This document shows positions 1 to 57,214 of a stretch of DNA of 57,214 nucleotides, in pieces. The position numbers and the translations under genes are program-made. A model generated the notes under the pieces. That model was given only the letters and a program-made list of their open reading frames with translations. It did no database searches and was not told where the DNA came from. Position 1 is the stretch's first letter. Each line of letters begins with the position of its first letter. Origin of the DNA: a virus (lineage: Duplodnaviria; Caudoviricetes); the IMG/VR virus record IMGVR_UViG_3300030107_008096, positions 1 to 57,214 of that record; one strand, written 5' to 3'.

Positions 1-86
1 AAAAAAGCCATATTAATTACAAATGAGCAGAAGAATAAAAGCTTCTGGGGAGCGGGAAAGAAGATTAACTTACGAAGAAAAAAACA

Positions 87-419
87 ATGACAGATTATAT
101 GCTTTCACAAAAGATGCACCAAAAGTATTTAAAAAAAGCTGAAGAAGATGAAGCTCGTCTCACAAGCTTCTTAAAGATTTACGTTGGCGCGGATATTTGG
201 GAAACAGGAGTCATATCGCTTCTTTGTGAATGTTACTCTCTTACAGACCAGCTTTTACAACTACTAGGGTCTTTAGGCCCCACCAGGAATGAACAAACAA
301 AAACAGAAGAACATTTTCTCACGGCAGAATCCGCCATGAAGCTGGGTATACTTTTGAGCGGAATTGCTGCATGCAAAGCAGATCTGCACCAAAAAAATAT
401 TTCTCTACTAAAACACTAA
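87..419 (+). CDS. hypothetical protein
   Basis: 110-aa ORF with no recognised motif. Confidence 0.6.
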   Translation: MTDYMLSQKMHQKYLKKAEEDEARLTSFLKIYVGADIWETGVISLLCECYSLTDQLLQLLGSLGPTRNEQTKTEEHFLTAESAMKLGILLSGIAACKADLHQKNISLLKH

Positions 420-528
420 AAAACACTTGACAACCTTAATATAGCGTATATATTTTAATTAGATATGCAGCCTCCAGGGGCTGCTATGGCAAAAGATGAC
501 TAGAAACAAATATGGGAGAAAATTAATT

Positions 529-948
529 ATGAGTAGTCTAATTCGTTTGTACGGCACGCCTAGGACTAATCGGCGTGATAACTTTTTTAGCAATGTGCTT
601 GACGGGCTTTTTGACGAGTCGCAAGGTTGGCGTCAGCAGGAGACCTTCAATGACAGTGTTAATGTTTCCGAGACGAGCACCAGTCATGAAATCTCTGTCG
701 CCGCCCCAGGTCTAGACAAAGGGGATTTTAGTGTTGAGTTAAAAAGCGACACACTAACGGTTTCTTTTGATGTGTCAGAAGAAAATAAAAATAGTTTTGT
801 TAAGCAGTCTTTTCAGAAGTCGTGGGCTATTCCGAAAGGAACGAATCCATCGGATATCGTTGCGGAATATAAATCTGGCATTTTGAATGTATCAATTGCA
901 AAGCAAAAAGCTGAAGAGCCGGCAACAACAACTATTAAAGTTAAATAA
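529..948 (+). CDS. small heat-shock protein (Hsp20/alpha-crystallin)
   Basis: Motifs APGLDK, F.KSW.IP, AEYKSGILNVSI. Start placed at ATG 529 behind GGGAG. Confidence 0.9.
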   Translation: MSSLIRLYGTPRTNRRDNFFSNVLDGLFDESQGWRQQETFNDSVNVSETSTSHEISVAAPGLDKGDFSVELKSDTLTVSFDVSEENKNSFVKQSFQKSWAIPKGTNPSDIVAEYKSGILNVSIAKQKAEEPATTTIKVK

Positions 949-974
949 AGAGTCAATAAAATAATTTATTGTTT

Positions 975-999
975 AAAAGGCGGCATATGCCGCCTTTTT
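975..999 (+). terminator. intrinsic (possibly bidirectional) terminator
   Basis: AAAAGGCGGC-ATAT-GCCGCCTTTTT directly after the Hsp20 stop. Confidence 0.85.
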
Positions 1000-1098
1000 G
1001 TTATCTTTTAGGCGCCTAAACACTAATTAGTTTATAGCAAAAAGGCGAGTTTTAATATGAGGAGATGAGCCATTGTTAAATACGATAAAGGAATCTGA

Positions 1099-3870
1099 AT
1101 GAGCGCGTTCGTTGAAAAATGGCGAGAGTTTCAAGAGCAATCCCACCGACAAGTCCTTTATGAAAAGGTCTTAAATGAAATTTCTATTGACAACTACGAA
1201 AAAATAAAAGACTGGCTGGCAGATCAGGGCGACCAAGCTCTACCCTTTAACAATATATTTGATGGTAAAATGCGCCTGGTCATCCCATTGGGCGCGGCAA
1301 TGAGCCCGGAGTCTGATATTGGCCGCCTCTTTAAATATCTTGAACGAAATAAATGGACTCCAGATCTTAAAACTGGCCTAGCTACACGGGAAGCAAAGCC
1401 GCCAGACCCAAACGTACCGGCCGCAGTCAGGAACGTCACAGGCGTAGGCGCTGGTCAGCCCAAAACGGAAAAACAAAAGATTGGTAAACTGCTGGCAAAA
1501 GGACTCCGCTTAACAAAACGGCACATCGCGGCAGCGGAGGCTCGAAGAGAATATCATCAAGAAAAAATCGATGTGTTAGACTGGGATGACAGAGAGGGAA
1601 GGGAAAAAATAATAAAATCTAAAGAATATATTGACCTATACGATAAAGAAAAAAAAGCAGAAGAAGCAAAAGATAAGATATTCCCCGCCTTCGGTCGCTG
1701 GGACGTTGAAAAATTGGAAGGCCTCGTAGATTTTTGGAACAAAAAGTCCCAGTTTTATCGAGAGAACCCAGAGAAGGCAGGAACAGATTATTCAATTATT
1801 ATTTCTCGCCACCCGGTTGATGTTGTAAGAATGTCAGACTTCGCAATGATTCACTCTTGCCACTCCGAAGGGTCAGAATATTTTCAGTGCGCAATGGGGG
1901 AAGCAAAGGGAAACGGTCCAATTGCCTATGTAGTCGAAACAAAAGACTTAGAAACGGTTGATCTTGAATGGGACGAGATCTTTGAAGATGGCCCAAGGGG
2001 CATCGACGGGATTGAGCCAATTTCTAGAATTAGGCTCCGGAGATTCCAAAATCGACAGCGCGGCGCGGCGGAACCCGGCCCATGGATGGACTTGGCAGTA
2101 CCCGAAATAAGAACTTATGGCACTGACGTCCCAAACTTTTATGAAAAATTAAAGTCATGGGCACTAGAGAACCAGCCGCAGTTTAAAGAAGCGATTGACG
2201 ATGAGGGGGTGATTGACCCAGGGTATATGGGTGAATTCGTTCGTACGGGGGGCTCATATTCAGATAATAAAGCCTCCACGTTGTTTAATAGATTCTTCAA
2301 AGAGTACCAGCCAAGATTTAGGGGGGATGTCGTAGAAGATTCTGACGACGAGGAAGTTGATGGGTACGAAGAGATGTGGCAAGAATATGAGGACTCAGCG
2401 GCGAACATCCAACGTCGCGCCGACGTCCAGCATGCGTACGTTAGCTACGACATAGAAGCCGATGACGAAATTCCTTACGTATATTTTAGCGGTGGGATTA
2501 CTATTGAGTTTAGCGCCGAAGACTTTTTACAAGACCTCCCGGCCGGCTACACCGAAAAAAAACCACTGTATTCTGACATGGACGAGGCTCTTAGCGATCA
2601 ATTTGGAGACCTTCATGTTGAAGATACAGTAATACAATTGTATGGTGATAGGGGCATGGTCGCGGTAGAAATAAGATTTGACCCATATGCGTGGGGCCAT
2701 TATGACTCTGACCCCGATGGCTTTGAGTCTTTTGTGGAAGATGTTGAAGCAGTAGAAAAAGAGTACCCTAAACTTAGAAGGTTAATTCGTTCAGTGTTCG
2801 TGATGAATGGATATCTTGAGCCAGTCGCCATGGATGTTTTATTGGCGAGGCTACAAGAAGGGGAGCTAGAGTTTAAACATTTTACAGACATCGATTCAGA
2901 CGATGAAGCTATCGCAATTTCTTTGTCCTTTGAGGACATGAAAACTTTTAATCTTGGCCCAGTTAGAAATTTCGAGGAGGGTGAATTTTTTAAGATGGTT
3001 CAAAGCACATATGAAGATAGTGAGTTTTCACCGGTGTCCTCTGGTACTGAATCGAAACAATTAACCGCTGAAATTATAACCCAAATGCAAAAAGAACTTC
3101 ATGCGTCTGTCGCAGTAGCCAACAAACAGCTTGCACTGTTTGGCGGAGGAGGGGAACAACTAGAGTTACCTATCCAGGTTGACCCCACGACTCCGGCCGT
3201 TCTTAAAGATTATGTGACGGACAATATCAATATTACCTTGTGGCCACCTCGGCCGGCCGCCCCCGCGACTACCAGCATTCCTGGCATAGAGCACAAACCT
3301 GGACCAGAAGCAACGAAGCCGGCGCGCTATGCCGGCCTTCGAGATATTAGATTCAATTTTGATGAAAAGATTGACGCTGCGACAATGGCCGCCGCGCTTA
3401 ATTTTCTCCAGCACTTGGATAAAAATCTTGATAAGTTTATTAAAATAACTTCCGACCTTCTACAGGTTGCAGATGTCACATATTCAAAAAGATATGTGGA
3501 GGGCCGCGCAGGTCAACAAAGAAAGATCGACTCAATTTTTAAAATGATAGACGTCATGCAAAAGGTTGAAGTCGACGACGCGCGCGGTAAAACAGCGGGG
3601 GAAGTACAAGATAGCTTAGTTAACCAGCTTGAGACGTTGATGACCTCCATTGACGTTAGAAGCGCAATACTAAATAATGACTACTCAAAGCTTAACAAAA
3701 AGAAAGTAAAAGCATTACAGCTTTTGTTGCCCCAAGTGGTACGCATTTATAAAGGATTTCAGCGCCTTGGTAAAGAAGTAGGAAACATCCCAGAGGAAGA
3801 GGTTACGCTTGAGGAGCGCATCCGCAGAGCGATTTATAAAACAATTAAAGCAAATACAAAAACAAAATAA
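1099..3870 (+). CDS. large acidic hypothetical protein, possibly virion-associated
   Basis: 923-aa ORF. N-terminus MSAFVEKWREFQE resembles the ENWR tag; late-type motif CTAATTA at ~1023. Confidence 0.7.
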   Translation: MSAFVEKWREFQEQSHRQVLYEKVLNEISIDNYEKIKDWLADQGDQALPFNNIFDGKMRLVIPLGAAMSPESDIGRLFKYLERNKWTPDLKTGLATREAKPPDPNVPAAVRNVTGVGAGQPKTEKQKIGKLLAKGLRLTKRHIAAAEARREYHQEKIDVLDWDDREGREKIIKSKEYIDLYDKEKKAEEAKDKIFPAFGRWDVEKLEGLVDFWNKKSQFYRENPEKAGTDYSIIISRHPVDVVRMSDFAMIHSCHSEGSEYFQCAMGEAKGNGPIAYVVETKDLETVDLEWDEIFEDGPRGIDGIEPISRIRLRRFQNRQRGAAEPGPWMDLAVPEIRTYGTDVPNFYEKLKSWALENQPQFKEAIDDEGVIDPGYMGEFVRTGGSYSDNKASTLFNRFFKEYQPRFRGDVVEDSDDEEVDGYEEMWQEYEDSAANIQRRADVQHAYVSYDIEADDEIPYVYFSGGITIEFSAEDFLQDLPAGYTEKKPLYSDMDEALSDQFGDLHVEDTVIQLYGDRGMVAVEIRFDPYAWGHYDSDPDGFESFVEDVEAVEKEYPKLRRLIRSVFVMNGYLEPVAMDVLLARLQEGELEFKHFTDIDSDDEAIAISLSFEDMKTFNLGPVRNFEEGEFFKMVQSTYEDSEFSPVSSGTESKQLTAEIITQMQKELHASVAVANKQLALFGGGGEQLELPIQVDPTTPAVLKDYVTDNINITLWPPRPAAPATTSIPGIEHKPGPEATKPARYAGLRDIRFNFDEKIDAATMAAALNFLQHLDKNLDKFIKITSDLLQVADVTYSKRYVEGRAGQQRKIDSIFKMIDVMQKVEVDDARGKTAGEVQDSLVNQLETLMTSIDVRSAILNNDYSKLNKKKVKALQLLLPQVVRIYKGFQRLGKEVGNIPEEEVTLEERIRRAIYKTIKANTKTK

Positions 3871-3882
3871 AAAGAGGAAACT

Positions 3883-4047
3883 ATGGCAAGCAAAAATAAA
3901 AAGAAAAGAGTGAATGTTAAAAAAAAGAAAACAAGCATTGGCAATTCAAAATTCTCAAGACAATACAGCAAAGGGGGTGGTTCAAACGGTTCTAGTACAA
4001 GCAAATTGTATAGAAAAAAATACCGCGGCCAAGGCCAGCGCCGCTAA
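3883..4047 (+). CDS. small highly basic protein
   Basis: Hand-translated, 54 aa, MASKNKKKRV...RKKYRGQGQRR; GAGG SD. Confidence 0.7.
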   Translation: MASKNKKKRVNVKKKKTSIGNSKFSRQYSKGGGSNGSSTSKLYRKKYRGQGQRR

Positions 4048-4069
4048 ATAGTTCGGTGTCTATAAAGAT

Positions 4070-4591
4070 ATGATGATTATATTGCACATATTATCTGTGC
4101 CCCTGGCACTTTTTTATGCGAATTTCATAGAGTGGTTTGCGCACAGATTTGTTCTTCACAGGTTGGGCAGAAATAAAAAAAGCTATTGGGCTTTTCATTG
4201 GCACAGGCATCACAAACTCGCACGGAAACACAAAGGCCTGGACCCTTCATACAGAACACCACTCAAGGGTCATGTTTTAAAAGAAAAGATTATGTTATTT
4301 TTGCTCATTTTGACTCATTCCCCACTATTTACTATGGTGCCATTATTTTATTTGGCGCTTGTATATTGCACATGGAACTATTATAACGTCCACAGAAGAT
4401 CACATTTGAGTATAGAGTGGGCAAAAAAAAATGTTCCATGGCACTACGAGCACCACATGGGAAAGGACCAAGAAAAAAACTGGTGCGTAACCAGAGATTG
4501 GTGCGACAGGCTTTTTGGAACCAGAGTTGAATATTTAAACGAAGGAAAAAATAATGAAACTTACAAAATCAAATTTAAAAAACATGATTAA
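4070..4591 (+). CDS. fatty acid hydroxylase / sterol desaturase family membrane protein
   Basis: Four His boxes (HRFVLH, HWHRHH, HRRSH, HYEHH) and hydrophobic segments. Confidence 0.8.
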   Translation: MMIILHILSVPLALFYANFIEWFAHRFVLHRLGRNKKSYWAFHWHRHHKLARKHKGLDPSYRTPLKGHVLKEKIMLFLLILTHSPLFTMVPLFYLALVYCTWNYYNVHRRSHLSIEWAKKNVPWHYEHHMGKDQEKNWCVTRDWCDRLFGTRVEYLNEGKNNETYKIKFKKHD

Positions 4592-4865
4592 AGAGGCAGT
4601 TGCAGAGGCCATCGACGCAACACCCACGACAGCAGAGCCAGCGCCGCCTGTGGCAAAACAGCGCGCCGATGTCGCCATGGCTTCAAAGAAGATGACAAAA
4701 GCAGCCGGTCTTGAATCGCACATGGAAAAAATTAATAACCGAGTAGAATTAGAACAATTTCTTGGCAACGTGTTAACAAAATTAGGGCCTCAATTGACGG
4801 GCGCTGATAAGTATAGAGCCTTGGTCAACCTTGCCATGGCCGCGAAAAAAGGATTAACAGAATAA
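4554..4865 (+). CDS. MKLTK-tag hypothetical protein
   Basis: Starts MKLTKSNLKNMIKE. Confidence 0.75.
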   Translation: MKLTKSNLKNMIKEAVAEAIDATPTTAEPAPPVAKQRADVAMASKKMTKAAGLESHMEKINNRVELEQFLGNVLTKLGPQLTGADKYRALVNLAMAAKKGLTE

Positions 4866-5236
4866 TGAAACTCACCAAGTTCAAACTAAAACAAATTATT
4901 GCAGAAGAGGTCGCACAAGCCGTAAAAGAGGGCGACGTGACGGAAGCGGGAGCCCCATGGCCTACAGATGCAGATCCGGCCGGCGAGGAACTTCCAGCAG
5001 AATTCCAATATGAATATGTCCTAGATGAACTCGTTAATGCAGCTAGAGATGGCATTATGCCGCTGGCAGTTAAAAAATTAAAGGATGCAGGAGCTTTTAA
5101 AGATGAGGGTACTCCCGAGCGTGTTCTCTACCATGGTTTAACTTATAATGATATTGAGCTTGAGATTGAAGAGGGTTTGTTGGACGCGCTCAAACCTTTG
5201 GCCAAAGTAATTCACGCCTATATGGAAAAAACTTAA
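4865..5236 (+). CDS. MKLTK-tag hypothetical protein
   Basis: Starts MKLTKFKLKQIIAEE; TAATG coupling. Confidence 0.75.
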   Translation: MKLTKFKLKQIIAEEVAQAVKEGDVTEAGAPWPTDADPAGEELPAEFQYEYVLDELVNAARDGIMPLAVKKLKDAGAFKDEGTPERVLYHGLTYNDIELEIEEGLLDALKPLAKVIHAYMEKT

Positions 5237-5261
5237 AAAGACTAAAGGAGTCACTTTAACA

Positions 5262-5366
5262 ATGAAAACTTTTATTCACAGACTTACAAATTTATTTAAC
5301 AACAGTCACTGCTGCTGCTGTTGCGGTTGCTGTGGCTGTACAGCCTGTAAAGGAAGCTGCAAATGA
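5262..5366 (+). CDS. cysteine-rich micropeptide (metallothionein-like)
   Basis: Hand-translated MKTFIHRLTNLFNNSHCCCCCGCCGCTACKGSCK; AAGGAG SD; ATGA overlap with next gene. Confidence 0.65.
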   Translation: MKTFIHRLTNLFNNSHCCCCCGCCGCTACKGSCK

Positions 5367-5785
5367 AGCTAACCAAATCAAAGCTTAAGCAAATCATTAA
5401 AGAGGAGTTAAATTCCCTCTTGGAAGTGTACGATTCGGCGGCTGCGGAGCGTGGAGACTATGACTACGACGCAGGAGCGGGACATAAAGCATCTAGAGAT
5501 GAATGGGGCCTTTTCACTACTAGCGATATGCTTAAGCATGGTAAAAAATCTTGGTTTTCTTCTCATTGGCGCGATCAAATACTGCAAAAAATTAAGGATA
5601 GAGAGCCAGTGCCCCCAGATCATGTGTGGCGCCGCATTAAGCGCGAACTCAATGGGGCCGGTATATACGCGCCCGGACCAGAAGCAGACGCTCTAATAGA
5701 CAGCGTTTTGGACACTATGAAACAAGAAACTGACTTGCCTCACTTGCGAAAAGGCATTCCAGAGTTCTGGACAAGGCGGGACTAA
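5363..5785 (+). CDS. MKLTK-tag hypothetical protein
   Basis: Starts MKLTKSKLKQIIKEE. Confidence 0.75.
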   Translation: MKLTKSKLKQIIKEELNSLLEVYDSAAAERGDYDYDAGAGHKASRDEWGLFTTSDMLKHGKKSWFSSHWRDQILQKIKDREPVPPDHVWRRIKRELNGAGIYAPGPEADALIDSVLDTMKQETDLPHLRKGIPEFWTRRD

Positions 5786-5799
5786 AGGGAATATTTGAA

Positions 5800-6018
5800 A
5801 TGAAGCTAACCAAATCAAAACTTAAACAAATTATTAAAGAAGAGCTTGGTGGGTTTCTTGACGACACGTACTCATCTGAAGACGTTGCATGGGACGCGCA
5901 CAAAGCCGCTATTGAAAATATTCGCAATATGTCAAAACAAATGAGCGATGAGGACTCTTACGCTTTTTTAAACCTTCTTAAAGAGTGGTTTAATAAGAAT
6001 GTTTTAGAAGAACAATGA
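5800..6018 (+). CDS. MKLTK-tag hypothetical protein (frame stays open past TGA to 6171)
   Basis: Starts MKLTKSKLKQIIKEE; in-frame continuation contains NPWAICTASVG. Confidence 0.7.
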   Translation: MKLTKSKLKQIIKEELGGFLDDTYSSEDVAWDAHKAAIENIRNMSKQMSDEDSYAFLNLLKEWFNKNVLEEQ

Positions 6019-6183
6019 CCAGAGAAAAAGAAGTCTCGTGCAGACGCTAAAGAACTAGCAGAGGAAAAAGAAAAAAACAACCCATGGGCAATATGCACGG
6101 CCTCTGTCGGAAGAGAAGACAAGGAAAAGTATGAGAAGTGCGTAAAATCAGTCAAACAGCAAAACAAATAGGAGCATTAATTT

Positions 6184-6462
6184 ATGCACGTAACAATCAA
6201 TAAAATTCTAATTTTTGCTACCTCTTTAATTTTAGTAATAGCTCTTGGCACAGAAGTTGCCCGCGCGGCCAAAAAGCCACCAAAGAATGTAAAGTCTAAA
6301 TTCTACGACTTCAGCGAACAAGTGATTGATGGCAAGATTAACAAACCAACGGTAATATACATGAATCAGAGAGAAAGAGTGAGATTTAAAAGGCTATTAA
6401 GCTTAAAAAAATCATTCATGCCTAAGCTTTTTAACACTCATAAAGAGCGCATATTTAAATGA
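6184..6462 (+). CDS. secreted protein resembling myxobacterial CglF/GltF
   Basis: Signal peptide plus YDFSEQVIDGKINKP...F.RLL.LKKSF pattern, recognised by eye. Confidence 0.55.
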   Translation: MHVTINKILIFATSLILVIALGTEVARAAKKPPKNVKSKFYDFSEQVIDGKINKPTVIYMNQRERVRFKRLLSLKKSFMPKLFNTHKERIFK

Positions 6463-7250
6463 AATGTTTGTTTGAAAATTTTAGAGAGTTCTTGTCCACC
6501 GACAATAAAACGGAGGCCACAGACCCAGAGTCGGTAGACACTTCCAGTTTCAAGGTAAAGGAAAAGCTAAACCCGGCGGTTTGGGACGAACAAGATCAGC
6601 TTCGACCAGAGGTTTCAGAGCTGCTACGCTCGATTGCGCAAGATTTTTTTGAAAGCTTAGGAATCGACTGGGTTAGAATACTTGATATAACATTTACAGG
6701 CTCATTGGCAAACTATAATTGGTCCCAGTATTCAGACGTGGATTTGCACATTATTATTAATTATGATGATGTCGACGAGAACTTACAGTTAGTTGATGAG
6801 CTGCTCAAGGCCAAACGTATCAACTGGAACAAAACGCATAATATAAAAATTCATGATTTTGAGGTGGAAGTATATGTGCAGGACGTAAAAGAACCACACG
6901 CATCAACAGGCGTCTATTCTGTGCTAGGCGACCAGTGGCAGATTAAGCCAAGCCAAACAAACGTTGAGATCGATTGGGATGGCATCAAAACGAAAGCCGC
7001 CTGTCTAATGGACCTAGTTGATGATGCAATTTCATCTTACAAGCAAAAAGACTACGAGCAAGCGATTGAGCAGATTGACAGAGTGAGAGAAAAAATTAGA
7101 AAATTTCGGAAATGCGGCCTGGAAACGGGTGGAGAGTTTTCAACTGAAAACTTGGCATTCAAAGTCTTGCGAAGGAATGGATACCTGGCAAAGTTGAGCA
7201 ATTATAAGATTCTCGCTTATGATAAAATGATGTCTTTATCTCAAGAATAA
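6459..7250 (+). CDS. nucleotidyltransferase (Pol-beta superfamily) with ENWR-like tag
   Basis: GSLANYNWSQYSDVDLH (GS..DxD) and a third acidic residue in EVEVYVQ. Confidence 0.8.
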   Translation: MKCLFENFREFLSTDNKTEATDPESVDTSSFKVKEKLNPAVWDEQDQLRPEVSELLRSIAQDFFESLGIDWVRILDITFTGSLANYNWSQYSDVDLHIIINYDDVDENLQLVDELLKAKRINWNKTHNIKIHDFEVEVYVQDVKEPHASTGVYSVLGDQWQIKPSQTNVEIDWDGIKTKAACLMDLVDDAISSYKQKDYEQAIEQIDRVREKIRKFRKCGLETGGEFSTENLAFKVLRRNGYLAKLSNYKILAYDKMMSLSQE

Positions 7251-7406
7251 AAAAAAACATAAAAAAACGCCCTAAAAACAATATTTTTTTAAAATATTTG
7301 TGTTTTTTCACGTAGTCGCCCATAGTTATTATGGAGGTGCGAAAAATCTTTCGCACCACGCCCTTAAATCAATTTTTTATCACCTCTACAGGAGAAGAAT
7401 GTACTA

Positions 7407-8078
7407 GTGTCTGTACAGTCTAAAATAAAATATGTTTTATTTTTTGTCTTTTTAAATCTTGTAACATATTTTTCTATACAAGCCCTCATTACAACAAATG
7501 AGTTTGATTTCACCACCAGCTTAGATGGGCAGATACCGTTTGTTCCAGAGTTTATATGGGCTTATCACACTTTGATCCCCGTCATCGTGGTTTCTATGGT
7601 TATGTTGCTTAAAAGAAGAGAGGTGTTTTTGACTACATTTTTCGCATTCTTGTTGGCAACGTTAGTGCTAAGCTTGTTTTACATATTCCTCCCTTCTTTC
7701 TACCCACGTACGGCCATAGTAGATGTCGATCTGTCCACATGGTTGGTTTCCCTAACAAGAATAATCGACGGCCCCCACAATACTTTTCCGTCAGGCCATG
7801 TCACGTTCTCTTGGCTAACAGTCTTTGCAGCTTATGGCTCCACTTACGCAAAAAAATGTACGTGGATGAAAACAGCGTATACGTTATGGGCAATATTAAT
7901 CTCGATCTCCACCTTGACTCTAAAGCAACACTATATTATTGACGTTGTTTCCGGCTTCTTTCTTGCGGCAATTTGTTACTTCTCCGTAAAAAAGATTTTA
8001 ATGAATAGATTCCGAGGCCCTAGTTATATTGAGGCCACCACTAGGGAGGAGTTAACCGAGCATGGTGCTGGAATATGA
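7407..8078 (+). CDS. PAP2-superfamily membrane phosphatase / inositol-phosphorylceramide-synthase-like protein
   Basis: NTFPSGH and KQHYIIDV motifs; multiple TM helices. Confidence 0.8.
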   Translation: MSVQSKIKYVLFFVFLNLVTYFSIQALITTNEFDFTTSLDGQIPFVPEFIWAYHTLIPVIVVSMVMLLKRREVFLTTFFAFLLATLVLSLFYIFLPSFYPRTAIVDVDLSTWLVSLTRIIDGPHNTFPSGHVTFSWLTVFAAYGSTYAKKCTWMKTAYTLWAILISISTLTLKQHYIIDVVSGFFLAAICYFSVKKILMNRFRGPSYIEATTREELTEHGAGI

Positions 8079-8685
8079 TACACCAGAAAGGCTGCAACAA
8101 GCCCGCCTAGAGAACCTATCTAAGAAAATATTAAAAGACAATTACGTTAATTTAAAGATTAACAACTTCTCCTTAAAAGAGGATCTTTCTAAAGAGGTTA
8201 CTGCAATATCTTGCGATGCGACTTTAGAAAAAGAACAAATAGTCTTCGAGGGTGGTGGCACAGGTCCCGTTGCGGCCCTGTACAATGCAATGGTAAACAA
8301 ATTATCAGCGTCATATGTTTCTTTGGAGGATGTTGAATTTGTAGACTTTTCTATTGTTGCCAAATTGAAAGAAAAGGTTCAAAAGTCAGGTGTTGACGCT
8401 CCAGTTACGGCTTCGTTGGTTATAACAAATTCCAATAGAAAAAATCTTTATTTTCAAGCCACATCTCATTCAATTAATCGCGCCGCAATCGAAGTTGTGC
8501 GCCACTCACTAGAGTTTTTTATCAATTCTGAATTGGCTGTCATACATTTATACGAAAATGTTCAAGAGGCTCGTGGTAGGAATAGGCAAGATATTGTAGA
8601 AAAAAGTACTTCTTATTTGATGGAACTAGTGAAAACAACTTCTTATGAAAAAAGCATCGGTCGGGTAAAAAAGCTTGACAAGTGA
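8062..8685 (+). CDS. stand-alone LeuA-type allosteric (dimerisation) domain protein
   Basis: EGGGTGPVAALYNAM matches the GxGxGPVxA motif; later SHSINRAAIE helix. Confidence 0.55.
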   Translation: MVLEYDTPERLQQARLENLSKKILKDNYVNLKINNFSLKEDLSKEVTAISCDATLEKEQIVFEGGGTGPVAALYNAMVNKLSASYVSLEDVEFVDFSIVAKLKEKVQKSGVDAPVTASLVITNSNRKNLYFQATSHSINRAAIEVVRHSLEFFINSELAVIHLYENVQEARGRNRQDIVEKSTSYLMELVKTTSYEKSIGRVKKLDK

Positions 8686-8703
8686 AGCTTTGTTTAGTAT
8701 ACT
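8675..8703 (+). promoter_or_regulatory. sigma70-type promoter (leaderless transcript likely)
   Basis: TTGACA-17-TATACT, with ATG 6 nt after the -10. Confidence 0.75.
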
Positions 8704-8709
8704 TTTAGC

Positions 8710-8937
8710 ATGGATGGTAAATTTCGGATAGGGGATCTCGTCAGCGAAAGTGAATTTCGGATTGGAGATCTTGTCAGTGAAAGAGAGGGTGCCAGAAAGT
8801 TTGGCCTTATAACAGCCCTGCGCCTCAAGCCCGACTTCCGAGGAGAAGTTGTTCTACACGCAGAAGTGTTGTGGAGGGATAGCACCTCAAAAGTATATCC
8901 AATTTTATTCTTAGAAGCAGCAAAGGAGAACCACTAG
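8710..8937 (+). CDS. KOW/SH3-like microprotein with duplicated FRIGDLVSE
   Basis: IGDLV..GLIT..VLW pattern. Confidence 0.65.
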   Translation: MDGKFRIGDLVSESEFRIGDLVSEREGARKFGLITALRLKPDFRGEVVLHAEVLWRDSTSKVYPILFLEAAKENH

Positions 8938-9432
8938 ATGCAGCCTAATGATATTTTAATGAAGAAATGGTGTTTTGGGACTGGCCGAACTCGCGTACGC
9001 GAAGAAGCCCAAATGAATGAAAAAGGTGAACTCGAAACGTTTCGCACTTACCCCAAATATCGCACTATTGTTTTCAAAGTAGAAAAAGCCACAAAGAAAG
9101 GTGACCTGTGGCACGTTGAAGGAAAACAATACTCTTCCTTGAATGGCGCACCTAAAGCGACTAAATTAGTTTTGGATGAAAAGCAAGGCCTTTACCGCGT
9201 CCCCGGCCAAAAGCGGCCATTCCTTCAAATTCAAGATCCCGGCCTGCTGACTGAGGAGGGGATCCCACCCGTTGGAAGCCTCATTACAGTGAATAAAAAG
9301 CATGCTATTGTTACGGCTGTGGGGCGCAATGAGCTAACGGTATACCTCAACAACAAGATTCAGAAAATCGTCTGTCGCCCAGGCACAGTCAAGTGGCATT
9401 CGGACAAAATTTTAAAAAGCCTAGTCAAATAG
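8938..9432 (+). CDS. hypothetical protein with C-terminal KOW-like segment
   Basis: 164 aa; PPVGSLITV...AIVTAV. Confidence 0.6.
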   Translation: MQPNDILMKKWCFGTGRTRVREEAQMNEKGELETFRTYPKYRTIVFKVEKATKKGDLWHVEGKQYSSLNGAPKATKLVLDEKQGLYRVPGQKRPFLQIQDPGLLTEEGIPPVGSLITVNKKHAIVTAVGRNELTVYLNNKIQKIVCRPGTVKWHSDKILKSLVK

Positions 9433-9453
9433 TCAAGCCGACTATTTACTAAT

Positions 9454-9942
9454 GTGAAAGAAATATTAAAAAAATTTAAGAATTTACTTATCGAAAGCGA
9501 TTTATTGGGTTATACTAGTGGTGGTATGATAACTGTGTATCACTATAGTAAAAGCCCAGAAAAGGAACTTGTTTTAAATCCAAAGTATTTTATATCTAAT
9601 ACGAGCTACCACAGCCGTAGAGAGAAAGAAACAAGCACGGTTCCGAGAGTTTTCTTTTATACAGACCCGAACAAGACGGAAGCGATCATCGCGCGAGATC
9701 CTAGCAGAAAGCTATTTTCGACCCAAGTGCCGGCTTCAAAGGTCTATAACATCGCAAAAGACCCCGAAGGGTTTATCAAGAAAGTAAGACATCCCGTCTT
9801 TGGCCTCAGAAAAGGTATGGAGTGGAACGACCTACTTAACTCTATAAAAGAAAAATATGATGGTGTTTTTTACAGTATCGGTACGCCAGATGTCATTGCT
9901 TGGTTTAGACCAATTAAAGTTTATAGAACTGAAGAGGGGTAG
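9454..9942 (+). CDS. tagged protein, possible ADP-ribosyltransferase-like fold
   Basis: VYHYS...VFFYTD...YDGV pattern; late motif CTATTTAC at 9442. Confidence 0.5.
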   Translation: MKEILKKFKNLLIESDLLGYTSGGMITVYHYSKSPEKELVLNPKYFISNTSYHSRREKETSTVPRVFFYTDPNKTEAIIARDPSRKLFSTQVPASKVYNIAKDPEGFIKKVRHPVFGLRKGMEWNDLLNSIKEKYDGVFYSIGTPDVIAWFRPIKVYRTEEG

Positions 9943-9944
9943 AA

Positions 9945-10217
9945 ATGATCATTGGTAGCTTAGTTTGGAACCACTATCACGGGATTTTGCGGTTTGGCAC
10001 CATCACAAAGAAGATGATTGGAAGTGACGGTTGGGCATATTATCATGTCAATTGGCACTGTGATGATAACTACGAAAGGGCGATGAAGGAACGAGAAAGA
10101 TTCACGCACACGGATTACACACTTGAAAAATATAGACAAGACCAAATTCATACGTTTCCAGAAGAAAACTTTTTAGAGATAGCAAGCCTACTGCGCCCTG
10201 ACTCATCAAAAAAATAA
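9945..10217 (+). CDS. KOW/SH3-like small protein
   Basis: MIIGSLVW...GTIT...HVNW. Confidence 0.6.
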   Translation: MIIGSLVWNHYHGILRFGTITKKMIGSDGWAYYHVNWHCDDNYERAMKERERFTHTDYTLEKYRQDQIHTFPEENFLEIASLLRPDSSKK

Positions 10218-10244
10218 ATCTCCACAAAAAAATATTTAATTTAC

Positions 10245-10273
10245 TTGACTTCTCATTATTCTCATGCTATAGT
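10245..10273 (+). promoter_or_regulatory. sigma70-type promoter (leaderless transcript likely)
   Basis: TTGACT-17-TATAGT with TG extension; ATG 6 nt after the -10. Confidence 0.7.
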
Positions 10274-10279
10274 GTGTAC

Positions 10280-10438
10280 ATGCGAAAGAATGATAAAGTA
10301 GAATATATAGAGAAACCACTGTCCTCCACTACCGGAATTATCCGCGAAGTGAAGGGTAGAAAGTGGGTGACAGTAGAGTGGTCAGACGGCGTAATTCACG
10401 ATGAACATATCAACGATTTGAAGGTTGTGACAAAATGA
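10280..10438 (+). CDS. KOW/SH3-like microprotein
   Basis: Hand-translated MRKNDKVEY...GIIREV...TVEWSDG...DLKVVTK. Confidence 0.7.
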   Translation: MRKNDKVEYIEKPLSSTTGIIREVKGRKWVTVEWSDGVIHDEHINDLKVVTK

Positions 10439-10671
10439 AAGTCGGTGATTTGGCAGTGATCGTACACCCTTCGTATGATTTTGGCGACAGCCAACTGATC
10501 ACAGAGGCCTGGACCTATGGCTGGCCCGTTTTGATATTAAAGGAAGGCTGTATTGAACATTCAGACGGCAAGGACGAGGAGACAGTTTTAATCCAGCTTG
10601 GTAAAAAAACTACATGGATCCTCAAGCGCGATTTGGAAGTTGTGGATGAAAAGGAAAGTGAAGATGTTTAA
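10435..10671 (+). CDS. KOW/SH3-like microprotein
   Basis: MKVGDLAVI...DLEVV. Confidence 0.7.
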   Translation: MKVGDLAVIVHPSYDFGDSQLITEAWTYGWPVLILKEGCIEHSDGKDEETVLIQLGKKTTWILKRDLEVVDEKESEDV

Positions 10672-10843
10672 AATTGGAGACAAGGTTAAAATTTTGAAGA
10701 GAAGCGATGACTACGGCAAGGTCGGGAAAATTACCATTTTGCAAGACTACGGAAGTGGGCTGCAAATTGCGCGCGTAGCCTTTAGTTCCAAATATTATGA
10801 TTATGTTGACGTCACCAGTTTAAGCTTGAAGAAGGTGAAATAG
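10664..10843 (+). CDS. KOW/SH3-like microprotein
   Basis: MFKIGDKVKIL...GKVGKIT (classic KOW pattern). Confidence 0.7.
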   Translation: MFKIGDKVKILKRSDDYGKVGKITILQDYGSGLQIARVAFSSKYYDYVDVTSLSLKKVK

Positions 10844-10847
10844 TTTT

Positions 10848-11048
10848 ATGAAAGTTGGCGATCTAGTTGAGCTTTCCGCTAAGGGGAGAAAATTGTGGTA
10901 CTGCAAATTTGCTAAAGATAAAATTGGCATTGTGGTGGAAATAAAATCAAAGGAACACTGTATGTATCCCGTTCGCGTTCGCTGGTTTACAGGAAAGCCC
11001 TACGCGCGGCATTTGCGCTCTAGTTTGAAATTTGTTTCAAAAGCTTAG
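10848..11048 (+). CDS. KOW/SH3-like microprotein
   Basis: MKVGDLVEL...GIVVEI...VRWF...LKFV. Confidence 0.75.
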   Translation: MKVGDLVELSAKGRKLWYCKFAKDKIGIVVEIKSKEHCMYPVRVRWFTGKPYARHLRSSLKFVSKA

Positions 11049-11094
11049 GCTTTGACCGCGACAATACATCCAGGCGTCAACAAAGGGTGCTACA

Positions 11095-11274
11095 ATGAAT
11101 GTCGGAGATTTGGTTAAAATAGATGATAATCACGACGGGATGAAGGGAAAGCTAGCGCTAGTGATTCAAACACTCCCATCCACAGCCGAGGTGGTTGTTC
11201 AGTGTGTCGAGAGCGACACCCCTTGGATTTTTCAATTAGACCAGCTAATGCTGGTAAGCGAGGTAAGAAAATGA
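11095..11274 (+). CDS. KOW/SH3-like microprotein
   Basis: Hand-translated MNVGDLVKIDD...GKLALVI...QLMLV. Confidence 0.7.
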   Translation: MNVGDLVKIDDNHDGMKGKLALVIQTLPSTAEVVVQCVESDTPWIFQLDQLMLVSEVRK

Positions 11275-11768
11275 ATTCTTGTTTAAAGGCGTCTCTTGGC
11301 AAAGTCCCTCCACACTGGAACTCCGAATCGAAAATTTATGGGGAGGCCTGCGAATTTTGGATCTCTGATCACTACGGTTGCCCAGTTTGTTGTGATGGAA
11401 AATTAACAAAGCTAACAGCAAATGAAAAGTCTATTGATCACCAGTGCGCTAGCTGTGGCGAACTTTTTCAAGTAAAGGCGCATAAAAGGTCTTTTGAAAA
11501 GCGTGACGGAAGTATTGGTTTTGTTGGCGCAGAATATAATACAACTATCTCTTCTCTTGAGAAAGAAAAGAAATGGAATCTAATTCTGGTTGAGTATAAC
11601 AAAGAATTGGGCCGGATTAAAGGAGTTGCGACGATTTTAAAAGAAAATATTACAAAAGATAATATTATTCCGAGGAACCCCTTAAGCAAGAATGCAAGGC
11701 GAGCAGGCTGGCAGGGTTGTAATTTTAAATTTAATAAAAGTGTTGTCAATTTTATTTCAAAAGCCTAA
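11271..11768 (+). CDS. DpnI / Dam-replacing-family endonuclease domain
   Basis: CPVC and CASC Zn sites, D..QVK catalytic variant, GAEY and PLSKNARRAGWQGC signature. Confidence 0.75.
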   Translation: MNSCLKASLGKVPPHWNSESKIYGEACEFWISDHYGCPVCCDGKLTKLTANEKSIDHQCASCGELFQVKAHKRSFEKRDGSIGFVGAEYNTTISSLEKEKKWNLILVEYNKELGRIKGVATILKENITKDNIIPRNPLSKNARRAGWQGCNFKFNKSVVNFISKA

Positions 11769-11820
11769 AAATTGGCATGTTCATTGCAACGTATATAAGC
11801 ACTGACAAAAGGAGAAAAAT

Positions 11821-12396
11821 ATGTCAATTTGTATATTGTTCATTTTACTTAATGGTTCCGCATACGTAACGCCAGCCTGTCTCGATAGTTATGGATTTTC
11901 ACACGACAACCACGACATGGTAACACCACACAGTGTGGCGTTTGTACAACAACTCCCATATTGGCACGATGAGGTACTGTATGAGAGCCCAGATTATTAT
12001 TTGGATTATTACTGGAGTGCAAGAGAAGATTATTGTGGGCACAACTCAATGTATGGCCCGTCTGTGGGCGAATTACACGCAGCCGGATCTTGGGGTCCCG
12101 CCTGGTCGTTCTGGCACCCACCTCGCTGGCACACGCGAACGAAGTGTCTTGCGCCGCTGTACACAGCAAGCGTACATTATCACAGAGTCCCCTATCGAGT
12201 CCGTAATGGGTTTAAAAAACGCTTGTCCCACTATAAAAGGTATAAGAGAGCAAAGCGCGCGCATCGACACTACAGTAACAGCGGCAAGCGATGGAAAAAG
12301 CCCAAGCGGTATAAGAAGTATAAGAAAAAGGCGACGAAACCTTTACCAGCATACAACGAAAATCGTCGCATAAAAAGAAATTTCCGCAAAAGATAA
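11821..12396 (+). CDS. secreted-type protein with Tyr/His-rich middle and basic tail
   Basis: GGAG SD, hydrophobic N-terminus, Lys/Arg-rich C-terminus. Confidence 0.6.
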   Translation: MSICILFILLNGSAYVTPACLDSYGFSHDNHDMVTPHSVAFVQQLPYWHDEVLYESPDYYLDYYWSAREDYCGHNSMYGPSVGELHAAGSWGPAWSFWHPPRWHTRTKCLAPLYTASVHYHRVPYRVRNGFKKRLSHYKRYKRAKRAHRHYSNSGKRWKKPKRYKKYKKKATKPLPAYNENRRIKRNFRKR

Positions 12397-12432
12397 AAAG
12401 TTCTTGACATTCTCTTTAACATCTGAGATAAT
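12394..12432 (+). promoter_or_regulatory. repeated early promoter cassette
   Basis: AAAAAGTTCTTGACA-17-GATAAT. Confidence 0.8.
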
Positions 12433-12443
12433 TACAACAGATA

Positions 12444-13112
12444 ATGAGAGGAACCCCAATGAGCCCCGACATGCTAGATCGATTGACACAGGCACGAGAG
12501 AGATCAGACTTATTGTCCGACTGGGAAAATGGGTTTGTCGAAAGCTTGGCTAGCCAATACGACAAGCTTAGCAATCTGTCACCACGCCAAGTTGAGATTT
12601 TTGAGCGCATTGAATCACAAAAGCTATCCACTAGTGCGCAAGAGGCACGCCAGCAATGGAACGAACAATACGACAATAAGAAGCGCCGCACTGCGCGTAT
12701 ATGCGCTCAATACTACTTGTCCATTGGTTACTTTACAAATTTGGCCACCAATGTGTTAGAGAAGCCAGGGTTTATTCCCTCCGAGAAAGCCTGGAAAAAA
12801 ATGTGCGAGAACAAGTACGCAAAAAAAGTTCTTGAAACTCATGATGCTGCCCCAAAATATGAAGTTGGGTCTCTCGTAACTTTTCGGACTACTGCTGACT
12901 GGGCTCATCGAGTCACGGCAGGCGATAAGCCATGCGTTGTGATCACAGTGGGCACACTAGTCAGGAGTGCTGCCAAAGGAGCAAAGCCATACGAGGTTCT
13001 GCCCTTTGGTGCTCAAAAAACGATTTTATGCGAAGAACGCCATCTCAAGGTATACCGGAAAAGCAAGAAGGCAAAAAAGCCAACAACTGAGTCCAATGAC
13101 GTACCTTTTTGA
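12444..13112 (+). CDS. early hypothetical protein with C-terminal KOW-like domain
   Basis: 222 aa; YEVGSLVTF...ERHLKV. Confidence 0.7.
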   Translation: MRGTPMSPDMLDRLTQARERSDLLSDWENGFVESLASQYDKLSNLSPRQVEIFERIESQKLSTSAQEARQQWNEQYDNKKRRTARICAQYYLSIGYFTNLATNVLEKPGFIPSEKAWKKMCENKYAKKVLETHDAAPKYEVGSLVTFRTTADWAHRVTAGDKPCVVITVGTLVRSAAKGAKPYEVLPFGAQKTILCEERHLKVYRKSKKAKKPTTESNDVPF

Positions 13113-13135
13113 CAATCACAAAACAAAGGAAAACC

Positions 13136-13321
13136 ATGCTTGAATTTACTACAGATATCATCCGGTACGAGAACGGAGAAATGAACCACGACGAAGCCGT
13201 GGAGTTTTTCCAGAGGCTCATTGACTCAGGCCTTTGCTGGCAGCTTCAGGGCCACTACGGGCGCACAGCAAAAGGCTTAATTGACGAAGGGATGTGCAGT
13301 GAGCAATCGCGACCACTTTAA
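13136..13321 (+). CDS. small phage hypothetical protein
   Basis: AAGGA SD; FQRLIDSGLCWQLQGHYGRTA. Confidence 0.75.
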   Translation: MLEFTTDIIRYENGEMNHDEAVEFFQRLIDSGLCWQLQGHYGRTAKGLIDEGMCSEQSRPL

Positions 13322-13334
13322 ATTTAAAAAAATA

Positions 13335-13373
13335 AAAAAAGTTCTTGACATTCGCTTCAATATCTGAGATAAT
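13335..13373 (+). promoter_or_regulatory. repeated early promoter cassette driving array block 1
   Basis: AAAAAAGTTCTTGACA-17-GATAAT. Confidence 0.8.
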
Positions 13374-13401
13374 GTATCCAAGAAATCAAAAGAGGTGATA
13401 A

Positions 13402-13581
13402 ATGCAAATCGGTGATTTGGTTGTGAGAACATACGGAGAAGGTGAGCGGCCAACGGGATTGATTGTAGGGTGGAAAAACCCGGAAATTTGGGTAAATACA
13501 CCCATGGTAAAATGGTTGGGCACGGGACACGTGACCGAGTTTAGCGGGAAACACTTGGAGGTAATCAGTGCAAGTCGGTGA
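13402..13581 (+). CDS. array cassette 1, KOW/SH3-like microprotein
   Basis: MQIGDLVVRTY...GLIVGW...MVKWLG...HLEVISASR. Confidence 0.85.
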   Translation: MQIGDLVVRTYGEGERPTGLIVGWKNPEIWVNTPMVKWLGTGHVTEFSGKHLEVISASR

Positions 13582-13735
13582 TTTAGTAAGGTTTCGCCAA
13601 CAACCTGACCCAGCTACAGGCGTCATTGTTGACATTGATAAATTTGGTCGTTTGGGAATCTTGTGGAACTTCTTAAACGGACAAATCGGCTATAATCACA
13701 GGGGTGATGTGGAGGTCATCAATGCAAGTCGGTGA
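13568..13735 (+). CDS. array cassette 2, KOW/SH3-like microprotein
   Basis: GTG start; MQVGDLVRFRQ...GVIVDI...GILW...DVEVINASR. Confidence 0.85.
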   Translation: MQVGDLVRFRQQPDPATGVIVDIDKFGRLGILWNFLNGQIGYNHRGDVEVINASR

Positions 13736-13907
13736 TTTGGTTACTTTAGACTCGGGACGCGACACTACACTAACGGGCATCGTCTTGAAAGTGGACGAGA
13801 GTCAAAAAGTGGGCGCGCAAGCCTTCCCCTATTTTGTTTCGTGGAGCACCGGTGAAACGGATTGGATGCGGAAAGAGTTCTTGGAGGTGATCAGTGCAAG
13901 TCGGTGA
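13722..13907 (+). CDS. array cassette 3, KOW/SH3-like microprotein
   Basis: MQVGDLVTLD...GIVLKV...FVSW...FLEVISASR. Confidence 0.85.
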   Translation: MQVGDLVTLDSGRDTTLTGIVLKVDESQKVGAQAFPYFVSWSTGETDWMRKEFLEVISASR

Positions 13908-14061
13908 TTTAGTAGGACATAGATTTGAGAATGGCTTAGGTGTGATATTAGAAACACCAGAGCAAACGAACAACGGCGATTATTTGGTGCATTTCACTAA
14001 CCAGCGGAAGCCGGGATATTATCGCGCGAAATACTTGGAGCTATACAATGCAGTTTCCTGA
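13894..14061 (+). CDS. array cassette 4, KOW/SH3-like microprotein
   Basis: MQVGDLVGHR...GVILE...LVHF...YLELYNAVS. Confidence 0.85.
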   Translation: MQVGDLVGHRFENGLGVILETPEQTNNGDYLVHFTNQRKPGYYRAKYLELYNAVS

Positions 14062-14296
14062 GAACAATGAAAAGAACCGTCGCGAACTAGCTAGCAAATT
14101 TATAAGCACGTGGAGCGTGGAAGACTTGCGCGATTACGTTGCAGCAGAGCTTACCGACAATTTTAAGCACGACGAAGGGGAATTTGAGGCGGTTTGGTCC
14201 GACTTTAAAGATTCATTTGAGTGGTCGGAAGAACTTCGCGAGAGTTTAAAAAAAGACTGTCCTAATCCCGGCTGTTATTGTGGAGCTTGCGACTGA
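14048..14296 (+). CDS. acidic hypothetical protein with CPNPGCYCGAC tail
   Basis: Coupled to cassette 4 through a degenerate half-repeat with the same 14-nt overlap. Confidence 0.75.
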   Translation: MQFPENNEKNRRELASKFISTWSVEDLRDYVAAELTDNFKHDEGEFEAVWSDFKDSFEWSEELRESLKKDCPNPGCYCGACD

Positions 14297-14430
14297 TGTG
14301 GGTTTATTATCAAAATGTGACAATGGGGCCATTTCAATTCTCTGAAGAGGCCGCATTGTTTGCTGGCTTAACGCTGCTGACTGCTTTTTTCGTCATATTG
14401 CCCTCCTACATAGAAAAAAACAAAGATTGA
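14296..14430 (+). CDS. small membrane peptide
   Basis: Hand-translated, 44 aa, one hydrophobic helix; TGATG coupling. Confidence 0.5.
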   Translation: MWVYYQNVTMGPFQFSEEAALFAGLTLLTAFFVILPSYIEKNKD

Positions 14431-14433
14431 TAA

Positions 14434-14471
14434 GAAAAAGACTTGACAAACTCACAAATCTGTGAGACAAT
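14434..14471 (+). promoter_or_regulatory. repeated early promoter cassette driving array block 2
   Basis: AAAAGACTTGACA-17-GACAAT followed by ACCCATAGAAACAGTC. Confidence 0.75.
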
Positions 14472-14503
14472 ACCCATAGAAACAGTCAAGAAGGGATATT
14501 AAA

Positions 14504-14665
14504 ATGAACAGCATGCAAGTCGGTGATTTAGTGCAGCAGGTTAGTTGGGATGGAATTGGTATCATCACCAAGATCCTGCCTTACAATGGTTTCTATGTTT
14601 GGTTTCCTGACGGGGAGTATCGCTTGGACGGTGACATATTGAAGGTAGTCAATGCAAGTCGGTGA
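14504..14665 (+). CDS. array cassette 5, KOW/SH3-like microprotein
   Basis: (MNS)MQVGDLVQQV...GIITKI...YVWF...ILKVVNASR. Confidence 0.85.
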   Translation: MNSMQVGDLVQQVSWDGIGIITKILPYNGFYVWFPDGEYRLDGDILKVVNASR

Positions 14666-14834
14666 TTTGGTTAAATATGTGGGCAGTCCGTCGAAAAACT
14701 CAGGCATCAACCACCACGGCATCGCAACAAAAATAGAGTTCGGTGGTCGTAAAGTGTGGTATTATCAGCTAGATAGTGGCGAACTTTCGTGGAGTTCATC
14801 TTTAAACTTGGAGGTTATCAGTGCAAGTCGGTGA
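14652..14834 (+). CDS. array cassette 6, KOW/SH3-like microprotein
   Basis: MQVGDLVKYV...GIATKI...NLEVISASR. Confidence 0.85.
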   Translation: MQVGDLVKYVGSPSKNSGINHHGIATKIEFGGRKVWYYQLDSGELSWSSSLNLEVISASR

Positions 14835-15021
14835 TTTGGTTAAAATCGTAGCCAAAGATTTGCGTACTCCAGTCGGAAGCCTTGCGCTGGTCACTCGCAT
14901 CGACATCAAAGAGGATTCACGCGGCAAGTACGGAAAGTGCTGGGCGCGCATGGTCAACTCAGGACATTTGTTTTGGTTTCATCCTGAATATTTGGAGGTT
15001 ATCAGCAGTGCAGGTCGGTGA
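14821..15021 (+). CDS. array cassette 7, KOW/SH3-like microprotein
   Basis: MQVGDLVKIV...ALVTRI...YLEVISSAGR. Confidence 0.85.
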   Translation: MQVGDLVKIVAKDLRTPVGSLALVTRIDIKEDSRGKYGKCWARMVNSGHLFWFHPEYLEVISSAGR

Positions 15022-15175
15022 TTTAGTAAAGTTCAAAGATAATGACGCAATAGGGTTGATTGTGAGTAGAAGCAACAATTCGCACAAAAAAGGTTTATTT
15101 CAAATTAAGTGGTTCGACGGTCACGTCAATTTCCGTCACGGTGATGAGTTGGAGGTAATCAGTGCAAGTCGGTGA
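15008..15175 (+). CDS. array cassette 8, KOW/SH3-like microprotein
   Basis: MQVGDLVKFKD...GLIVS...QIKWFDG...ELEVISASR. Confidence 0.85.
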   Translation: MQVGDLVKFKDNDAIGLIVSRSNNSHKKGLFQIKWFDGHVNFRHGDELEVISASR

Positions 15176-15326
15176 TTTAGTAAAATTTCGTGGCAGCGTT
15201 GGCGTTGTCACTTGTGTCGACCCCGAAGAGATAGGCGATCCCCAAGAGGTAGAAGTTTCTTGGAGCGAAGGCGATATTGGGAACATGGATTGTATTTTGT
15301 TGGAGGTAATCAGTGCAAGTCGGTGA
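15162..15326 (+). CDS. array cassette 9, KOW/SH3-like microprotein
   Basis: MQVGDLVKFRG..GVVTCV...EVSWSEG...LLEVISASR. Confidence 0.85.
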   Translation: MQVGDLVKFRGSVGVVTCVDPEEIGDPQEVEVSWSEGDIGNMDCILLEVISASR

Positions 15327-15534
15327 TTTTGTAACGCTTAAAAAAGATAGAACCATAGTCGGCTGCGTAGTTAAAATTGCGAAAGAGCCCCGAACCCGTC
15401 AAGCCGGTGGCCGCAGCCAGCGCAAACACCCTCTCCCTGTTTGGGTTGCGTGGGCCGCACTAGATGGCGAAGTCCAACAAGAGTATAGACACACTCTGGA
15501 GGTTGTCAGTGATGCAAGTAGGCGACTTAGTTAG
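15313..15534 (+). CDS. array cassette 10, KOW/SH3-like microprotein
   Basis: MQVGDFVTLK...GCVVKI...WVAW...TLEVVSDASRRLS. Confidence 0.85.
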   Translation: MQVGDFVTLKKDRTIVGCVVKIAKEPRTRQAGGRSQRKHPLPVWVAWAALDGEVQQEYRHTLEVVSDASRRLS

Positions 15535-15670
15535 ACAAAGGTTCAACCCGCAAGGCGCTTGGCTAGTAACCAAAATTGTCGATACCGGCTGGTTCCTGGC
15601 TAATGGTCACGGGAACGGTTGGCTGCGAATGTCAGAATACGAGGTAATAAGTGAAAGACAAGAGCGATAG
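15512..15670 (+). CDS. array cassette 11, KOW/SH3-like microprotein
   Basis: MQVGDLVRQR...WLVTKI...EYEVISERQER. Confidence 0.8.
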   Translation: MQVGDLVRQRFNPQGAWLVTKIVDTGWFLANGHGNGWLRMSEYEVISERQER

Positions 15671-15887
15671 ATGGCCCGAAGTTGGCGACTTATTGATCCA
15701 CACATACTCTGGCAAACACTGCCAAGGACTCATTACCGAAGTTGCGAGCGGGAAAGGGTTTGGCTCAGCGCGCGTCTTCGTAAAATGGGCAGCCAATAAT
15801 GCTCCCTATGATTATTTTGACACACATGGCTATTCGGCTGTCAATATTCATAATTCTTTTAACTCATTTAAATTGGTGAAAGCGTGA
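15651..15887 (+). CDS. diverged terminal KOW/SH3-like cassette
   Basis: PEVGDLLIH...GLITEV...FVKW; GAGGT SD. Confidence 0.75.
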   Translation: MKDKSDRWPEVGDLLIHTYSGKHCQGLITEVASGKGFGSARVFVKWAANNAPYDYFDTHGYSAVNIHNSFNSFKLVKA

Positions 15888-16180
15888 AGTTAAACAAAGA
15901 AATTGTCTGTAAAGATGGCTTTACAATGAGCGTTCAGGCGCATTATGCCGCGTATTGTAGCCCACGGATTGATGATGCTCCAAGATACACAGCAGTCGAG
16001 ATCGGCTATCCATCACGTCCAGAACCCTTGTTGCTAGGATGGGCAGAGAATGAAGATCAGCCAACTAACACAGTTTATGGTTACGTCCCCGTGGCTATGG
16101 TGTCGATGGTTTGTGCCAAACACGGCGGCGTTGTCTCGGGTGATTTACCACCTGGAATTGCTCGATTGGAAGCAGTTTAA
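15884..16180 (+). CDS. phage hypothetical protein
   Basis: CKDGFTMSVQA..YCSPR..VEIGYPS..TVYGYVP. Confidence 0.75.
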   Translation: MKLNKEIVCKDGFTMSVQAHYAAYCSPRIDDAPRYTAVEIGYPSRPEPLLLGWAENEDQPTNTVYGYVPVAMVSMVCAKHGGVVSGDLPPGIARLEAV

Positions 16181-16200
16181 AAAAATAATACATTTTTCTC

Positions 16201-16229
16201 TTGACATCTGACTTAAAGTGTGGGATACT
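16201..16229 (+). promoter_or_regulatory. early-type promoter
   Basis: TTGACA-17-GATACT. Confidence 0.7.
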
Positions 16230-16235
16230 ATATTC

Positions 16236-16345
16236 ACAGTGGGAGACACGGACGAGATAAGGTGTCGAATGGGCAGTTTGGTCGTTGCGTAAGCGTTTAG
16301 GTCGTGTCTAGTGCGAGGAAGATGGGAACCTCACACATTTTTTTT
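16236..16345 (+). ncRNA. candidate small structured RNA or attenuator leader
   Basis: Non-coding and G-rich; stems AGACACG/CGTGTCT and GTGCGAGG/CCTCACAC followed by T8. Confidence 0.5.
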
Positions 16346-16361
16346 GAAGAAGGATTAATAT

Positions 16362-16571
16362 ATGCCAGCACTCAAACAAGCTGAAGGTGACACTGACTAC
16401 GAATTGAACGACGATTACAATTCGTGTTGGGTCACAGTGGGAAATATCAGTGTGTACGTTCGCAGAACTACTGACGGTGTTTCTGTCGAGCTTTTACCTC
16501 AGTACAAAGAGGACAAGCCACCAATCGCTTTTACCCATGCAACTTTTGCCGAAGCTTCGGAGGATAATTAA
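16362..16571 (+). CDS. hypothetical protein
   Basis: AAGGA SD; 69 aa. Confidence 0.7.
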   Translation: MPALKQAEGDTDYELNDDYNSCWVTVGNISVYVRRTTDGVSVELLPQYKEDKPPIAFTHATFAEASEDN

Positions 16572-16572
16572 T

Positions 16573-16773
16573 ATGCCCGAAGAGAAGAAAATATTTGATA
16601 GTCGCCAAGAAGCATGGGACTTTGTGCGCGAATGCGACAAAGAAGGCCTTAAGGTTGGCTGGCCATGGGCGATTTCATCGGACCCAAACGAGAAACGCTA
16701 TGTGGTACGCTATGTATCCAAACCTGAAAAGACCCTCAAAGATATTGACGTGTTTGAAATACTAGCCGATTAA
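16573..16773 (+). CDS. hypothetical protein
   Basis: GGAGG SD before ATG 16573. Confidence 0.7.
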   Translation: MPEEKKIFDSRQEAWDFVRECDKEGLKVGWPWAISSDPNEKRYVVRYVSKPEKTLKDIDVFEILAD

Positions 16774-16786
16774 AAACAAAAAAGAT

Positions 16787-16826
16787 TAAAATAGTTCTTG
16801 ACAAATTCATAAATATCTGAGATAAT
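16787..16826 (+). promoter_or_regulatory. repeated early promoter cassette
   Basis: AAAATAGTTCTTGACA-17-GATAAT followed by ACCCATAGAAAC. Confidence 0.8.
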
Positions 16827-16856
16827 ACCCATAGAAACTCGAATCACGGAGAAAAT

Positions 16857-17525
16857 ATGAGTTGGAACGGCACAGTTAGGTGTTCTTATTGTTATGAAAA
16901 AGGCCACAATCGCAGCGGTTGCCCCAAGCTTAAAGAAGACATGCAGAAGCGCTTGGAGGAGAACCCGAACGATTATTTTGCTAAAGAGTACTTTGAGAAG
17001 CAAAAGCGCCGCCGAACCCGAGCCTGTGGATACTGTCAGAAACCGGGCCACAACCGCAAAACGTGCCCCGAAGCTAAGATTGACCGGGGTGTTTTCATTC
17101 AGCGAAATCAAACTGCACGAGAAAAAGTTCTTGAGTGGATGAAAATTTGTGGCCTTGGCACCGGCACACTTGTAAAATACGAAACCTATTGGAATGGGGA
17201 AGGCGTGGGACTAGTAGAAAGCGTTAATTGGCGTGCCATTAACGCACAGCGCACTCTCGTTGATGAGCATGGCGTCGGTGTGCCTGACGTGGCGTGTTTA
17301 AGAGTCGTAAGCGTTGATGGGTCGCAAACAGCCGTCAATGTTAATCCACGCAATTCAGAAATCCTGGGAGCCATTTCTTGTCGTTTGGTCGATCAACAGG
17401 TCCCTCACGACTGGCTGGAGAGCAAAGACGCACCCACGCTGCACGATATCGACGCAGAATTGAAGGATAACAGCAAAAACCACATCCGTCGCTACATTCT
17501 TAAAACTGAAGAATCCCCCTGGTAA
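16857..17525 (+). CDS. double CCHC zinc-knuckle protein
   Basis: CSYCYEKGHNRSGC and CGYCQKPGHNRKTC (CX2CX4HX4C). Confidence 0.8.
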   Translation: MSWNGTVRCSYCYEKGHNRSGCPKLKEDMQKRLEENPNDYFAKEYFEKQKRRRTRACGYCQKPGHNRKTCPEAKIDRGVFIQRNQTAREKVLEWMKICGLGTGTLVKYETYWNGEGVGLVESVNWRAINAQRTLVDEHGVGVPDVACLRVVSVDGSQTAVNVNPRNSEILGAISCRLVDQQVPHDWLESKDAPTLHDIDAELKDNSKNHIRRYILKTEESPW

Positions 17526-17532
17526 AAAAAAT

Positions 17533-17571
17533 AAAAAAGTTCTTGACATTTTCTTTAATATCTGAGATAAT
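17533..17571 (+). promoter_or_regulatory. repeated early promoter cassette
   Basis: AAAAAAGTTCTTGACA-17-GATAAT. Confidence 0.8.
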
Positions 17572-17620
17572 TATAAAGTAAGGTCGATCAACTAGGAAAC
17601 CCAAAGGAACAGAACACACC

Positions 17621-18682
17621 ATGGCAATTGACTTCAAAACATTCGTTTCTATTGTCCCCCACGTTTGCGCAATCAAAAAGCCTGTCCTTTTGAGGGGTCG
17701 CCATGGCATCGGAAAATCCGAAGTTGTGTACCAAGTGGCTCAGACGCTCCAGCTACCAGTTGTAGAGCGGCGAGCCTCTCAGATGACTGAGGGTGACCTA
17801 GTTGGCCTTCCTTCCACTGACGGAAACTGTACAACTTTCAACCCCCCCGACTGGTTCAAGACCGCATGTGAAAAAGCAGTTGTGCTTTTTCTTGATGAAG
17901 TTGACCGAGCCACGACGGAGGTCCGTCAAGGAATCTTTGAACTAACCGACAGCCGAAAGCTTAACGGATACCGTTTGCACAAAGATACCCTTGTTTTTGC
18001 TGCAATCAATGGTGGTGACCATGCGGCACAATACCAAGTCGGAGAGATGGACCCAGCGGAACTTGACCGATGGACGGTCTTTGACGTTGAACCTTCCATC
18101 GAGGATTGGTTAGCCTGGGCAAAAGACAACGTTAACACGGTTGTATGGGATTTTGTGAATCTAAACCGTAACCACCTGGAGCATGAGGGCGATTTTGAGC
18201 CCAACAAAGTATATCCCTCTCGTCGTTCTTGGAAACGACTCAACGATTGCTTGGCAGAAGCCAGCCTTCTCCGAGAGGCGACACCAGTCTTGTTCAATCT
18301 TGCATCAGCCTTTGTGGGGTTTGAGGCTGCTGTCGCACTCAACGACTTCATCAAAAACTATGAACGCCAAGTTACGGTTGAAGATGTCCTTGTTGAAGGC
18401 AAAATCGAAAAAACGAACAAGTTTGGTATCAATGACCATAGCGCGCTTGTCGAGAAGATGGAAGCGAACGGAACTTTCGCGAAAGAGTTACCCGAAGAGC
18501 AAATGAAAAACCTTGCAGAATACTTTGTAACTCTTCCCTCTGAGGTTGCAATGAAATTGTGGACCGTCATGGGTGAAGGAGAGCTTCAGAACACCATTGA
18601 CCTTCACAAGGCTGAGACGTCTCAAGGCGCGGTTAGCGCCTACATTGTGGAGCTTTTGACTGGAAAAACAGAGGAATCTTAA
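17621..18682 (+). CDS. MoxR-like AAA+ ATPase
   Basis: Walker A GRHGIGKS, Walker B LFLDE, MDPAELDRW, PSRRSW. Confidence 0.9.
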   Translation: MAIDFKTFVSIVPHVCAIKKPVLLRGRHGIGKSEVVYQVAQTLQLPVVERRASQMTEGDLVGLPSTDGNCTTFNPPDWFKTACEKAVVLFLDEVDRATTEVRQGIFELTDSRKLNGYRLHKDTLVFAAINGGDHAAQYQVGEMDPAELDRWTVFDVEPSIEDWLAWAKDNVNTVVWDFVNLNRNHLEHEGDFEPNKVYPSRRSWKRLNDCLAEASLLREATPVLFNLASAFVGFEAAVALNDFIKNYERQVTVEDVLVEGKIEKTNKFGINDHSALVEKMEANGTFAKELPEEQMKNLAEYFVTLPSEVAMKLWTVMGEGELQNTIDLHKAETSQGAVSAYIVELLTGKTEES

Positions 18683-18718
18683 AAAGTTCTTGACATATGA
18701 TTTCATTCATGGTATAGT
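18681..18718 (+). promoter_or_regulatory. repeated early promoter cassette
   Basis: AAAAAGTTCTTGACA-17-TATAGT. Confidence 0.8.
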
Positions 18719-18744
18719 TAGTAAAAGGTAAAAGGGAATCATTC

Positions 18745-19953
18745 ATGACTTTTGATCTCAACAGGCACGTTGCCCGTCTTCTAATGAACGAACCATTCTT
18801 TGCGGCACTTTCACGTCGAATCGACAAACGGCCATCAACTTCGTTTGCAACGGCGGGAGTGCGAGTTGACCCAGAGAGCGGTTATTTTGAGATGGTATAC
18901 AATCCAGAGTTTTTTGAAAAACTTTCCGAGGAACACCAAGCCGGTGTCCTCAAGCATGAATTTTATCATCTTGTGTTCGAGCATGTGACCGGACGCCAAC
19001 CAGACGGCGTTAGCGCAAAGCTTTGGAACATCGCGGCAGACCTTGCTATTAACTCTCACCTAGAGGGTGAATTGCCCGAAACTTGTCTCATGCCTGGGCG
19101 CGGCGAATTTGAGGAATTACCCATTGGCAAAAGCGCGGAGTGGTATCTTAGCGCTATTAAAAATACTCACGGCCAAGGCGATGGAGAGAGCAAAGCCGGC
19201 CAAGGCAAGAAAGGCTCAGGAAAAGACGACAAAGGTTCAGGTGACGGCGATGACAACCATCCCGGCCAATTTGATGATCACAGCGGATGGGGTAATGTAG
19301 ACAACACCACAAATGAAATTGCCAAAGAGAGACTGAAGGATTCCATCAAAAAAGCAGCAGAAGAGGCCACCAGAGCGAGTAACTGGGGCACAGTTAGCAG
19401 GAAATGCCGAAAAGAAATTATGGATCGCATCGCCACCAAGGTAGATTGGCGTAAAGTACTTCGTTATTTTGTAAAGACTAGCCAACGTGCAAGCAAATCA
19501 AGCACTATCAAACGGATCAATCGAAGGTATGCGTACATTCATCCTGGCCGGAAGGTGCAGCGTCAGGCACGCATCGCGATCAGTGTTGATCAGTCTGGCT
19601 CAGTTAGCGATGCTATGCTAAATGCATTCTTTAACGAACTCAATACGCTAGCAGAGCTAGCAGAGTTTACAGTTATCCCCTTCGACACTGACGTCGCGGA
19701 AGATAAGGTGTACACTTGGAAGAAAAACGAGAAGCGCAAGTGGCAGCGTGTACTCAGCGGAGGAACAGACTTTAACCCTCCGACCGAGTATGTAAACAAG
19801 AACAATTTTGATGGCCATATTGTTTTGACGGATCTCTATGCCCCAAAACCTAAAGCTTCAAAATGTCAGCGCATGTGGATGACCACAAAAGAATATGCAG
19901 CCCGTCCCTATTTTCAAACTAATGAGAAGATCATCGCAATTGATATCAACTAG
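18745..19953 (+). CDS. DUF2201-type metallopeptidase plus vWA-like protein (AAA partner)
   Basis: HEFYH, WNIAADLAIN, MIDAS DQSGS, GGTDF, VLTD. Confidence 0.85.
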   Translation: MTFDLNRHVARLLMNEPFFAALSRRIDKRPSTSFATAGVRVDPESGYFEMVYNPEFFEKLSEEHQAGVLKHEFYHLVFEHVTGRQPDGVSAKLWNIAADLAINSHLEGELPETCLMPGRGEFEELPIGKSAEWYLSAIKNTHGQGDGESKAGQGKKGSGKDDKGSGDGDDNHPGQFDDHSGWGNVDNTTNEIAKERLKDSIKKAAEEATRASNWGTVSRKCRKEIMDRIATKVDWRKVLRYFVKTSQRASKSSTIKRINRRYAYIHPGRKVQRQARIAISVDQSGSVSDAMLNAFFNELNTLAELAEFTVIPFDTDVAEDKVYTWKKNEKRKWQRVLSGGTDFNPPTEYVNKNNFDGHIVLTDLYAPKPKASKCQRMWMTTKEYAARPYFQTNEKIIAIDIN

Positions 19954-19965
19954 AGAGGAAAAAGA

Positions 19966-20109
19966 ATGAACCGAGAGCAAGAATTAGAATTGATTAAGAA
20001 ACACGTAAAAGAAAAGGGAGTCACGAAGCTGGCTCCAGACGCGCGCATTGAAATGAACAGCGTCCATGTATGGAGAAAAAACACACAAAAAGGTAAAAAA
20101 AGTTCTTGA
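19966..20109 (+). CDS. small hypothetical protein
   Basis: GAGG SD; hand-translated, 47 aa; stop lies inside the next promoter. Confidence 0.55.
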   Translation: MNREQELELIKKHVKEKGVTKLAPDARIEMNSVHVWRKNTQKGKKSS

Positions 20110-20134
20110 CAAACACATTTGTTTATGAGACAAT
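20095..20134 (+). promoter_or_regulatory. repeated early promoter cassette
   Basis: AAAAAAAGTTCTTGACA-17-GACAAT followed by ACATATAGAAACAGTC. Confidence 0.8.
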
Positions 20135-20169
20135 ACATATAGAAACAGTCGAGAAAGGACACGAATTCT

Positions 20170-20391
20170 ATGGCAAGCAATCTTCGCAACGTAATGACCT
20201 GGAACCAAGCAGTCGAACATTTTAACGAGTCTATCCTTCCGCAAGTTCAAGAAGAGTTTGAACAAGACGGCATCAAAGACCTTCCAGCCCGTCGCGAAGT
20301 CTGGAACAATTGGACTGATGCGCTTTGCAAAAATGAGCAAATCAGCGATTGGCAGTACGAAAATTGGAGCCAACCCTCGACTTGCGGTTGA
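20170..20391 (+). CDS. Trp-rich phage hypothetical protein
   Basis: D.PARREVWNNWTDALCK..QISDWQYENW. Confidence 0.75.
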   Translation: MASNLRNVMTWNQAVEHFNESILPQVQEEFEQDGIKDLPARREVWNNWTDALCKNEQISDWQYENWSQPSTCG

Positions 20392-20448
20392 ACACAAAAA
20401 CACGGTCGAAAAATTTTTTTCACTCACTGGTAAGGAGCCAGCCAAACA

Positions 20449-20658
20449 ATGAAGGTTAAAACCACCAAAGTACATGGCGAAGACATTCGAGCAGGGCAGT
20501 TTGTCTCGTATCCCGATGGTATCTACCGCGTGCTACGCAATGACCGCGACCGTCGTGCAGGCGGTGGCGTATTCCACCTTATGGGGCGCGACAAAAATAC
20601 TTGGTGGCGCGGATACGAAGGCTACGATAAGATTAATCTTGTTGTAAAAACAAAATAA
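20449..20658 (+). CDS. hypothetical protein
   Basis: AAGGAG SD; 69 aa. Confidence 0.7.
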   Translation: MKVKTTKVHGEDIRAGQFVSYPDGIYRVLRNDRDRRAGGGVFHLMGRDKNTWWRGYEGYDKINLVVKTK

Positions 20659-20663
20659 TTCAA

Positions 20664-20700
20664 TAAAAGACTTGACAAGAGCGGCATGATGCGCTATAAT
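20664..20700 (+). promoter_or_regulatory. consensus sigma70 promoter
   Basis: AAAAGACTTGACA-17-TATAAT. Confidence 0.85.
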
Positions 20701-20732
20701 ACAGGCACAACTTAGAAAGAAAGAGAAAACTC

Positions 20733-20900
20733 ATGACTAAAAAAGATTTTCAATTAATCGCTAAAGTACTCAAGAACAGTGGCACGTCTCCAATGAACCG
20801 TTGTGTCGTGAAGGAAGTTGCAATGAACTTTGCAGTTGAGCTACAAAAGGTTAACCCTCGTTTCAACGTACAGCGTTTTGTGGATGCATGCGTGAAGTAA
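20733..20900 (+). CDS. small phage hypothetical protein
   Basis: Hand-translated MTKKDFQLIA...NPRFNVQRFVDAC. Confidence 0.75.
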   Translation: MTKKDFQLIAKVLKNSGTSPMNRCVVKEVAMNFAVELQKVNPRFNVQRFVDACVK

Positions 20901-20904
20901 AACA

Positions 20905-21237
20905 GTGATCAAAGTTACAAGCCTACTCAATCCAGCCATATTCAAGAGCCCGACAACGGGGAAAACCTACGTTGTGGCGGGTGATCAGCCATGGATTGAA
21001 GTACCAGACGGTACAACACTTGACGACATAGAGTGGATTCCCCAGCATGAGCCCCTTAAGGGCACCGTAGACGCACGAGAAGCAGTTTTTCAGGTGCAGG
21101 GCTCGAAGGGTAATAAATATACCGTTAAACGCTCTCAAAATGGCGAGTGGAGTTGCGAGTGCGTCGGGTTTGGCTATAGAGGTAAGTGCAAACACATTGG
21201 ATTGGCAGCAGGAATGCATTCGTCAGAGTATGAATAG
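20905..21237 (+). CDS. SWIM zinc-finger protein
   Basis: WSCECVGFGYRGKCKHI. Confidence 0.8.
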   Translation: MIKVTSLLNPAIFKSPTTGKTYVVAGDQPWIEVPDGTTLDDIEWIPQHEPLKGTVDAREAVFQVQGSKGNKYTVKRSQNGEWSCECVGFGYRGKCKHIGLAAGMHSSEYE

Positions 21238-21472
21238 AGAGGCCAAGTGATATTTTCTACAGCGATACATAGTTATGACATGTACGGAAGCACAAAGAAG
21301 CAGATGGTTCAATCGATTCTTTTTGTGCTTGGTGCATTCCTCTTGAGTCACTGCTGCGGTTTAATTCTTTTTCGTTGAAGAGTAATAAAAATAAATATTA
21401 TGCCACAGTTTAATAGAATAACAATACTACTTTTGCTGATATACGCCGCGTTGTACGTGATAGGACTGATAC

Positions 21473-21721
21473 GTGAAGGTCGGTGATCTGATAAAGTGGA
21501 AAACGCACAAGGTAATATCCTCAGTACCACATGAAGGTACAGGGATAGTCGTATCTACATCAGACATTGAGCCATGGCGCAGCCATCCAACAACAAAGCA
21601 CCTTTACGATGACACCGTACGCGAGCAAGAAATAATAGTGGTTGCACAATCACCTAAAGAACACAAGAACACTGAGTTTGTTTTATGGGATACCGAATGT
21701 ACGGTTATCTCTGAGTTTTAA
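21473..21721 (+). CDS. KOW/SH3-like microprotein
   Basis: MKVGDLIKW...GIVVS...CTVISE; DNA GTCGGTGATCTG resembles the array repeat. Confidence 0.7.
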   Translation: MKVGDLIKWKTHKVISSVPHEGTGIVVSTSDIEPWRSHPTTKHLYDDTVREQEIIVVAQSPKEHKNTEFVLWDTECTVISEF

Positions 21722-21738
21722 TTTGAAAGGATATTGTT

Positions 21739-21870
21739 ATGTATAAAGACTGGAAAGCTTCCCTGTATAATTCACCGGGCGAACTATCAAACAAAGGACT
21801 GTTTTATGCCGTGCTTAGTGTTAACGTGGTAGTGGCTGCTTTTGTGGTACTTTGGTCCATGGTGGGGTGA
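21739..21870 (+). CDS. small membrane peptide
   Basis: AAGGA SD; 43 aa with hydrophobic C-terminal half. Confidence 0.5.
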   Translation: MYKDWKASLYNSPGELSNKGLFYAVLSVNVVVAAFVVLWSMVG

Positions 21871-21957
21871 AGTGGTTTGAAGTGGGATTACTAAAAGGAA
21901 TTGGACACTAGCCGTAACAATTATATAGTTGTTAAACTGGTGTGAAATGGGGGATGT

Positions 21958-21986
21958 ATTAAGCACGTTCGTATGTAGTCTGTCAA
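21958..21986 (-). promoter_or_regulatory. antisense early-type promoter
   Basis: Minus strand CTTGACA-17-CTTAAT followed by ACAT. Confidence 0.5.
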
Positions 21987-22034
21987 GTGAAATATTTCTA
22001 CACCTAGTGGGGAAAGATACTACACAAAAAAGTG

Positions 22035-22073
22035 AAAATAGTTCTTGACATTTGCATGCGAGCGTGCGATAAT
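22035..22073 (+). promoter_or_regulatory. repeated early promoter cassette
   Basis: AAAATAGTTCTTGACA-17-GATAAT followed by ACGTATAGAAAC. Confidence 0.8.
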
Positions 22074-22106
22074 ACGTATAGAAACAACAAACAAAAGGGA
22101 AAATCC

Positions 22107-22253
22107 ATGGACTTCATCTGCGACATCGACCTTGACAGCATTGACAACTTCGACAGCCTGAGCGACTTCGCCGGCCTAGACAACCTAACCGAAGCCAACC
22201 AAGAGAACGTCGAGCAAGCTTTCGACGCCTACCTACAATCACAAGCCAGCTAA
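22107..22253 (+). CDS. very acidic 48-aa protein
   Basis: 12 D/E and no K/R; AAGGGA SD. Confidence 0.7.
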   Translation: MDFICDIDLDSIDNFDSLSDFAGLDNLTEANQENVEQAFDAYLQSQAS

Positions 22254-22384
22254 CCTTGACCTACTCTGCGAAACATTCGCGAGAGTAATAAAAATAATAA
22301 AGTTAAAAGAAGTATAGTATAGAGTAAGGTATAGTAGAGAGAATACTATATCAGTATTACTATAAGAGAGAAGGAGTAGTAAAC

Positions 22385-22483
22385 ATGATTGGTGTTAGTA
22401 TACTAGTAATACCTATAGCAGCAATGATCGGTATAGCCTTTGCAATGTTTTTAATCAAGTGCTTGCTAAGCCTTATAGGTTAG
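22385..22483 (+). CDS. 32-aa hydrophobic membrane peptide
   Basis: AAGGAG SD; MIGVSILVIPIAAMIGIAFAMFLIKCLLSLIG. Confidence 0.55.
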   Translation: MIGVSILVIPIAAMIGIAFAMFLIKCLLSLIG

Positions 22484-22656
22484 CCACCGACCAACACCCC
22501 CCTCCCCCCCTACCTACCCACCGGGATGTATGTACCAATGATTACGGGTGGTTAGCAGTGCCAACTAAGTACGTTCACAATACCGCTGAAAAAATTTGAG
22601 ATTTTAAGCAATTTTATGATATAATATACGTATTAATACAGCAGAGGACAGCAGAT

Positions 22657-23271
22657 ATGAGCAAAGATATGCATATGGAATTGATAGCGCCTTTTAGCGT
22701 ATACATAGCGAAAATAAAGCTTCCCGATATTGCATTACAAAAGATGTTAGAGCTAACAGATAAAATTTTAGAAAAAAAAGAAAAGAATTGGGGCGAAAAC
22801 CTAGTAGGGCAGATAGAGAACGAATGGCTTATTTCAGACGCAGCCATGCAAGAGCACGGCTTGAACGGTTTTGTCGTTAATATTGCGAATACGTACATAG
22901 AAGAGGCGCGCGCAAATGGCCGTCCCCTACCCAACCGGCCGGTGCGCATTAGTAGCGCATGGGTCAATGAAATGGGAAAGTATGAGTACAACCCTTTACA
23001 TTTCCACACTGAATGCTTGCTATCTTCAGTACTTTTTCTTAAGCTACCGGACCTATCGAAAAGTAATATATCAAAAAAGACCCATGGCCACCGCGATGGT
23101 TTATTGGAATTTGCTGCGCATGCGCCTTTCCCTACCACTGGAGATGCCGGCCAATACATAGTAAGGCCGGAAGTCGGAGCTTTCTATATATTTCCAGCTG
23201 GCTTACTTCACACAGTATACCCCTTTAATTGCGATGGTGTGCGTAGAAGTGTCGCGTTTAATTTCGTTTAA
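22657..23271 (+). CDS. 2OG-Fe(II) oxygenase-like protein
   Basis: WVN...NPLHFH, FPAGLLHTVYP, RRSVAFN. Confidence 0.85.
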   Translation: MSKDMHMELIAPFSVYIAKIKLPDIALQKMLELTDKILEKKEKNWGENLVGQIENEWLISDAAMQEHGLNGFVVNIANTYIEEARANGRPLPNRPVRISSAWVNEMGKYEYNPLHFHTECLLSSVLFLKLPDLSKSNISKKTHGHRDGLLEFAAHAPFPTTGDAGQYIVRPEVGAFYIFPAGLLHTVYPFNCDGVRRSVAFNFV

Positions 23272-23283
23272 TATTATTATTGC

Positions 23284-23312
23284 TTGACATCCGGTAGTTT
23301 TGTTAGTATACT
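23284..23312 (+). promoter_or_regulatory. sigma70-type promoter
   Basis: TTGACA-17-TATACT. Confidence 0.75.
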
Positions 23313-23343
23313 AGTTATATACAACACTGCACAAAGGATTACA

Positions 23344-23520
23344 ATGTTTAATATATCAATGTCAAATGAGATGGCACTGCAGATCTTACCTTTTGGGACA
23401 GGGTACTTCTTAAACGAAGAAGGCAATCCAGATCCAGATTCGCTAGGTGTAGCAATGACATTTCAAGCACTAGTGATATATACCAGTCCCAATAATTTGC
23501 CAAAAGTATATGACAATTAA
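23344..23520 (+). CDS. hypothetical protein
   Basis: AAGGA SD before ATG 23344. Confidence 0.55.
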   Translation: MFNISMSNEMALQILPFGTGYFLNEEGNPDPDSLGVAMTFQALVIYTSPNNLPKVYDN

Positions 23521-23558
23521 TTTTTAATTGCCTTAAAACAATGCTATAATATTAGTAT

Positions 23559-23711
23559 ATGAAAATTGGCGATTTAGTACAGGATGGTTATAGTAACGAT
23601 ATTGGCATAATCTTAGACATCAATTCTTTTAACTTATACGTATATTGGATAAAGAGTAAACGCGTATACTGGTGCTTGCCCCCTGAAGTAGACATGTTTA
23701 GCTCTTTATAG
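23559..23711 (+). CDS. KOW/SH3-like microprotein
   Basis: Hand-translated MKIGDLVQDG...GIILDI...YVYW. Confidence 0.7.
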   Translation: MKIGDLVQDGYSNDIGIILDINSFNLYVYWIKSKRVYWCLPPEVDMFSSL

Positions 23712-23786
23712 ATTTGCGAATATGTGCTATAGTAGGGTTGCAATTGTATAAAAAATTTTTTTTGAAGCGTTTTAAAAGGATATGCT

Positions 23787-24029
23787 ATGAATAGACCTGA
23801 CCAAATACAAATTAACCTAAACGATACCGAAAGCGTTTTGTGCACAGCATGCGACGGCGAATTTTTCGATCACGTTTTTATTATGAAGCGATTGTCTGCT
23901 TTAGTCTCCCCCACTGGAAAAAAGACCATGGTGCCAATCCAGCTGTTTAAATGTCACTCTTGTGGTCATGTTAACAGCGAATTCTTAGAGCCTGGCCGAG
24001 GACCGGAAATTTCTAATGAAGGATCTTAA
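23787..24029 (+). CDS. zinc-ribbon protein
   Basis: CTAC...CHSCGH. Confidence 0.75.
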   Translation: MNRPDQIQINLNDTESVLCTACDGEFFDHVFIMKRLSALVSPTGKKTMVPIQLFKCHSCGHVNSEFLEPGRGPEISNEGS

Positions 24030-24161
24030 AGAGTTTAATTTAGCTTTAACGCTATTTGGCGCTAATATTATCTTGTTGATGATTTGGTTTCTTTTTTATT
24101 TAAACGAATAGTGCTACCTTTCCCTGCTTACTAGTTTAATGTCAGCTAGTTATTAATAGCC

Positions 24162-24374
24162 ATGGCAAAGAAACTTAAATTTAAAATTGGAGACCTAATC
24201 GTTCCAAAAGAGCCTCTCAAACAAACTGTTGGGGTGGTTGTGAATATTCGTGATGGCGAAGCCTCCGAAACAGGAAAAACGCAAGATCTCCAAGTGATGT
24301 TTCAAGATACAGGTAAACTAGCCTGGGTTAGCTCATTAGATGTCAAATTATTATCTTATAAAAAAGCACAATAA
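24162..24374 (+). CDS. KOW/SH3-like microprotein
   Basis: FKIGDLIV...GVVVNI...QVMF...DVKLL. Confidence 0.7.
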   Translation: MAKKLKFKIGDLIVPKEPLKQTVGVVVNIRDGEASETGKTQDLQVMFQDTGKLAWVSSLDVKLLSYKKAQ

Positions 24375-24400
24375 CGGTCTTTTAATTAATAGTTATATGT

Positions 24401-24601
24401 ATGAAGCCCGGTACGTATATAAAACACTTTCTATATACTTATAAAGGCACTGCTATATTCCGATATGGGATTGTTATAACTGCAACGTTAGGAAAACAAC
24501 CAATAATAGCTGAAGTACTCTGGAGCCCACATAGCAATAATAAAATATGTTACGTAGAGGCAATAAAATTAGAACTAATAGAAATAATTTCTGAAGTTTA
24601 A
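24401..24601 (+). CDS. KOW/SH3-like microprotein
   Basis: MKPGTYIK...GIVIT...EVLW...IEIISE. Confidence 0.65.
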   Translation: MKPGTYIKHFLYTYKGTAIFRYGIVITATLGKQPIIAEVLWSPHSNNKICYVEAIKLELIEIISEV

Positions 24602-24617
24602 GGACTATTTATAATAT

Positions 24618-25262
24618 ATGCGAAAATTACTTGAAACATGGAAAAAAAACGTTCTTTTAGAACAGGTCGCTTTCCCTTATCAAATCTATTGTGATATGGA
24701 TGGGGTTTTAGTCGATTTTGTCCGCGGCGCGGTAGATAAAATCAATCAAGAGCTGGACCAACTAGCAGAAGAGGGCAAGGAACACAAGCGTCTTGTGGTG
24801 AGCCTAGAGAAGCGTGGCAGGAAATACATCAAGCCAGAAGACATTTCTCAAAGAAGTCCAGAAAGAATTCAAGCTGCAAGAAAGTATATGTATAAACTAT
24901 TAGCGAACAATACCAAGTTTTGGGGGGAATTACCTTGGATGGACGATGGGCAAAAGTTATGGAGTTACGTTGGACAATACAACCCATACATATTAACAAC
25001 GCCCATGGGACCCGGATCTGAAAAGGGAAAAGAGGCCTGGATAAGGAAAAATTTAAGCCCAATGCCGGTAAAAATTCATATGAGCGACAAGAAATATGAA
25101 TATGCAATTAACAAAGACGGGAAGCCGAATATATTGATCGATGATTTTCCAGAAAATACAGTACCGTGGACTAACCATGGTGGGATTGCTATATTGCACA
25201 AGTCCACAGACGAGACAATACAAAAATTACAAGAATTGCAAAAAAACGGTAGAATAACGTAG
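24618..25262 (+). CDS. HAD-family 5'(3')-nucleotidase-like protein with ENWR-like tag
   Basis: YCDMDGVL, ILTTP, K..W, ILIDD. Confidence 0.85.
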   Translation: MRKLLETWKKNVLLEQVAFPYQIYCDMDGVLVDFVRGAVDKINQELDQLAEEGKEHKRLVVSLEKRGRKYIKPEDISQRSPERIQAARKYMYKLLANNTKFWGELPWMDDGQKLWSYVGQYNPYILTTPMGPGSEKGKEAWIRKNLSPMPVKIHMSDKKYEYAINKDGKPNILIDDFPENTVPWTNHGGIAILHKSTDETIQKLQELQKNGRIT

Positions 25263-25275
25263 GAGAATTGTGTTA

Positions 25276-25440
25276 ATGTGTATAATTTGCGTAGACTATC
25301 AAAAAGAAAAACTCACTCTTAATGAAGCGTGGCGAAATTTAAAAGAAATGCGAGAAGATATGGACCCGGCTCATGTAGAGGAGGTCGTTAACATGCTTTG
25401 GGAAGATGATTGCTATAATACTCATGGAAATGGGGATTAA
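25276..25440 (+). CDS. small hypothetical protein
   Basis: AGGAG SD; hand-translated MCIICVDYQKEKLTLNEAWRNLKEM... Confidence 0.65.
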   Translation: MCIICVDYQKEKLTLNEAWRNLKEMREDMDPAHVEEVVNMLWEDDCYNTHGNGD

Positions 25441-25455
25441 AAGGAGAAATATTAA

Positions 25456-25581
25456 ATGAAATTAACCAAATCAAAACTTAAACAGATTATTAAAGAAGAG
25501 ATGGAGACTATTTTTTCCGAAGGTCTAACAGATGAAGAAGAAAAAGAGCTTAAGAGTCTTGAAAAGAAAAAACACGACTGA
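25456..25581 (+). CDS. MKLTK-tag micro-ORF, in frame with the next ORF across TGA
   Basis: AAGGAG SD; MKLTKSKLKQIIKEEMETIFSEGL...KKKHD. Confidence 0.7.
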   Translation: MKLTKSKLKQIIKEEMETIFSEGLTDEEEKELKSLEKKKHD

Positions 25582-25833
25582 ATGAAAGAAGGAAAGCTGA
25601 GTTCAGCTTTAATGGAAAGATACGGAATTAAAAAGGAAGACGCAATAGGTAAAGTGTTGTGGCATTCGTTGAATGAGAGCGCAGAGATTGGTGTTTATGA
25701 TATGAAATTTGGCAACACTATTATTCGCAATTTAACAGAAGCGGATATCATTGGAGAGGCATCGGACCACAAACGCGATGATGAACATGGCACCCAAGAT
25801 GATGATGATCCAAAAAGAGGAAAAAAGAAATAA
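25582..25833 (+). CDS. hypothetical protein
   Basis: 83 aa; ATG immediately after an in-frame TGA, no clear SD. Confidence 0.6.
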   Translation: MKEGKLSSALMERYGIKKEDAIGKVLWHSLNESAEIGVYDMKFGNTIIRNLTEADIIGEASDHKRDDEHGTQDDDDPKRGKKK

Positions 25834-26307
25834 ATGAAATTACTATTTGAACATTGGCGCAACTATTTTAAAGAAAAGGGGCTAAACGAGGAAAAAAGAA
25901 AAGATGACCCTTGTTGGGAAGGTTATGAACAGGTAGGAATGAAAGAAAAGGATGGTAAAGAGGTACCGAATTGTGTGCCCCTAAAAAAAGAATCTCTAAA
26001 AGAACTTATTGAAGAAGAAATTGAAAACATGTATTATGAAATGCTAGCAGAAGGAGAAGTCCTCGAAGAGGCAGAATATCAAGGGCGTAAAGTTACTCTA
26101 AATAAACCTACGAAGGGTGATGTAAAGAAATCTAAAGTATATGTTAAAAATGATAAGGGTAATGTTGTAAAAGTTAATTTTGGCGATCCAAACATGAAAA
26201 TTAGAAAATCAAACCCAAAAGCAAGAAAGTCATTTAGAGCAAGACATAATTGCAAAAATCCAGGGCCAAAATGGAAAGCAAGGTATTGGTCCTGCAAGGC
26301 CTGGTAA
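25834..26307 (+). CDS. ENWR-tag protein with modules typical of T4-like phage proteins
   Basis: CWEGYEQVGMK..VPNCVP and RKSFRARHNC..KARYWSCKAW. Confidence 0.8.
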   Translation: MKLLFEHWRNYFKEKGLNEEKRKDDPCWEGYEQVGMKEKDGKEVPNCVPLKKESLKELIEEEIENMYYEMLAEGEVLEEAEYQGRKVTLNKPTKGDVKKSKVYVKNDKGNVVKVNFGDPNMKIRKSNPKARKSFRARHNCKNPGPKWKARYWSCKAW

Positions 26308-26308
26308 T

Positions 26309-26695
26309 ATGAAATTTCTATTTGAAAATTGGCGCCAATGGATGAGTGATGAAGAGAAAGAATTTCTTGACATTGGCATGCCAACAATTAGGAAAAATGA
26401 CATTATTAGAAAACCGAATATAAACCCGCACCAAAAAAATACTCTATTAGATTTTTTTGTCAAACTAAACGAAACAGCAGACGAGGCATCGACACAGAAC
26501 ATATTAAAAACAATTTATGCTCATAGTGGCTTTTCTGATGATTTTGATTATTCCACAAAAGAAGATGCTTTAGAGGACTATTATACTCCTTATCGCTATG
26601 AAGGGGCCTCTCTTAAAGATTGGCACCAAAAAATTAAAAAAGCTGTGCATGCACGCACGCGGCACACAAAACCAATGGATTGGGGAAATAAATAA
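26309..26695 (+). CDS. ENWR-tag hypothetical protein
   Basis: MKFLFENWRQW. Confidence 0.75.
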   Translation: MKFLFENWRQWMSDEEKEFLDIGMPTIRKNDIIRKPNINPHQKNTLLDFFVKLNETADEASTQNILKTIYAHSGFSDDFDYSTKEDALEDYYTPYRYEGASLKDWHQKIKKAVHARTRHTKPMDWGNK

Positions 26696-27111
26696 TGAAA
26701 TTCCTACTTGAAAATTGGCGACAGTATTTAGAAGACGACAGCGAAAATATTGATATTGAGGTTGAAGGCGGAAGTCTTTCGGGGGTTGTTCATAATGATA
26801 TACAGCGAGTCTTAAATTGGGCTGAAAAAGAAAGAACAAGTCGCGGAACAATAGAAACAATCGGCACATTAAAAACCCCAATTGCAATATTAAAAAATAT
26901 GCATGTTGAAGAAGAATCAAAAAATCAAGGCATTGGCACTGATTTGTTGCAACAATTTCTAGATAAAACATATAATATGCCTATTTTATTAATTTCCGAT
27001 GAGGGTGAAGAAAATGCTTTTGGTTTGACCAATTGGTATGAAAAATATGGATTTGAACATATTGGAGAGTCTGGTGGTTATCCCGTTTTATTAAAGAGGG
27101 TTGAAAAATGA
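26695..27111 (+). CDS. ENWR-tag GNAT acetyltransferase
   Basis: V..ESKNQGIGT.LL and WYEKYGF. Confidence 0.8.
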   Translation: MKFLLENWRQYLEDDSENIDIEVEGGSLSGVVHNDIQRVLNWAEKERTSRGTIETIGTLKTPIAILKNMHVEEESKNQGIGTDLLQQFLDKTYNMPILLISDEGEENAFGLTNWYEKYGFEHIGESGGYPVLLKRVEK

Positions 27112-27470
27112 AACTACTACTTGAAAATTGGCGAGAGTATTTGAAAGAGGATACAACTGCGATATCCAGTGATGAAATAGAGTCCCTAGTTCGTTCTATT
27201 CATATGGAAGAGGACGATTTTATCGAAGGGGATCTAATAGACAACATAAGACAATACCCTTACTATATTCTTAAAGATGTTGAACTAAATAAAATAGAGA
27301 CCGCATGGACCGACCTAGGGAAAGTTGATGACTATGCCGAAATGAGCACTGAAGCAGATCCTGTTGTTTTGGATCACACGTTACACGCAATAGACGGATC
27401 CCATAGAATAGAGGCGGCAAAAGAACGAGGTGAGGAAAAAATAAAAGCTTATGTAGGAGTTGCCCAATGA
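27108..27470 (+). CDS. ENWR-tag ParB/Sulfiredoxin-like domain protein
   Basis: PVVLD...IDGSHRIEAA...IKAYV. Confidence 0.75.
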   Translation: MKLLLENWREYLKEDTTAISSDEIESLVRSIHMEEDDFIEGDLIDNIRQYPYYILKDVELNKIETAWTDLGKVDDYAEMSTEADPVVLDHTLHAIDGSHRIEAAKERGEEKIKAYVGVAQ

Positions 27471-28099
27471 AAATACTATTTGAAAATTGGCGAAATTTCT
27501 TATTAACAGAGAAATTAATGCTTAAGCCTGGCCCCAGCGGCTGGGACCTTTACGGAGAATTGGTTGCACAAGCGTATGAAAATGCCCCGGAGTTTGATCC
27601 CGCTGCAGTTTCTTCTTTCGAAGCTCTAGAACCATTTATTAATAAAATGTTTAACCAAATTCAATCTAGGGTTAATGTGCAATTTGTCGACGAAGACCCG
27701 TACCCTTCTGAAAGAGAGATGTGTCAGGATGCAATGCAGAATGGGGTTTTAAAAATTTGGAAAGGCGGCACAGAACATCCCGTTTTTAATCCCGAATTAA
27801 ACTTAAAATTAAGAGCCGTGCATGATTATATGACCCATTGCCAGCGAAGCACAGATTTTGGCCTGCAAGGGGAAATTGCTTCGTATAACGGCCACATGAA
27901 AACTGTTCCGCCCTCTGCTGCGGGAGCTTTGTTTACAGAAGTTGTAGGGCAGGCTAGCTACTTTATTAAAAGAGGAAATTTCCCAAAACAAAAAATAGCA
28001 ATATTGCCCGGTTTTGATTTCTTTAACGTTGGAGAGGTTGATCCTGAAATAACTGGATATAGGTTAGATCGTGAAAAAAAGGAACTAATTAAAATATGA
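27467..28099 (+). CDS. ENWR-tag hypothetical protein
   Basis: MKILFENWRNFLLTE; RAVHDYMTH..F...GE possible metal site. Confidence 0.75.
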   Translation: MKILFENWRNFLLTEKLMLKPGPSGWDLYGELVAQAYENAPEFDPAAVSSFEALEPFINKMFNQIQSRVNVQFVDEDPYPSEREMCQDAMQNGVLKIWKGGTEHPVFNPELNLKLRAVHDYMTHCQRSTDFGLQGEIASYNGHMKTVPPSAAGALFTEVVGQASYFIKRGNFPKQKIAILPGFDFFNVGEVDPEITGYRLDREKKELIKI

Positions 28100-28305
28100 A
28101 ATTCAATATGGATATAAAAACGCTTGTTTTCATCATTTCAGTGGCCTGCGCCCTAGGGGGTTTTTATTATACCACGCAAGCAAGGTTAGATGATGCCGAA
28201 AAAGAGATAAAATTTTTATGGTCCTCTGTTGGTGAACTAGAAAAAGAAAACAAACGTATAAGAAAGCAAATTAATATTTTACGCAAAACACAAAGCAATA
28301 AATGA
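28096..28305 (+). CDS. membrane-anchored coiled-coil protein
   Basis: N-terminal TM helix followed by heptad pattern. Confidence 0.7.
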   Translation: MKFNMDIKTLVFIISVACALGGFYYTTQARLDDAEKEIKFLWSSVGELEKENKRIRKQINILRKTQSNK

Positions 28306-29570
28306 AATTACTAATTGAAAATTGGCGCAAGCACCTGAATGAGATTACTTCCGTACCACCGGAACATATGCAGGCTTTCAAAGAGACTATAGCTAGTTCC
28401 AAGTTCTGGACATTGCCACACACTGAAGACGAAATAGATATGGGCCCAGCAGATGAGCTTACCACGCCCGCTGTTGAATCTCTAGCTAACTCTTTAAATG
28501 ACACTGCCGATGCTCTGGGGACGGAAATATATTTTCTTTTTACAACGGTTAACGAAGAAGAATACGCATTGGCCCCGGATAGTCCGTACCCCGGTTACCC
28601 AGACAATTGGTTGATGCAGGGTGCATATCAGGGCCCGCAGAAGGGCAAGCACGTTGTTTGGTTTCAATTTCGCCCACTGTCTGAAGATTTCGAGATGGAT
28701 AAATTTAATCCCGAAGCACTGGTTAAGGTGTTATCTCAGACTTTAAATCACGAGCTTGTGCACTATTATCAGCTTAAAAAACAAGCTGCAAGCAAAGGGA
28801 TCAGTGACGAAGAAGCTTGGGCAGAGCTTGAGAAAGATCCAAAACAATTGCCGCAAGACAGCGAAGAACAGACGTACCTTGGCTTACACAATGAGATAGA
28901 CGCATATGCCCACGAAGCAGCAGAACAACTGCTCGATCAACACTCACCAGAAGAGGCACTGGATATAATCCGAAAGCTGTCGGCAGATAACTTGGAAAAA
29001 TATCCAGAGATATCTTCTGTTGTTAAAAGATATGTGGAAGTGTTTAAGGACGATCCAAAAACATTAGCTAAATTCCGAAAGAAGCTGGTTCAACAGGTTG
29101 AAAATCAATCAGGTATACAGGAAATATTTAACAATTGGCGAAAGTTTTTGCGAGAAACTGAACGCCCCGGCCCGGGCAGGACAAAATCACGCTACGAACG
29201 AATGGCAGAGCCAATTGCGTTTGACGGCTTTGCAAAAGCTACATATGACGCCACAGGAGAGTCTGGTGAATTTTTAGAAGAAGACATAGAAGGCAAAGTT
29301 AAGATTTATCGTGCTTTGCCAGCCACCACCACAGAGGTCCGAACAAATGATTATGTTACAATGTCAAGAAGATTTGCCGGCGAGCACGCTGTGACCTCTG
29401 CGCTATATAATGAAGAGGATTTTTATGTTGTGTATGCGTTTGTTAACGGAGAAGACGTTAAGGAAGCCGACAACCCTGGTGAATATAGGTATACTGGAGA
29501 GCCTTTTGAAGCAAAACCGACTCAGATTGCAAATCATCAGACGGGAGACTTGAGGTCAGCTAGAAGATGA
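28302..29570 (+). CDS. ENWR-tag zincin metallopeptidase fused to a second tagged, ART-like domain
   Basis: HELVH...EIDAYA; internal IFNNWRKFLRE; KIYRA...YVTMSRRFA.EHA. Confidence 0.7.
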   Translation: MKLLIENWRKHLNEITSVPPEHMQAFKETIASSKFWTLPHTEDEIDMGPADELTTPAVESLANSLNDTADALGTEIYFLFTTVNEEEYALAPDSPYPGYPDNWLMQGAYQGPQKGKHVVWFQFRPLSEDFEMDKFNPEALVKVLSQTLNHELVHYYQLKKQAASKGISDEEAWAELEKDPKQLPQDSEEQTYLGLHNEIDAYAHEAAEQLLDQHSPEEALDIIRKLSADNLEKYPEISSVVKRYVEVFKDDPKTLAKFRKKLVQQVENQSGIQEIFNNWRKFLRETERPGPGRTKSRYERMAEPIAFDGFAKATYDATGESGEFLEEDIEGKVKIYRALPATTTEVRTNDYVTMSRRFAGEHAVTSALYNEEDFYVVYAFVNGEDVKEADNPGEYRYTGEPFEAKPTQIANHQTGDLRSARR

Positions 29571-30397
29571 AATTATTGATGAAAAATTGGCAAAGCTATT
29601 TAGACAAATTAGTAGTTTTAGATGAAAAACTTGACGATCAGTTTTATATAACTGAAGTTTTAGGAATACAAGTCCCCCTTAACGAAGCTTATCCATATTC
29701 TATAGAATTAAAAGAAAAAATTATTAAAGAACATATGCTTTTTGAAGGATTTTGGGGCGATTTAGGAGATAAGATAAAACAAGGCACCACAGCGGCATGG
29801 GACAAAGCCAAGCAACTTCCCAAACAAGTGGCAGATATGTTTATCATGCTTTATAAGGTATTTTCTGGAGGAAAAGCTAAGCTAATGACGTTCGACAAAG
29901 CGGTTAAACGAAACGGTATTTATGTTATAACAAAAAAATTAAACGAGTTCTTGGATTTAATCATAACAAAATTTTCCGATCAAATGGAATCAGTTGCAAA
30001 TTGGGCAAAAAAAGCGAAAGGTCTGCTGGGTAAACAGTATACAATACAAGAAAGAGCTTTAGATTGGAAATCAGCCTTAAAAGATACAGCGCTTTTAGTA
30101 GGGTTAAAATATATCTGGAGCAAAATAGGGCCAATAATAGAAGACGTGCTAAAGGCTGTAGACCCTAACGCACAAATGGCTCTTTTAAAAAAATTTGTTA
30201 AAGAAAATATGATGAGTGTTTTCAATAATATTTTAAATAATTTAACATCCGGCATCCGTGCAGCGCTGGGAGACATAACTATTTTTTGGGATTGGCTCAA
30301 AGAGGTTGGAGGGGGCATAAAACTAGTTTTTGATGCTCTTTCGCCAGTATTAGCCTTCTTTAAAGGAAGAGGCGGGCTGAATGAAACTACTATTTGA
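29567..30397 (+). CDS. ENWR-like-tag helical protein
   Basis: MKLLMKNWQSYL; amphipathic helices. Confidence 0.75.
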   Translation: MKLLMKNWQSYLDKLVVLDEKLDDQFYITEVLGIQVPLNEAYPYSIELKEKIIKEHMLFEGFWGDLGDKIKQGTTAAWDKAKQLPKQVADMFIMLYKVFSGGKAKLMTFDKAVKRNGIYVITKKLNEFLDLIITKFSDQMESVANWAKKAKGLLGKQYTIQERALDWKSALKDTALLVGLKYIWSKIGPIIEDVLKAVDPNAQMALLKKFVKENMMSVFNNILNNLTSGIRAALGDITIFWDWLKEVGGGIKLVFDALSPVLAFFKGRGGLNETTI

Positions 30398-31358
30398 AAA
30401 TTGGCGAAAATATTTAGAAGAAGATACAATAGATGAACTATCATTACCCTTTTCCTCGCAGGCTAGAATGGAGAAAGAGTTGAAAAAATTAGAAAACGAA
30501 ATGGTTGACGAAAAACATGCCTCCGCGTGGGAAAAAATCAAGCAAGAGATGAAGGAGACGAAGACCGCCTGGGTTTTAGCGAAAAAATATTTTACCAAAG
30601 GTCTAACTAAGGAGGAAAAATCATTTCTGTGGGATCAAATTAAAGATATTGCAAGGGGTACAACCCTGGCGGCACTGTTCGCCGCGCCAGGAGGGTCTGT
30701 TGCTTTGCCATTTGTCTTAAAGTTTACGAAGGGGACACTATTACCCTCCGCTTTTAAGGAAAATTTACGCACAAATAAAACTGCAGGGACAATTGTTGCA
30801 ATATTTGGCCCATCTGGCTGCGGAAAATCTAGACAAAAGGCTGTTTTTAAAAATAATGGTTGGCAAGAGCTTGTTTCTTTGGTGACAAGACCTCCAAGAG
30901 GTGAAAAAGACGTTGAATATGAATTCACAACAGAAGAAGAATGGTTAAAAGAATATGAACAAGGGAATTTAATCAATACAAATCAATATGGAGGGAATTA
31001 TTACGGTACGAAGCTGGATGATTTCCTTGCAGCAAGAAATGCAGTGATGATTACAGATGAAACAAACGTTGATGGGAGCCGAGGGGAGGAAGATTTAAGA
31101 AATATAGCCGAAAAATACGGAAAAACACTAGTATTGGCCTTTTGCGCCCCTCCAGATGAGAAAAAACTCGAAAAAAGACACCAAAACCGGCTAAAAAGCG
31201 GAGAATATTCTAGTGAGGAAGAGTATAAAAAAAGACTAAAAAAGGCAAAAGAAGAGGCTTCGAGCACGAAATATAGGATTAAAACCCTTAATATTGGCGT
31301 ACATGAGCTTCATGATGATGAAGATACGGAAGAATTGGCACGGAGTTTGCGCAAATGA
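30381..31358 (+). CDS. ENWR-tag LETM1-like segment fused to a guanylate-kinase-like domain
   Basis: LFAAPGGSVALP; GPSGCGKS, TRPPR, NYYGT. Confidence 0.75.
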   Translation: MKLLFENWRKYLEEDTIDELSLPFSSQARMEKELKKLENEMVDEKHASAWEKIKQEMKETKTAWVLAKKYFTKGLTKEEKSFLWDQIKDIARGTTLAALFAAPGGSVALPFVLKFTKGTLLPSAFKENLRTNKTAGTIVAIFGPSGCGKSRQKAVFKNNGWQELVSLVTRPPRGEKDVEYEFTTEEEWLKEYEQGNLINTNQYGGNYYGTKLDDFLAARNAVMITDETNVDGSRGEEDLRNIAEKYGKTLVLAFCAPPDEKKLEKRHQNRLKSGEYSSEEEYKKRLKKAKEEASSTKYRIKTLNIGVHELHDDEDTEELARSLRK

Positions 31359-31936
31359 AGCTTTTATTTGAGAATTGGAAGCGGTTTTTGATGGAACACA
31401 GCGAAGAAGACAGTGATTTAGTGTCTAAAGTTATAATTTCTAACGAAAACAATGAAGTTTTACTGCTTAAAAGGGCACCAAACGCCCCAAAGTACCCAAA
31501 TTATTGGGATTTACCAGGCGGGCATGCTAAAAAAGGAGAAGATTTAATTAAAGCCGGCGTAAGAGAAACAAAAGAAGAGACAGGTTTATCGATAAAAGGC
31601 TTAAAACAGGTAAAAAAGTACAAAAAAATCAATTTTTTTAAAACAAAAGAGTATTCTGGCTCTATTTTAGACACGCTTCCGGAGCACAGCGAGTATAAGT
31701 GGGTAAATATTGACGATTTGAATCAACATAGGCTGCCCCCGGGCGGAAATGAGGCCGTAAAAGAGGTTTTAGGCGAACTGACAGAGGATTTTCAAGACGA
31801 TGTTAAGAAAAAACACCTAAAATTAAAGAAAAAGACCATTGGAATGGGCGGAAATAGAGAAAAAGTGCCTAAATCTATGAATTTTATGTCAGCAAAGCGC
31901 GCCAAATCCTCTCCACCAGGGTTTGGAGGCACTTAA
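31355..31936 (+). CDS. ENWR-tag NUDIX hydrolase
   Basis: WDLPGGHAKKGE....GVRETKEETGL Nudix box. Confidence 0.9.
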   Translation: MKLLFENWKRFLMEHSEEDSDLVSKVIISNENNEVLLLKRAPNAPKYPNYWDLPGGHAKKGEDLIKAGVRETKEETGLSIKGLKQVKKYKKINFFKTKEYSGSILDTLPEHSEYKWVNIDDLNQHRLPPGGNEAVKEVLGELTEDFQDDVKKKHLKLKKKTIGMGGNREKVPKSMNFMSAKRAKSSPPGFGGT

Positions 31937-31990
31937 AATACTTTCTTTCTATTTTTTAAGCAACTAATTATATTAAAAGAGGAGAAAACA

Positions 31991-32206
31991 GTGAAAGATC
32001 AACAATTTAGTTCTATTTTTAATGATATTGATTTAAAAATTGTGGATCTTCTTATTGAAAGGGAAAAAGAAGATAAAGAAAGGCAAAAACAGCAACAATC
32101 GTTGTATATTCAGCTGTCGGCGCCTCAAAATCCGGATTTTGAACCCTCATTCGAAGAAAATAATGAAAAAAACGACAATAATGGCACAATTGTCATTGAT
32201 TTATAG
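31991..32206 (+). CDS. hypothetical protein
   Basis: GAGGAG SD, GTG start, late motif upstream. Confidence 0.6.
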   Translation: MKDQQFSSIFNDIDLKIVDLLIEREKEDKERQKQQQSLYIQLSAPQNPDFEPSFEENNEKNDNNGTIVIDL

Positions 32207-32211
32207 TAAAA

Positions 32212-32571
32212 ATGAAGAAATATTACAATAAATGGCGTATATTTTTGAATGAAGACGAAAAATCGTTTTCATCACCAAGCCCACATCATTATACAATAGA
32301 TTTAAAGATTCATTATGACGAAGAAGCTCGTTTATATGAAGATATCTTTAACCAAGTGCGCGCAATTCCCGGAGTCACAATTATTTCTGTGACTGAAGCT
32401 TCGCAGACAACCGGTACCGACCAAAAAACCGTTCGATTAGATTTAAAATACATGCCAGATAGTAAAGGTGTTCCACTAGAGCAATACGGGTTTATGTTAA
32501 GACGTAAAATCAAAAGTATTCACGGAATCGACGGTGTAAAATTTATCTCATCTAAAAAAATTGACGTTTAA
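32212..32571 (+). CDS. ENWR-like-tag hypothetical protein
   Basis: MKKYYNKWRIFLNE; VRAIPGVT and IKSIHGID beta-alpha-beta repeats. Confidence 0.7.
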   Translation: MKKYYNKWRIFLNEDEKSFSSPSPHHYTIDLKIHYDEEARLYEDIFNQVRAIPGVTIISVTEASQTTGTDQKTVRLDLKYMPDSKGVPLEQYGFMLRRKIKSIHGIDGVKFISSKKIDV

Positions 32572-32643
32572 ACGCATAAAAATAAAAAAACATTTGTCTT
32601 TTTTAAAATTATGTGATATAGTTATAGTATGAGGTAAAAGAAT

Positions 32644-34731
32644 GTGGTGTGTTTAAAAAAAAATCTTTTCACAATATTAATAATTTTCACTAGCTTGATC
32701 TTTGTGCATTCCTGCAGCAATCAAGCCGGCAATGGCGCCAACTCATATAACATCCAAAACATTCCCGATATAATCACGTACACTCCGTCCGACGCTGTGG
32801 TGGAATATTCTAAAAAGAAATATGAAGATGACTGTTATGTCGAATGGTATTATTACTGCCCCCCTTTAGATGAGGTGTGGCGTATGAAAGTAGTTGTAGA
32901 TACCTGTAAAGATGATATGGTTGTTGAAATGGGAGAGTGTGAGGAAGTTTTAGAATGCCTCCCTACCAACGAAGTTGTCAGAGAGGAAGAGTGTGTCACA
33001 GAAGACGGGGTTAATGGGTTTTTAAAAGTTTATTGCCATAAAGGGTATTATGAATACGGCATATGCGATCCTTGTGTAGAAGAAATCTGCGACGGTATTG
33101 ATAATGATTGTGATGGGGTGGTAGATGAGGGTGAATATCCTTGCGGAAATGAATGTGGCACAGGGATAGGTCTATGTGTTGAAGGGAAGATAGTCGCATG
33201 CGACGCACCGCAGCCATCAGAAGAGGTGTGTGATTATGTTGATAACGATTGCGATGGGTTGATCGATGAAGGGCAATTGAACGCTTGTAATGTGTGTGGC
33301 CCAGTACCCGAAGAGGTTTGCGACGGTTTTGACAATGATTGTAATGGCAAAATAGATGAAGGGTTGATAGACAAGTGCAACACGGCATGTGAGGAGAATT
33401 TAAACGTATGTGTCAACGGCGCCTGGTTTTGTACTGCTAAACAGCCCGAGGAAGAAATTTGCGATGGCCAAGACAATGATTGTGACGGTTTGATTGATGA
33501 AGAATTAAACTGTGTGTGTACATGGGATCAAGTCGGAGTTTTATATCCTTGTACAGAATCTCCCCTTTTGTGTGGCGAGGGATATAAAACATGTGAAGTT
33601 GCTCCTGATGGTAAATCGCTACAAATGAGTCCTTGTCAAGCGACATGCGCCTACATTCCCAGTGCCGGCCCTACTCCTTGTGATCCGCTCGTGGGGAAAG
33701 TCATAGAAGATGAGGTGTGTAATAATCATGATGAGAACTGTAATCAATTAATAGATGAAAATTTAAAACAAGAGTGTTATACAGGGCCCGTTGATACTCT
33801 CAATATTGGAATTTGTATACCCGGCGAAATGGTTTGTAGCGCAGGGCAATGGGGAAATTACGACGGGTACAACGTTTTTACTCCTAATTTATGCCTTGAT
33901 GAAAAAACACCAGCTGACAAAGATGCGTGTAATGGTGCCGACGACAATTGTGATGGCCTAATTGATGACGGTAAAGAAATACAAGATACAGACATAATCT
34001 TTATTGTAGACGGATCTGGATCTATGAATGATGAAATCAATGGAGTCTTGGCCGCACTGAGTATCTTTTCTCAAGAATTTGCCGATCAAACAGCTGTTAG
34101 GTGGGGCTTTATTTATGCCCCGACATTCAAATTTGGATACGGAGAATCAGCTAGTCTTGTTTCCGACCTGGAGCCTTTTGACATATTTTTTCATACCCTC
34201 GCCAATACAGGTTTTAAAACACAGGGTGGTTATGAAATGCTCTATGATATAATTTATCTCTTAATGGAGGGGATTGTACCGCAGACATCGATGCCTTATC
34301 CGAAAGCTGAGCTGCAATGGGACCCCTACCATGGTATTACTTCAACGCCTGACCTTCAGAATTTTTCAGTCAATTGGAGGCCAAATGCAAATCATGTTAT
34401 AATTGTGTTTACCGATGAACAGGGTCAAAGCTATATGAATTCTTCAACCGTCTCCCCAGTTAATGGAGAAACAGCACAAGGCGGTGGATATGTCACACAA
34501 TCTATTTTGTTGAACTTGATCAAGCAAGACCCAAGACTTTCAGTTTACACATTTACGCCTCAATATTATAAAACTTCTGGTTTTGGCGCCAAAGCCGCCG
34601 GCTGGGAACCCCTCTCATTGGCCAGTGCATTGGGAAAATGGTATGAATTAACCGATTCGGCTACAGAGATATACGCTTATTTATCAGAGATTTTAAGTGA
34701 AACTGCTTGTGGCGAAGAGGCCTCGCCATGA
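32644..34731 (+). CDS. lipoprotein with myxobacterial-type Cys/Asp metal-binding repeats and C-terminal vWA domain
   Basis: Lipobox-like VHSC; about six EEiCDGxDNDCDGxiDE repeats; DIIFIVDGSGSM and VFTDE. Confidence 0.85.
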   Translation: MVCLKKNLFTILIIFTSLIFVHSCSNQAGNGANSYNIQNIPDIITYTPSDAVVEYSKKKYEDDCYVEWYYYCPPLDEVWRMKVVVDTCKDDMVVEMGECEEVLECLPTNEVVREEECVTEDGVNGFLKVYCHKGYYEYGICDPCVEEICDGIDNDCDGVVDEGEYPCGNECGTGIGLCVEGKIVACDAPQPSEEVCDYVDNDCDGLIDEGQLNACNVCGPVPEEVCDGFDNDCNGKIDEGLIDKCNTACEENLNVCVNGAWFCTAKQPEEEICDGQDNDCDGLIDEELNCVCTWDQVGVLYPCTESPLLCGEGYKTCEVAPDGKSLQMSPCQATCAYIPSAGPTPCDPLVGKVIEDEVCNNHDENCNQLIDENLKQECYTGPVDTLNIGICIPGEMVCSAGQWGNYDGYNVFTPNLCLDEKTPADKDACNGADDNCDGLIDDGKEIQDTDIIFIVDGSGSMNDEINGVLAALSIFSQEFADQTAVRWGFIYAPTFKFGYGESASLVSDLEPFDIFFHTLANTGFKTQGGYEMLYDIIYLLMEGIVPQTSMPYPKAELQWDPYHGITSTPDLQNFSVNWRPNANHVIIVFTDEQGQSYMNSSTVSPVNGETAQGGGYVTQSILLNLIKQDPRLSVYTFTPQYYKTSGFGAKAAGWEPLSLASALGKWYELTDSATEIYAYLSEILSETACGEEASP

Positions 34732-34961
34732 AATATATCTATATAATCATAATAGCCCTTTTTATATCATTGATGATATTTGGATGTGGTATTGAAGGCA
34801 AAATCGACGACGCTAGCGCCAAATGCCAAGATGAGATTTCAAAACTCTTGGAAGACGTGGAAGACATATGCCTAACGAAAGAAGAGATTTTAGAACTTAT
34901 AAATTCTATTAATATTGATGAGAGCGATGCCACCTGCGCCAAGGAGGATATACAGGATTGA
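34728..34961 (+). CDS. small lipoprotein
   Basis: Signal peptide with IFGC; ATGA overlap. Confidence 0.65.
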   Translation: MKYIYIIIIALFISLMIFGCGIEGKIDDASAKCQDEISKLLEDVEDICLTKEEILELINSINIDESDATCAKEDIQD

Positions 34962-35407
34962 AGTGGGTTTTAATATTATTACTAGCGTTGCTAAACTCGT
35001 GTGGACCACAGTTTGTACAAGACCCAAACGCAACAGTGTTTGTCACTTCCGAATATGACGACGGCTTTGGCAGTCTTGAGGTTAAGTGGATATACCCATT
35101 TCAAGAACCAGAGCGGTGTAAACCTCAAGTAGATTGTAGAGATAAAGATGAGTTATCCTGCTCTGTGGTATTATACGACGACTCTCTTAAATATATAAAA
35201 GAAGGAGATAAGCTAGCCTCCAAAAAGCTTTATCTGTCAGCGTCTATAGAATATTTACAAGCGCTTTCTCGCCTATATGAAGCAGAGATCAGGCTAGAGC
35301 GTGCCAAACACCTTAAAACGGGGTTTGCGAAAAAAGTACAAAAAAGAATATTAAAATGTGAGAAGACTTTACGCTCCTATGAGGCAAAGTATAGAAAAAA
35401 GACATAA
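34958..35407 (+). CDS. lipoprotein
   Basis: Signal peptide with LNSC. Confidence 0.65.
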   Translation: MKWVLILLLALLNSCGPQFVQDPNATVFVTSEYDDGFGSLEVKWIYPFQEPERCKPQVDCRDKDELSCSVVLYDDSLKYIKEGDKLASKKLYLSASIEYLQALSRLYEAEIRLERAKHLKTGFAKKVQKRILKCEKTLRSYEAKYRKKT

Positions 35408-35413
35408 ACTTTA

Positions 35414-35626
35414 ATGAAACTTCCAGCCGAAAAGAACAAAAGAAAATTTGCTGTTGGGGACCTAGTGCAGTTTGATGTATCAAGAGTGTTAGGAATAGTG
35501 ACAGACACACGAATCGCCCCAGCTTTTTTACCTTTAGAGGAGGTATTAGATGTAAAAGTGAATTGGGTCGATGGAGTGGAATTTTGGTGTTTGGAGTTTA
35601 CATTAAAGTTGATTTCTAGTAGATAA
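35414..35626 (+). CDS. KOW/SH3-like microprotein
   Basis: FAVGDLVQF...GIVTD...KVNWVDG...TLKLISSR. Confidence 0.75.
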   Translation: MKLPAEKNKRKFAVGDLVQFDVSRVLGIVTDTRIAPAFLPLEEVLDVKVNWVDGVEFWCLEFTLKLISSR

Positions 35627-35679
35627 GACTAGTTATAAGTTCAATAAAATAAAAAATGTTTAACAAAGGGGGCTTTATT

Positions 35680-36540
35680 ATGAGCTTTATTTATACTCTA
35701 CAAAAAGGGGACAAAGGGCAAGAAGTAAAAAGGTTACAAACCAAGCTTGGTATTGTTGCTGATGGCGATTTTGGCCCAAAAACAAACAAGGCAGTAGAAA
35801 CACACCAGTCTAGCGCTGGTTTGGTCGTCGACGGCCTGGCCGGCCCAAAAACACTTGGAAGTTTGGGAATTGAGATATTAGCCGGAATAGATGTTAGTGC
35901 ACACAACGGCACTGTTAATTGGAAGGAAGTTGCCTCTGCGGGGGTTAAGTTTGCCTGGGTAAAAGCCACCGAGGGACAAACTCATGTTAATAGAGGTTGG
36001 GTTAAAAGATATAATGGTGCATTAGAAAACAACATTATTGTAGGCGCCTACCATTTTGCGCGCCCGGATTTTAACAAATACGATACCCCAGAAGAGGACG
36101 CCCAGGCCGAATTTAAACATTTTCGGGATACCCTAGAGCAAGTTGGCGGGCTACAGTCCGGAAACTTAGTACCAGCGATAGACTTGGAGGCGGGAATGAA
36201 AACTGATGATCAGTATAATGCAAACTGGTATCTTGAGTGGCTACGCTTAACAGAAGAAGAGTGGGGTGTAAAAGGAATTGTATATACAGCTAGATGGGCA
36301 TGGAACTTATACACTCGTAACGCAAAAAAAGAAGATCGTGAAAAATTTACAGAGTACCCAGTTTGGTGGGCGAATTATATTCGAAAAGAGCCACTAGTTG
36401 GCCCAGAAGAGCAATTAAGGAATTGGAAAGAATGGGATGTATGGCAATATACGGGATGGGGATCATGCCCCGGGATTAAAGGAAATGTTGATCTTAACTG
36501 GATGGCTGGAAATCAGTTGCAAAAAGTTATAGTGCCATAA
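35680..36540 (+). CDS. endolysin: peptidoglycan-binding domain plus GH25 muramidase
   Basis: DGDFGPKT/DGLAGPKT; GIDVS, KATEG, GAYHF, DLE, WQYT, VDLN. Confidence 0.92.
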   Translation: MSFIYTLQKGDKGQEVKRLQTKLGIVADGDFGPKTNKAVETHQSSAGLVVDGLAGPKTLGSLGIEILAGIDVSAHNGTVNWKEVASAGVKFAWVKATEGQTHVNRGWVKRYNGALENNIIVGAYHFARPDFNKYDTPEEDAQAEFKHFRDTLEQVGGLQSGNLVPAIDLEAGMKTDDQYNANWYLEWLRLTEEEWGVKGIVYTARWAWNLYTRNAKKEDREKFTEYPVWWANYIRKEPLVGPEEQLRNWKEWDVWQYTGWGSCPGIKGNVDLNWMAGNQLQKVIVP

Positions 36541-36623
36541 ATTGCACTAGGGCCGGCAATTGCTAAATAATAGTTTTTAATCATTCTTAATACTATTTAT
36601 TAGCAAAGGAAAAGGTAAATTTT

Positions 36624-37292
36624 ATGAGCAAAGGCCCTTCAAAAAACCAAATAAAAGAAATTATCTTAGAAGAGTTGATAGCGATACTGCTCGAAAGAAA
36701 AATGATAACAGAGCAGCAATTACTTGAAGAAGATATGTCTAACCTTATTTCTAGATTATTGCCAGGAAGTTCGGAGAGATCTTGGAGAAAGTGGCTCAAG
36801 AAGAACCCAGAAGACGAAGAAGAAATTGAAGCAGCCTTACAAACTCAGGGACCAGCTGGCGCTGCCAAAGTCGCTCAAGAATTAAGCGATGAAGATATTA
36901 TAAGTGTAGAGCCGGCTAAAAAGCCAGGGCCCGCACCAGAATCACCACCTCGACTACCAGCCAGTGCACTAGTACAGAGAAAAGATGTTATTATATTGCC
37001 GAAATCTACGGCTAGTCTTAAAAGAATAGTAGCCAGGATGGTGAACTGGGTTCTAGATGAGACCAACTGGGAGCACCAAGAATGGGATGCCCCTTCTCAG
37101 ACTAGTCCTGTTACTGGTACAATTATTGTTAAAATGATTAATTATCTCCGGCACCTCTCTGGAAACACCGCTTACGCTAAAGAATATTTGCAAGAAAATA
37201 AAACAAACTTAATTTACATTAAAGAATCTAGATTAAAAGAAATATTAACTAAAGAAATACAAGAGAAAGCCCAAGAATGGCATGCCCGATAA
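36624..37292 (+). CDS. hypothetical protein with tag-like helices
   Basis: SKNQIKEIILEEL at N-terminus and ESRLKEILTKEIQE at C-terminus. Confidence 0.7.
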   Translation: MSKGPSKNQIKEIILEELIAILLERKMITEQQLLEEDMSNLISRLLPGSSERSWRKWLKKNPEDEEEIEAALQTQGPAGAAKVAQELSDEDIISVEPAKKPGPAPESPPRLPASALVQRKDVIILPKSTASLKRIVARMVNWVLDETNWEHQEWDAPSQTSPVTGTIIVKMINYLRHLSGNTAYAKEYLQENKTNLIYIKESRLKEILTKEIQEKAQEWHAR

Positions 37293-38476
37293 AAAATAAT
37301 ACACAGTATGACCTTTCTGGAGTCGAGCCGTTAGCAAAAGACCTCTATTCTTTTACACAAAAGCGCGTAGGATTTAATAGGCCACCAACAATTGTTTTTG
37401 ATTCAGATCCAGAAAATGCAGAGAACCCTTTAGGAAAAACTGCGTATTATGATCCATCTTCGTATAAAGTTGTGGTTTTTGTTGATGATCGACACCCAAA
37501 AGATATATTAAGATCGCTCGCACACGAGTTAATACATCATGGGCAAAATTGCCGCGGCGAGTTTGAAGGGGGAATGGAAACTGGTCCGGGATATGCCCAA
37601 AAAGATTCGCATATGCGCGAAATGGAACGAGAGGCTTATGAGCAGGGCAACTTATGCTTAAGAGATTGGGAAGATCAAAGGAAGAATAGCCTTCAAGAGA
37701 CTATTTATTATACTGATAGGAGATTTGGACGTATGTCACTAAAAGAATGGAAAAATAACAAAATAAATTCACTTTTGATGAAGAAATTTGGCCTTATGTC
37801 TGAAGGTCTGGGTGCCGCCTCGGATTGGCATGATTATGAAGCATCACAACGAGTGCGCGAAGAAAATGATGAAAACGATGAAGAAGGGGAAGAAAAAGAA
37901 ATTATCGAACCAAAAACAGAACCCCCGCAAAGCCCGGAAAGTAAAGCTAAGCATAAACCGTCAGAAAGAGAACCTTTAAAAGAGGAAGATGAGGTATTAA
38001 GCGAAACAGGTACAAAAGGCCTGCGCGAAACTATACATGATGCAATTAATAAGGTTTTAAAAGAAAAAAATGTAGCGTATTTAAGAGACATTTCAAATAT
38101 GCGTCGCGACGACAAAGAAGAGAAAGAGACAACTCAAAAATCATTAGAGCCGATAAAAGTTAACAAACCTAAAGAGCCGGCCTCACAATATCCAGAGGAG
38201 GTTGATTTTAGCTACCCAGCATATGATAGAGATGACGACGAAGAGCTACAAAATGAAGGGGATCAATTTGAAGATCTTCTTGTTCAAGCTGAAGGGGCTA
38301 GTGTGGACCCAGCAGTAGTTGAAGCCGCTAAAGTAGAGTTTCTAGAAAACAATATAGAAGAGGCTGTCTCAATGTTAAACCAGGCCCTGAGTGGCGGCGC
38401 CACAGAAGAAGAGCCTATCAAAGAATGGCACAACAATACATTGCTCAATAAGCTTACAAACTTATGGGCGAAATAA
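37277..38476 (+). CDS. zincin-like (HELIH) domain with acidic disordered tail
   Basis: LRSLAHELIH...EREAY. Confidence 0.7.
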   Translation: MACPIKNNTQYDLSGVEPLAKDLYSFTQKRVGFNRPPTIVFDSDPENAENPLGKTAYYDPSSYKVVVFVDDRHPKDILRSLAHELIHHGQNCRGEFEGGMETGPGYAQKDSHMREMEREAYEQGNLCLRDWEDQRKNSLQETIYYTDRRFGRMSLKEWKNNKINSLLMKKFGLMSEGLGAASDWHDYEASQRVREENDENDEEGEEKEIIEPKTEPPQSPESKAKHKPSEREPLKEEDEVLSETGTKGLRETIHDAINKVLKEKNVAYLRDISNMRRDDKEEKETTQKSLEPIKVNKPKEPASQYPEEVDFSYPAYDRDDDEELQNEGDQFEDLLVQAEGASVDPAVVEAAKVEFLENNIEEAVSMLNQALSGGATEEEPIKEWHNNTLLNKLTNLWAK

Positions 38477-38487
38477 GGGAATAAACA

Positions 38488-38697
38488 ATGGCACATTCAT
38501 CAGATAATTTTTCAGATAACGGAGATTTTGTTATTGAGAACTATCAGAAGCTTTCCGATCAACATGATAAAGATGATGCGATAGCGCAAGTGCCTATTTT
38601 TTTTAATATCAAAAGCGTGCCTTCGCTTAGAAGTAGAATGAAGCCATATATGGTATCCATAGAAGGCGATCCACTAAACATTGCAAAAATTGAATAA
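38488..38697 (+). CDS. hypothetical protein
   Basis: AGGGA SD; 69 aa. Confidence 0.65.
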   Translation: MAHSSDNFSDNGDFVIENYQKLSDQHDKDDAIAQVPIFFNIKSVPSLRSRMKPYMVSIEGDPLNIAKIE

Positions 38698-38710
38698 GGA
38701 GAAATAAATC

Positions 38711-38917
38711 ATGGCAAGTGTTAAAAAAAGAAAACGGCGCCGCAAGGCATATTACGAGAAAAAAGCAGCTGCAGCCGCACCAGAACAAGTGGCAGAGGTT
38801 GTTGCGCCAGCCGACACACCAGCTGACACGGCCCCAGAGGTGCAAACCGAAAAGCCGAAAAAACCAGCACGAAAGCGCAAAATATTTTCAAGAAAGAAAA
38901 AAACACAGGGTGAGTAA
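38711..38917 (+). CDS. small basic, Ala/Pro-rich protein
   Basis: AAGGAG SD; basic termini. Confidence 0.7.
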   Translation: MASVKKRKRRRKAYYEKKAAAAAPEQVAEVVAPADTPADTAPEVQTEKPKKPARKRKIFSRKKKTQGE

Positions 38918-38920
38918 GCA

Positions 38921-41230
38921 ATGGGTGGTGTTGCCAAGCATTTAATGCATCTTTATGATGATAGGACTTTAACCTATAATAAAATTAAAAAGATTTTATC
39001 CATGGCCTCCGGAGGTGCGTTAGAGGGTACGGAAAAGACAGACGGTTTTAATATATATTTAGGTATAAAAAACGATAAAGGTGTTTGGGCACCAGCGTGG
39101 GCCAGGAACAAAGGGGACATGAAGGCCCAAGGGCGCACATTTGCAGAGCTGGCCGGCCGAAAATTTGCCGGCGGGGAGAAGGTTAAAAAGGTCTATTTAG
39201 ACGCGTTTAGAGCCTATCAGAAGGCAGTTAACTCTCTTAATGGGAGTCAGATAGCGGCCATTTTTGGAGAAAATACCAATATTTTTTATAACACAGAGAT
39301 TCAGGGCCCCGGGGCATCGAATGTTGTAAATTATGACAAAAACATTATTTCTATACACCACGTTAACCATAAAATATATAATCCAGAAACTGACCAACTA
39401 GAGCTTGTCGATGCATCAAAGAATTCTAAAATTTTAGATGAATTGATTAATCAATTTGAACAAGCAACATCTGACGAAGATTTTTCTATTCGAAGAACTG
39501 CACTTTTACAGCTTAATAAATTACAAGATGATTATGATTTGAATATTGCATTACAAAGAATGCAAAAGGCCGGCTTTGTGGGGAACATGACGATAGGGGA
39601 ATTCTTAGAAATATATTTATCCAGCGAGACGGAAAGAAAGCTAAACTTTTTAAGCCCGGATATCCAACAAGACGTCGTTGATAGAATATTAGAAAAAGAT
39701 GACTTTAGATCTTTAACACAAATATATAAAGGGTTTCCAATAGACGTTAAGCAACGCATCAAACAACATGTTACTAATGGATCAAAGATGATTAAAGAAG
39801 CCATATGGCCAATTGAAACAGCGATCCATGATTTTGCGGTTGAGCTTTTAAAAGGGCTCAAAAGCGCATATATATTGGACGAAAACAATGAGGCCGAATT
39901 AAAAAGAGTAAAAGACGAAGTAGAACAAGCAATCAGAACCATCCAGGCATACCAAGGTCCACAAAAAGAAGAGGCACACCAAATATTGCGCGACCAGCTA
40001 GAAAAATTAAAACATCATGACAAGATTACAACAGTAGTGGAAGGTTTTGTTTTTCAGGTAGGTGATCAACTATATAAGTTTACTGGAAATTTTGCACCAG
40101 TTAACCAGCTTCTTGGTCTTTTTAAATACGGAAGAGGAAAGATTCCGCCTTTTAAACAAGAACCTAGTCAAAAAATTGGCGAACAACCAATGGAAGAGCC
40201 AAATATTGAGGAATCAGCACAAACATATGCAATTATCCCCGGTAAGTTCAAGCCACCGCACCGCGGCCATCTAGACATGGTTAAACATTACGCGACTTTA
40301 GCAGATAAGGTTATTATATTAATTTCACCACTAGCTAAAAAGACGCCGCGCGGACAAGAGATCACAGCAGCAGATTCCGTTAAAATATGGCAAATATATT
40401 TAAATGCGGCTGGTATAACCAATGTAGATACAGAAATTTCTGAATATAATTCACCAGTACAGGCCGCTATTGAATACGGTAACAATCCAAAAATTGCAGG
40501 AAGTAAAATTTTACTGGGTTCGAGCACAAAAGGTGGAGACGCTGCCGCAAGGTTTGGTAGAAACATTCAAAAATATACTCCAGATGTTGAAATAATTGAT
40601 CCGCTAAAATATGCTTATGAACCAATTGGGGAAGAACTACATGCATCAGATTTTCGAACTATTATCGATGACCCAGAAGCTATAGCAGTAGGGGCTCATC
40701 TTAAATACATCCCGGAAGAGGCTGAAAATAATATAGCAGACATTTTAAGTATATTTGAAGCTAGTATGTTAGAAGAGGAGGTTAACCCACTTCCTGTGGG
40801 AATATTTCTTGGGCTAGTAGAGCGCCAATATTCCAAACAGGTACATGCCGCAAGTTCGCGAGCATATGCCATGCTTAAGGAGCGAACTAGCATCGAAAGC
40901 GAGTTGGCAAAATTAGAAAAAGAGCCGGCGATTGAAAAAGAAGAAGAAGAGAAAGAAAAAAAAGAAGCAGATTTAGAAGACACACAAGATAAACTTAAAG
41001 CACAAGCAGAAAAAGAAAGAGAAGAAATTATCACAGAACCAGAAGAGGAACTTGAAGAAGCTTCTAGCATGGCGGCCGGAAATATAGCAGGGGGGATGAC
41101 AAAGCCGCCATTCGCCGGCCTCAGTGTTGATAAAGAAAACGAAGAAGAGAAAAAAAGATCAAAACTAGATGATAAAAACAAGCTAGTTAAAGAACTTTAT
41201 GACTATTTATTAAGAGCAGGAGCACATTAA
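38921..41230 (+). CDS. multidomain protein: N-terminal ligase-like phage domain plus cytidyltransferase-like (HxGH) domain
   Basis: HLMHLYD, TEKTDG, EGFVF..YKFTG; PGKFKPPHRGH...HASDFR. Confidence 0.75.
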   Translation: MGGVAKHLMHLYDDRTLTYNKIKKILSMASGGALEGTEKTDGFNIYLGIKNDKGVWAPAWARNKGDMKAQGRTFAELAGRKFAGGEKVKKVYLDAFRAYQKAVNSLNGSQIAAIFGENTNIFYNTEIQGPGASNVVNYDKNIISIHHVNHKIYNPETDQLELVDASKNSKILDELINQFEQATSDEDFSIRRTALLQLNKLQDDYDLNIALQRMQKAGFVGNMTIGEFLEIYLSSETERKLNFLSPDIQQDVVDRILEKDDFRSLTQIYKGFPIDVKQRIKQHVTNGSKMIKEAIWPIETAIHDFAVELLKGLKSAYILDENNEAELKRVKDEVEQAIRTIQAYQGPQKEEAHQILRDQLEKLKHHDKITTVVEGFVFQVGDQLYKFTGNFAPVNQLLGLFKYGRGKIPPFKQEPSQKIGEQPMEEPNIEESAQTYAIIPGKFKPPHRGHLDMVKHYATLADKVIILISPLAKKTPRGQEITAADSVKIWQIYLNAAGITNVDTEISEYNSPVQAAIEYGNNPKIAGSKILLGSSTKGGDAAARFGRNIQKYTPDVEIIDPLKYAYEPIGEELHASDFRTIIDDPEAIAVGAHLKYIPEEAENNIADILSIFEASMLEEEVNPLPVGIFLGLVERQYSKQVHAASSRAYAMLKERTSIESELAKLEKEPAIEKEEEEKEKKEADLEDTQDKLKAQAEKEREEIITEPEEELEEASSMAAGNIAGGMTKPPFAGLSVDKENEEEKKRSKLDDKNKLVKELYDYLLRAGAH

Positions 41231-41973
41231 TGCATATTAATAGAGAACAATTTTTAAACGAGCTTAAACTTAGAAAGCAAATAAGGCGCGCAATCGGCGT
41301 TATAAAGAAGAAAAAATTAAATGAAGAAACGAAACTTCGCTCCTTGATTCGAAGTCTGATCTTACAAGAAGCGCAAGCGACTGATATTCCAACAGAGGTA
41401 CCCCATAAATCAACAGGCATTAATGTCTTAGAAGACCTACTTAAAAAAATCATTCCAGTCTTAGAAGATGATTTTAAATCTCTGACTACGGACGAGACTC
41501 AGAGGGTTTCGTTTAGATCTCATATTATTATGGCGGTTAAAAATTCACTAGCAGCTCCAAAAGTAAATGTACAGGCTGGTGGAGATGGTGAAAAAGAAAA
41601 ATTTGTTCCAATTAAAGAACAAGATATTAACGTCAAAGTACAAGATGATGCAGACGTGGGCGAAGAAGCTTTTATTGACATTGAGCCAGAAGAAGAAGTA
41701 GAAAAAGATCCGAAAGAAGATTTTGGAATTCCAGGCGAAGATGAAACTGGCCGCAACGTTGCATATGCTAGTTACAATAAGGTGGAAAAAAACATTCTTG
41801 ATTCATATGATGTCCTTTCAAATGAAGAAGATAGAGAGACATTTTATGATTATTTGATAACAAATCTTAAGTTGTATTTTGATAAATTTGAAGACGAACT
41901 ACAAACTTCCGTACAAGAGCCAACGACACCAGAATACGAAGCGGCCGAAGAGCCAGAACCAGCTAGTCTATAA
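41230..41973 (+). CDS. acidic hypothetical protein
   Basis: Late motif at 41203, AGGAG SD; ETKLRSLIRSLILQE helix. Confidence 0.75.
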   Translation: MHINREQFLNELKLRKQIRRAIGVIKKKKLNEETKLRSLIRSLILQEAQATDIPTEVPHKSTGINVLEDLLKKIIPVLEDDFKSLTTDETQRVSFRSHIIMAVKNSLAAPKVNVQAGGDGEKEKFVPIKEQDINVKVQDDADVGEEAFIDIEPEEEVEKDPKEDFGIPGEDETGRNVAYASYNKVEKNILDSYDVLSNEEDRETFYDYLITNLKLYFDKFEDELQTSVQEPTTPEYEAAEEPEPASL

Positions 41974-42176
41974 AAAAATTAAATTTCACCTATAACATCA
42001 TACATTTATTTTTTTTTATATTTTACAGCTCTAAGTTTTAAAAATCAGCTCTAACATTATTTTTTTAAAATTATCAATTACTTTGAATCAATAAAAATTA
42101 ATTAGGATTGTATCATACCTGTGCAGCTTTGTTAAATAAAGCTTTCTTTCTTTTAAAAAAAATGTTACTATAAATT

Positions 42177-42560
42177 ATGACCTGGAACAAAAAACGAAGA
42201 ACTCCTGGAAAAAACAGGTATTATAGCTTGTCTAAAAAACTTCGAAGAGAATCAAAAACAAATGACGAATTTGAAGCAATGGTTGACAATTTAAGCTTGG
42301 AAGAAATAATAGGACTTAAGCTTGAATTGGCCTCGAAGCACTTTGGCGGTAAAATGTATGGCATACCTATTTGGAGTTCGTTAAAAAATATTGTACAAGA
42401 TGCCATATTGAAATATACTATGTCGGCCACGCGAACAAAAAAAGAAGCTTCGCGATTTTTAGGACTTACGCCAGCCGATTTAAACAAATTGTTAAAAAAA
42501 TATAACGTCGAGAATTATTTCGAAAAAAATGATAAAAATGAGTTGACTAGTGAGTTATAA
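42177..42560 (+). CDS. Fis-like helix-turn-helix protein
   Basis: DAILKYTM...TKKEASRFLGL....LNKLLKKY. Confidence 0.65.
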   Translation: MTWNKKRRTPGKNRYYSLSKKLRRESKTNDEFEAMVDNLSLEEIIGLKLELASKHFGGKMYGIPIWSSLKNIVQDAILKYTMSATRTKKEASRFLGLTPADLNKLLKKYNVENYFEKNDKNELTSEL

Positions 42561-42571
42561 TAAGATATGAT
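42543..42571 (+). promoter_or_regulatory. sigma70-type promoter upstream of the ncRNA/tmRNA
   Basis: TTGACT-17-TATGAT. Confidence 0.65.
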
Positions 42572-42635
42572 TATATATATATGGAACGCGGAGGTTACTG
42601 TGCTTATTAGTTAAATTTTAATATAAAGATACAGG

Positions 42636-42779
42636 AAGCTTATGGCCTATAGAGTGTTAATTATAAGCTTAAAGAAAAACATATGACATGTCTTCAATGA
42701 CTCTCCTGAAGATGAACAGCTGTTATTGATTAAAAGGAGTCTAGCCTTGTTGGAGCGAAGATTCAACACACTCTATAGG
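42636..42779 (+). ncRNA. candidate structured RNA upstream of tmRNA
   Basis: 12-bp CCTATAGAGTGT/ACACTCTATAGG pairing plus three hairpins. Confidence 0.45.
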
Positions 42780-42800
42780 AATTTTGTTCTTTAAAAATAT

Positions 42801-43111
42801 GGGGGCGAAACGGTTTCGACAAAGTAATTGACGATGTTACCGTGCAAGGCTGTGTGAGTAACACAGTAAAAATGCTCAAACTTTATAAATGCCAACGATA
42901 ACGTTGAATTTGATTACGCTATAGCTGCGTAATTACGGGGTGGCAACAACCTTGTTAAACAAAGTTGCAACTTAAAGGGTTTGTTTATTTTCCTTAACTA
43001 AAAATATATTTTTTTATTTAGTAAGCTCGTTGGGGCTATATCCAAGCAACCTTGTAATTCGCGGAACGTTTTGAAATATTTTGGACCTGGGTTCGACTCC
43101 CAGCGCCTCCA
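42801..43111 (+). ncRNA. ssrA: tmRNA; tag (A)ANDNVEFDYAIAA
   Basis: 5' GGGGGCGAAACGGTTTCGAC, 3' GGGTTCGACTCCCAGCGCCTCCA with G3-U70; tag ORF 42891-42932. Confidence 0.95.
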
Positions 43112-43133
43112 CTTAAAGTTACTAAGGATACAT

Positions 43134-43334
43134 ATGGGAAAGATTACAGAAACAATTTCGAAAATTCAAAAAGAGGAGAATATAACCCTTCCAGAATTAT
43201 TCGAAAAATATCCACATTTGGCAAAGCTTCAATATGAAGAGCAATTAGAAGAACAAAGTGTTTGTAAAAACACAACTTGTAAAAACACAAGCTGCAAAAA
43301 TAAAAAATGTAGCAAAACATTACTTTGTGATTAA
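43134..43334 (+). CDS. hypothetical protein with CKNTT-type repeats
   Basis: AAGGA SD; 15-bp tandem repeats at ~43262-43320. Confidence 0.65.
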   Translation: MGKITETISKIQKEENITLPELFEKYPHLAKLQYEEQLEEQSVCKNTTCKNTSCKNKKCSKTLLCD

Positions 43335-43352
43335 AATAGAAGGAGAAATATC

Positions 43353-43436
43353 ATGGGTGGTTTAGTAGAATTCGTAGTTGTATTGGCGGTAGGGTTTGCT
43401 ATAGGAGTCGCTTTGACTAAAAAAGGCGTTCTATAA
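43353..43436 (+). CDS. 27-aa membrane peptide
   Basis: AAGGAG SD; MGGLVEFVVVLAVGFAIGVALTKKGVL. Confidence 0.6.
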   Translation: MGGLVEFVVVLAVGFAIGVALTKKGVL

Positions 43437-43693
43437 TGGAAGAGCAACAATCGAAATCATGGGATACAGCAGCAACTTTCGAAACTTATAAAGAGGCAGA
43501 TCAAAAAAGAAATGAATTAAAGGAAGAGTTTGATTTAGTCAAAGTAAGAAGATGCGGCAAAGGTGGCAATCTTTTCAGAGTTAAAACCTGGAGTGAACCA
43601 AAGAAGCCCATTGAAAAAAATAAGAAGAAAAACAAAGCGCACCGAAAAGATAAGAAAGCGGTTAATCATGGTAACAAAAATATTCGCAGTTGA
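43436..43693 (+). CDS. hypothetical protein
   Basis: TAATG coupling; 85 aa. Confidence 0.65.
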   Translation: MEEQQSKSWDTAATFETYKEADQKRNELKEEFDLVKVRRCGKGGNLFRVKTWSEPKKPIEKNKKKNKAHRKDKKAVNHGNKNIRS

Positions 43694-43874
43694 TAGAAAA
43701 GGTAAGAAATTTTTTATTGGCTCGGTTGTCGAATATAAAAATAATCTGTATTCTGTTGAGGATATGCTTTTTACCGCAAATCCACGCGATCAATATATAA
43801 CCATAAAACAAAAAAACAACAAGTACAAAGTATTGGAATATATTTTACCAGAAGACGTTGTTTTAAGAGCATAG
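43668..43874 (+). CDS. KOW/SH3-like small protein
   Basis: DRKGKKFFIGSVVEY. Confidence 0.6.
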   Translation: MVTKIFAVDRKGKKFFIGSVVEYKNNLYSVEDMLFTANPRDQYITIKQKNNKYKVLEYILPEDVVLRA

Positions 43875-43883
43875 TTTATAAAA

Positions 43884-44936
43884 ATGAATAATGTATTAGT
43901 TGTCGGCACAGGAACAATTGGGGAGCCCCTTATTGGTCTCCTGGCAGATTTTAGAAAAAAATTAAATATTGGACGTGTGATTTTTCACAAACGAACCCCG
44001 CTCTCAGACGAGGTTGCCAAAGTTGAAAGTTTAATTAAAAGGGGCGCGCAGCTGGCTGTAAATGAGAATTTGATTCCAGCCTTTAAAGAGTTGGGCCATA
44101 ATGTAGGATATGATTTCCAGACAGCTCTAAAGATGGCGGATGTCGTAATTGATTGTACTCCCGCAGGCAACGAACATAAGAAAAAACATTACACAAAATA
44201 TCCGGGCAAGGTCTTTATAGCACAAGGAAGCGAAAAGGACTTTGGAGTGCCATATGCCCACGGTATTAATGATAATATTTTTGATAAAAATCCAAATTTT
44301 ATACAAGTTGTAAGTTGTAATACTCATAATATTGCATGTTTAATAAATACCGTAACGAATGATCACGGAAGAGAAGTTAAGGGGGATTTTGTATGTATTA
44401 GACGCTCTAACGATATTAGCCAAGAAGCTTCTTTTGTACCCTCTCCAACGATATCAGACCACAAAGATCCTATTTATGGGACACATCACGCAAGAGATGC
44501 ACATAATCTTTTTATGACGCAGAAAAGAAGTGTTAATTTGTTTTCAAGCGCTTTAAAAGTGAATTCTCAATATATGCATATAATTCGTTTTGATATCAAA
44601 CTCAAGGGGGAATACACTCATAACGAAATTTTAAATCGATTTCGAGAGAATAAATTTATAGCTTTGACTGAAAAAACATCTACCAATAAGGTTTTTTCCT
44701 TTGGAAGAGATCATGGGTATTATGGACGAATATTCAATCAAACAGTTATCCCTGTGTCTTCATTACATGTACGAATATATGGAAGAGAAACAAAAATATC
44801 CGGATTTTGTTTCACTCCCCAAGACGGAAATTCATTATTAAGTAGCGTTGCTGCGTGCATGTACGCGCTCCATGGTCGTGGGAATTATAAACAATATATG
44901 AATCATTTCGATCCCTATTTATTCAGAGAAATATAA
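43884..44936 (+). CDS. glyceraldehyde-3-phosphate dehydrogenase, archaeal (type II)-like
   Basis: VVGTGTIG, DVVIDCTP, AQGSEK, VVSCNTH, RRSND, THHARD. Confidence 0.75.
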   Translation: MNNVLVVGTGTIGEPLIGLLADFRKKLNIGRVIFHKRTPLSDEVAKVESLIKRGAQLAVNENLIPAFKELGHNVGYDFQTALKMADVVIDCTPAGNEHKKKHYTKYPGKVFIAQGSEKDFGVPYAHGINDNIFDKNPNFIQVVSCNTHNIACLINTVTNDHGREVKGDFVCIRRSNDISQEASFVPSPTISDHKDPIYGTHHARDAHNLFMTQKRSVNLFSSALKVNSQYMHIIRFDIKLKGEYTHNEILNRFRENKFIALTEKTSTNKVFSFGRDHGYYGRIFNQTVIPVSSLHVRIYGRETKISGFCFTPQDGNSLLSSVAACMYALHGRGNYKQYMNHFDPYLFREI

Positions 44937-44939
44937 ATT

Positions 44940-45302
44940 ATGGCCAAACACAACAGAATAAAAAGACATACACATGAAAAAACAAACACATATGTTTGCT
45001 CACCAGACACAATGTGTGTGAAAATCTTAGATGCTTCTTCAAGAGCTGTTGCTGTGGCTCTTTATTATAACGATAAAGAGATATTCAAGAGGTCATATAA
45101 AATTGGGTATATCGACGATAAAGAAGACGCATACACGGAATCAGTTGTAATGTTGTGTGAAGAACTAATCGGCCTACATAATCTTGGTGCGGAATATATC
45201 GATTGGTTTCCGAATAACGACACAACCTTGGTAGAGTATGCAGGAAAATCTCTTAAAGAGGTTAGGAAAAAGAGCGGCCTTCTTGTCTGGAAAAGAAAAT
45301 AA
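44940..45302 (+). CDS. hypothetical protein
   Basis: 120-aa ORF. Confidence 0.6.
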   Translation: MAKHNRIKRHTHEKTNTYVCSPDTMCVKILDASSRAVAVALYYNDKEIFKRSYKIGYIDDKEDAYTESVVMLCEELIGLHNLGAEYIDWFPNNDTTLVEYAGKSLKEVRKKSGLLVWKRK

Positions 45303-45359
45303 ATACTAAAAAAGCTTGACAAAATTAATATTTGTGCTACTCTTATAAGAGAGGCATAT

Positions 45360-45665
45360 ATGAATAAAAAAATTATCATAATTATTGGAACTTTGTTACT
45401 GTTCGGATGCGAAGTATATACAGAGCGAAATCATTCAACTTTAAAACATAAACATGAAACGGGCGCCCCCCACCAGGATTATGCGTCAGAAGCTTGCTCC
45501 TATGAGTTTTATACACCATATCCATGGAGCGAGGCGCTTGTTTGTGATGATTATTGTTGTATGTGGGAGCGAGAAGACTTTTATGGCGTATGTGAAGAAA
45601 CATGGTGCTATTATAATGATTATTGTGGGTGGGAAGCAGTTGAAATATATTGCTACGCCATTTAG
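45360..45665 (+). CDS. Cys-rich lipoprotein
   Basis: LLFGC lipobox; CDDYCCMW...CEETWC...CGW. Confidence 0.7.
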
Positions 45666-45673
45666 GGGAAAAA

Positions 45674-47545
45674 ATGGGAAAAATTATTGGCATAGATCTT
45701 GGAACAACTAATTCTGTTGTTGCGGTATTAGAGGGCGGAGAGCCAAAAGTTGTTAACAATGAGGAAGGAGCTAGAACAACCCCTTCGGTAGTCGCTTTTA
45801 ATAACGACAATTCTGCATTAGTAGGGCAAATTGCAAAAAGACAATCAGTAACAAATACTGAAAATACAATATTTTCTGCTAAAAGATTTATAGGACAAAA
45901 CTATAGTAACGTAAAAGAAGAAGTTTTACGAATGCCGTACAAGGTTTCAAAAGCAAAAAAAGGCGGCGTGCAATTTAAAATTAGAGATAAATCATACTCA
46001 CCATCTGAAATTAGCGCGCGCATATTGCAAAAACTTAAGCGTGCAGCAGAAAACTACCTAGGAGAAGAAGTTACAGAGGCGGTGATTACAGTACCGGCCT
46101 ATTTCAATGATACACAAAGGCAGGCAACAAAAGATGCAGGTAAAATTGCCGGCCTGGAAGTTAAACGGATTATCAATGAGCCCACCGCCGCGGCCCTTGC
46201 CTATGGTTTGGATAAAAAAGAAGATCAACTTATTGCTGTTTATGATTTCGGCGGCGGCACATTTGATGTTTCTATTTTAGAAGTCGGAGGCAATGTGATC
46301 GAGGTTGTATCGACAAATGGGAACACTCAACTCGGTGGGGATAATATTGATGAAAAAATTATTGACTACTTAGTGTCAGAGTTTAAAAAAGATACCGGAA
46401 TTGATGTTGCTAGTGATAAGATGGTATTGCAGCGCTTACGAGAAGCTGCAGAAAAAGCAAAAATTGAATTAAGTTCCACTATGCAGGCAAGTATTAATTT
46501 ACCGTTTTTAACTGCAGATGCCGCCGGCCCAAAACATATGAATATTGAATTTTCCCGGGCTAAGCTTGAACAATTGATAAGAGAAGTTGTCGAAAAGACT
46601 CTAAAGTCTTGCCGCGCGGCTCTAAAGGATGCCGGAAAAACCCCAACAGAGATTGATGAAGTTGTTTTAGTGGGCGGCTCAACTCGGATCCCTTTGGTTT
46701 CAAGCATCGTTAAAGACTTTTTCGGCAAAGAGCCGCACAGAGGGGTTAACCCAGATGAAGTGGTTGCATTGGGCGCCGCCGTTCAGGCGGGTGTATTGTC
46801 TGGCGACATAAAAGATGTTTTATTGTTAGATGTGATCCCGTTAACGCTTGGGATCGAAACTTTGGGAGGGGTCAGAACCGTCCTGATTGAGAGAAATACA
46901 ACAATTCCTTGCCGAAAATCAGAAATATTTTCCACAGCGGTTGATAATCAAACCTCTGTCGAGGTGCACGTACTTCAAGGGGAGCGAGAGATCGCTGCGC
47001 AGAATAAGTCTCTTGGAAAATTTCACCTAGATAACGTTCCACCCGCACCACGCGGCATTCCACAGGTTGAAGTGAGTTTTGATGTAGACGCGAACGGAAT
47101 ATTAAATGTGTCGGCTAAAGATAAAGCTAGTGGAAGAGAACAATCTATTCGCATCACAAATTCCAGCGGCCTTACTGAAAGCGAAATCAACCAAATGGTA
47201 GAAGACGCAAAAAAGAACGAGGCTGAAGACAAAGTAAAAAAAGAATTGATACAAGAGAGGAATCAGCTTGATACGCTAGTTTATCAAACCGAAAAAGCCC
47301 TTAAGGATGTTGGTCCAAAATTAGAAGACAATGACAAAGAAGCACTTATAGCGGCAGTGGAGTCTGCAAAATCAGCTTTGGAAAGTGATGATATTGGTAT
47401 GATTAAAAATGCACAAAGTGAATTAACAACTGTTTCACACAAGCTAGCAGAAGCATTATATAAAAATCTATCTGACACACAAGATAACCCCCCAACCGAC
47501 GAGGAAAGCGATGCCAACATTGTGGACGCGGAGATCGTAGAATAA
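45674..47545 (+). CDS. dnaK: chaperone DnaK (Hsp70)
   Basis: [40 protein letters not shown]. Confidence 0.97.
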
Positions 47546-47611
47546 TATTGTATAGTATACGCCTCCGTTAAATATGTTGACAAATAGTTTTATGTATGAT
47601 ACTCTTTATAC

Positions 47612-48532
47612 ATGATTAATTTAGGTTATGCTTGTATCAATATGTCTTTATCCTCTCTCAAAAAATCCGAGAGAATTACTACTAACCGGTCTATGATTAA
47701 ACGTACTTTCCAGCAGCGTGGTATTGCGTACGCTTCAGAGCTTGCACTCCAAAACATCAAAGACCTTTATGCTATTTTGCAGTGGAACGAGGAACACAAT
47801 ATCAAGTTCTTTCGTTTGTCTTCTGACTTTTTTCCTTGGGCCTCCGAATATAGTTTCGAAGAATTACCAGATTACGAAAATATCTTATATTGGGCAAAAA
47901 AGTGCGGCGACTATGCGCACGCCAACAACCATAGACTCACTAGTCACCCTGGTCCGTTCAATAAGCTTACAAGTCCGCGCGAGCGCGTTGTTCTTAACAC
48001 TATCAAAGACTTAGAGATTCATGGTAAGTTCTTTGACCTGCTCGGCCTACCTCGCTCGCCCTATGCCAAACTTAATATTCATGTAGGCGCACACTATAAT
48101 GACAAGGCCATGGCACTTAGCAACTTTTGCCGCAATTTTGAGCGACTATCTGACGGTGTGCGCAGTCGCTTGACCGTAGAAAATGACGACAAAGCTTCTC
48201 TTTACAGCACCAAAGAACTGTACGATGAGGTTTACAAGCGTATTGGCATTCCCATTGTTCATGATGTGCATCATCACAAATTTTGTACCGGCGACATTGA
48301 TGACGAAGAAGCAATGCTTACTGCCGCTATGACATGGGGTGATGTAAGACCCGTTATTCATTATTCGCAGTCGCGCTCCATCGAATATAACGACCCAAAG
48401 ATTCGAGACAATGCACATTCTGATTCTTATTGGAAGCCAGTCGATACCTACGGTTTAGATATTGATGTTATGCTAGAGTGCAAGCACAAAGAAATTGGCT
48501 TGTTTAAGATGCGCGAACTTCTAAATCATTAA
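47612..48532 (+). CDS. uvsE: UV-damage endonuclease
   Basis: LGYACIN, FFRLSS, HPG, VENDD, DVHHH, AHSD, MLECKHKE. Confidence 0.92.
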   Translation: MINLGYACINMSLSSLKKSERITTNRSMIKRTFQQRGIAYASELALQNIKDLYAILQWNEEHNIKFFRLSSDFFPWASEYSFEELPDYENILYWAKKCGDYAHANNHRLTSHPGPFNKLTSPRERVVLNTIKDLEIHGKFFDLLGLPRSPYAKLNIHVGAHYNDKAMALSNFCRNFERLSDGVRSRLTVENDDKASLYSTKELYDEVYKRIGIPIVHDVHHHKFCTGDIDDEEAMLTAAMTWGDVRPVIHYSQSRSIEYNDPKIRDNAHSDSYWKPVDTYGLDIDVMLECKHKEIGLFKMRELLNH

Positions 48533-48593
48533 AAATTGAAATTAGTTAATTTTTTTTTATTGACATCTGTTAAAATAACTATTTATAAGCAAT

Positions 48594-49892
48594 ATGACAA
48601 ATTTTAGAAAAGGCGAGTTCTGGAGGGCAATCCCAGCGTGGAAAGATATAAGCTATAACACTTTTGTCGATCATACTTGGCAAGATAAAAATGCAATTAC
48701 AAATCATAAAAAACTACTAAAAACAATTCAGAACTTAGTAAGCGATGAGTTTTTGGAGGATGCCAAAAAAGGTTTTCTTAAAGCCCCAATGGCCACTCGA
48801 ATAACTCCTTATCTTCTCTCATTGATGGATTGGAACGATCCTGTTAACTGTCCCATAAGAAAACAGTTTTTGACTTTAGAGTCATCTCTTCAACCTGATC
48901 ATCCTATGCTTCGACTTGATAGTTTGAATGAACAAGAAGATTCGCCCGTAAAAGGATTAACACATCGATATACAGATAAAGTTTTGTTTCTTGCCCTTGA
49001 CACCTGCCCAGTTTATTGTCGCTACTGCACACGCGCCTATGCTGTTGGTAATGATACAGCTACAACAGAGAAAATATCAGTTAAAGCATCAAAAGAAAGA
49101 TGGGCCGATATTTTTAAATATTTACAAGAGCATAAAGAAATACAGGATGTGGTAATTTCTGGAGGTGATGCTTTTCGACTCAAAGTGTCTCAAATAAATG
49201 AAATAAGCTACGAGCTTTTAAAAATGAATCACATAAGGAGATTTCGTTTTGCCACTAAAGGCTTGTCTGTGATGCCTATGAAAATTTTAACTGATTATCG
49301 CTGGACTGATGCGTTAAGTCATTGGGTCGACACCGCTAGAAAGCAGCACAAAGAGGTATGTATACATACCCATTTTAATCATGCAAACGAGATAACTAAA
49401 ATAACTCAAGAGGCTATGAATCTTTTATATTCTAGGGGTATAAAAGTCAGAAACCAGTCTGTGCTTCAGAACACTGTTAATGACACATCGGACAATATGA
49501 TAGCGTTGGTTAAGGGCTTAAGTTATATTAATGTTCAACCTTATTATGTTTATGTACATGATTTAACAGCTGGAACGGAAGATATGAGAACTTCTGTAAA
49601 AACTGCCATGAATGTTGAAAAGCATGTTCGCGGAATAACTGCAGGGTTCAACACTCCAACATTTGTGGTTGACGCTCCAGGCGGCGGCGGAAAAAGAGAT
49701 GTACACTCTTGTGAATGGTACGATCCTCATACTGGTATTAGTGTGTGGGAGGCGCCCAGTGTCAAACCCGGACGCCAGTTTTTATATTTTGACCCTCTCC
49801 ACTCTTTAACACCGGAAATGCAACAAGTTTGGAAAAATGAAGAACTGCGCAAAGGAATGATTCAGTCCGCTTTAGACCATACGCGTTTTTAA
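48594..49892 (+). CDS. KamA-family radical SAM aminomutase (lysine 2,3-aminomutase-like)
   Basis: LTHRY, CPVYCRYCTR, SGGDA, HTHFNH, NQSVL, DAPGGGGK. Confidence 0.92.
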   Translation: MTNFRKGEFWRAIPAWKDISYNTFVDHTWQDKNAITNHKKLLKTIQNLVSDEFLEDAKKGFLKAPMATRITPYLLSLMDWNDPVNCPIRKQFLTLESSLQPDHPMLRLDSLNEQEDSPVKGLTHRYTDKVLFLALDTCPVYCRYCTRAYAVGNDTATTEKISVKASKERWADIFKYLQEHKEIQDVVISGGDAFRLKVSQINEISYELLKMNHIRRFRFATKGLSVMPMKILTDYRWTDALSHWVDTARKQHKEVCIHTHFNHANEITKITQEAMNLLYSRGIKVRNQSVLQNTVNDTSDNMIALVKGLSYINVQPYYVYVHDLTAGTEDMRTSVKTAMNVEKHVRGITAGFNTPTFVVDAPGGGGKRDVHSCEWYDPHTGISVWEAPSVKPGRQFLYFDPLHSLTPEMQQVWKNEELRKGMIQSALDHTRF

Positions 49893-49955
49893 AAAACTTT
49901 ACAAAATATAGAACGATAGAAATAAATTCAAAAATTAAAACCAAAAGAGAATAAA

Positions 49956-50363
49956 ATGGAGCTTATAACTACTAAGGTTTGTATGACCAAAAATATTGGA
50001 GTACATGGGAGCCTCTTTGGTGGGACAATGTTGTCTTGGCTTGATGAGGCAGCATTGGCGTTTGTTTGTCAAGTGGCGGATTCTACTAGAATGGTAACCA
50101 GAAGTATTTCAGAGGTTATATTTGAGAGGCCAGTAAAAGAAGGTAGAATTGTTAAGATTTATGGCGAAGTAGTAAAGGTGGGCAACACCAGTGTCACCAT
50201 TAGTCTAGAGGCAAGAGGTCACAATCAGTTTACTGGGAAACAAAAAATTGTTTGTCAAACTAAAATGGTATTTGTACAAATTGACGAAGAAGGCGAATCG
50301 ATGCCCTTAAGTAAAAAAGTAAAAAACAAATACAAAAAACGATTGACAAATACAAAAAAATAA
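49956..50363 (+). CDS. acyl-CoA thioesterase (hotdog fold, YciA-like)
   Basis: HGSLFGGTMLSWLDEAA, VGNTSV. Confidence 0.9.
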   Translation: MELITTKVCMTKNIGVHGSLFGGTMLSWLDEAALAFVCQVADSTRMVTRSISEVIFERPVKEGRIVKIYGEVVKVGNTSVTISLEARGHNQFTGKQKIVCQTKMVFVQIDEEGESMPLSKKVKNKYKKRLTNTKK

Positions 50364-50371
50364 TGTAAAAT
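50343..50371 (+). promoter_or_regulatory. sigma70 promoter for tRNA
   Basis: TTGACA-17-TAAAAT. Confidence 0.8.
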
Positions 50372-50382
50372 ATAGAAAATAT

Positions 50383-50456
50383 ACTCCCGTAGCTCAGTTG
50401 GTTAGAGCAAGCGGCTCATAACCGCCAGGTCGTAGGTTCGAGTCCTACCGGGAGTA
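50383..50456 (+). tRNA. tRNA with CAT anticodon (Ile2-like or elongator Met)
   Basis: Cloverleaf with acceptor ACTCCCG/CGGGAGT, loop CTCATAA, TTCGA T-loop; CCA not encoded. Confidence 0.92.
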
Positions 50457-50475
50457 CTTTTAAAAGGAGAAGATT

Positions 50476-50967
50476 ATGTTGAGAAAATTATTGTTATGTT
50501 TTATGGTCTTGCTTTTTGCCACGCCGGCGATGGCAGAAGATGATTGGAAGGTCCGAAGTGGTGTGCGTTTCGGTTATGCCTATCTTAATAAAGGAGAAAG
50601 CCTAGACAAGTTAAAGAGCCCTCACATGCTCTTGCTCGGCTTCGAGCTTCAACAAACTCTTGATGGCGGTGAGTGGCTAGATGTGCTATTCGTCCAAAAC
50701 GTCTCTGTTGTCGGTTTGGACCAGAGTATTTTTGCACCATCAGCCAGCTTGCTTGTTGGTTTTGAGTTCGCTGACCGCCTGCAGTTGGCCTTGGGCGCAA
50801 ATATCGCAGCCTTTGATCCAGCAGAGGAAGATAATTATGTGCACGTGGTTGCGGCGATTGGGTATACTGAACAAGTGGGGCTTTTTAGTGTTCCGCTGCA
50901 TGTGTCGTGGATTCCCGATGTTAATGGGTATTGGCGAGTAAGCGCCAGTACTGGCGTGAACTGGTAG
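50476..50967 (+). CDS. secreted protein, probable outer-membrane beta-barrel
   Basis: Signal peptide ending AMA, alternating beta strands, terminal aromatic (GVNW). Confidence 0.7.
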   Translation: MLRKLLLCFMVLLFATPAMAEDDWKVRSGVRFGYAYLNKGESLDKLKSPHMLLLGFELQQTLDGGEWLDVLFVQNVSVVGLDQSIFAPSASLLVGFEFADRLQLALGANIAAFDPAEEDNYVHVVAAIGYTEQVGLFSVPLHVSWIPDVNGYWRVSASTGVNW

Positions 50968-50974
50968 AGTGACT

Positions 50975-51048
50975 GCCCTCGTAGCTCAGCTGGATAGAGC
51001 ATCGGCCTTCTAAGCCGAGAGTCACAGGTTCGAATCCTGTCGAGGGTA
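50975..51048 (+). tRNA. tRNA-Arg(TCT)
   Basis: Acceptor GCCCTCG/CGAGGGT; anticodon arm TCGGC-CTTCTAA-GCCGA; CCA not encoded. Confidence 0.95.
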
Positions 51049-51067
51049 CTTTTAAAAGGATATAGAT

Positions 51068-51301
51068 GTGAAAAAATTACTAATATGTTTATTTTCATTG
51101 CTCTTGTTTGGATGCACAGCTGTTTTTGATTCGTGCGATCCTGAAGGTTCGCTGCCTTATTCAAAAAGCGAAGTGGCTCAAGAGCCACATTGTAGTAACA
51201 AGTGCTGTGAGTACGTGATTTATAAAGAAACCGAGATGTGTTATGAAATGTGGTGTTTTAACGACTGCCAATGGGGTAAAACCCATAACACTTGTTATTA
51301 A
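51068..51301 (+). CDS. Cys-rich lipoprotein, paralog of 45360
   Basis: LLFGC; CSNKCCEY...CYEMWC...CQW. Confidence 0.7.
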   Translation: MKKLLICLFSLLLFGCTAVFDSCDPEGSLPYSKSEVAQEPHCSNKCCEYVIYKETEMCYEMWCFNDCQWGKTHNTCY

Positions 51302-51384
51302 AATGAAACTTCTTAGAGAAGAAAAATTTGTTTTATTAATGTTTTTTGTTTCTGTCGCTGCCGGCGCAGCAATAATATATTTTA

Positions 51385-52164
51385 TTAATTTGTAATATAA
51401 TTTAAGGCGCGACTGAAAATACAGTCACACGTTCCATATAAATGATATTTGTCTTTAACCTTTTCTAAGAAAGCCTTTAAATCTTCGTACTGCACCGAAA
51501 GTGAAATCATTGGAAAGCGTCGATAAACAGAATGAATCATGCCTACTAGTTGACCTTCCTGGTTAACAACTGGCGAGCCGGAACTCCCCGGGGCAGCAGG
51601 AATAGAATACATAGTATATCCATGGGTACCCACACCTATATAACGACCCTCTAATATTGGAACAGCATTAGGGGAAAAAATAACTAAAGGGGCAGCGGTG
51701 TTGAACATTTTTTCACCCGCCACAGGTTTACTTTTAGACATTGGTATAACTTCCACATCGACCCCTTTAGCATATAGTACACACACATCGAGGTCGCTGT
51801 CGTAGGAAAGAATTTCTGCAGCATTGGTCTCTCCGCCCAAGCCAGTCACAGAAAAATTGATACTAATAACGGTTTTTTCGGCTGCTTGCGAAGAAACACA
51901 GACATGCGCCGCTGTTAAAATAAACACACCAGAATGGTTTTTATCTACTGCCGCACCAGACCCAAAGGAATTTTTATCCACAATTGAACACATACTTTTA
52001 TTTTTACAAGAATGCATTTTTGTAATCCTATGAATAAGGAAGAAAGATTTCCTAGGAACGTTTTCTGCATAAACCATTTTTTCCACATTTTGTGAACTAG
52101 AGGCGCATGTACACAACGCAAATATAATAATGAAAATTGGTATTAATTTTTTTAACATAAACAT
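51385..52164 (-). CDS. secreted trypsin-like serine protease
   Basis: ILTAAHVC, D.D.C.L, PGSSGSPV. Confidence 0.9.
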   Translation of the reverse strand: MFMLKKLIPIFIIIFALCTCASSSQNVEKMVYAENVPRKSFFLIHRITKMHSCKNKSMCSIVDKNSFGSGAAVDKNHSGVFILTAAHVCVSSQAAEKTVISINFSVTGLGGETNAAEILSYDSDLDVCVLYAKGVDVEVIPMSKSKPVAGEKMFNTAAPLVIFSPNAVPILEGRYIGVGTHGYTMYSIPAAPGSSGSPVVNQEGQLVGMIHSVYRRFPMISLSVQYEDLKAFLEKVKDKYHLYGTCDCIFSRALNYITN

Positions 52165-52286
52165 AAATTCATATCCTACAATAATAACTATGTGTATGTG
52201 AGAAAAAAATCAATTGTTCGCTAATACATGTTTTTTATTTTATAAACCCCTAAACTGGATAAGAAACTATTTAAATATAGGGTAAC

Positions 52287-53609
52287 ATGGCAAAAAAAAT
52301 TTACGTACTTGATACAAGTGTTTACTTAACTGATGCAGATGCTATATCCTCTTATGCAAATAATGATATTGTAATTCCTTTTAAGGTGTTAGAAGAAGTA
52401 GACAATCACAAAAAAAGACAGGACAGCGTTGGCTCAAATGCACGAAAAATTATTCGTATGCTAGACTCAATGCGAGAACGGGGATCTTTATTAAAAGGAA
52501 TAAGAATAGCGAAAGGAAAAGGGATCGTATACGTTAAAAAATATGACGAAACAGGGATCTCTAGCGATATTGACCTAAGCATATCAGATAATAAAATAAT
52601 TGGCGTAGCTCTTAATGAAAAAGAAAGAAACCCAAGACGAAAAGTAATTTTAGTTTCTCGTGACATTAATATGCGCGTAAAATGCGATGCTCTAGGCCTC
52701 CTTTGTGAAGACTACATTGTAAACCAAGTAGTGAAGGACACAGAAGCAATATATACAGGCTTTAAAAAACATTTGGTTGATGATCAAATAATTGATCAAC
52801 TGTATAGCGGACAACCGATTTATCTAGACGAAGAAGAAGTTAAATTGCCACCAAATCAATTTTTAATGCTTGTTTCAAATTCAAATGAGAAGAAGACAGC
52901 ATTGGCAAAATATCAAAGTTCCACAAAACCACTTAAAAGAATTAATGGAGAATTTAAAAAAGGTATCTGGGGAGTAAGGCCAAAAAATAAAGAACAGGCT
53001 TTTGCACTAGATCTTTTAATGGACCCAGAGGTACCAATTATAACACTGGTCGGAAAAGCCGGCAGCGGGAAAACATTGTTAGCAATTGCAGCAGGATTAG
53101 CACAGGTTGTAGAAGACAGTAAAGAAGCTCAGTACAAACGCCTAATTGTTTCAAGGCCAATTCAACCTATGGGTAAAGATATCGGTTATTTACCAGGCTC
53201 CTTAGAAGAAAAAATGTTACCGTGGTTGGCGCCAATTCAAGATAATTTAAAATTTTTAATGGGAAATGATAAAATAATGCTTGAAGAGATGACGACAGCT
53301 GGAACAATAGAAATAGAAGCATTAACTTATATAAGAGGAAGATCGATTTCAGATGCATATTTAGTTATCGACGAAGCTCAAAATTTAACAGCGCACGAGC
53401 TTAAAACAATTATTACACGCGTCGGAGATAATACAAAAGTTGTTTTTACTGGTGACGTTGAACAAATTGACAATGTATATGTTGATGAAACTTCAAACGG
53501 GCTCACGCATGCCGTTGAGAAGCTCAAGAATTACGAACTTTCAGGGCACATTACATTGACAAAAGGCGAGCGTTCTAAAGTTGCAACGTTGGCCGCAAAA
53601 ACCCTTTAA
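52287..53609 (+). CDS. PIN domain plus PhoH-family ATPase (PhoH2/YlaK-like)
   Basis: YVLDTSV, VSRDINMR; GKAGSGKT, IGYLPG, YIRGRS, DEAQN. Confidence 0.93.
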   Translation: MAKKIYVLDTSVYLTDADAISSYANNDIVIPFKVLEEVDNHKKRQDSVGSNARKIIRMLDSMRERGSLLKGIRIAKGKGIVYVKKYDETGISSDIDLSISDNKIIGVALNEKERNPRRKVILVSRDINMRVKCDALGLLCEDYIVNQVVKDTEAIYTGFKKHLVDDQIIDQLYSGQPIYLDEEEVKLPPNQFLMLVSNSNEKKTALAKYQSSTKPLKRINGEFKKGIWGVRPKNKEQAFALDLLMDPEVPIITLVGKAGSGKTLLAIAAGLAQVVEDSKEAQYKRLIVSRPIQPMGKDIGYLPGSLEEKMLPWLAPIQDNLKFLMGNDKIMLEEMTTAGTIEIEALTYIRGRSISDAYLVIDEAQNLTAHELKTIITRVGDNTKVVFTGDVEQIDNVYVDETSNGLTHAVEKLKNYELSGHITLTKGERSKVATLAAKTL

Positions 53610-53642
53610 ATCATTTAATAAAAAATATATAATGGAGATGAT

Positions 53643-53909
53643 ATGAAAAACCACACGAAATCAGAAGACTATGATGAAAACCCTGTATTGAAAGAAGTTG
53701 TTGTTGATGATACAGAGTTAAAAGAATGGCTTGTTAACTACGTTGGAGCAAAATTAAACCCAGAGGATGAAAACGTTACTGTAGAAATGATTGTAGAGGT
53801 GATATCGGAAGAGTTTCCAGAATTCTTGTTAGCGGTAGCAGAAGAGAATTTTATTCGTGGTTATAAGCAGTGTTATGTTGATATAGAGACAAATAAAAGT
53901 AATGCGTAA
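53643..53909 (+). CDS. acidic hypothetical protein
   Basis: GGAG SD; EEFPEF..AEENFIRGY. Confidence 0.7.
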   Translation: MKNHTKSEDYDENPVLKEVVVDDTELKEWLVNYVGAKLNPEDENVTVEMIVEVISEEFPEFLLAVAEENFIRGYKQCYVDIETNKSNA

Positions 53910-54597
53910 ATATATCAAAGAATCTGCGATTAGAGCCTCAAAGCAAAGAAAAGAATATGTTGTTTTTAATCGCATACCTTTATTGATAAAAGATCCCTTT
54001 ATAAAAGATATAGATGTAAAATATGTTATTAAAAAGATTGAGAACACAATCCCGGAACATTTGATGCACTTAGTCGACTCAATATACGTTGGAAGTTTCG
54101 CGGCATTTGAGAAAAAAAACACAAATGCCGCTTATCAAAATGGTTCAATTTTTGTATCCAACAACCAAACTGATGAGGCTGACATGATAGATGACCTCAC
54201 ACACGAAATAGCACACGCAGTAGAAGAGTTGGCACCAGATGAAATATATGGAGATAACAGCATTGAGAATGAATTTCTTGGAAAAAGGCGCAGATTATAT
54301 AACATATTAAAATCGGAAGGCTACAATGTGGGCCAAAAAGAATTTTTGAGGCTAAATTATTCTAATAGTTTTGATGAGTTACTTTATAAACATATCGGAT
54401 ACCCAACGCTGACTACTTTAACTTCTGGGCTATTTATATCCCCGTATGCTGCTACATCTTTACGAGAGTATTTTGCAAATGCTTTTGAGACGTATTTTCT
54501 AGAAGATAGAAACTATTTAAAACAAATTAGCCCAAAAGCTTTCCATAAAATAGAAGTTTTGGCTAATTATTTAAAAGGAGAGGATGAATGGATATAA
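53902..54597 (+). CDS. zincin-like metalloprotease domain protein
   Basis: THEIAHA...YA...REYFANAF. Confidence 0.75.
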   Translation: MRKYIKESAIRASKQRKEYVVFNRIPLLIKDPFIKDIDVKYVIKKIENTIPEHLMHLVDSIYVGSFAAFEKKNTNAAYQNGSIFVSNNQTDEADMIDDLTHEIAHAVEELAPDEIYGDNSIENEFLGKRRRLYNILKSEGYNVGQKEFLRLNYSNSFDELLYKHIGYPTLTTLTSGLFISPYAATSLREYFANAFETYFLEDRNYLKQISPKAFHKIEVLANYLKGEDEWI

Positions 54598-54929
54598 AAA
54601 TTAACCATAACAAAATAGAAAATACGGTCACTGTTGACATGAAGGTACCACTTCTTTCAAAGAAGGCTCCAAAAAGTGAACGAAAAAAATATAAAACAAA
54701 TTTTATACTTGACTTTGTGAAGAAAAAGGGGTATGATATAGATGGCGTCATGAAGAAAGATACTGTATTAAATTTTGTTGAAAATGGGAACACTGGTACG
54801 TGGAAATTTAAATTAGTTGAAAAGGTCAAGGTCTCACACCCTGCACCACCACAACCGCCTAGGCGGCCACCACCCAAGAAAAGAAACATGAGAAAGACGC
54901 GACCAAACCCCACACCCAAAGAGGATTAA
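54588..54929 (+). CDS. basic hypothetical protein
   Basis: GGAGAGG SD; Pro/Arg-rich tail. Confidence 0.65.
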   Translation: MDIKINHNKIENTVTVDMKVPLLSKKAPKSERKKYKTNFILDFVKKKGYDIDGVMKKDTVLNFVENGNTGTWKFKLVEKVKVSHPAPPQPPRRPPPKKRNMRKTRPNPTPKED

Positions 54930-55718
54930 TTGAGCCACATATCTTTTTCAGAATTGAAAATATGGGAAGAGTGTTCTTACAAACATAAACTTTCATATAT
55001 TGATAAAATTTCTACATTTAATGGCAACGAGCATACGGCATTTGGAAAAGCCGTGCACTCTGTTTGTGAAGCAAAGCTTTTAAACCCCAACATAGACGAA
55101 AAAGCACTTTTTAAAGAAAAATTCTTAGAAGAAGTGTTGGCTCTTTCTGATGAAATAAAAGAGGATTTAGATAAGAGTTTTGTCAAGCAACTACAAGAAC
55201 AGGGCTCACGCTTGGTGCCGGTAGTTTTACCTGGCTTAATAGGGCATTTTGGGAAAGAGTTTGAATTAATATCTGTAGAAGAGCAGCTTTTAGAACCAAT
55301 AGAGGAATTTCCTAAAGACTACGACTTCAAAGGCTTTATAGACCTTGTAATAAAAACACCAGATGGGAAATACCATATTATTGATTGGAAAACGTGTAGT
55401 TGGGGCTGGAAGGCTGAAAGAAAGAGCGACACAATCACAACTTATCAATTAACCCTTTATAAACATTTTTTTGCTAAAAAACACAACATAGACTGTAAAA
55501 ATATTAAAACGCATTTTGCCCTTTTAAAGAGGGCAAGAGCTAATGACCAAGTTGAAATATTTGAAGTGACTAGTGGTAATATAAAAACAAATAATGCTAT
55601 TAATCTTCTTACAAAAGCATTGTATAATATTGATAAGAAAAACTGCGTTAAAAACAGATTAGCGTGTAAAACACCCTTTGGGTGGTGTGAATTTTACAAA
55701 ACAAAACATTGCAAATAA
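54930..55718 (+). CDS. PD-(D/E)XK nuclease, Cas4/RecB-like
   Basis: GKAVH, GFIDLV, IIDWKT, QLTLY; N- and C-terminal Cys. Confidence 0.88.
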   Translation: MSHISFSELKIWEECSYKHKLSYIDKISTFNGNEHTAFGKAVHSVCEAKLLNPNIDEKALFKEKFLEEVLALSDEIKEDLDKSFVKQLQEQGSRLVPVVLPGLIGHFGKEFELISVEEQLLEPIEEFPKDYDFKGFIDLVIKTPDGKYHIIDWKTCSWGWKAERKSDTITTYQLTLYKHFFAKKHNIDCKNIKTHFALLKRARANDQVEIFEVTSGNIKTNNAINLLTKALYNIDKKNCVKNRLACKTPFGWCEFYKTKHCK

Positions 55719-55733
55719 CGTCAAGAGGTTTAA

Positions 55734-56996
55734 GTGAAGAAAATAAAAATTGTTACACTAAGCGATCATCCCCTTTCGCCTTCTGGGGTTGGAACACAAA
55801 CAAGATATGTTATAGACGCACTGCTTAAAACAGGAAAATACAAATTTATTAGTTTTGGCGGCGCCATGAAACACCAGGATTATAAGCCGGTTAAAACAGA
55901 AGAGTGGAAAGACGATTGGCTAATCATCCCCATTGACGGTTATGGGAATCAGGAAATGATTCGTTCTGTGATCCAAGCCGAAAAACCAGACATTCTTTGG
56001 TTTATGACGGACCCAAGATTTTGGGGTTGGCTGTGGGAAATTGAAAACGAGGTAAGATCAAATGTGCCAATGGTTTATTATCATGTTTGGGATAATCACC
56101 CACCGCCAATGTTTAATAAGCCCTTCTATGAGTCGAATGATCTAATTGTTACAATTTCTAAACTTACAGATGATGTCGTAAGCAAAGTCGCGCCAGATGT
56201 AAAAAGAGTGCATATACCACACACAGTGGATATGAATATATTTAAAAAACACTCCGAAGAGAAAGTAGCAGAGTTTAGAAAAAAACTGTTTCCAAACGGA
56301 GAAGGGTCTAATAAGATGATCTTTTTCTGGAACAATAGAAACGCTAGACGAAAACAAAGCGGCAGTGTAATATTCTGGTTTAATGAATTTTTAAAAATTG
56401 TTGGACGTAAAAGCGCGTGTTTGATAATGCATACAGAGGTTAAAGACCCTCATGGCCAAGATCTTGAAGCAATTATACAACATCTTGGAATAACAGATGG
56501 TGAAGTATTGTTTTCTCAACAGAAACTGCCGCCAGAAGATGTGGCATTGTTTTATAATATTGCCGATTGTACAATTAATGTGGCAGATGCCGAGGGCTTT
56601 GGCTTGGCAACATTTGAATCGCTAGCTTGTGAAACCCCGATTATTGTTAATATGACCGGCGGCTTGCAAGAACAGGTATTCGATGGGGAGCAGTCGTTTG
56701 GAATTGGGATAAAGCCAGCGTCAAGAGCAATTATCGGATCACAGGAGATCCCATGGATATATGAGGACAGAGTGTCTCAAGAAGATGTTGTCGATGCAAT
56801 GTTAAAAATGTACACCATGAAAAAAGAAGAAAGAGAAAGACTGGGAAAATTAGGTCGCGAACACGTTAAAAACAATTATGGGTTTGAGATCTTTGCAGCT
56901 AAATGGGATGCTGCCATGTCAATGATACATAACGAGCTTGGCTCTTGGGAAAATAGAAAACACTATAAATCATGGGAGTTTAAAGAGGTAGCATGA
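55734..56996 (+). CDS. GT-B glycosyltransferase (GT4-like)
   Basis: SGVGTQ, RNARRKQ, EGFGLATFESLACETP. Confidence 0.9.
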   Translation: MKKIKIVTLSDHPLSPSGVGTQTRYVIDALLKTGKYKFISFGGAMKHQDYKPVKTEEWKDDWLIIPIDGYGNQEMIRSVIQAEKPDILWFMTDPRFWGWLWEIENEVRSNVPMVYYHVWDNHPPPMFNKPFYESNDLIVTISKLTDDVVSKVAPDVKRVHIPHTVDMNIFKKHSEEKVAEFRKKLFPNGEGSNKMIFFWNNRNARRKQSGSVIFWFNEFLKIVGRKSACLIMHTEVKDPHGQDLEAIIQHLGITDGEVLFSQQKLPPEDVALFYNIADCTINVADAEGFGLATFESLACETPIIVNMTGGLQEQVFDGEQSFGIGIKPASRAIIGSQEIPWIYEDRVSQEDVVDAMLKMYTMKKEERERLGKLGREHVKNNYGFEIFAAKWDAAMSMIHNELGSWENRKHYKSWEFKEVA

Positions 56997-57214
56997 AAAA
57001 GAAAGTACTTGTTAGAGGGCCAGCCCTTTCTAGATCTGGGTATGGAGAGCACGCAAGATTCGTTTTGCGCGCCTTAAGAGCGCATGAAAAAATGTTTGAT
57101 ATATACTTGCTAAACATACCATGGGGAAGATCTGGGTGGATTTGCGAAAACAATGAAGAGCGAGAGTGGCTCGACGGCTTGCTGCAAAAAACAATGCAGC
57201 ATCAAAAAGACGGG
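56993..57214 (+). CDS. probable glycosyltransferase, truncated by window edge
   Basis: MKKKVLVRGPALSRSGYGEHARFVLRAL; ATGA overlap. Confidence 0.65.
   Translation, partial: MKKKVLVRGPALSRSGYGEHARFVLRALRAHEKMFDIYLLNIPWGRSGWICENNEEREWLDGLLQKTMQHQKDG

What the first reader, a model, noticed from the sequence alone, without database searches (positions are those of the whole stretch)
24618..32571. Shared N-terminal ENWR tag on unrelated enzymes: candidate capsid-targeting and injection toolkit
Seen: MK(L/F/I)L(F/L/I/M)ENWR(K/Q/E/N)(Y/F/H)LxE, or a close variant, begins the genes at 24618, 25834, 26309, 26695, 27108, 27467, 28302, 29567, 30381, 31355 and 32212, with further variants at 1099, 6459 and 9454. 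The bodies are unrelated: HAD nucleotidase, GNAT, ParB/Srx, zincin, guanylate-kinase-like, NUDIX, Pol-beta NTase and ART-like. The tag DNA (TTGAAAATTGGCG) is conserved and many of the genes are translationally coupled. Known: T4 internal proteins use a ~10-aa N-terminal capsid-targeting sequence cleaved after Glu by the prohead protease, and several of these domain types recur in phage polyvalent proteins. Inference: a modular address tag loads a panel of nucleotide- and protein-modifying effectors into the head for delivery with the DNA, like a polyvalent protein split into separate genes.
Basis: partly seen in the sequence, partly recalled or inferred. Interest (0 to 1): 0.85.

Follow-up and report, generated by a model that had tools for sequence, protein, structure and literature searches.

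The report
Shared head-loading leader on phage enzymes
A dozen neighbouring genes on this fragment of an uncultured marine T4-like phage start with the same 14-residue peptide, which most likely works like phage T4's "load into the head, then cut off" tag, so the enzymes this phage may carry into its host can be read from sequence, although no virion data exist.

Summary
The leader MK[LFI]L[FLIM]ENWRx[YFH][LI]xE begins 8 genes strictly and 3 more loosely between 24618 and 32571. Variants at 1099 and 6459 also pass a scoring test; 9454 does not. An internal copy lies at 29112.

The bodies are unrelated: HAD nucleotidase, GNAT, ParB/Srx, HExxH zincin-like, guanylate kinase, NUDIX and NTase. An ART-like domain was not found.

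The window is syntenic with a complete 203-kb T4-like genome. The gp21-type prohead protease is present in 5 of 5 complete tag-bearing relatives.

In IMG/VR the leader heads 155 complete ORFs in 82 body families. Conservation stops sharply after Glu14. Its residues W8, [YF]11, [LI]12 and E14 have the spacing and chemistry of the four functional residues of T4's capsid targeting sequence and of gp21's L/I-X-E site.

The same motif heads genes beside gp21 in 6 of 9 loci. It also sits at fusion joints of multi-module proteins.

Best reading, at about 0.68: a T4-type capsid-targeting, protease-removed leader. Packaging and injection are unproven.

It is a new variant of a known kind. This scan had already noted the leader on another genome (e1-5800576).

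The parts
24604..24613 (+). ACTATTTATA motif 13 nt before the first gene of the array; candidate clade-specific (late?) promoter element
   Evidence: In the window 6 of 9 + strand copies of ACTATTTA lie within 60 nt upstream of a gene start; such DNA is 9% of the window. In relative G001 the motif precedes the baseplate wedge, tail tube and tail fibre-like genes and the gene before the major capsid gene.
24618..25262 (+). Variant leader (MRKLLETWKKNVLLE) + HAD-type 5'(3')-deoxyribonucleotidase
   Evidence: PHROG 2643 at 1.8e-21; Pfam NT5C at 0.004. Matrix score 6.0, above the 99.9th percentile. 49% identical to the tagged G001 gene at 21531. In L018 the same body follows an internal tag at residue 483 of a 719-aa protein.
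25834..26307 (+). Leader MKLLFEHWRNYFKE + basic protein of unknown function
   Evidence: The body hits only PHROGs of unknown function. 75% DNA identity over 258 nt to hypothetical genes of Pelagibacter phages.
26309..26695 (+). Leader MKFLFENWRQWMSDE + unknown body
   Evidence: score 16.3; no family hit.
26695..27111 (+). Leader MKFLLENWRQYLED + GNAT acetyltransferase
   Evidence: Pfam Acetyltransf_7 at 2.3e-6, over its cut-off; score 28.7.
27108..27470 (+). Leader MKLLLENWREYLKE + ParB/Srx-fold domain (invariant DGxHR)
   Evidence: The profile of 50 homologs hits ParB/Srx-superfamily chains (SbnI, ParB nuclease, Noc, ParB, Spo0J) in 11 of 14 PDB matches. AF2 model pLDDT 86.7. The Foldseek top hits are all ParB-N, sulfiredoxin or Noc, at E down to 2e-4. 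Most of the 150 listed homologs align only from residue ~18 on, i.e. without the leader, and some sit inside proteins of up to 2335 aa.
27467..28099 (+). Leader MKILFENWRNFLLTE + confidently folded body of unknown fold (invariant H119, D120 and H124, i.e. H-D-x-x-x-H)
   Evidence: AF2 pLDDT is about 95 from residue 21. Residues 1-15 are below 50 and form a detached helix 2-12. No clear structural neighbour: Foldseek E >= 0.38, VIA Z <= 3.5. Actinophage homologs align from residue 33 on; the one in Rhodococcus phage E3 is annotated 'structural protein'. Marine homologs keep the leader.
28096..28305 (+). Untagged 69-aa membrane/coiled-coil protein inside the array
   Evidence: weak Rz-like spanin PHROG hit at 7.7e-4. 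Shows that not every gene of the array is tagged.
28302..29570 (+). Leader MKLLIENWRKHLNE + HExxH zincin-like module + internal leader + two further modules (a fusion)
   Evidence: All 120 listed homologs cover only the first 50-70% of the protein, and 88 of them are 260-299 aa. HExxH is present in 120 of 120.
29112..29156 (+). Internal copy of the leader (GIQEIFNNWRKFLRE) at the joint between modules of gene 28302
   Evidence: Highest-scoring internal 14-mer of the window: 20.1, next best -1.1. 12 homologs carry a tag at the same joint (a 13th has it near the N-terminus), followed by different C-terminal modules. The C-terminal modules exist as separate genes that start with the leader in 16 of 21 sequences read.
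29567..30397 (+). Degenerate leader MKLLMKNWQSYLDK + unknown 276-aa body
   Evidence: Score 12.9; there is no Glu at position 14; no family hit.
30381..31358 (+). Leader MKLLFENWRKYLEE + LETM1-related helical region + guanylate-kinase-like P-loop kinase
   Evidence: Pfam Guanylate_kin at 1.3e-10; TIGR03263 at 2e-18, below its curated cut-off; score 39.3.
31355..31936 (+). Leader MKLLFENWKRFLME + NUDIX hydrolase
   Evidence: Pfam NUDIX at 2.3e-17; score 25.3.
32212..32571 (+). Variant leader MKKYYNKWRIFLNE + unknown body
   Evidence: Keeps W8, F11, L12 and E14; score -3.5, above the 99.9th percentile of -9.0.
1099..3870 (+). Outlying variant (MSAFVEKWREFQEQ) on a 923-aa protein of unknown function
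   Evidence: Score -1.6. Homologous to G001 13563-14798, inside G001's tag cluster.
6459..7250 (+). Outlying variant (MKCLFENFREFLSTD) + Pol-beta-type nucleotidyltransferase
   Evidence: PHROG 36119 at 4.6e-47; weak Pfam NTase hits; score 13.0. The G001 ortholog begins MSFDKWREFLAE. Homologs in Maribacter and Synechococcus phages align only from residue ~29.
9454..9942 (+). Claimed variant that is NOT supported as a member
   Evidence: Score -14.7, below the 99.9th percentile of internal 14-mers.
4554..6018 (+). Four genes (4554, 4865, 5363, 5800) with a second shared leader, MKLTKSKLKQIIKEEL, on unrelated small acidic bodies
   Evidence: In the fetched loci, 45 ORFs seeded only on MK[IL]TK keep L8 (43), I12 (44) and E14 (44); conservation drops after position 16; they fall into 37 body families. 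A protein with this leader lies directly after gp21 in G005.
36624..37292 (+). Variant of the second leader (MSKGPSKNQIKEIILEEL), preceded by ACTATTTA

Best explanation
The 14-residue leader MKLL[LF]ENWRx[YF][LI]xE is the capsid targeting sequence of an uncultured marine clade of T4-like phages.

Proposed mechanism:
1. The leader is an amphipathic helix that docks the attached protein onto the assembling prohead core. Inferred.
2. The gp21-type prohead protease then cuts after the [LI]-x-Glu that ends the leader. Inferred from the motif and from the presence of the protease in relatives.
3. The enzyme is left free inside the head, and some or all of these proteins leave with the DNA. Inferred by analogy with T4 IPI and Alt.

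What is shown here:
- The leader is real and sits at the N-terminus.
- It is under selection at the protein level and ends sharply at Glu14.
- It is attached to at least 82 unrelated bodies.
- It recurs on genes next to gp21 and at the joints of fused modules.
- The window belongs to a gp21/gp23-encoding T4-like lineage.

The tag DNA probably also serves as a homology patch at which cargo modules are exchanged, fused and split.
For: (1) Lineage. 22 window proteins match G001 in conserved order at 28-65% identity. G001 is a complete 203-kb genome with direct terminal repeats that has Peptidase_S77 (gp21) and Gp23. gp21 is found in 5 of 5 complete and 4 of 10 partial tag-bearing contigs.

(2) Spread. 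It occurs in only 6 stretches of 185,579 prokaryote genomes, all of them MAG contigs.

(3) Modularity. There are 155 complete unique tagged ORFs in 82 body families by BLAST. Bodies include NUDIX, HAD, kinase, 2H phosphoesterase, HNH, PGDYG, DUF192 and transglutaminase-like domains. Homologs outside the clade lack the leader.

(4) Boundary. With one sequence per family (n=82), positions 10-14 were not used for selection yet carry 1.6-3.0 bits. Position 15 drops to 0.37 bits. Position 11 is aromatic in 76, position 12 aliphatic in 72, and position 14 is Glu in 67.

(5) Fit to T4.
- gp21 cuts after L/I-X-E.
- T4 targeting sequences are 10-19 residues long.
- In the IPIII sequence, residues 4 and 7 target and residues 8 and 10 direct processing (passages of PMC9026906).
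- The T4 sequence is MKTYQEFIAE (passage of PMC8442874).
- Aligned at the final Glu, Y4/F7/I8/E10 correspond to W8/[YF]11/[LI]12/E14.

(6) Head module. In 6 of 9 gp21 loci a gene within two genes of gp21 carries the motif near its N-terminus, for example MKLLLEHWNRYLQE..TWRTFLNE and IINERWDRYLKE. A seventh locus has the second leader there. About 10 of 260 G001 ORFs carry such a motif.

(7) Joints. 171 of 191 motif hits are N-terminal. The rare internal ones sit at fusion joints. The joint tag of gene 28302 is conserved in 12 homologs at 49-92% identity with different downstream modules. Those modules exist as separate leader-headed genes.

(8) Structure. In the AF2 model of 27467 the leader (residues 1-15) is a detached low-confidence helix on a body with pLDDT about 95.

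(9) Expression hint. The ACTATTTA motif precedes the array and, in G001, structural genes.
Against: - No virion proteomics, N-terminal sequencing or cultured host exists for this clade. Packaging, cleavage and injection are all unobserved.
- The window has no protease, scaffold or capsid gene; the link is by synteny with relatives.
- The similarity to the T4 sequence is a four-position pattern, not homology. The first half of the leader (LL[LF]EN) has no T4 counterpart.
- Several cargoes (nucleotidase, guanylate kinase, NUDIX) are ordinary cytoplasmic metabolic enzymes that need not be packaged.
- Two members (29567 and, in part, 6459) lack the Glu at position 14.
- Leu4 and Arg9 codons are more uniform than protein selection requires. 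So part of the conservation is shared DNA ancestry or a nucleic-acid-level constraint.
- The T4 late-promoter word TATAAATA is absent from the coding strand.
- The ACTATTTA motif also precedes phoH and a radical-SAM gene, so it is not shown to be late-specific.
- Five cultured or assembled phages checked have no copy of the tag DNA pattern, so no experimental system carries it.
Confidence: 0.68

Rival explanations
1. The leader is a docking peptide for some other common partner or place, not the capsid. Candidates are a phage or host hub protein, a chaperone (the phage encodes DnaK and Hsp20), the membrane, or a replication compartment. On this view the LxE ending is incidental.
For: An amphipathic helix on many enzymes is what any shared-partner system would look like. 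The window encodes a full Hsp70 and an Hsp20. Many cargoes are nucleotide-metabolism enzymes that could act together in the cytoplasm.
Against: This does not explain the sharp end of conservation at [LI]-x-E, the match to the four functional positions of the T4 sequence, the recurrence on genes flanking gp21, or the restriction to genomes with gp21. No other compartment or shell gene was seen in the window.
Confidence: 0.12
2. The conserved element acts mainly at the DNA or RNA level. It would be a start-region cassette that gives efficient, coupled translation initiation and/or a homology patch for recombination. The encoded peptide would be a by-product.
For: Codon choice in the tag is more uniform than the protein requires: Leu4 is CTA in 7 of 8 window tags and 132 of 202 clade tags, and Arg9 is almost never AGA. 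Genes are tightly coupled. Fusions and fissions occur exactly at tags.
Against: Other positions vary synonymously (Leu3, Leu12, Lys, Phe, Tyr). Substitutions are conservative at the protein level (Y/F/H, L/I/V). Internal tags far from any start codon keep the peptide across homologs of 49-92% identity. Position 14 Glu is conserved with both codons, GAA 128 and GAG 36. A recombination role can coexist with targeting and is part of my best reading.
Confidence: 0.08
3. The leader is a functionless remnant of repeated gene duplication and N-terminal exon-like shuffling within one hyperplastic locus.
For: Tagged genes are clustered, and the tag DNA shows shared ancestry.
Against: Persistence on 82 unrelated body families, across genomes whose orthologous proteins are only 28-65% identical, implies purifying selection. 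So does position-specific conservation of chemistry and a sharp boundary.
Confidence: 0.04

Closest known systems
Capsid targeting sequence (CTS) of phage T4 internal proteins IPI, IPII, IPIII and the Alt propeptide, removed by prohead protease gp21 (Mullaney and Black 1996, known to me only through passages of PMC9026906, PMC5694885 and PMC3012670)
   Same: - A short N-terminal leader: 10-19 residues in T4, 14 here.
- Starts MK and ends in L/I-X-E.
- Hydrophobic or aromatic residues at P7 and P4.
- Sits on otherwise unrelated proteins encoded in a variable locus of a T4-like phage that has gp21.
- T-even internal proteins are described as 'highly diverse ... with only a conserved CTS'.
   Different: - Different sequence, with four extra residues and an invariant ENWR core.
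- Far larger repertoire: at least 12 genes in this window and 82 body families in relatives, against 3-4 in T4.
- Cargo is mostly enzymes rather than small basic DNA-associated proteins.
- The tag also occurs at internal fusion joints.
- A second leader family (MKLTKSKLKQIIKEEL) occurs in the same genomes.
- No experimental evidence at all.
Long N-terminal propeptides of ejection and inner-body proteins of giant phages (phiKZ, 201phi2-1, SPN3US), cut by gp21-like proteases at S/A-X-E (passages of PMC9026906 and PMC5694885)
   Same: Many head-internal proteins, some of them enzymes, are targeted by N-terminal propeptides and released by cleavage after Glu. Paralogs share conserved N-termini.
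   Different: Those propeptides are about 80-130 residues long and family-specific, and the cleavage motif has a small residue at P3. Here there is one short universal leader with L/I at P3.
Polyvalent proteins of phages and conjugative elements (Iyer et al. 2017, PMC5512222; abstract and passages read)
   Same: The domain repertoire overlaps: zincin-like peptidase, ParB/Srx, Pol-beta NTase, 2H phosphoesterase and nucleotide-metabolism domains. These proteins are predicted to be delivered with the DNA and to be processed into units.
   Different: Polyvalent proteins are single polypeptides of 2-15 domains, processed by their own zincin domain, and have no common address peptide. Here most effectors are separate genes, each with its own leader. 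Only a few are fused, and those carry the leader at the joints.

Membership tests
T4-type capsid targeting sequence (CTS) | Short (10-19 residue) peptide at the extreme N-terminus | tested here: met
   14 residues. The tag Met has no in-frame Met upstream in 137 of 155 ORFs. 171 of 191 motif hits are N-terminal.
T4-type capsid targeting sequence (CTS) | Ends in the gp21 cleavage motif L/I-X-E | tested here: met
   Position 12 is L/I/V/M in 72 of 82 families and position 14 is Glu in 67 of 82. Neither position was used for selection, and conservation collapses at position 15. The motif is taken from a passage of PMC9026906.
T4-type capsid targeting sequence (CTS) | Targeting residues: hydrophobic/aromatic at the positions equivalent to T4 IPIII residues 4 and 7 | tested here: met
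   Aligned on the terminal Glu, T4 Y4 and F7 fall on W8 (invariant, but part of the selecting pattern) and on position 11 (aromatic in 76 of 82). This is a pattern match only.
T4-type capsid targeting sequence (CTS) | Genome encodes a gp21-type (Peptidase_S77) prohead protease and a T4-type head module | tested here: met
   Met in relatives: 5 of 5 complete and 4 of 10 partial tag-bearing contigs, with Gp23 in G001. The window itself is a 57-kb fragment without head genes and is linked by synteny.
T4-type capsid targeting sequence (CTS) | Same leader on unrelated cargo bodies | tested here: met
   82 body families among 155 ORFs, with distinct Pfam families.
T4-type capsid targeting sequence (CTS) | Sequence homology to the T4 CTS | tested here: inconclusive
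   Only MK and four spaced positions are shared. 10-14 residues are too few for a homology test.
T4-type capsid targeting sequence (CTS) | Tagged proteins are incorporated into proheads, cleaved, and found mature in virions | not testable with these tools
   No cultured member. The tag pattern is absent from the 5 named or assembled phage records searched.
T4-type capsid targeting sequence (CTS) | Expression together with head genes (late) | tested here: inconclusive
   ACTATTTA precedes the array and, in G001, structural genes, but it also precedes phoH and a radical-SAM gene. TATAAATA is absent from the coding strand.
Polyvalent proteins (Iyer et al. 2017) | 2-15 effector domains in one polypeptide | tested here: not met
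   Most tagged genes carry one recognisable domain. Only 28302 and some homologs are multi-module.
Polyvalent proteins (Iyer et al. 2017) | Characteristic domain set (zincin-like MPTase, ParB/Srx, NTase, 2H, ART) | tested here: met
   Present here or in relatives: zincin-like HExxH, ParB/Srx, NTase and 2H. ART was not found. The domain list comes from passages of PMC5512222.
Encapsulin or microcompartment cargo-targeting peptides | A shell (encapsulin or BMC) gene in the same genome | tested here: not met
   No such Pfam family among the 83 window proteins scanned. Only the window was scanned for this, and it is a fragment.

The most novel reading that the evidence does not exclude
Two orthogonal leaders form a sequence-readable address code. 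They are ENWR-type leaders on enzymes and MKLTKSKLKQIIKEE-type leaders on small acidic proteins. Both are about 14-16 residues long with [LI]12-x-E14.

Together they would define the whole packaged and injected proteome (over 100 protein families) of an abundant uncultured marine T4-like clade.

The same peptide would serve three roles:
- the cut site of multi-cargo polyproteins;
- through its conserved DNA, the recombination joint at which cargo modules are swapped, fused and split;
- possibly a sorter of cargo into different layers of the prohead core or different times of ejection.
Probability: 0.3. Interest if true: 0.8.

Novelty: new variant of a known kind. Interest (0 to 1): 0.62.

Why it matters
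If the leader is a capsid address, the proteins that a large group of uncultured ocean phages carry into their hosts can be listed from sequence alone. These include nucleotidases, NUDIX hydrolases, kinases, acetyltransferases, ParB-like nucleases and zincin peptidases.

That gives a catalogue of candidate first-minute takeover and anti-defence effectors. It extends the T4 internal-protein idea from three small proteins to a large enzyme toolkit. It also offers a short natural tag for loading foreign proteins into non-coli T4-like capsids.

The joints and codon pattern further suggest how such toolkits evolve: by cassette exchange at the tag.

Tried and rejected
- Complex prediction of the leader (first 40 residues of a G001 cargo) with G001's gp22-like scaffold and the small conserved core protein gave no verdict: score 0.00, controls not run. 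It counts neither way.
- The T4 late-promoter word TATAAATA has 0 copies on the coding strand and 4 on the other strand, as expected by chance.
- The fold of the 27467 body was not identified. Foldseek found nothing at E <= 0.001. VIA-align gave Z <= 3.5, with scattered zincin/YbeY/ArdC rows that are not above noise.
- PHROG and Pfam scans of the genes flanking gp21 gave no names, so calling them 'core proteins' rests on position only.
- The ART-like body was not found in Pfam, PHROGs or NCBIfam, including at E up to 5 for the unassigned bodies.
- BLASTN of the array against 50,697 phage records found only short matches covering 3% or less of the array.
- The tag DNA pattern was absent from Flavobacterium phage immuto, Synechococcus phage S-SSM4, Pelagibacter phage HTVC008M, Caulobacter phage Cr30 and a 636-kb uncultured phage.
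- Literature. Full-text searches for 'capsid targeting sequence' (21 papers), for it together with 'metagenom' (1 paper, a reference-list hit only), for 'internal proteins' + 'prohead protease' + 'cyanophage' (2 papers), and for the peptide strings LLENWR, LFENWR, LENWRK and FENWRK (13 papers, none on phage by title or abstract) found no description of this leader. A five-term search found nothing. The first 'ENWR' search only matched English words.
- Rejected: a signal peptide or lipoprotein reading, because the leader has no hydrophobic stretch (read directly from the sequence).

Full report
**1. The observation**

Between 24618 and 32571, eleven + strand genes begin with a common peptide.
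- Eight carry the strict form MK[LFI]L[FLI]E[NH]W[RK]x[YFHW][LFM]x[EDT]: 25834, 26309, 26695, 27108, 27467, 28302, 30381 and 31355.
- Three carry looser forms: 24618, 29567 and 32212.

I built a position matrix from 144 tagged ORFs of other genomes and scored positions 3-14 only. Thirteen window N-termini lie above the 99.9th percentile of 13,886 internal 14-mers: the eleven above plus 1099 and 6459. Gene 9454 does not pass.

The only internal site that scores like a tag is QEIFNNWRKFLRE at residue ~272 of gene 28302 (window 29112).

The DNA word TTGAAAATTGGCG is exact in seven of the starts. With up to two mismatches there are 15 matches against 3.5 expected.

Synonymous variation at Leu3, Leu12, Lys, Phe and Tyr shows selection on the peptide. 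Leu4 is CTA in 7 of 8 strict tags, against 14% genome-wide. Arg9 avoids AGA and AGG. So the tag DNA also shares ancestry.

Ten of the 14 junctions in the array overlap or abut.

**2. The bodies**

| Gene | Body | Evidence |
|---|---|---|
| 31355 | NUDIX | Pfam |
| 30381 | guanylate kinase-like | Pfam |
| 26695 | GNAT | Pfam |
| 6459 | NTase | Pfam, PHROG |
| 24618 | HAD 5'-nucleotidase | PHROG 1.8e-21 |
| 27108 | ParB/Srx | see below |
| 28302 | zincin-like | see below |
| 27467 | unknown fold | see below |

- 27108: a profile of 50 homologs hits ParB/Srx-superfamily chains (SbnI, ParB nuclease, Noc, ParB, Spo0J) in 11 of 14 PDB matches. The AF2 model (pLDDT 86.7) has only ParB-N, sulfiredoxin and Noc as top Foldseek neighbours.
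- 28302: HExxH is present in 120 of 120 homologs, with a conserved EIDAxAxE downstream.
- 27467: folds confidently but has no clear structural neighbour. Its actinophage homologs start at residue 33. One of them, in Rhodococcus phage E3, is annotated as a structural protein.
- No ART-like domain was found.

**3. What the window is**

The window is the whole record held, a 57-kb virus contig. All but a few ORFs are on one strand, and there are no structural genes.

It encodes Hsp20, a CobS-like AAA protein, a VWA protein, a 2OG oxygenase, PhoH, DnaK, UvdE, a GH25 lysozyme, a tmRNA and two tRNAs.

Twenty-two of its proteins match G001 in conserved order at 28-65% identity. G001 is a complete 203-kb IMG/VR genome with terminal repeats that encodes the gp21-type prohead protease and a Gp23 capsid protein.

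The protein of 27467 is recorded on a contig of 195,613 bases. So the window is a fragment of a roughly 190-200-kb T4-like phage.

The closest cultured proteases are only 38-53% identical. They come from Flavobacterium phage immuto, Caulobacter phage Cr30 and cyanophages.

**4. The leader in relatives**

It occurs in only six stretches of 185,579 prokaryote genomes, all on MAG contigs.

In the fetched loci, 155 complete unique ORFs start with the leader, and their bodies fall into 82 BLAST families. A Pfam scan of 101 representatives left 82 without a match at E <= 0.001. The rest showed NUDIX, HAD, 5'-nucleotidase, protein kinase, 2H phosphoesterase, HNH, PGDYG, DUF192, DUF6356, DUF7178 and transglutaminase-like domains.

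With one sequence per family, the positions not used for selection remain informative:
- position 11 is aromatic in 76 of 82;
- position 12 is aliphatic in 72 of 82;
- position 14 is Glu in 67 of 82;
- information falls from 2.4 bits at position 14 to 0.37 at position 15.

G001's tag cluster (12-22 kb) is syntenic with the window's array but holds mostly different cargo. Only the HAD, the NUDIX and the 1099-type body are shared there. The NTase of 6459 lies at 190 kb in G001 with a shorter leader.

**5. Comparison with T4**

From passages of PMC9026906:
- gp21 cuts after L/I-X-E;
- internal proteins have 10-19-residue N-terminal propeptides that target them to the core;
- in the 10-residue IPIII sequence, residues 4 and 7 matter for targeting and residues 8 and 10 for processing.

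The T4 sequence is MKTYQEFIAE (PMC8442874 passage). Aligned at the last Glu, Y4/F7/I8/E10 fall on W8/[YF]11/[LI]12/E14 of the present leader. Both begin with MK.

PMC3012670 describes T-even internal proteins as highly diverse with only a conserved targeting sequence. The concept is therefore known. The sequence, the scale and the enzymatic cargo here are not described in any paper that my searches reached.

**6. Independent support from the head module**

gp21 was found in 5 of 5 complete and 4 of 10 partial tag-bearing contigs.

In 6 of these 9 loci, a gene within two genes of gp21 carries the motif near its N-terminus:
- G001: MKLLLEHWNRYLQE upstream and ..ATWRTFLNE downstream;
- G003: ..DSWKNYLVE;
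- G009: MKIILERWDSYL and IINERWDRYLKE;
- G010: LLVENFRNFMKE;
- G012: MKTLIENWNKFVVNE;
- G015: INENWQKFIKE.

These genes occupy the position of T4's prohead-core genes 67, 68 and 22. That gene order is recalled, not tested, and no profile named them.

About 10 of 260 G001 ORFs carry such a motif. My rough binomial estimate for 6 of 9 loci by chance is of order 1e-4 to 1e-3. It ignores the clustering of tagged genes.

G005 has, at that place, a protein with the second leader (MKITKLRLRRIIKEEIE).

**7. Tags at joints**

Of 191 unique motif hits, 171 are N-terminal and eight are candidate internal sites.

For gene 28302:
- All 120 listed homologs cover only the first 50-70% of the protein, and 88 of them are 260-299 aa.
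- Twelve homologs carry a tag at the same joint as the window protein, and a thirteenth has one near its N-terminus. At least three different modules follow these joints.
- Some stand-alone forms end in a truncated tag remnant.
- The window's C-terminal modules occur elsewhere as separate genes that begin with the leader in 16 of 21 sequences read. An example is MKLLLENWREYLNE directly followed by GKKVKIF....

In L018 the HAD body of 24618 follows an internal tag at residue 483 of a 719-aa protein.

A peptide needed only at a start codon would not be kept inside fusions. A targeting-and-cleavage module would.

**8. Structure**

In the AF2 model of 27467, residues 1-15 are a low-confidence detached helix and the body is at pLDDT about 95. 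In 27108 the first ten residues average pLDDT 53.

**9. Expression hint**

ACTATTTA is the most enriched 8-mer in G001 upstream regions. There it precedes the baseplate wedge, tail tube and tail-fibre-like genes and the gene before the capsid gene.

In the window, 6 of 9 copies lie within 60 nt upstream of starts, including 13 nt before 24618. It also precedes phoH and a radical-SAM gene, so late specificity is not shown.

**10. A second leader**

Four window genes (4554-6018), and 36624 as a variant, begin MKLTKSKLKQIIKEEL. Seeded only on MK[IL]TK, 45 ORFs in the loci keep L8, I12 and E14 and fall into 37 body families of small acidic proteins. This leader too has [LI]12-x-E14.

**11. Verdict**

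The capsid-targeting reading is the best-supported explanation, at about 0.68, but it rests wholly on sequence logic. Rivals are a different shared partner (0.12), a mainly nucleic-acid-level cassette (0.08) and a functionless remnant (0.04).

It is a new variant of a known kind. This scan had already recorded the ENWR leader on another genome with the same reading (e1-5800576). New here are the head-module occurrences, the conserved joint tags with stand-alone counterparts, the codon evidence, the second leader and the candidate promoter motif.

Noticed in passing
window 13389-15339: Ten copies of a 40-nt direct repeat (TTGGAGGTAATCAGTGCAAGTCGGTGATTTAGT...) spaced 139-187 nt apart, with one gap of 619 nt. 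Each copy holds a ribosome-binding site and a start reading M-Q-V-G-D-L-V. This is a tandem array of about 50-60-aa paralogs. More 'GDLV' small genes lie at 10848, 21473, 23559, 24162 and 35414. A similar small domain follows the joint tag in homologs of gene 28302.
   Followed up: partly
window 42801-43114, 50383-50457, 50975-51049: A complete one-piece tmRNA (Rfam 108.9 bits; tag peptide ANDNVEFDYAIAA), plus tRNA-Met and tRNA-Arg(TCT), on a phage contig.
   Followed up: partly
window 45650-47545 and 496-948: A full-length Hsp70/DnaK (Pfam E 1e-249) and an Hsp20 encoded by the phage.
   Followed up: no
window 24604, 9441, 36592, 41202, 48578, 52266; G001 many sites: The motif ACTATTTA(T) lies 12-56 nt upstream of gene starts. 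In G001 it precedes several structural genes. It may be this clade's late promoter. It contains the reverse complement of the T4 late-promoter word.
   Followed up: partly
window 32644-34731: A 695-aa secreted or lipoprotein-like protein with four MopE-type Cys-rich metal-binding repeats and a VWA domain, directly after the tag array.
   Followed up: no
window 53902-54597: A 231-aa protein with a C-terminal zincin motif region. It gives weak Pfam hits to the ATLF and M90 peptidase families (E 2.5e-6 and 1e-3).
   Followed up: no
window 11202-11768: A DpnI-like (Dam-replacing family) endonuclease domain at E 2.7e-29. It is a methyl-directed restriction-type nuclease carried by the phage.
   Followed up: no
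L149 533-1081 (G001 122477-123025): The tagged gene next to gp21 starts with the ENWR-type leader and ends with a sequence like the second leader (..SDIREIIKEEYKLYQEQ). One head-module protein thus carries both motifs.
   Followed up: no
L023 and L025 (IMG/VR loci): Two ORFs carry a leader-like motif at their extreme C-terminus (..CLFENWRGFLKED* and ..RLFDNWRNYLKEDKNETPT*). They may be read-through into the next gene's tag or C-terminal propeptides.
   Followed up: no
L176 (MAG contig of 261,739 bases labelled Candidatus Harrisonbacteria): One of only six prokaryote-genome hits to the tag DNA lies on a 262-kb MAG contig. It is possibly a mis-binned large phage.
   Followed up: no
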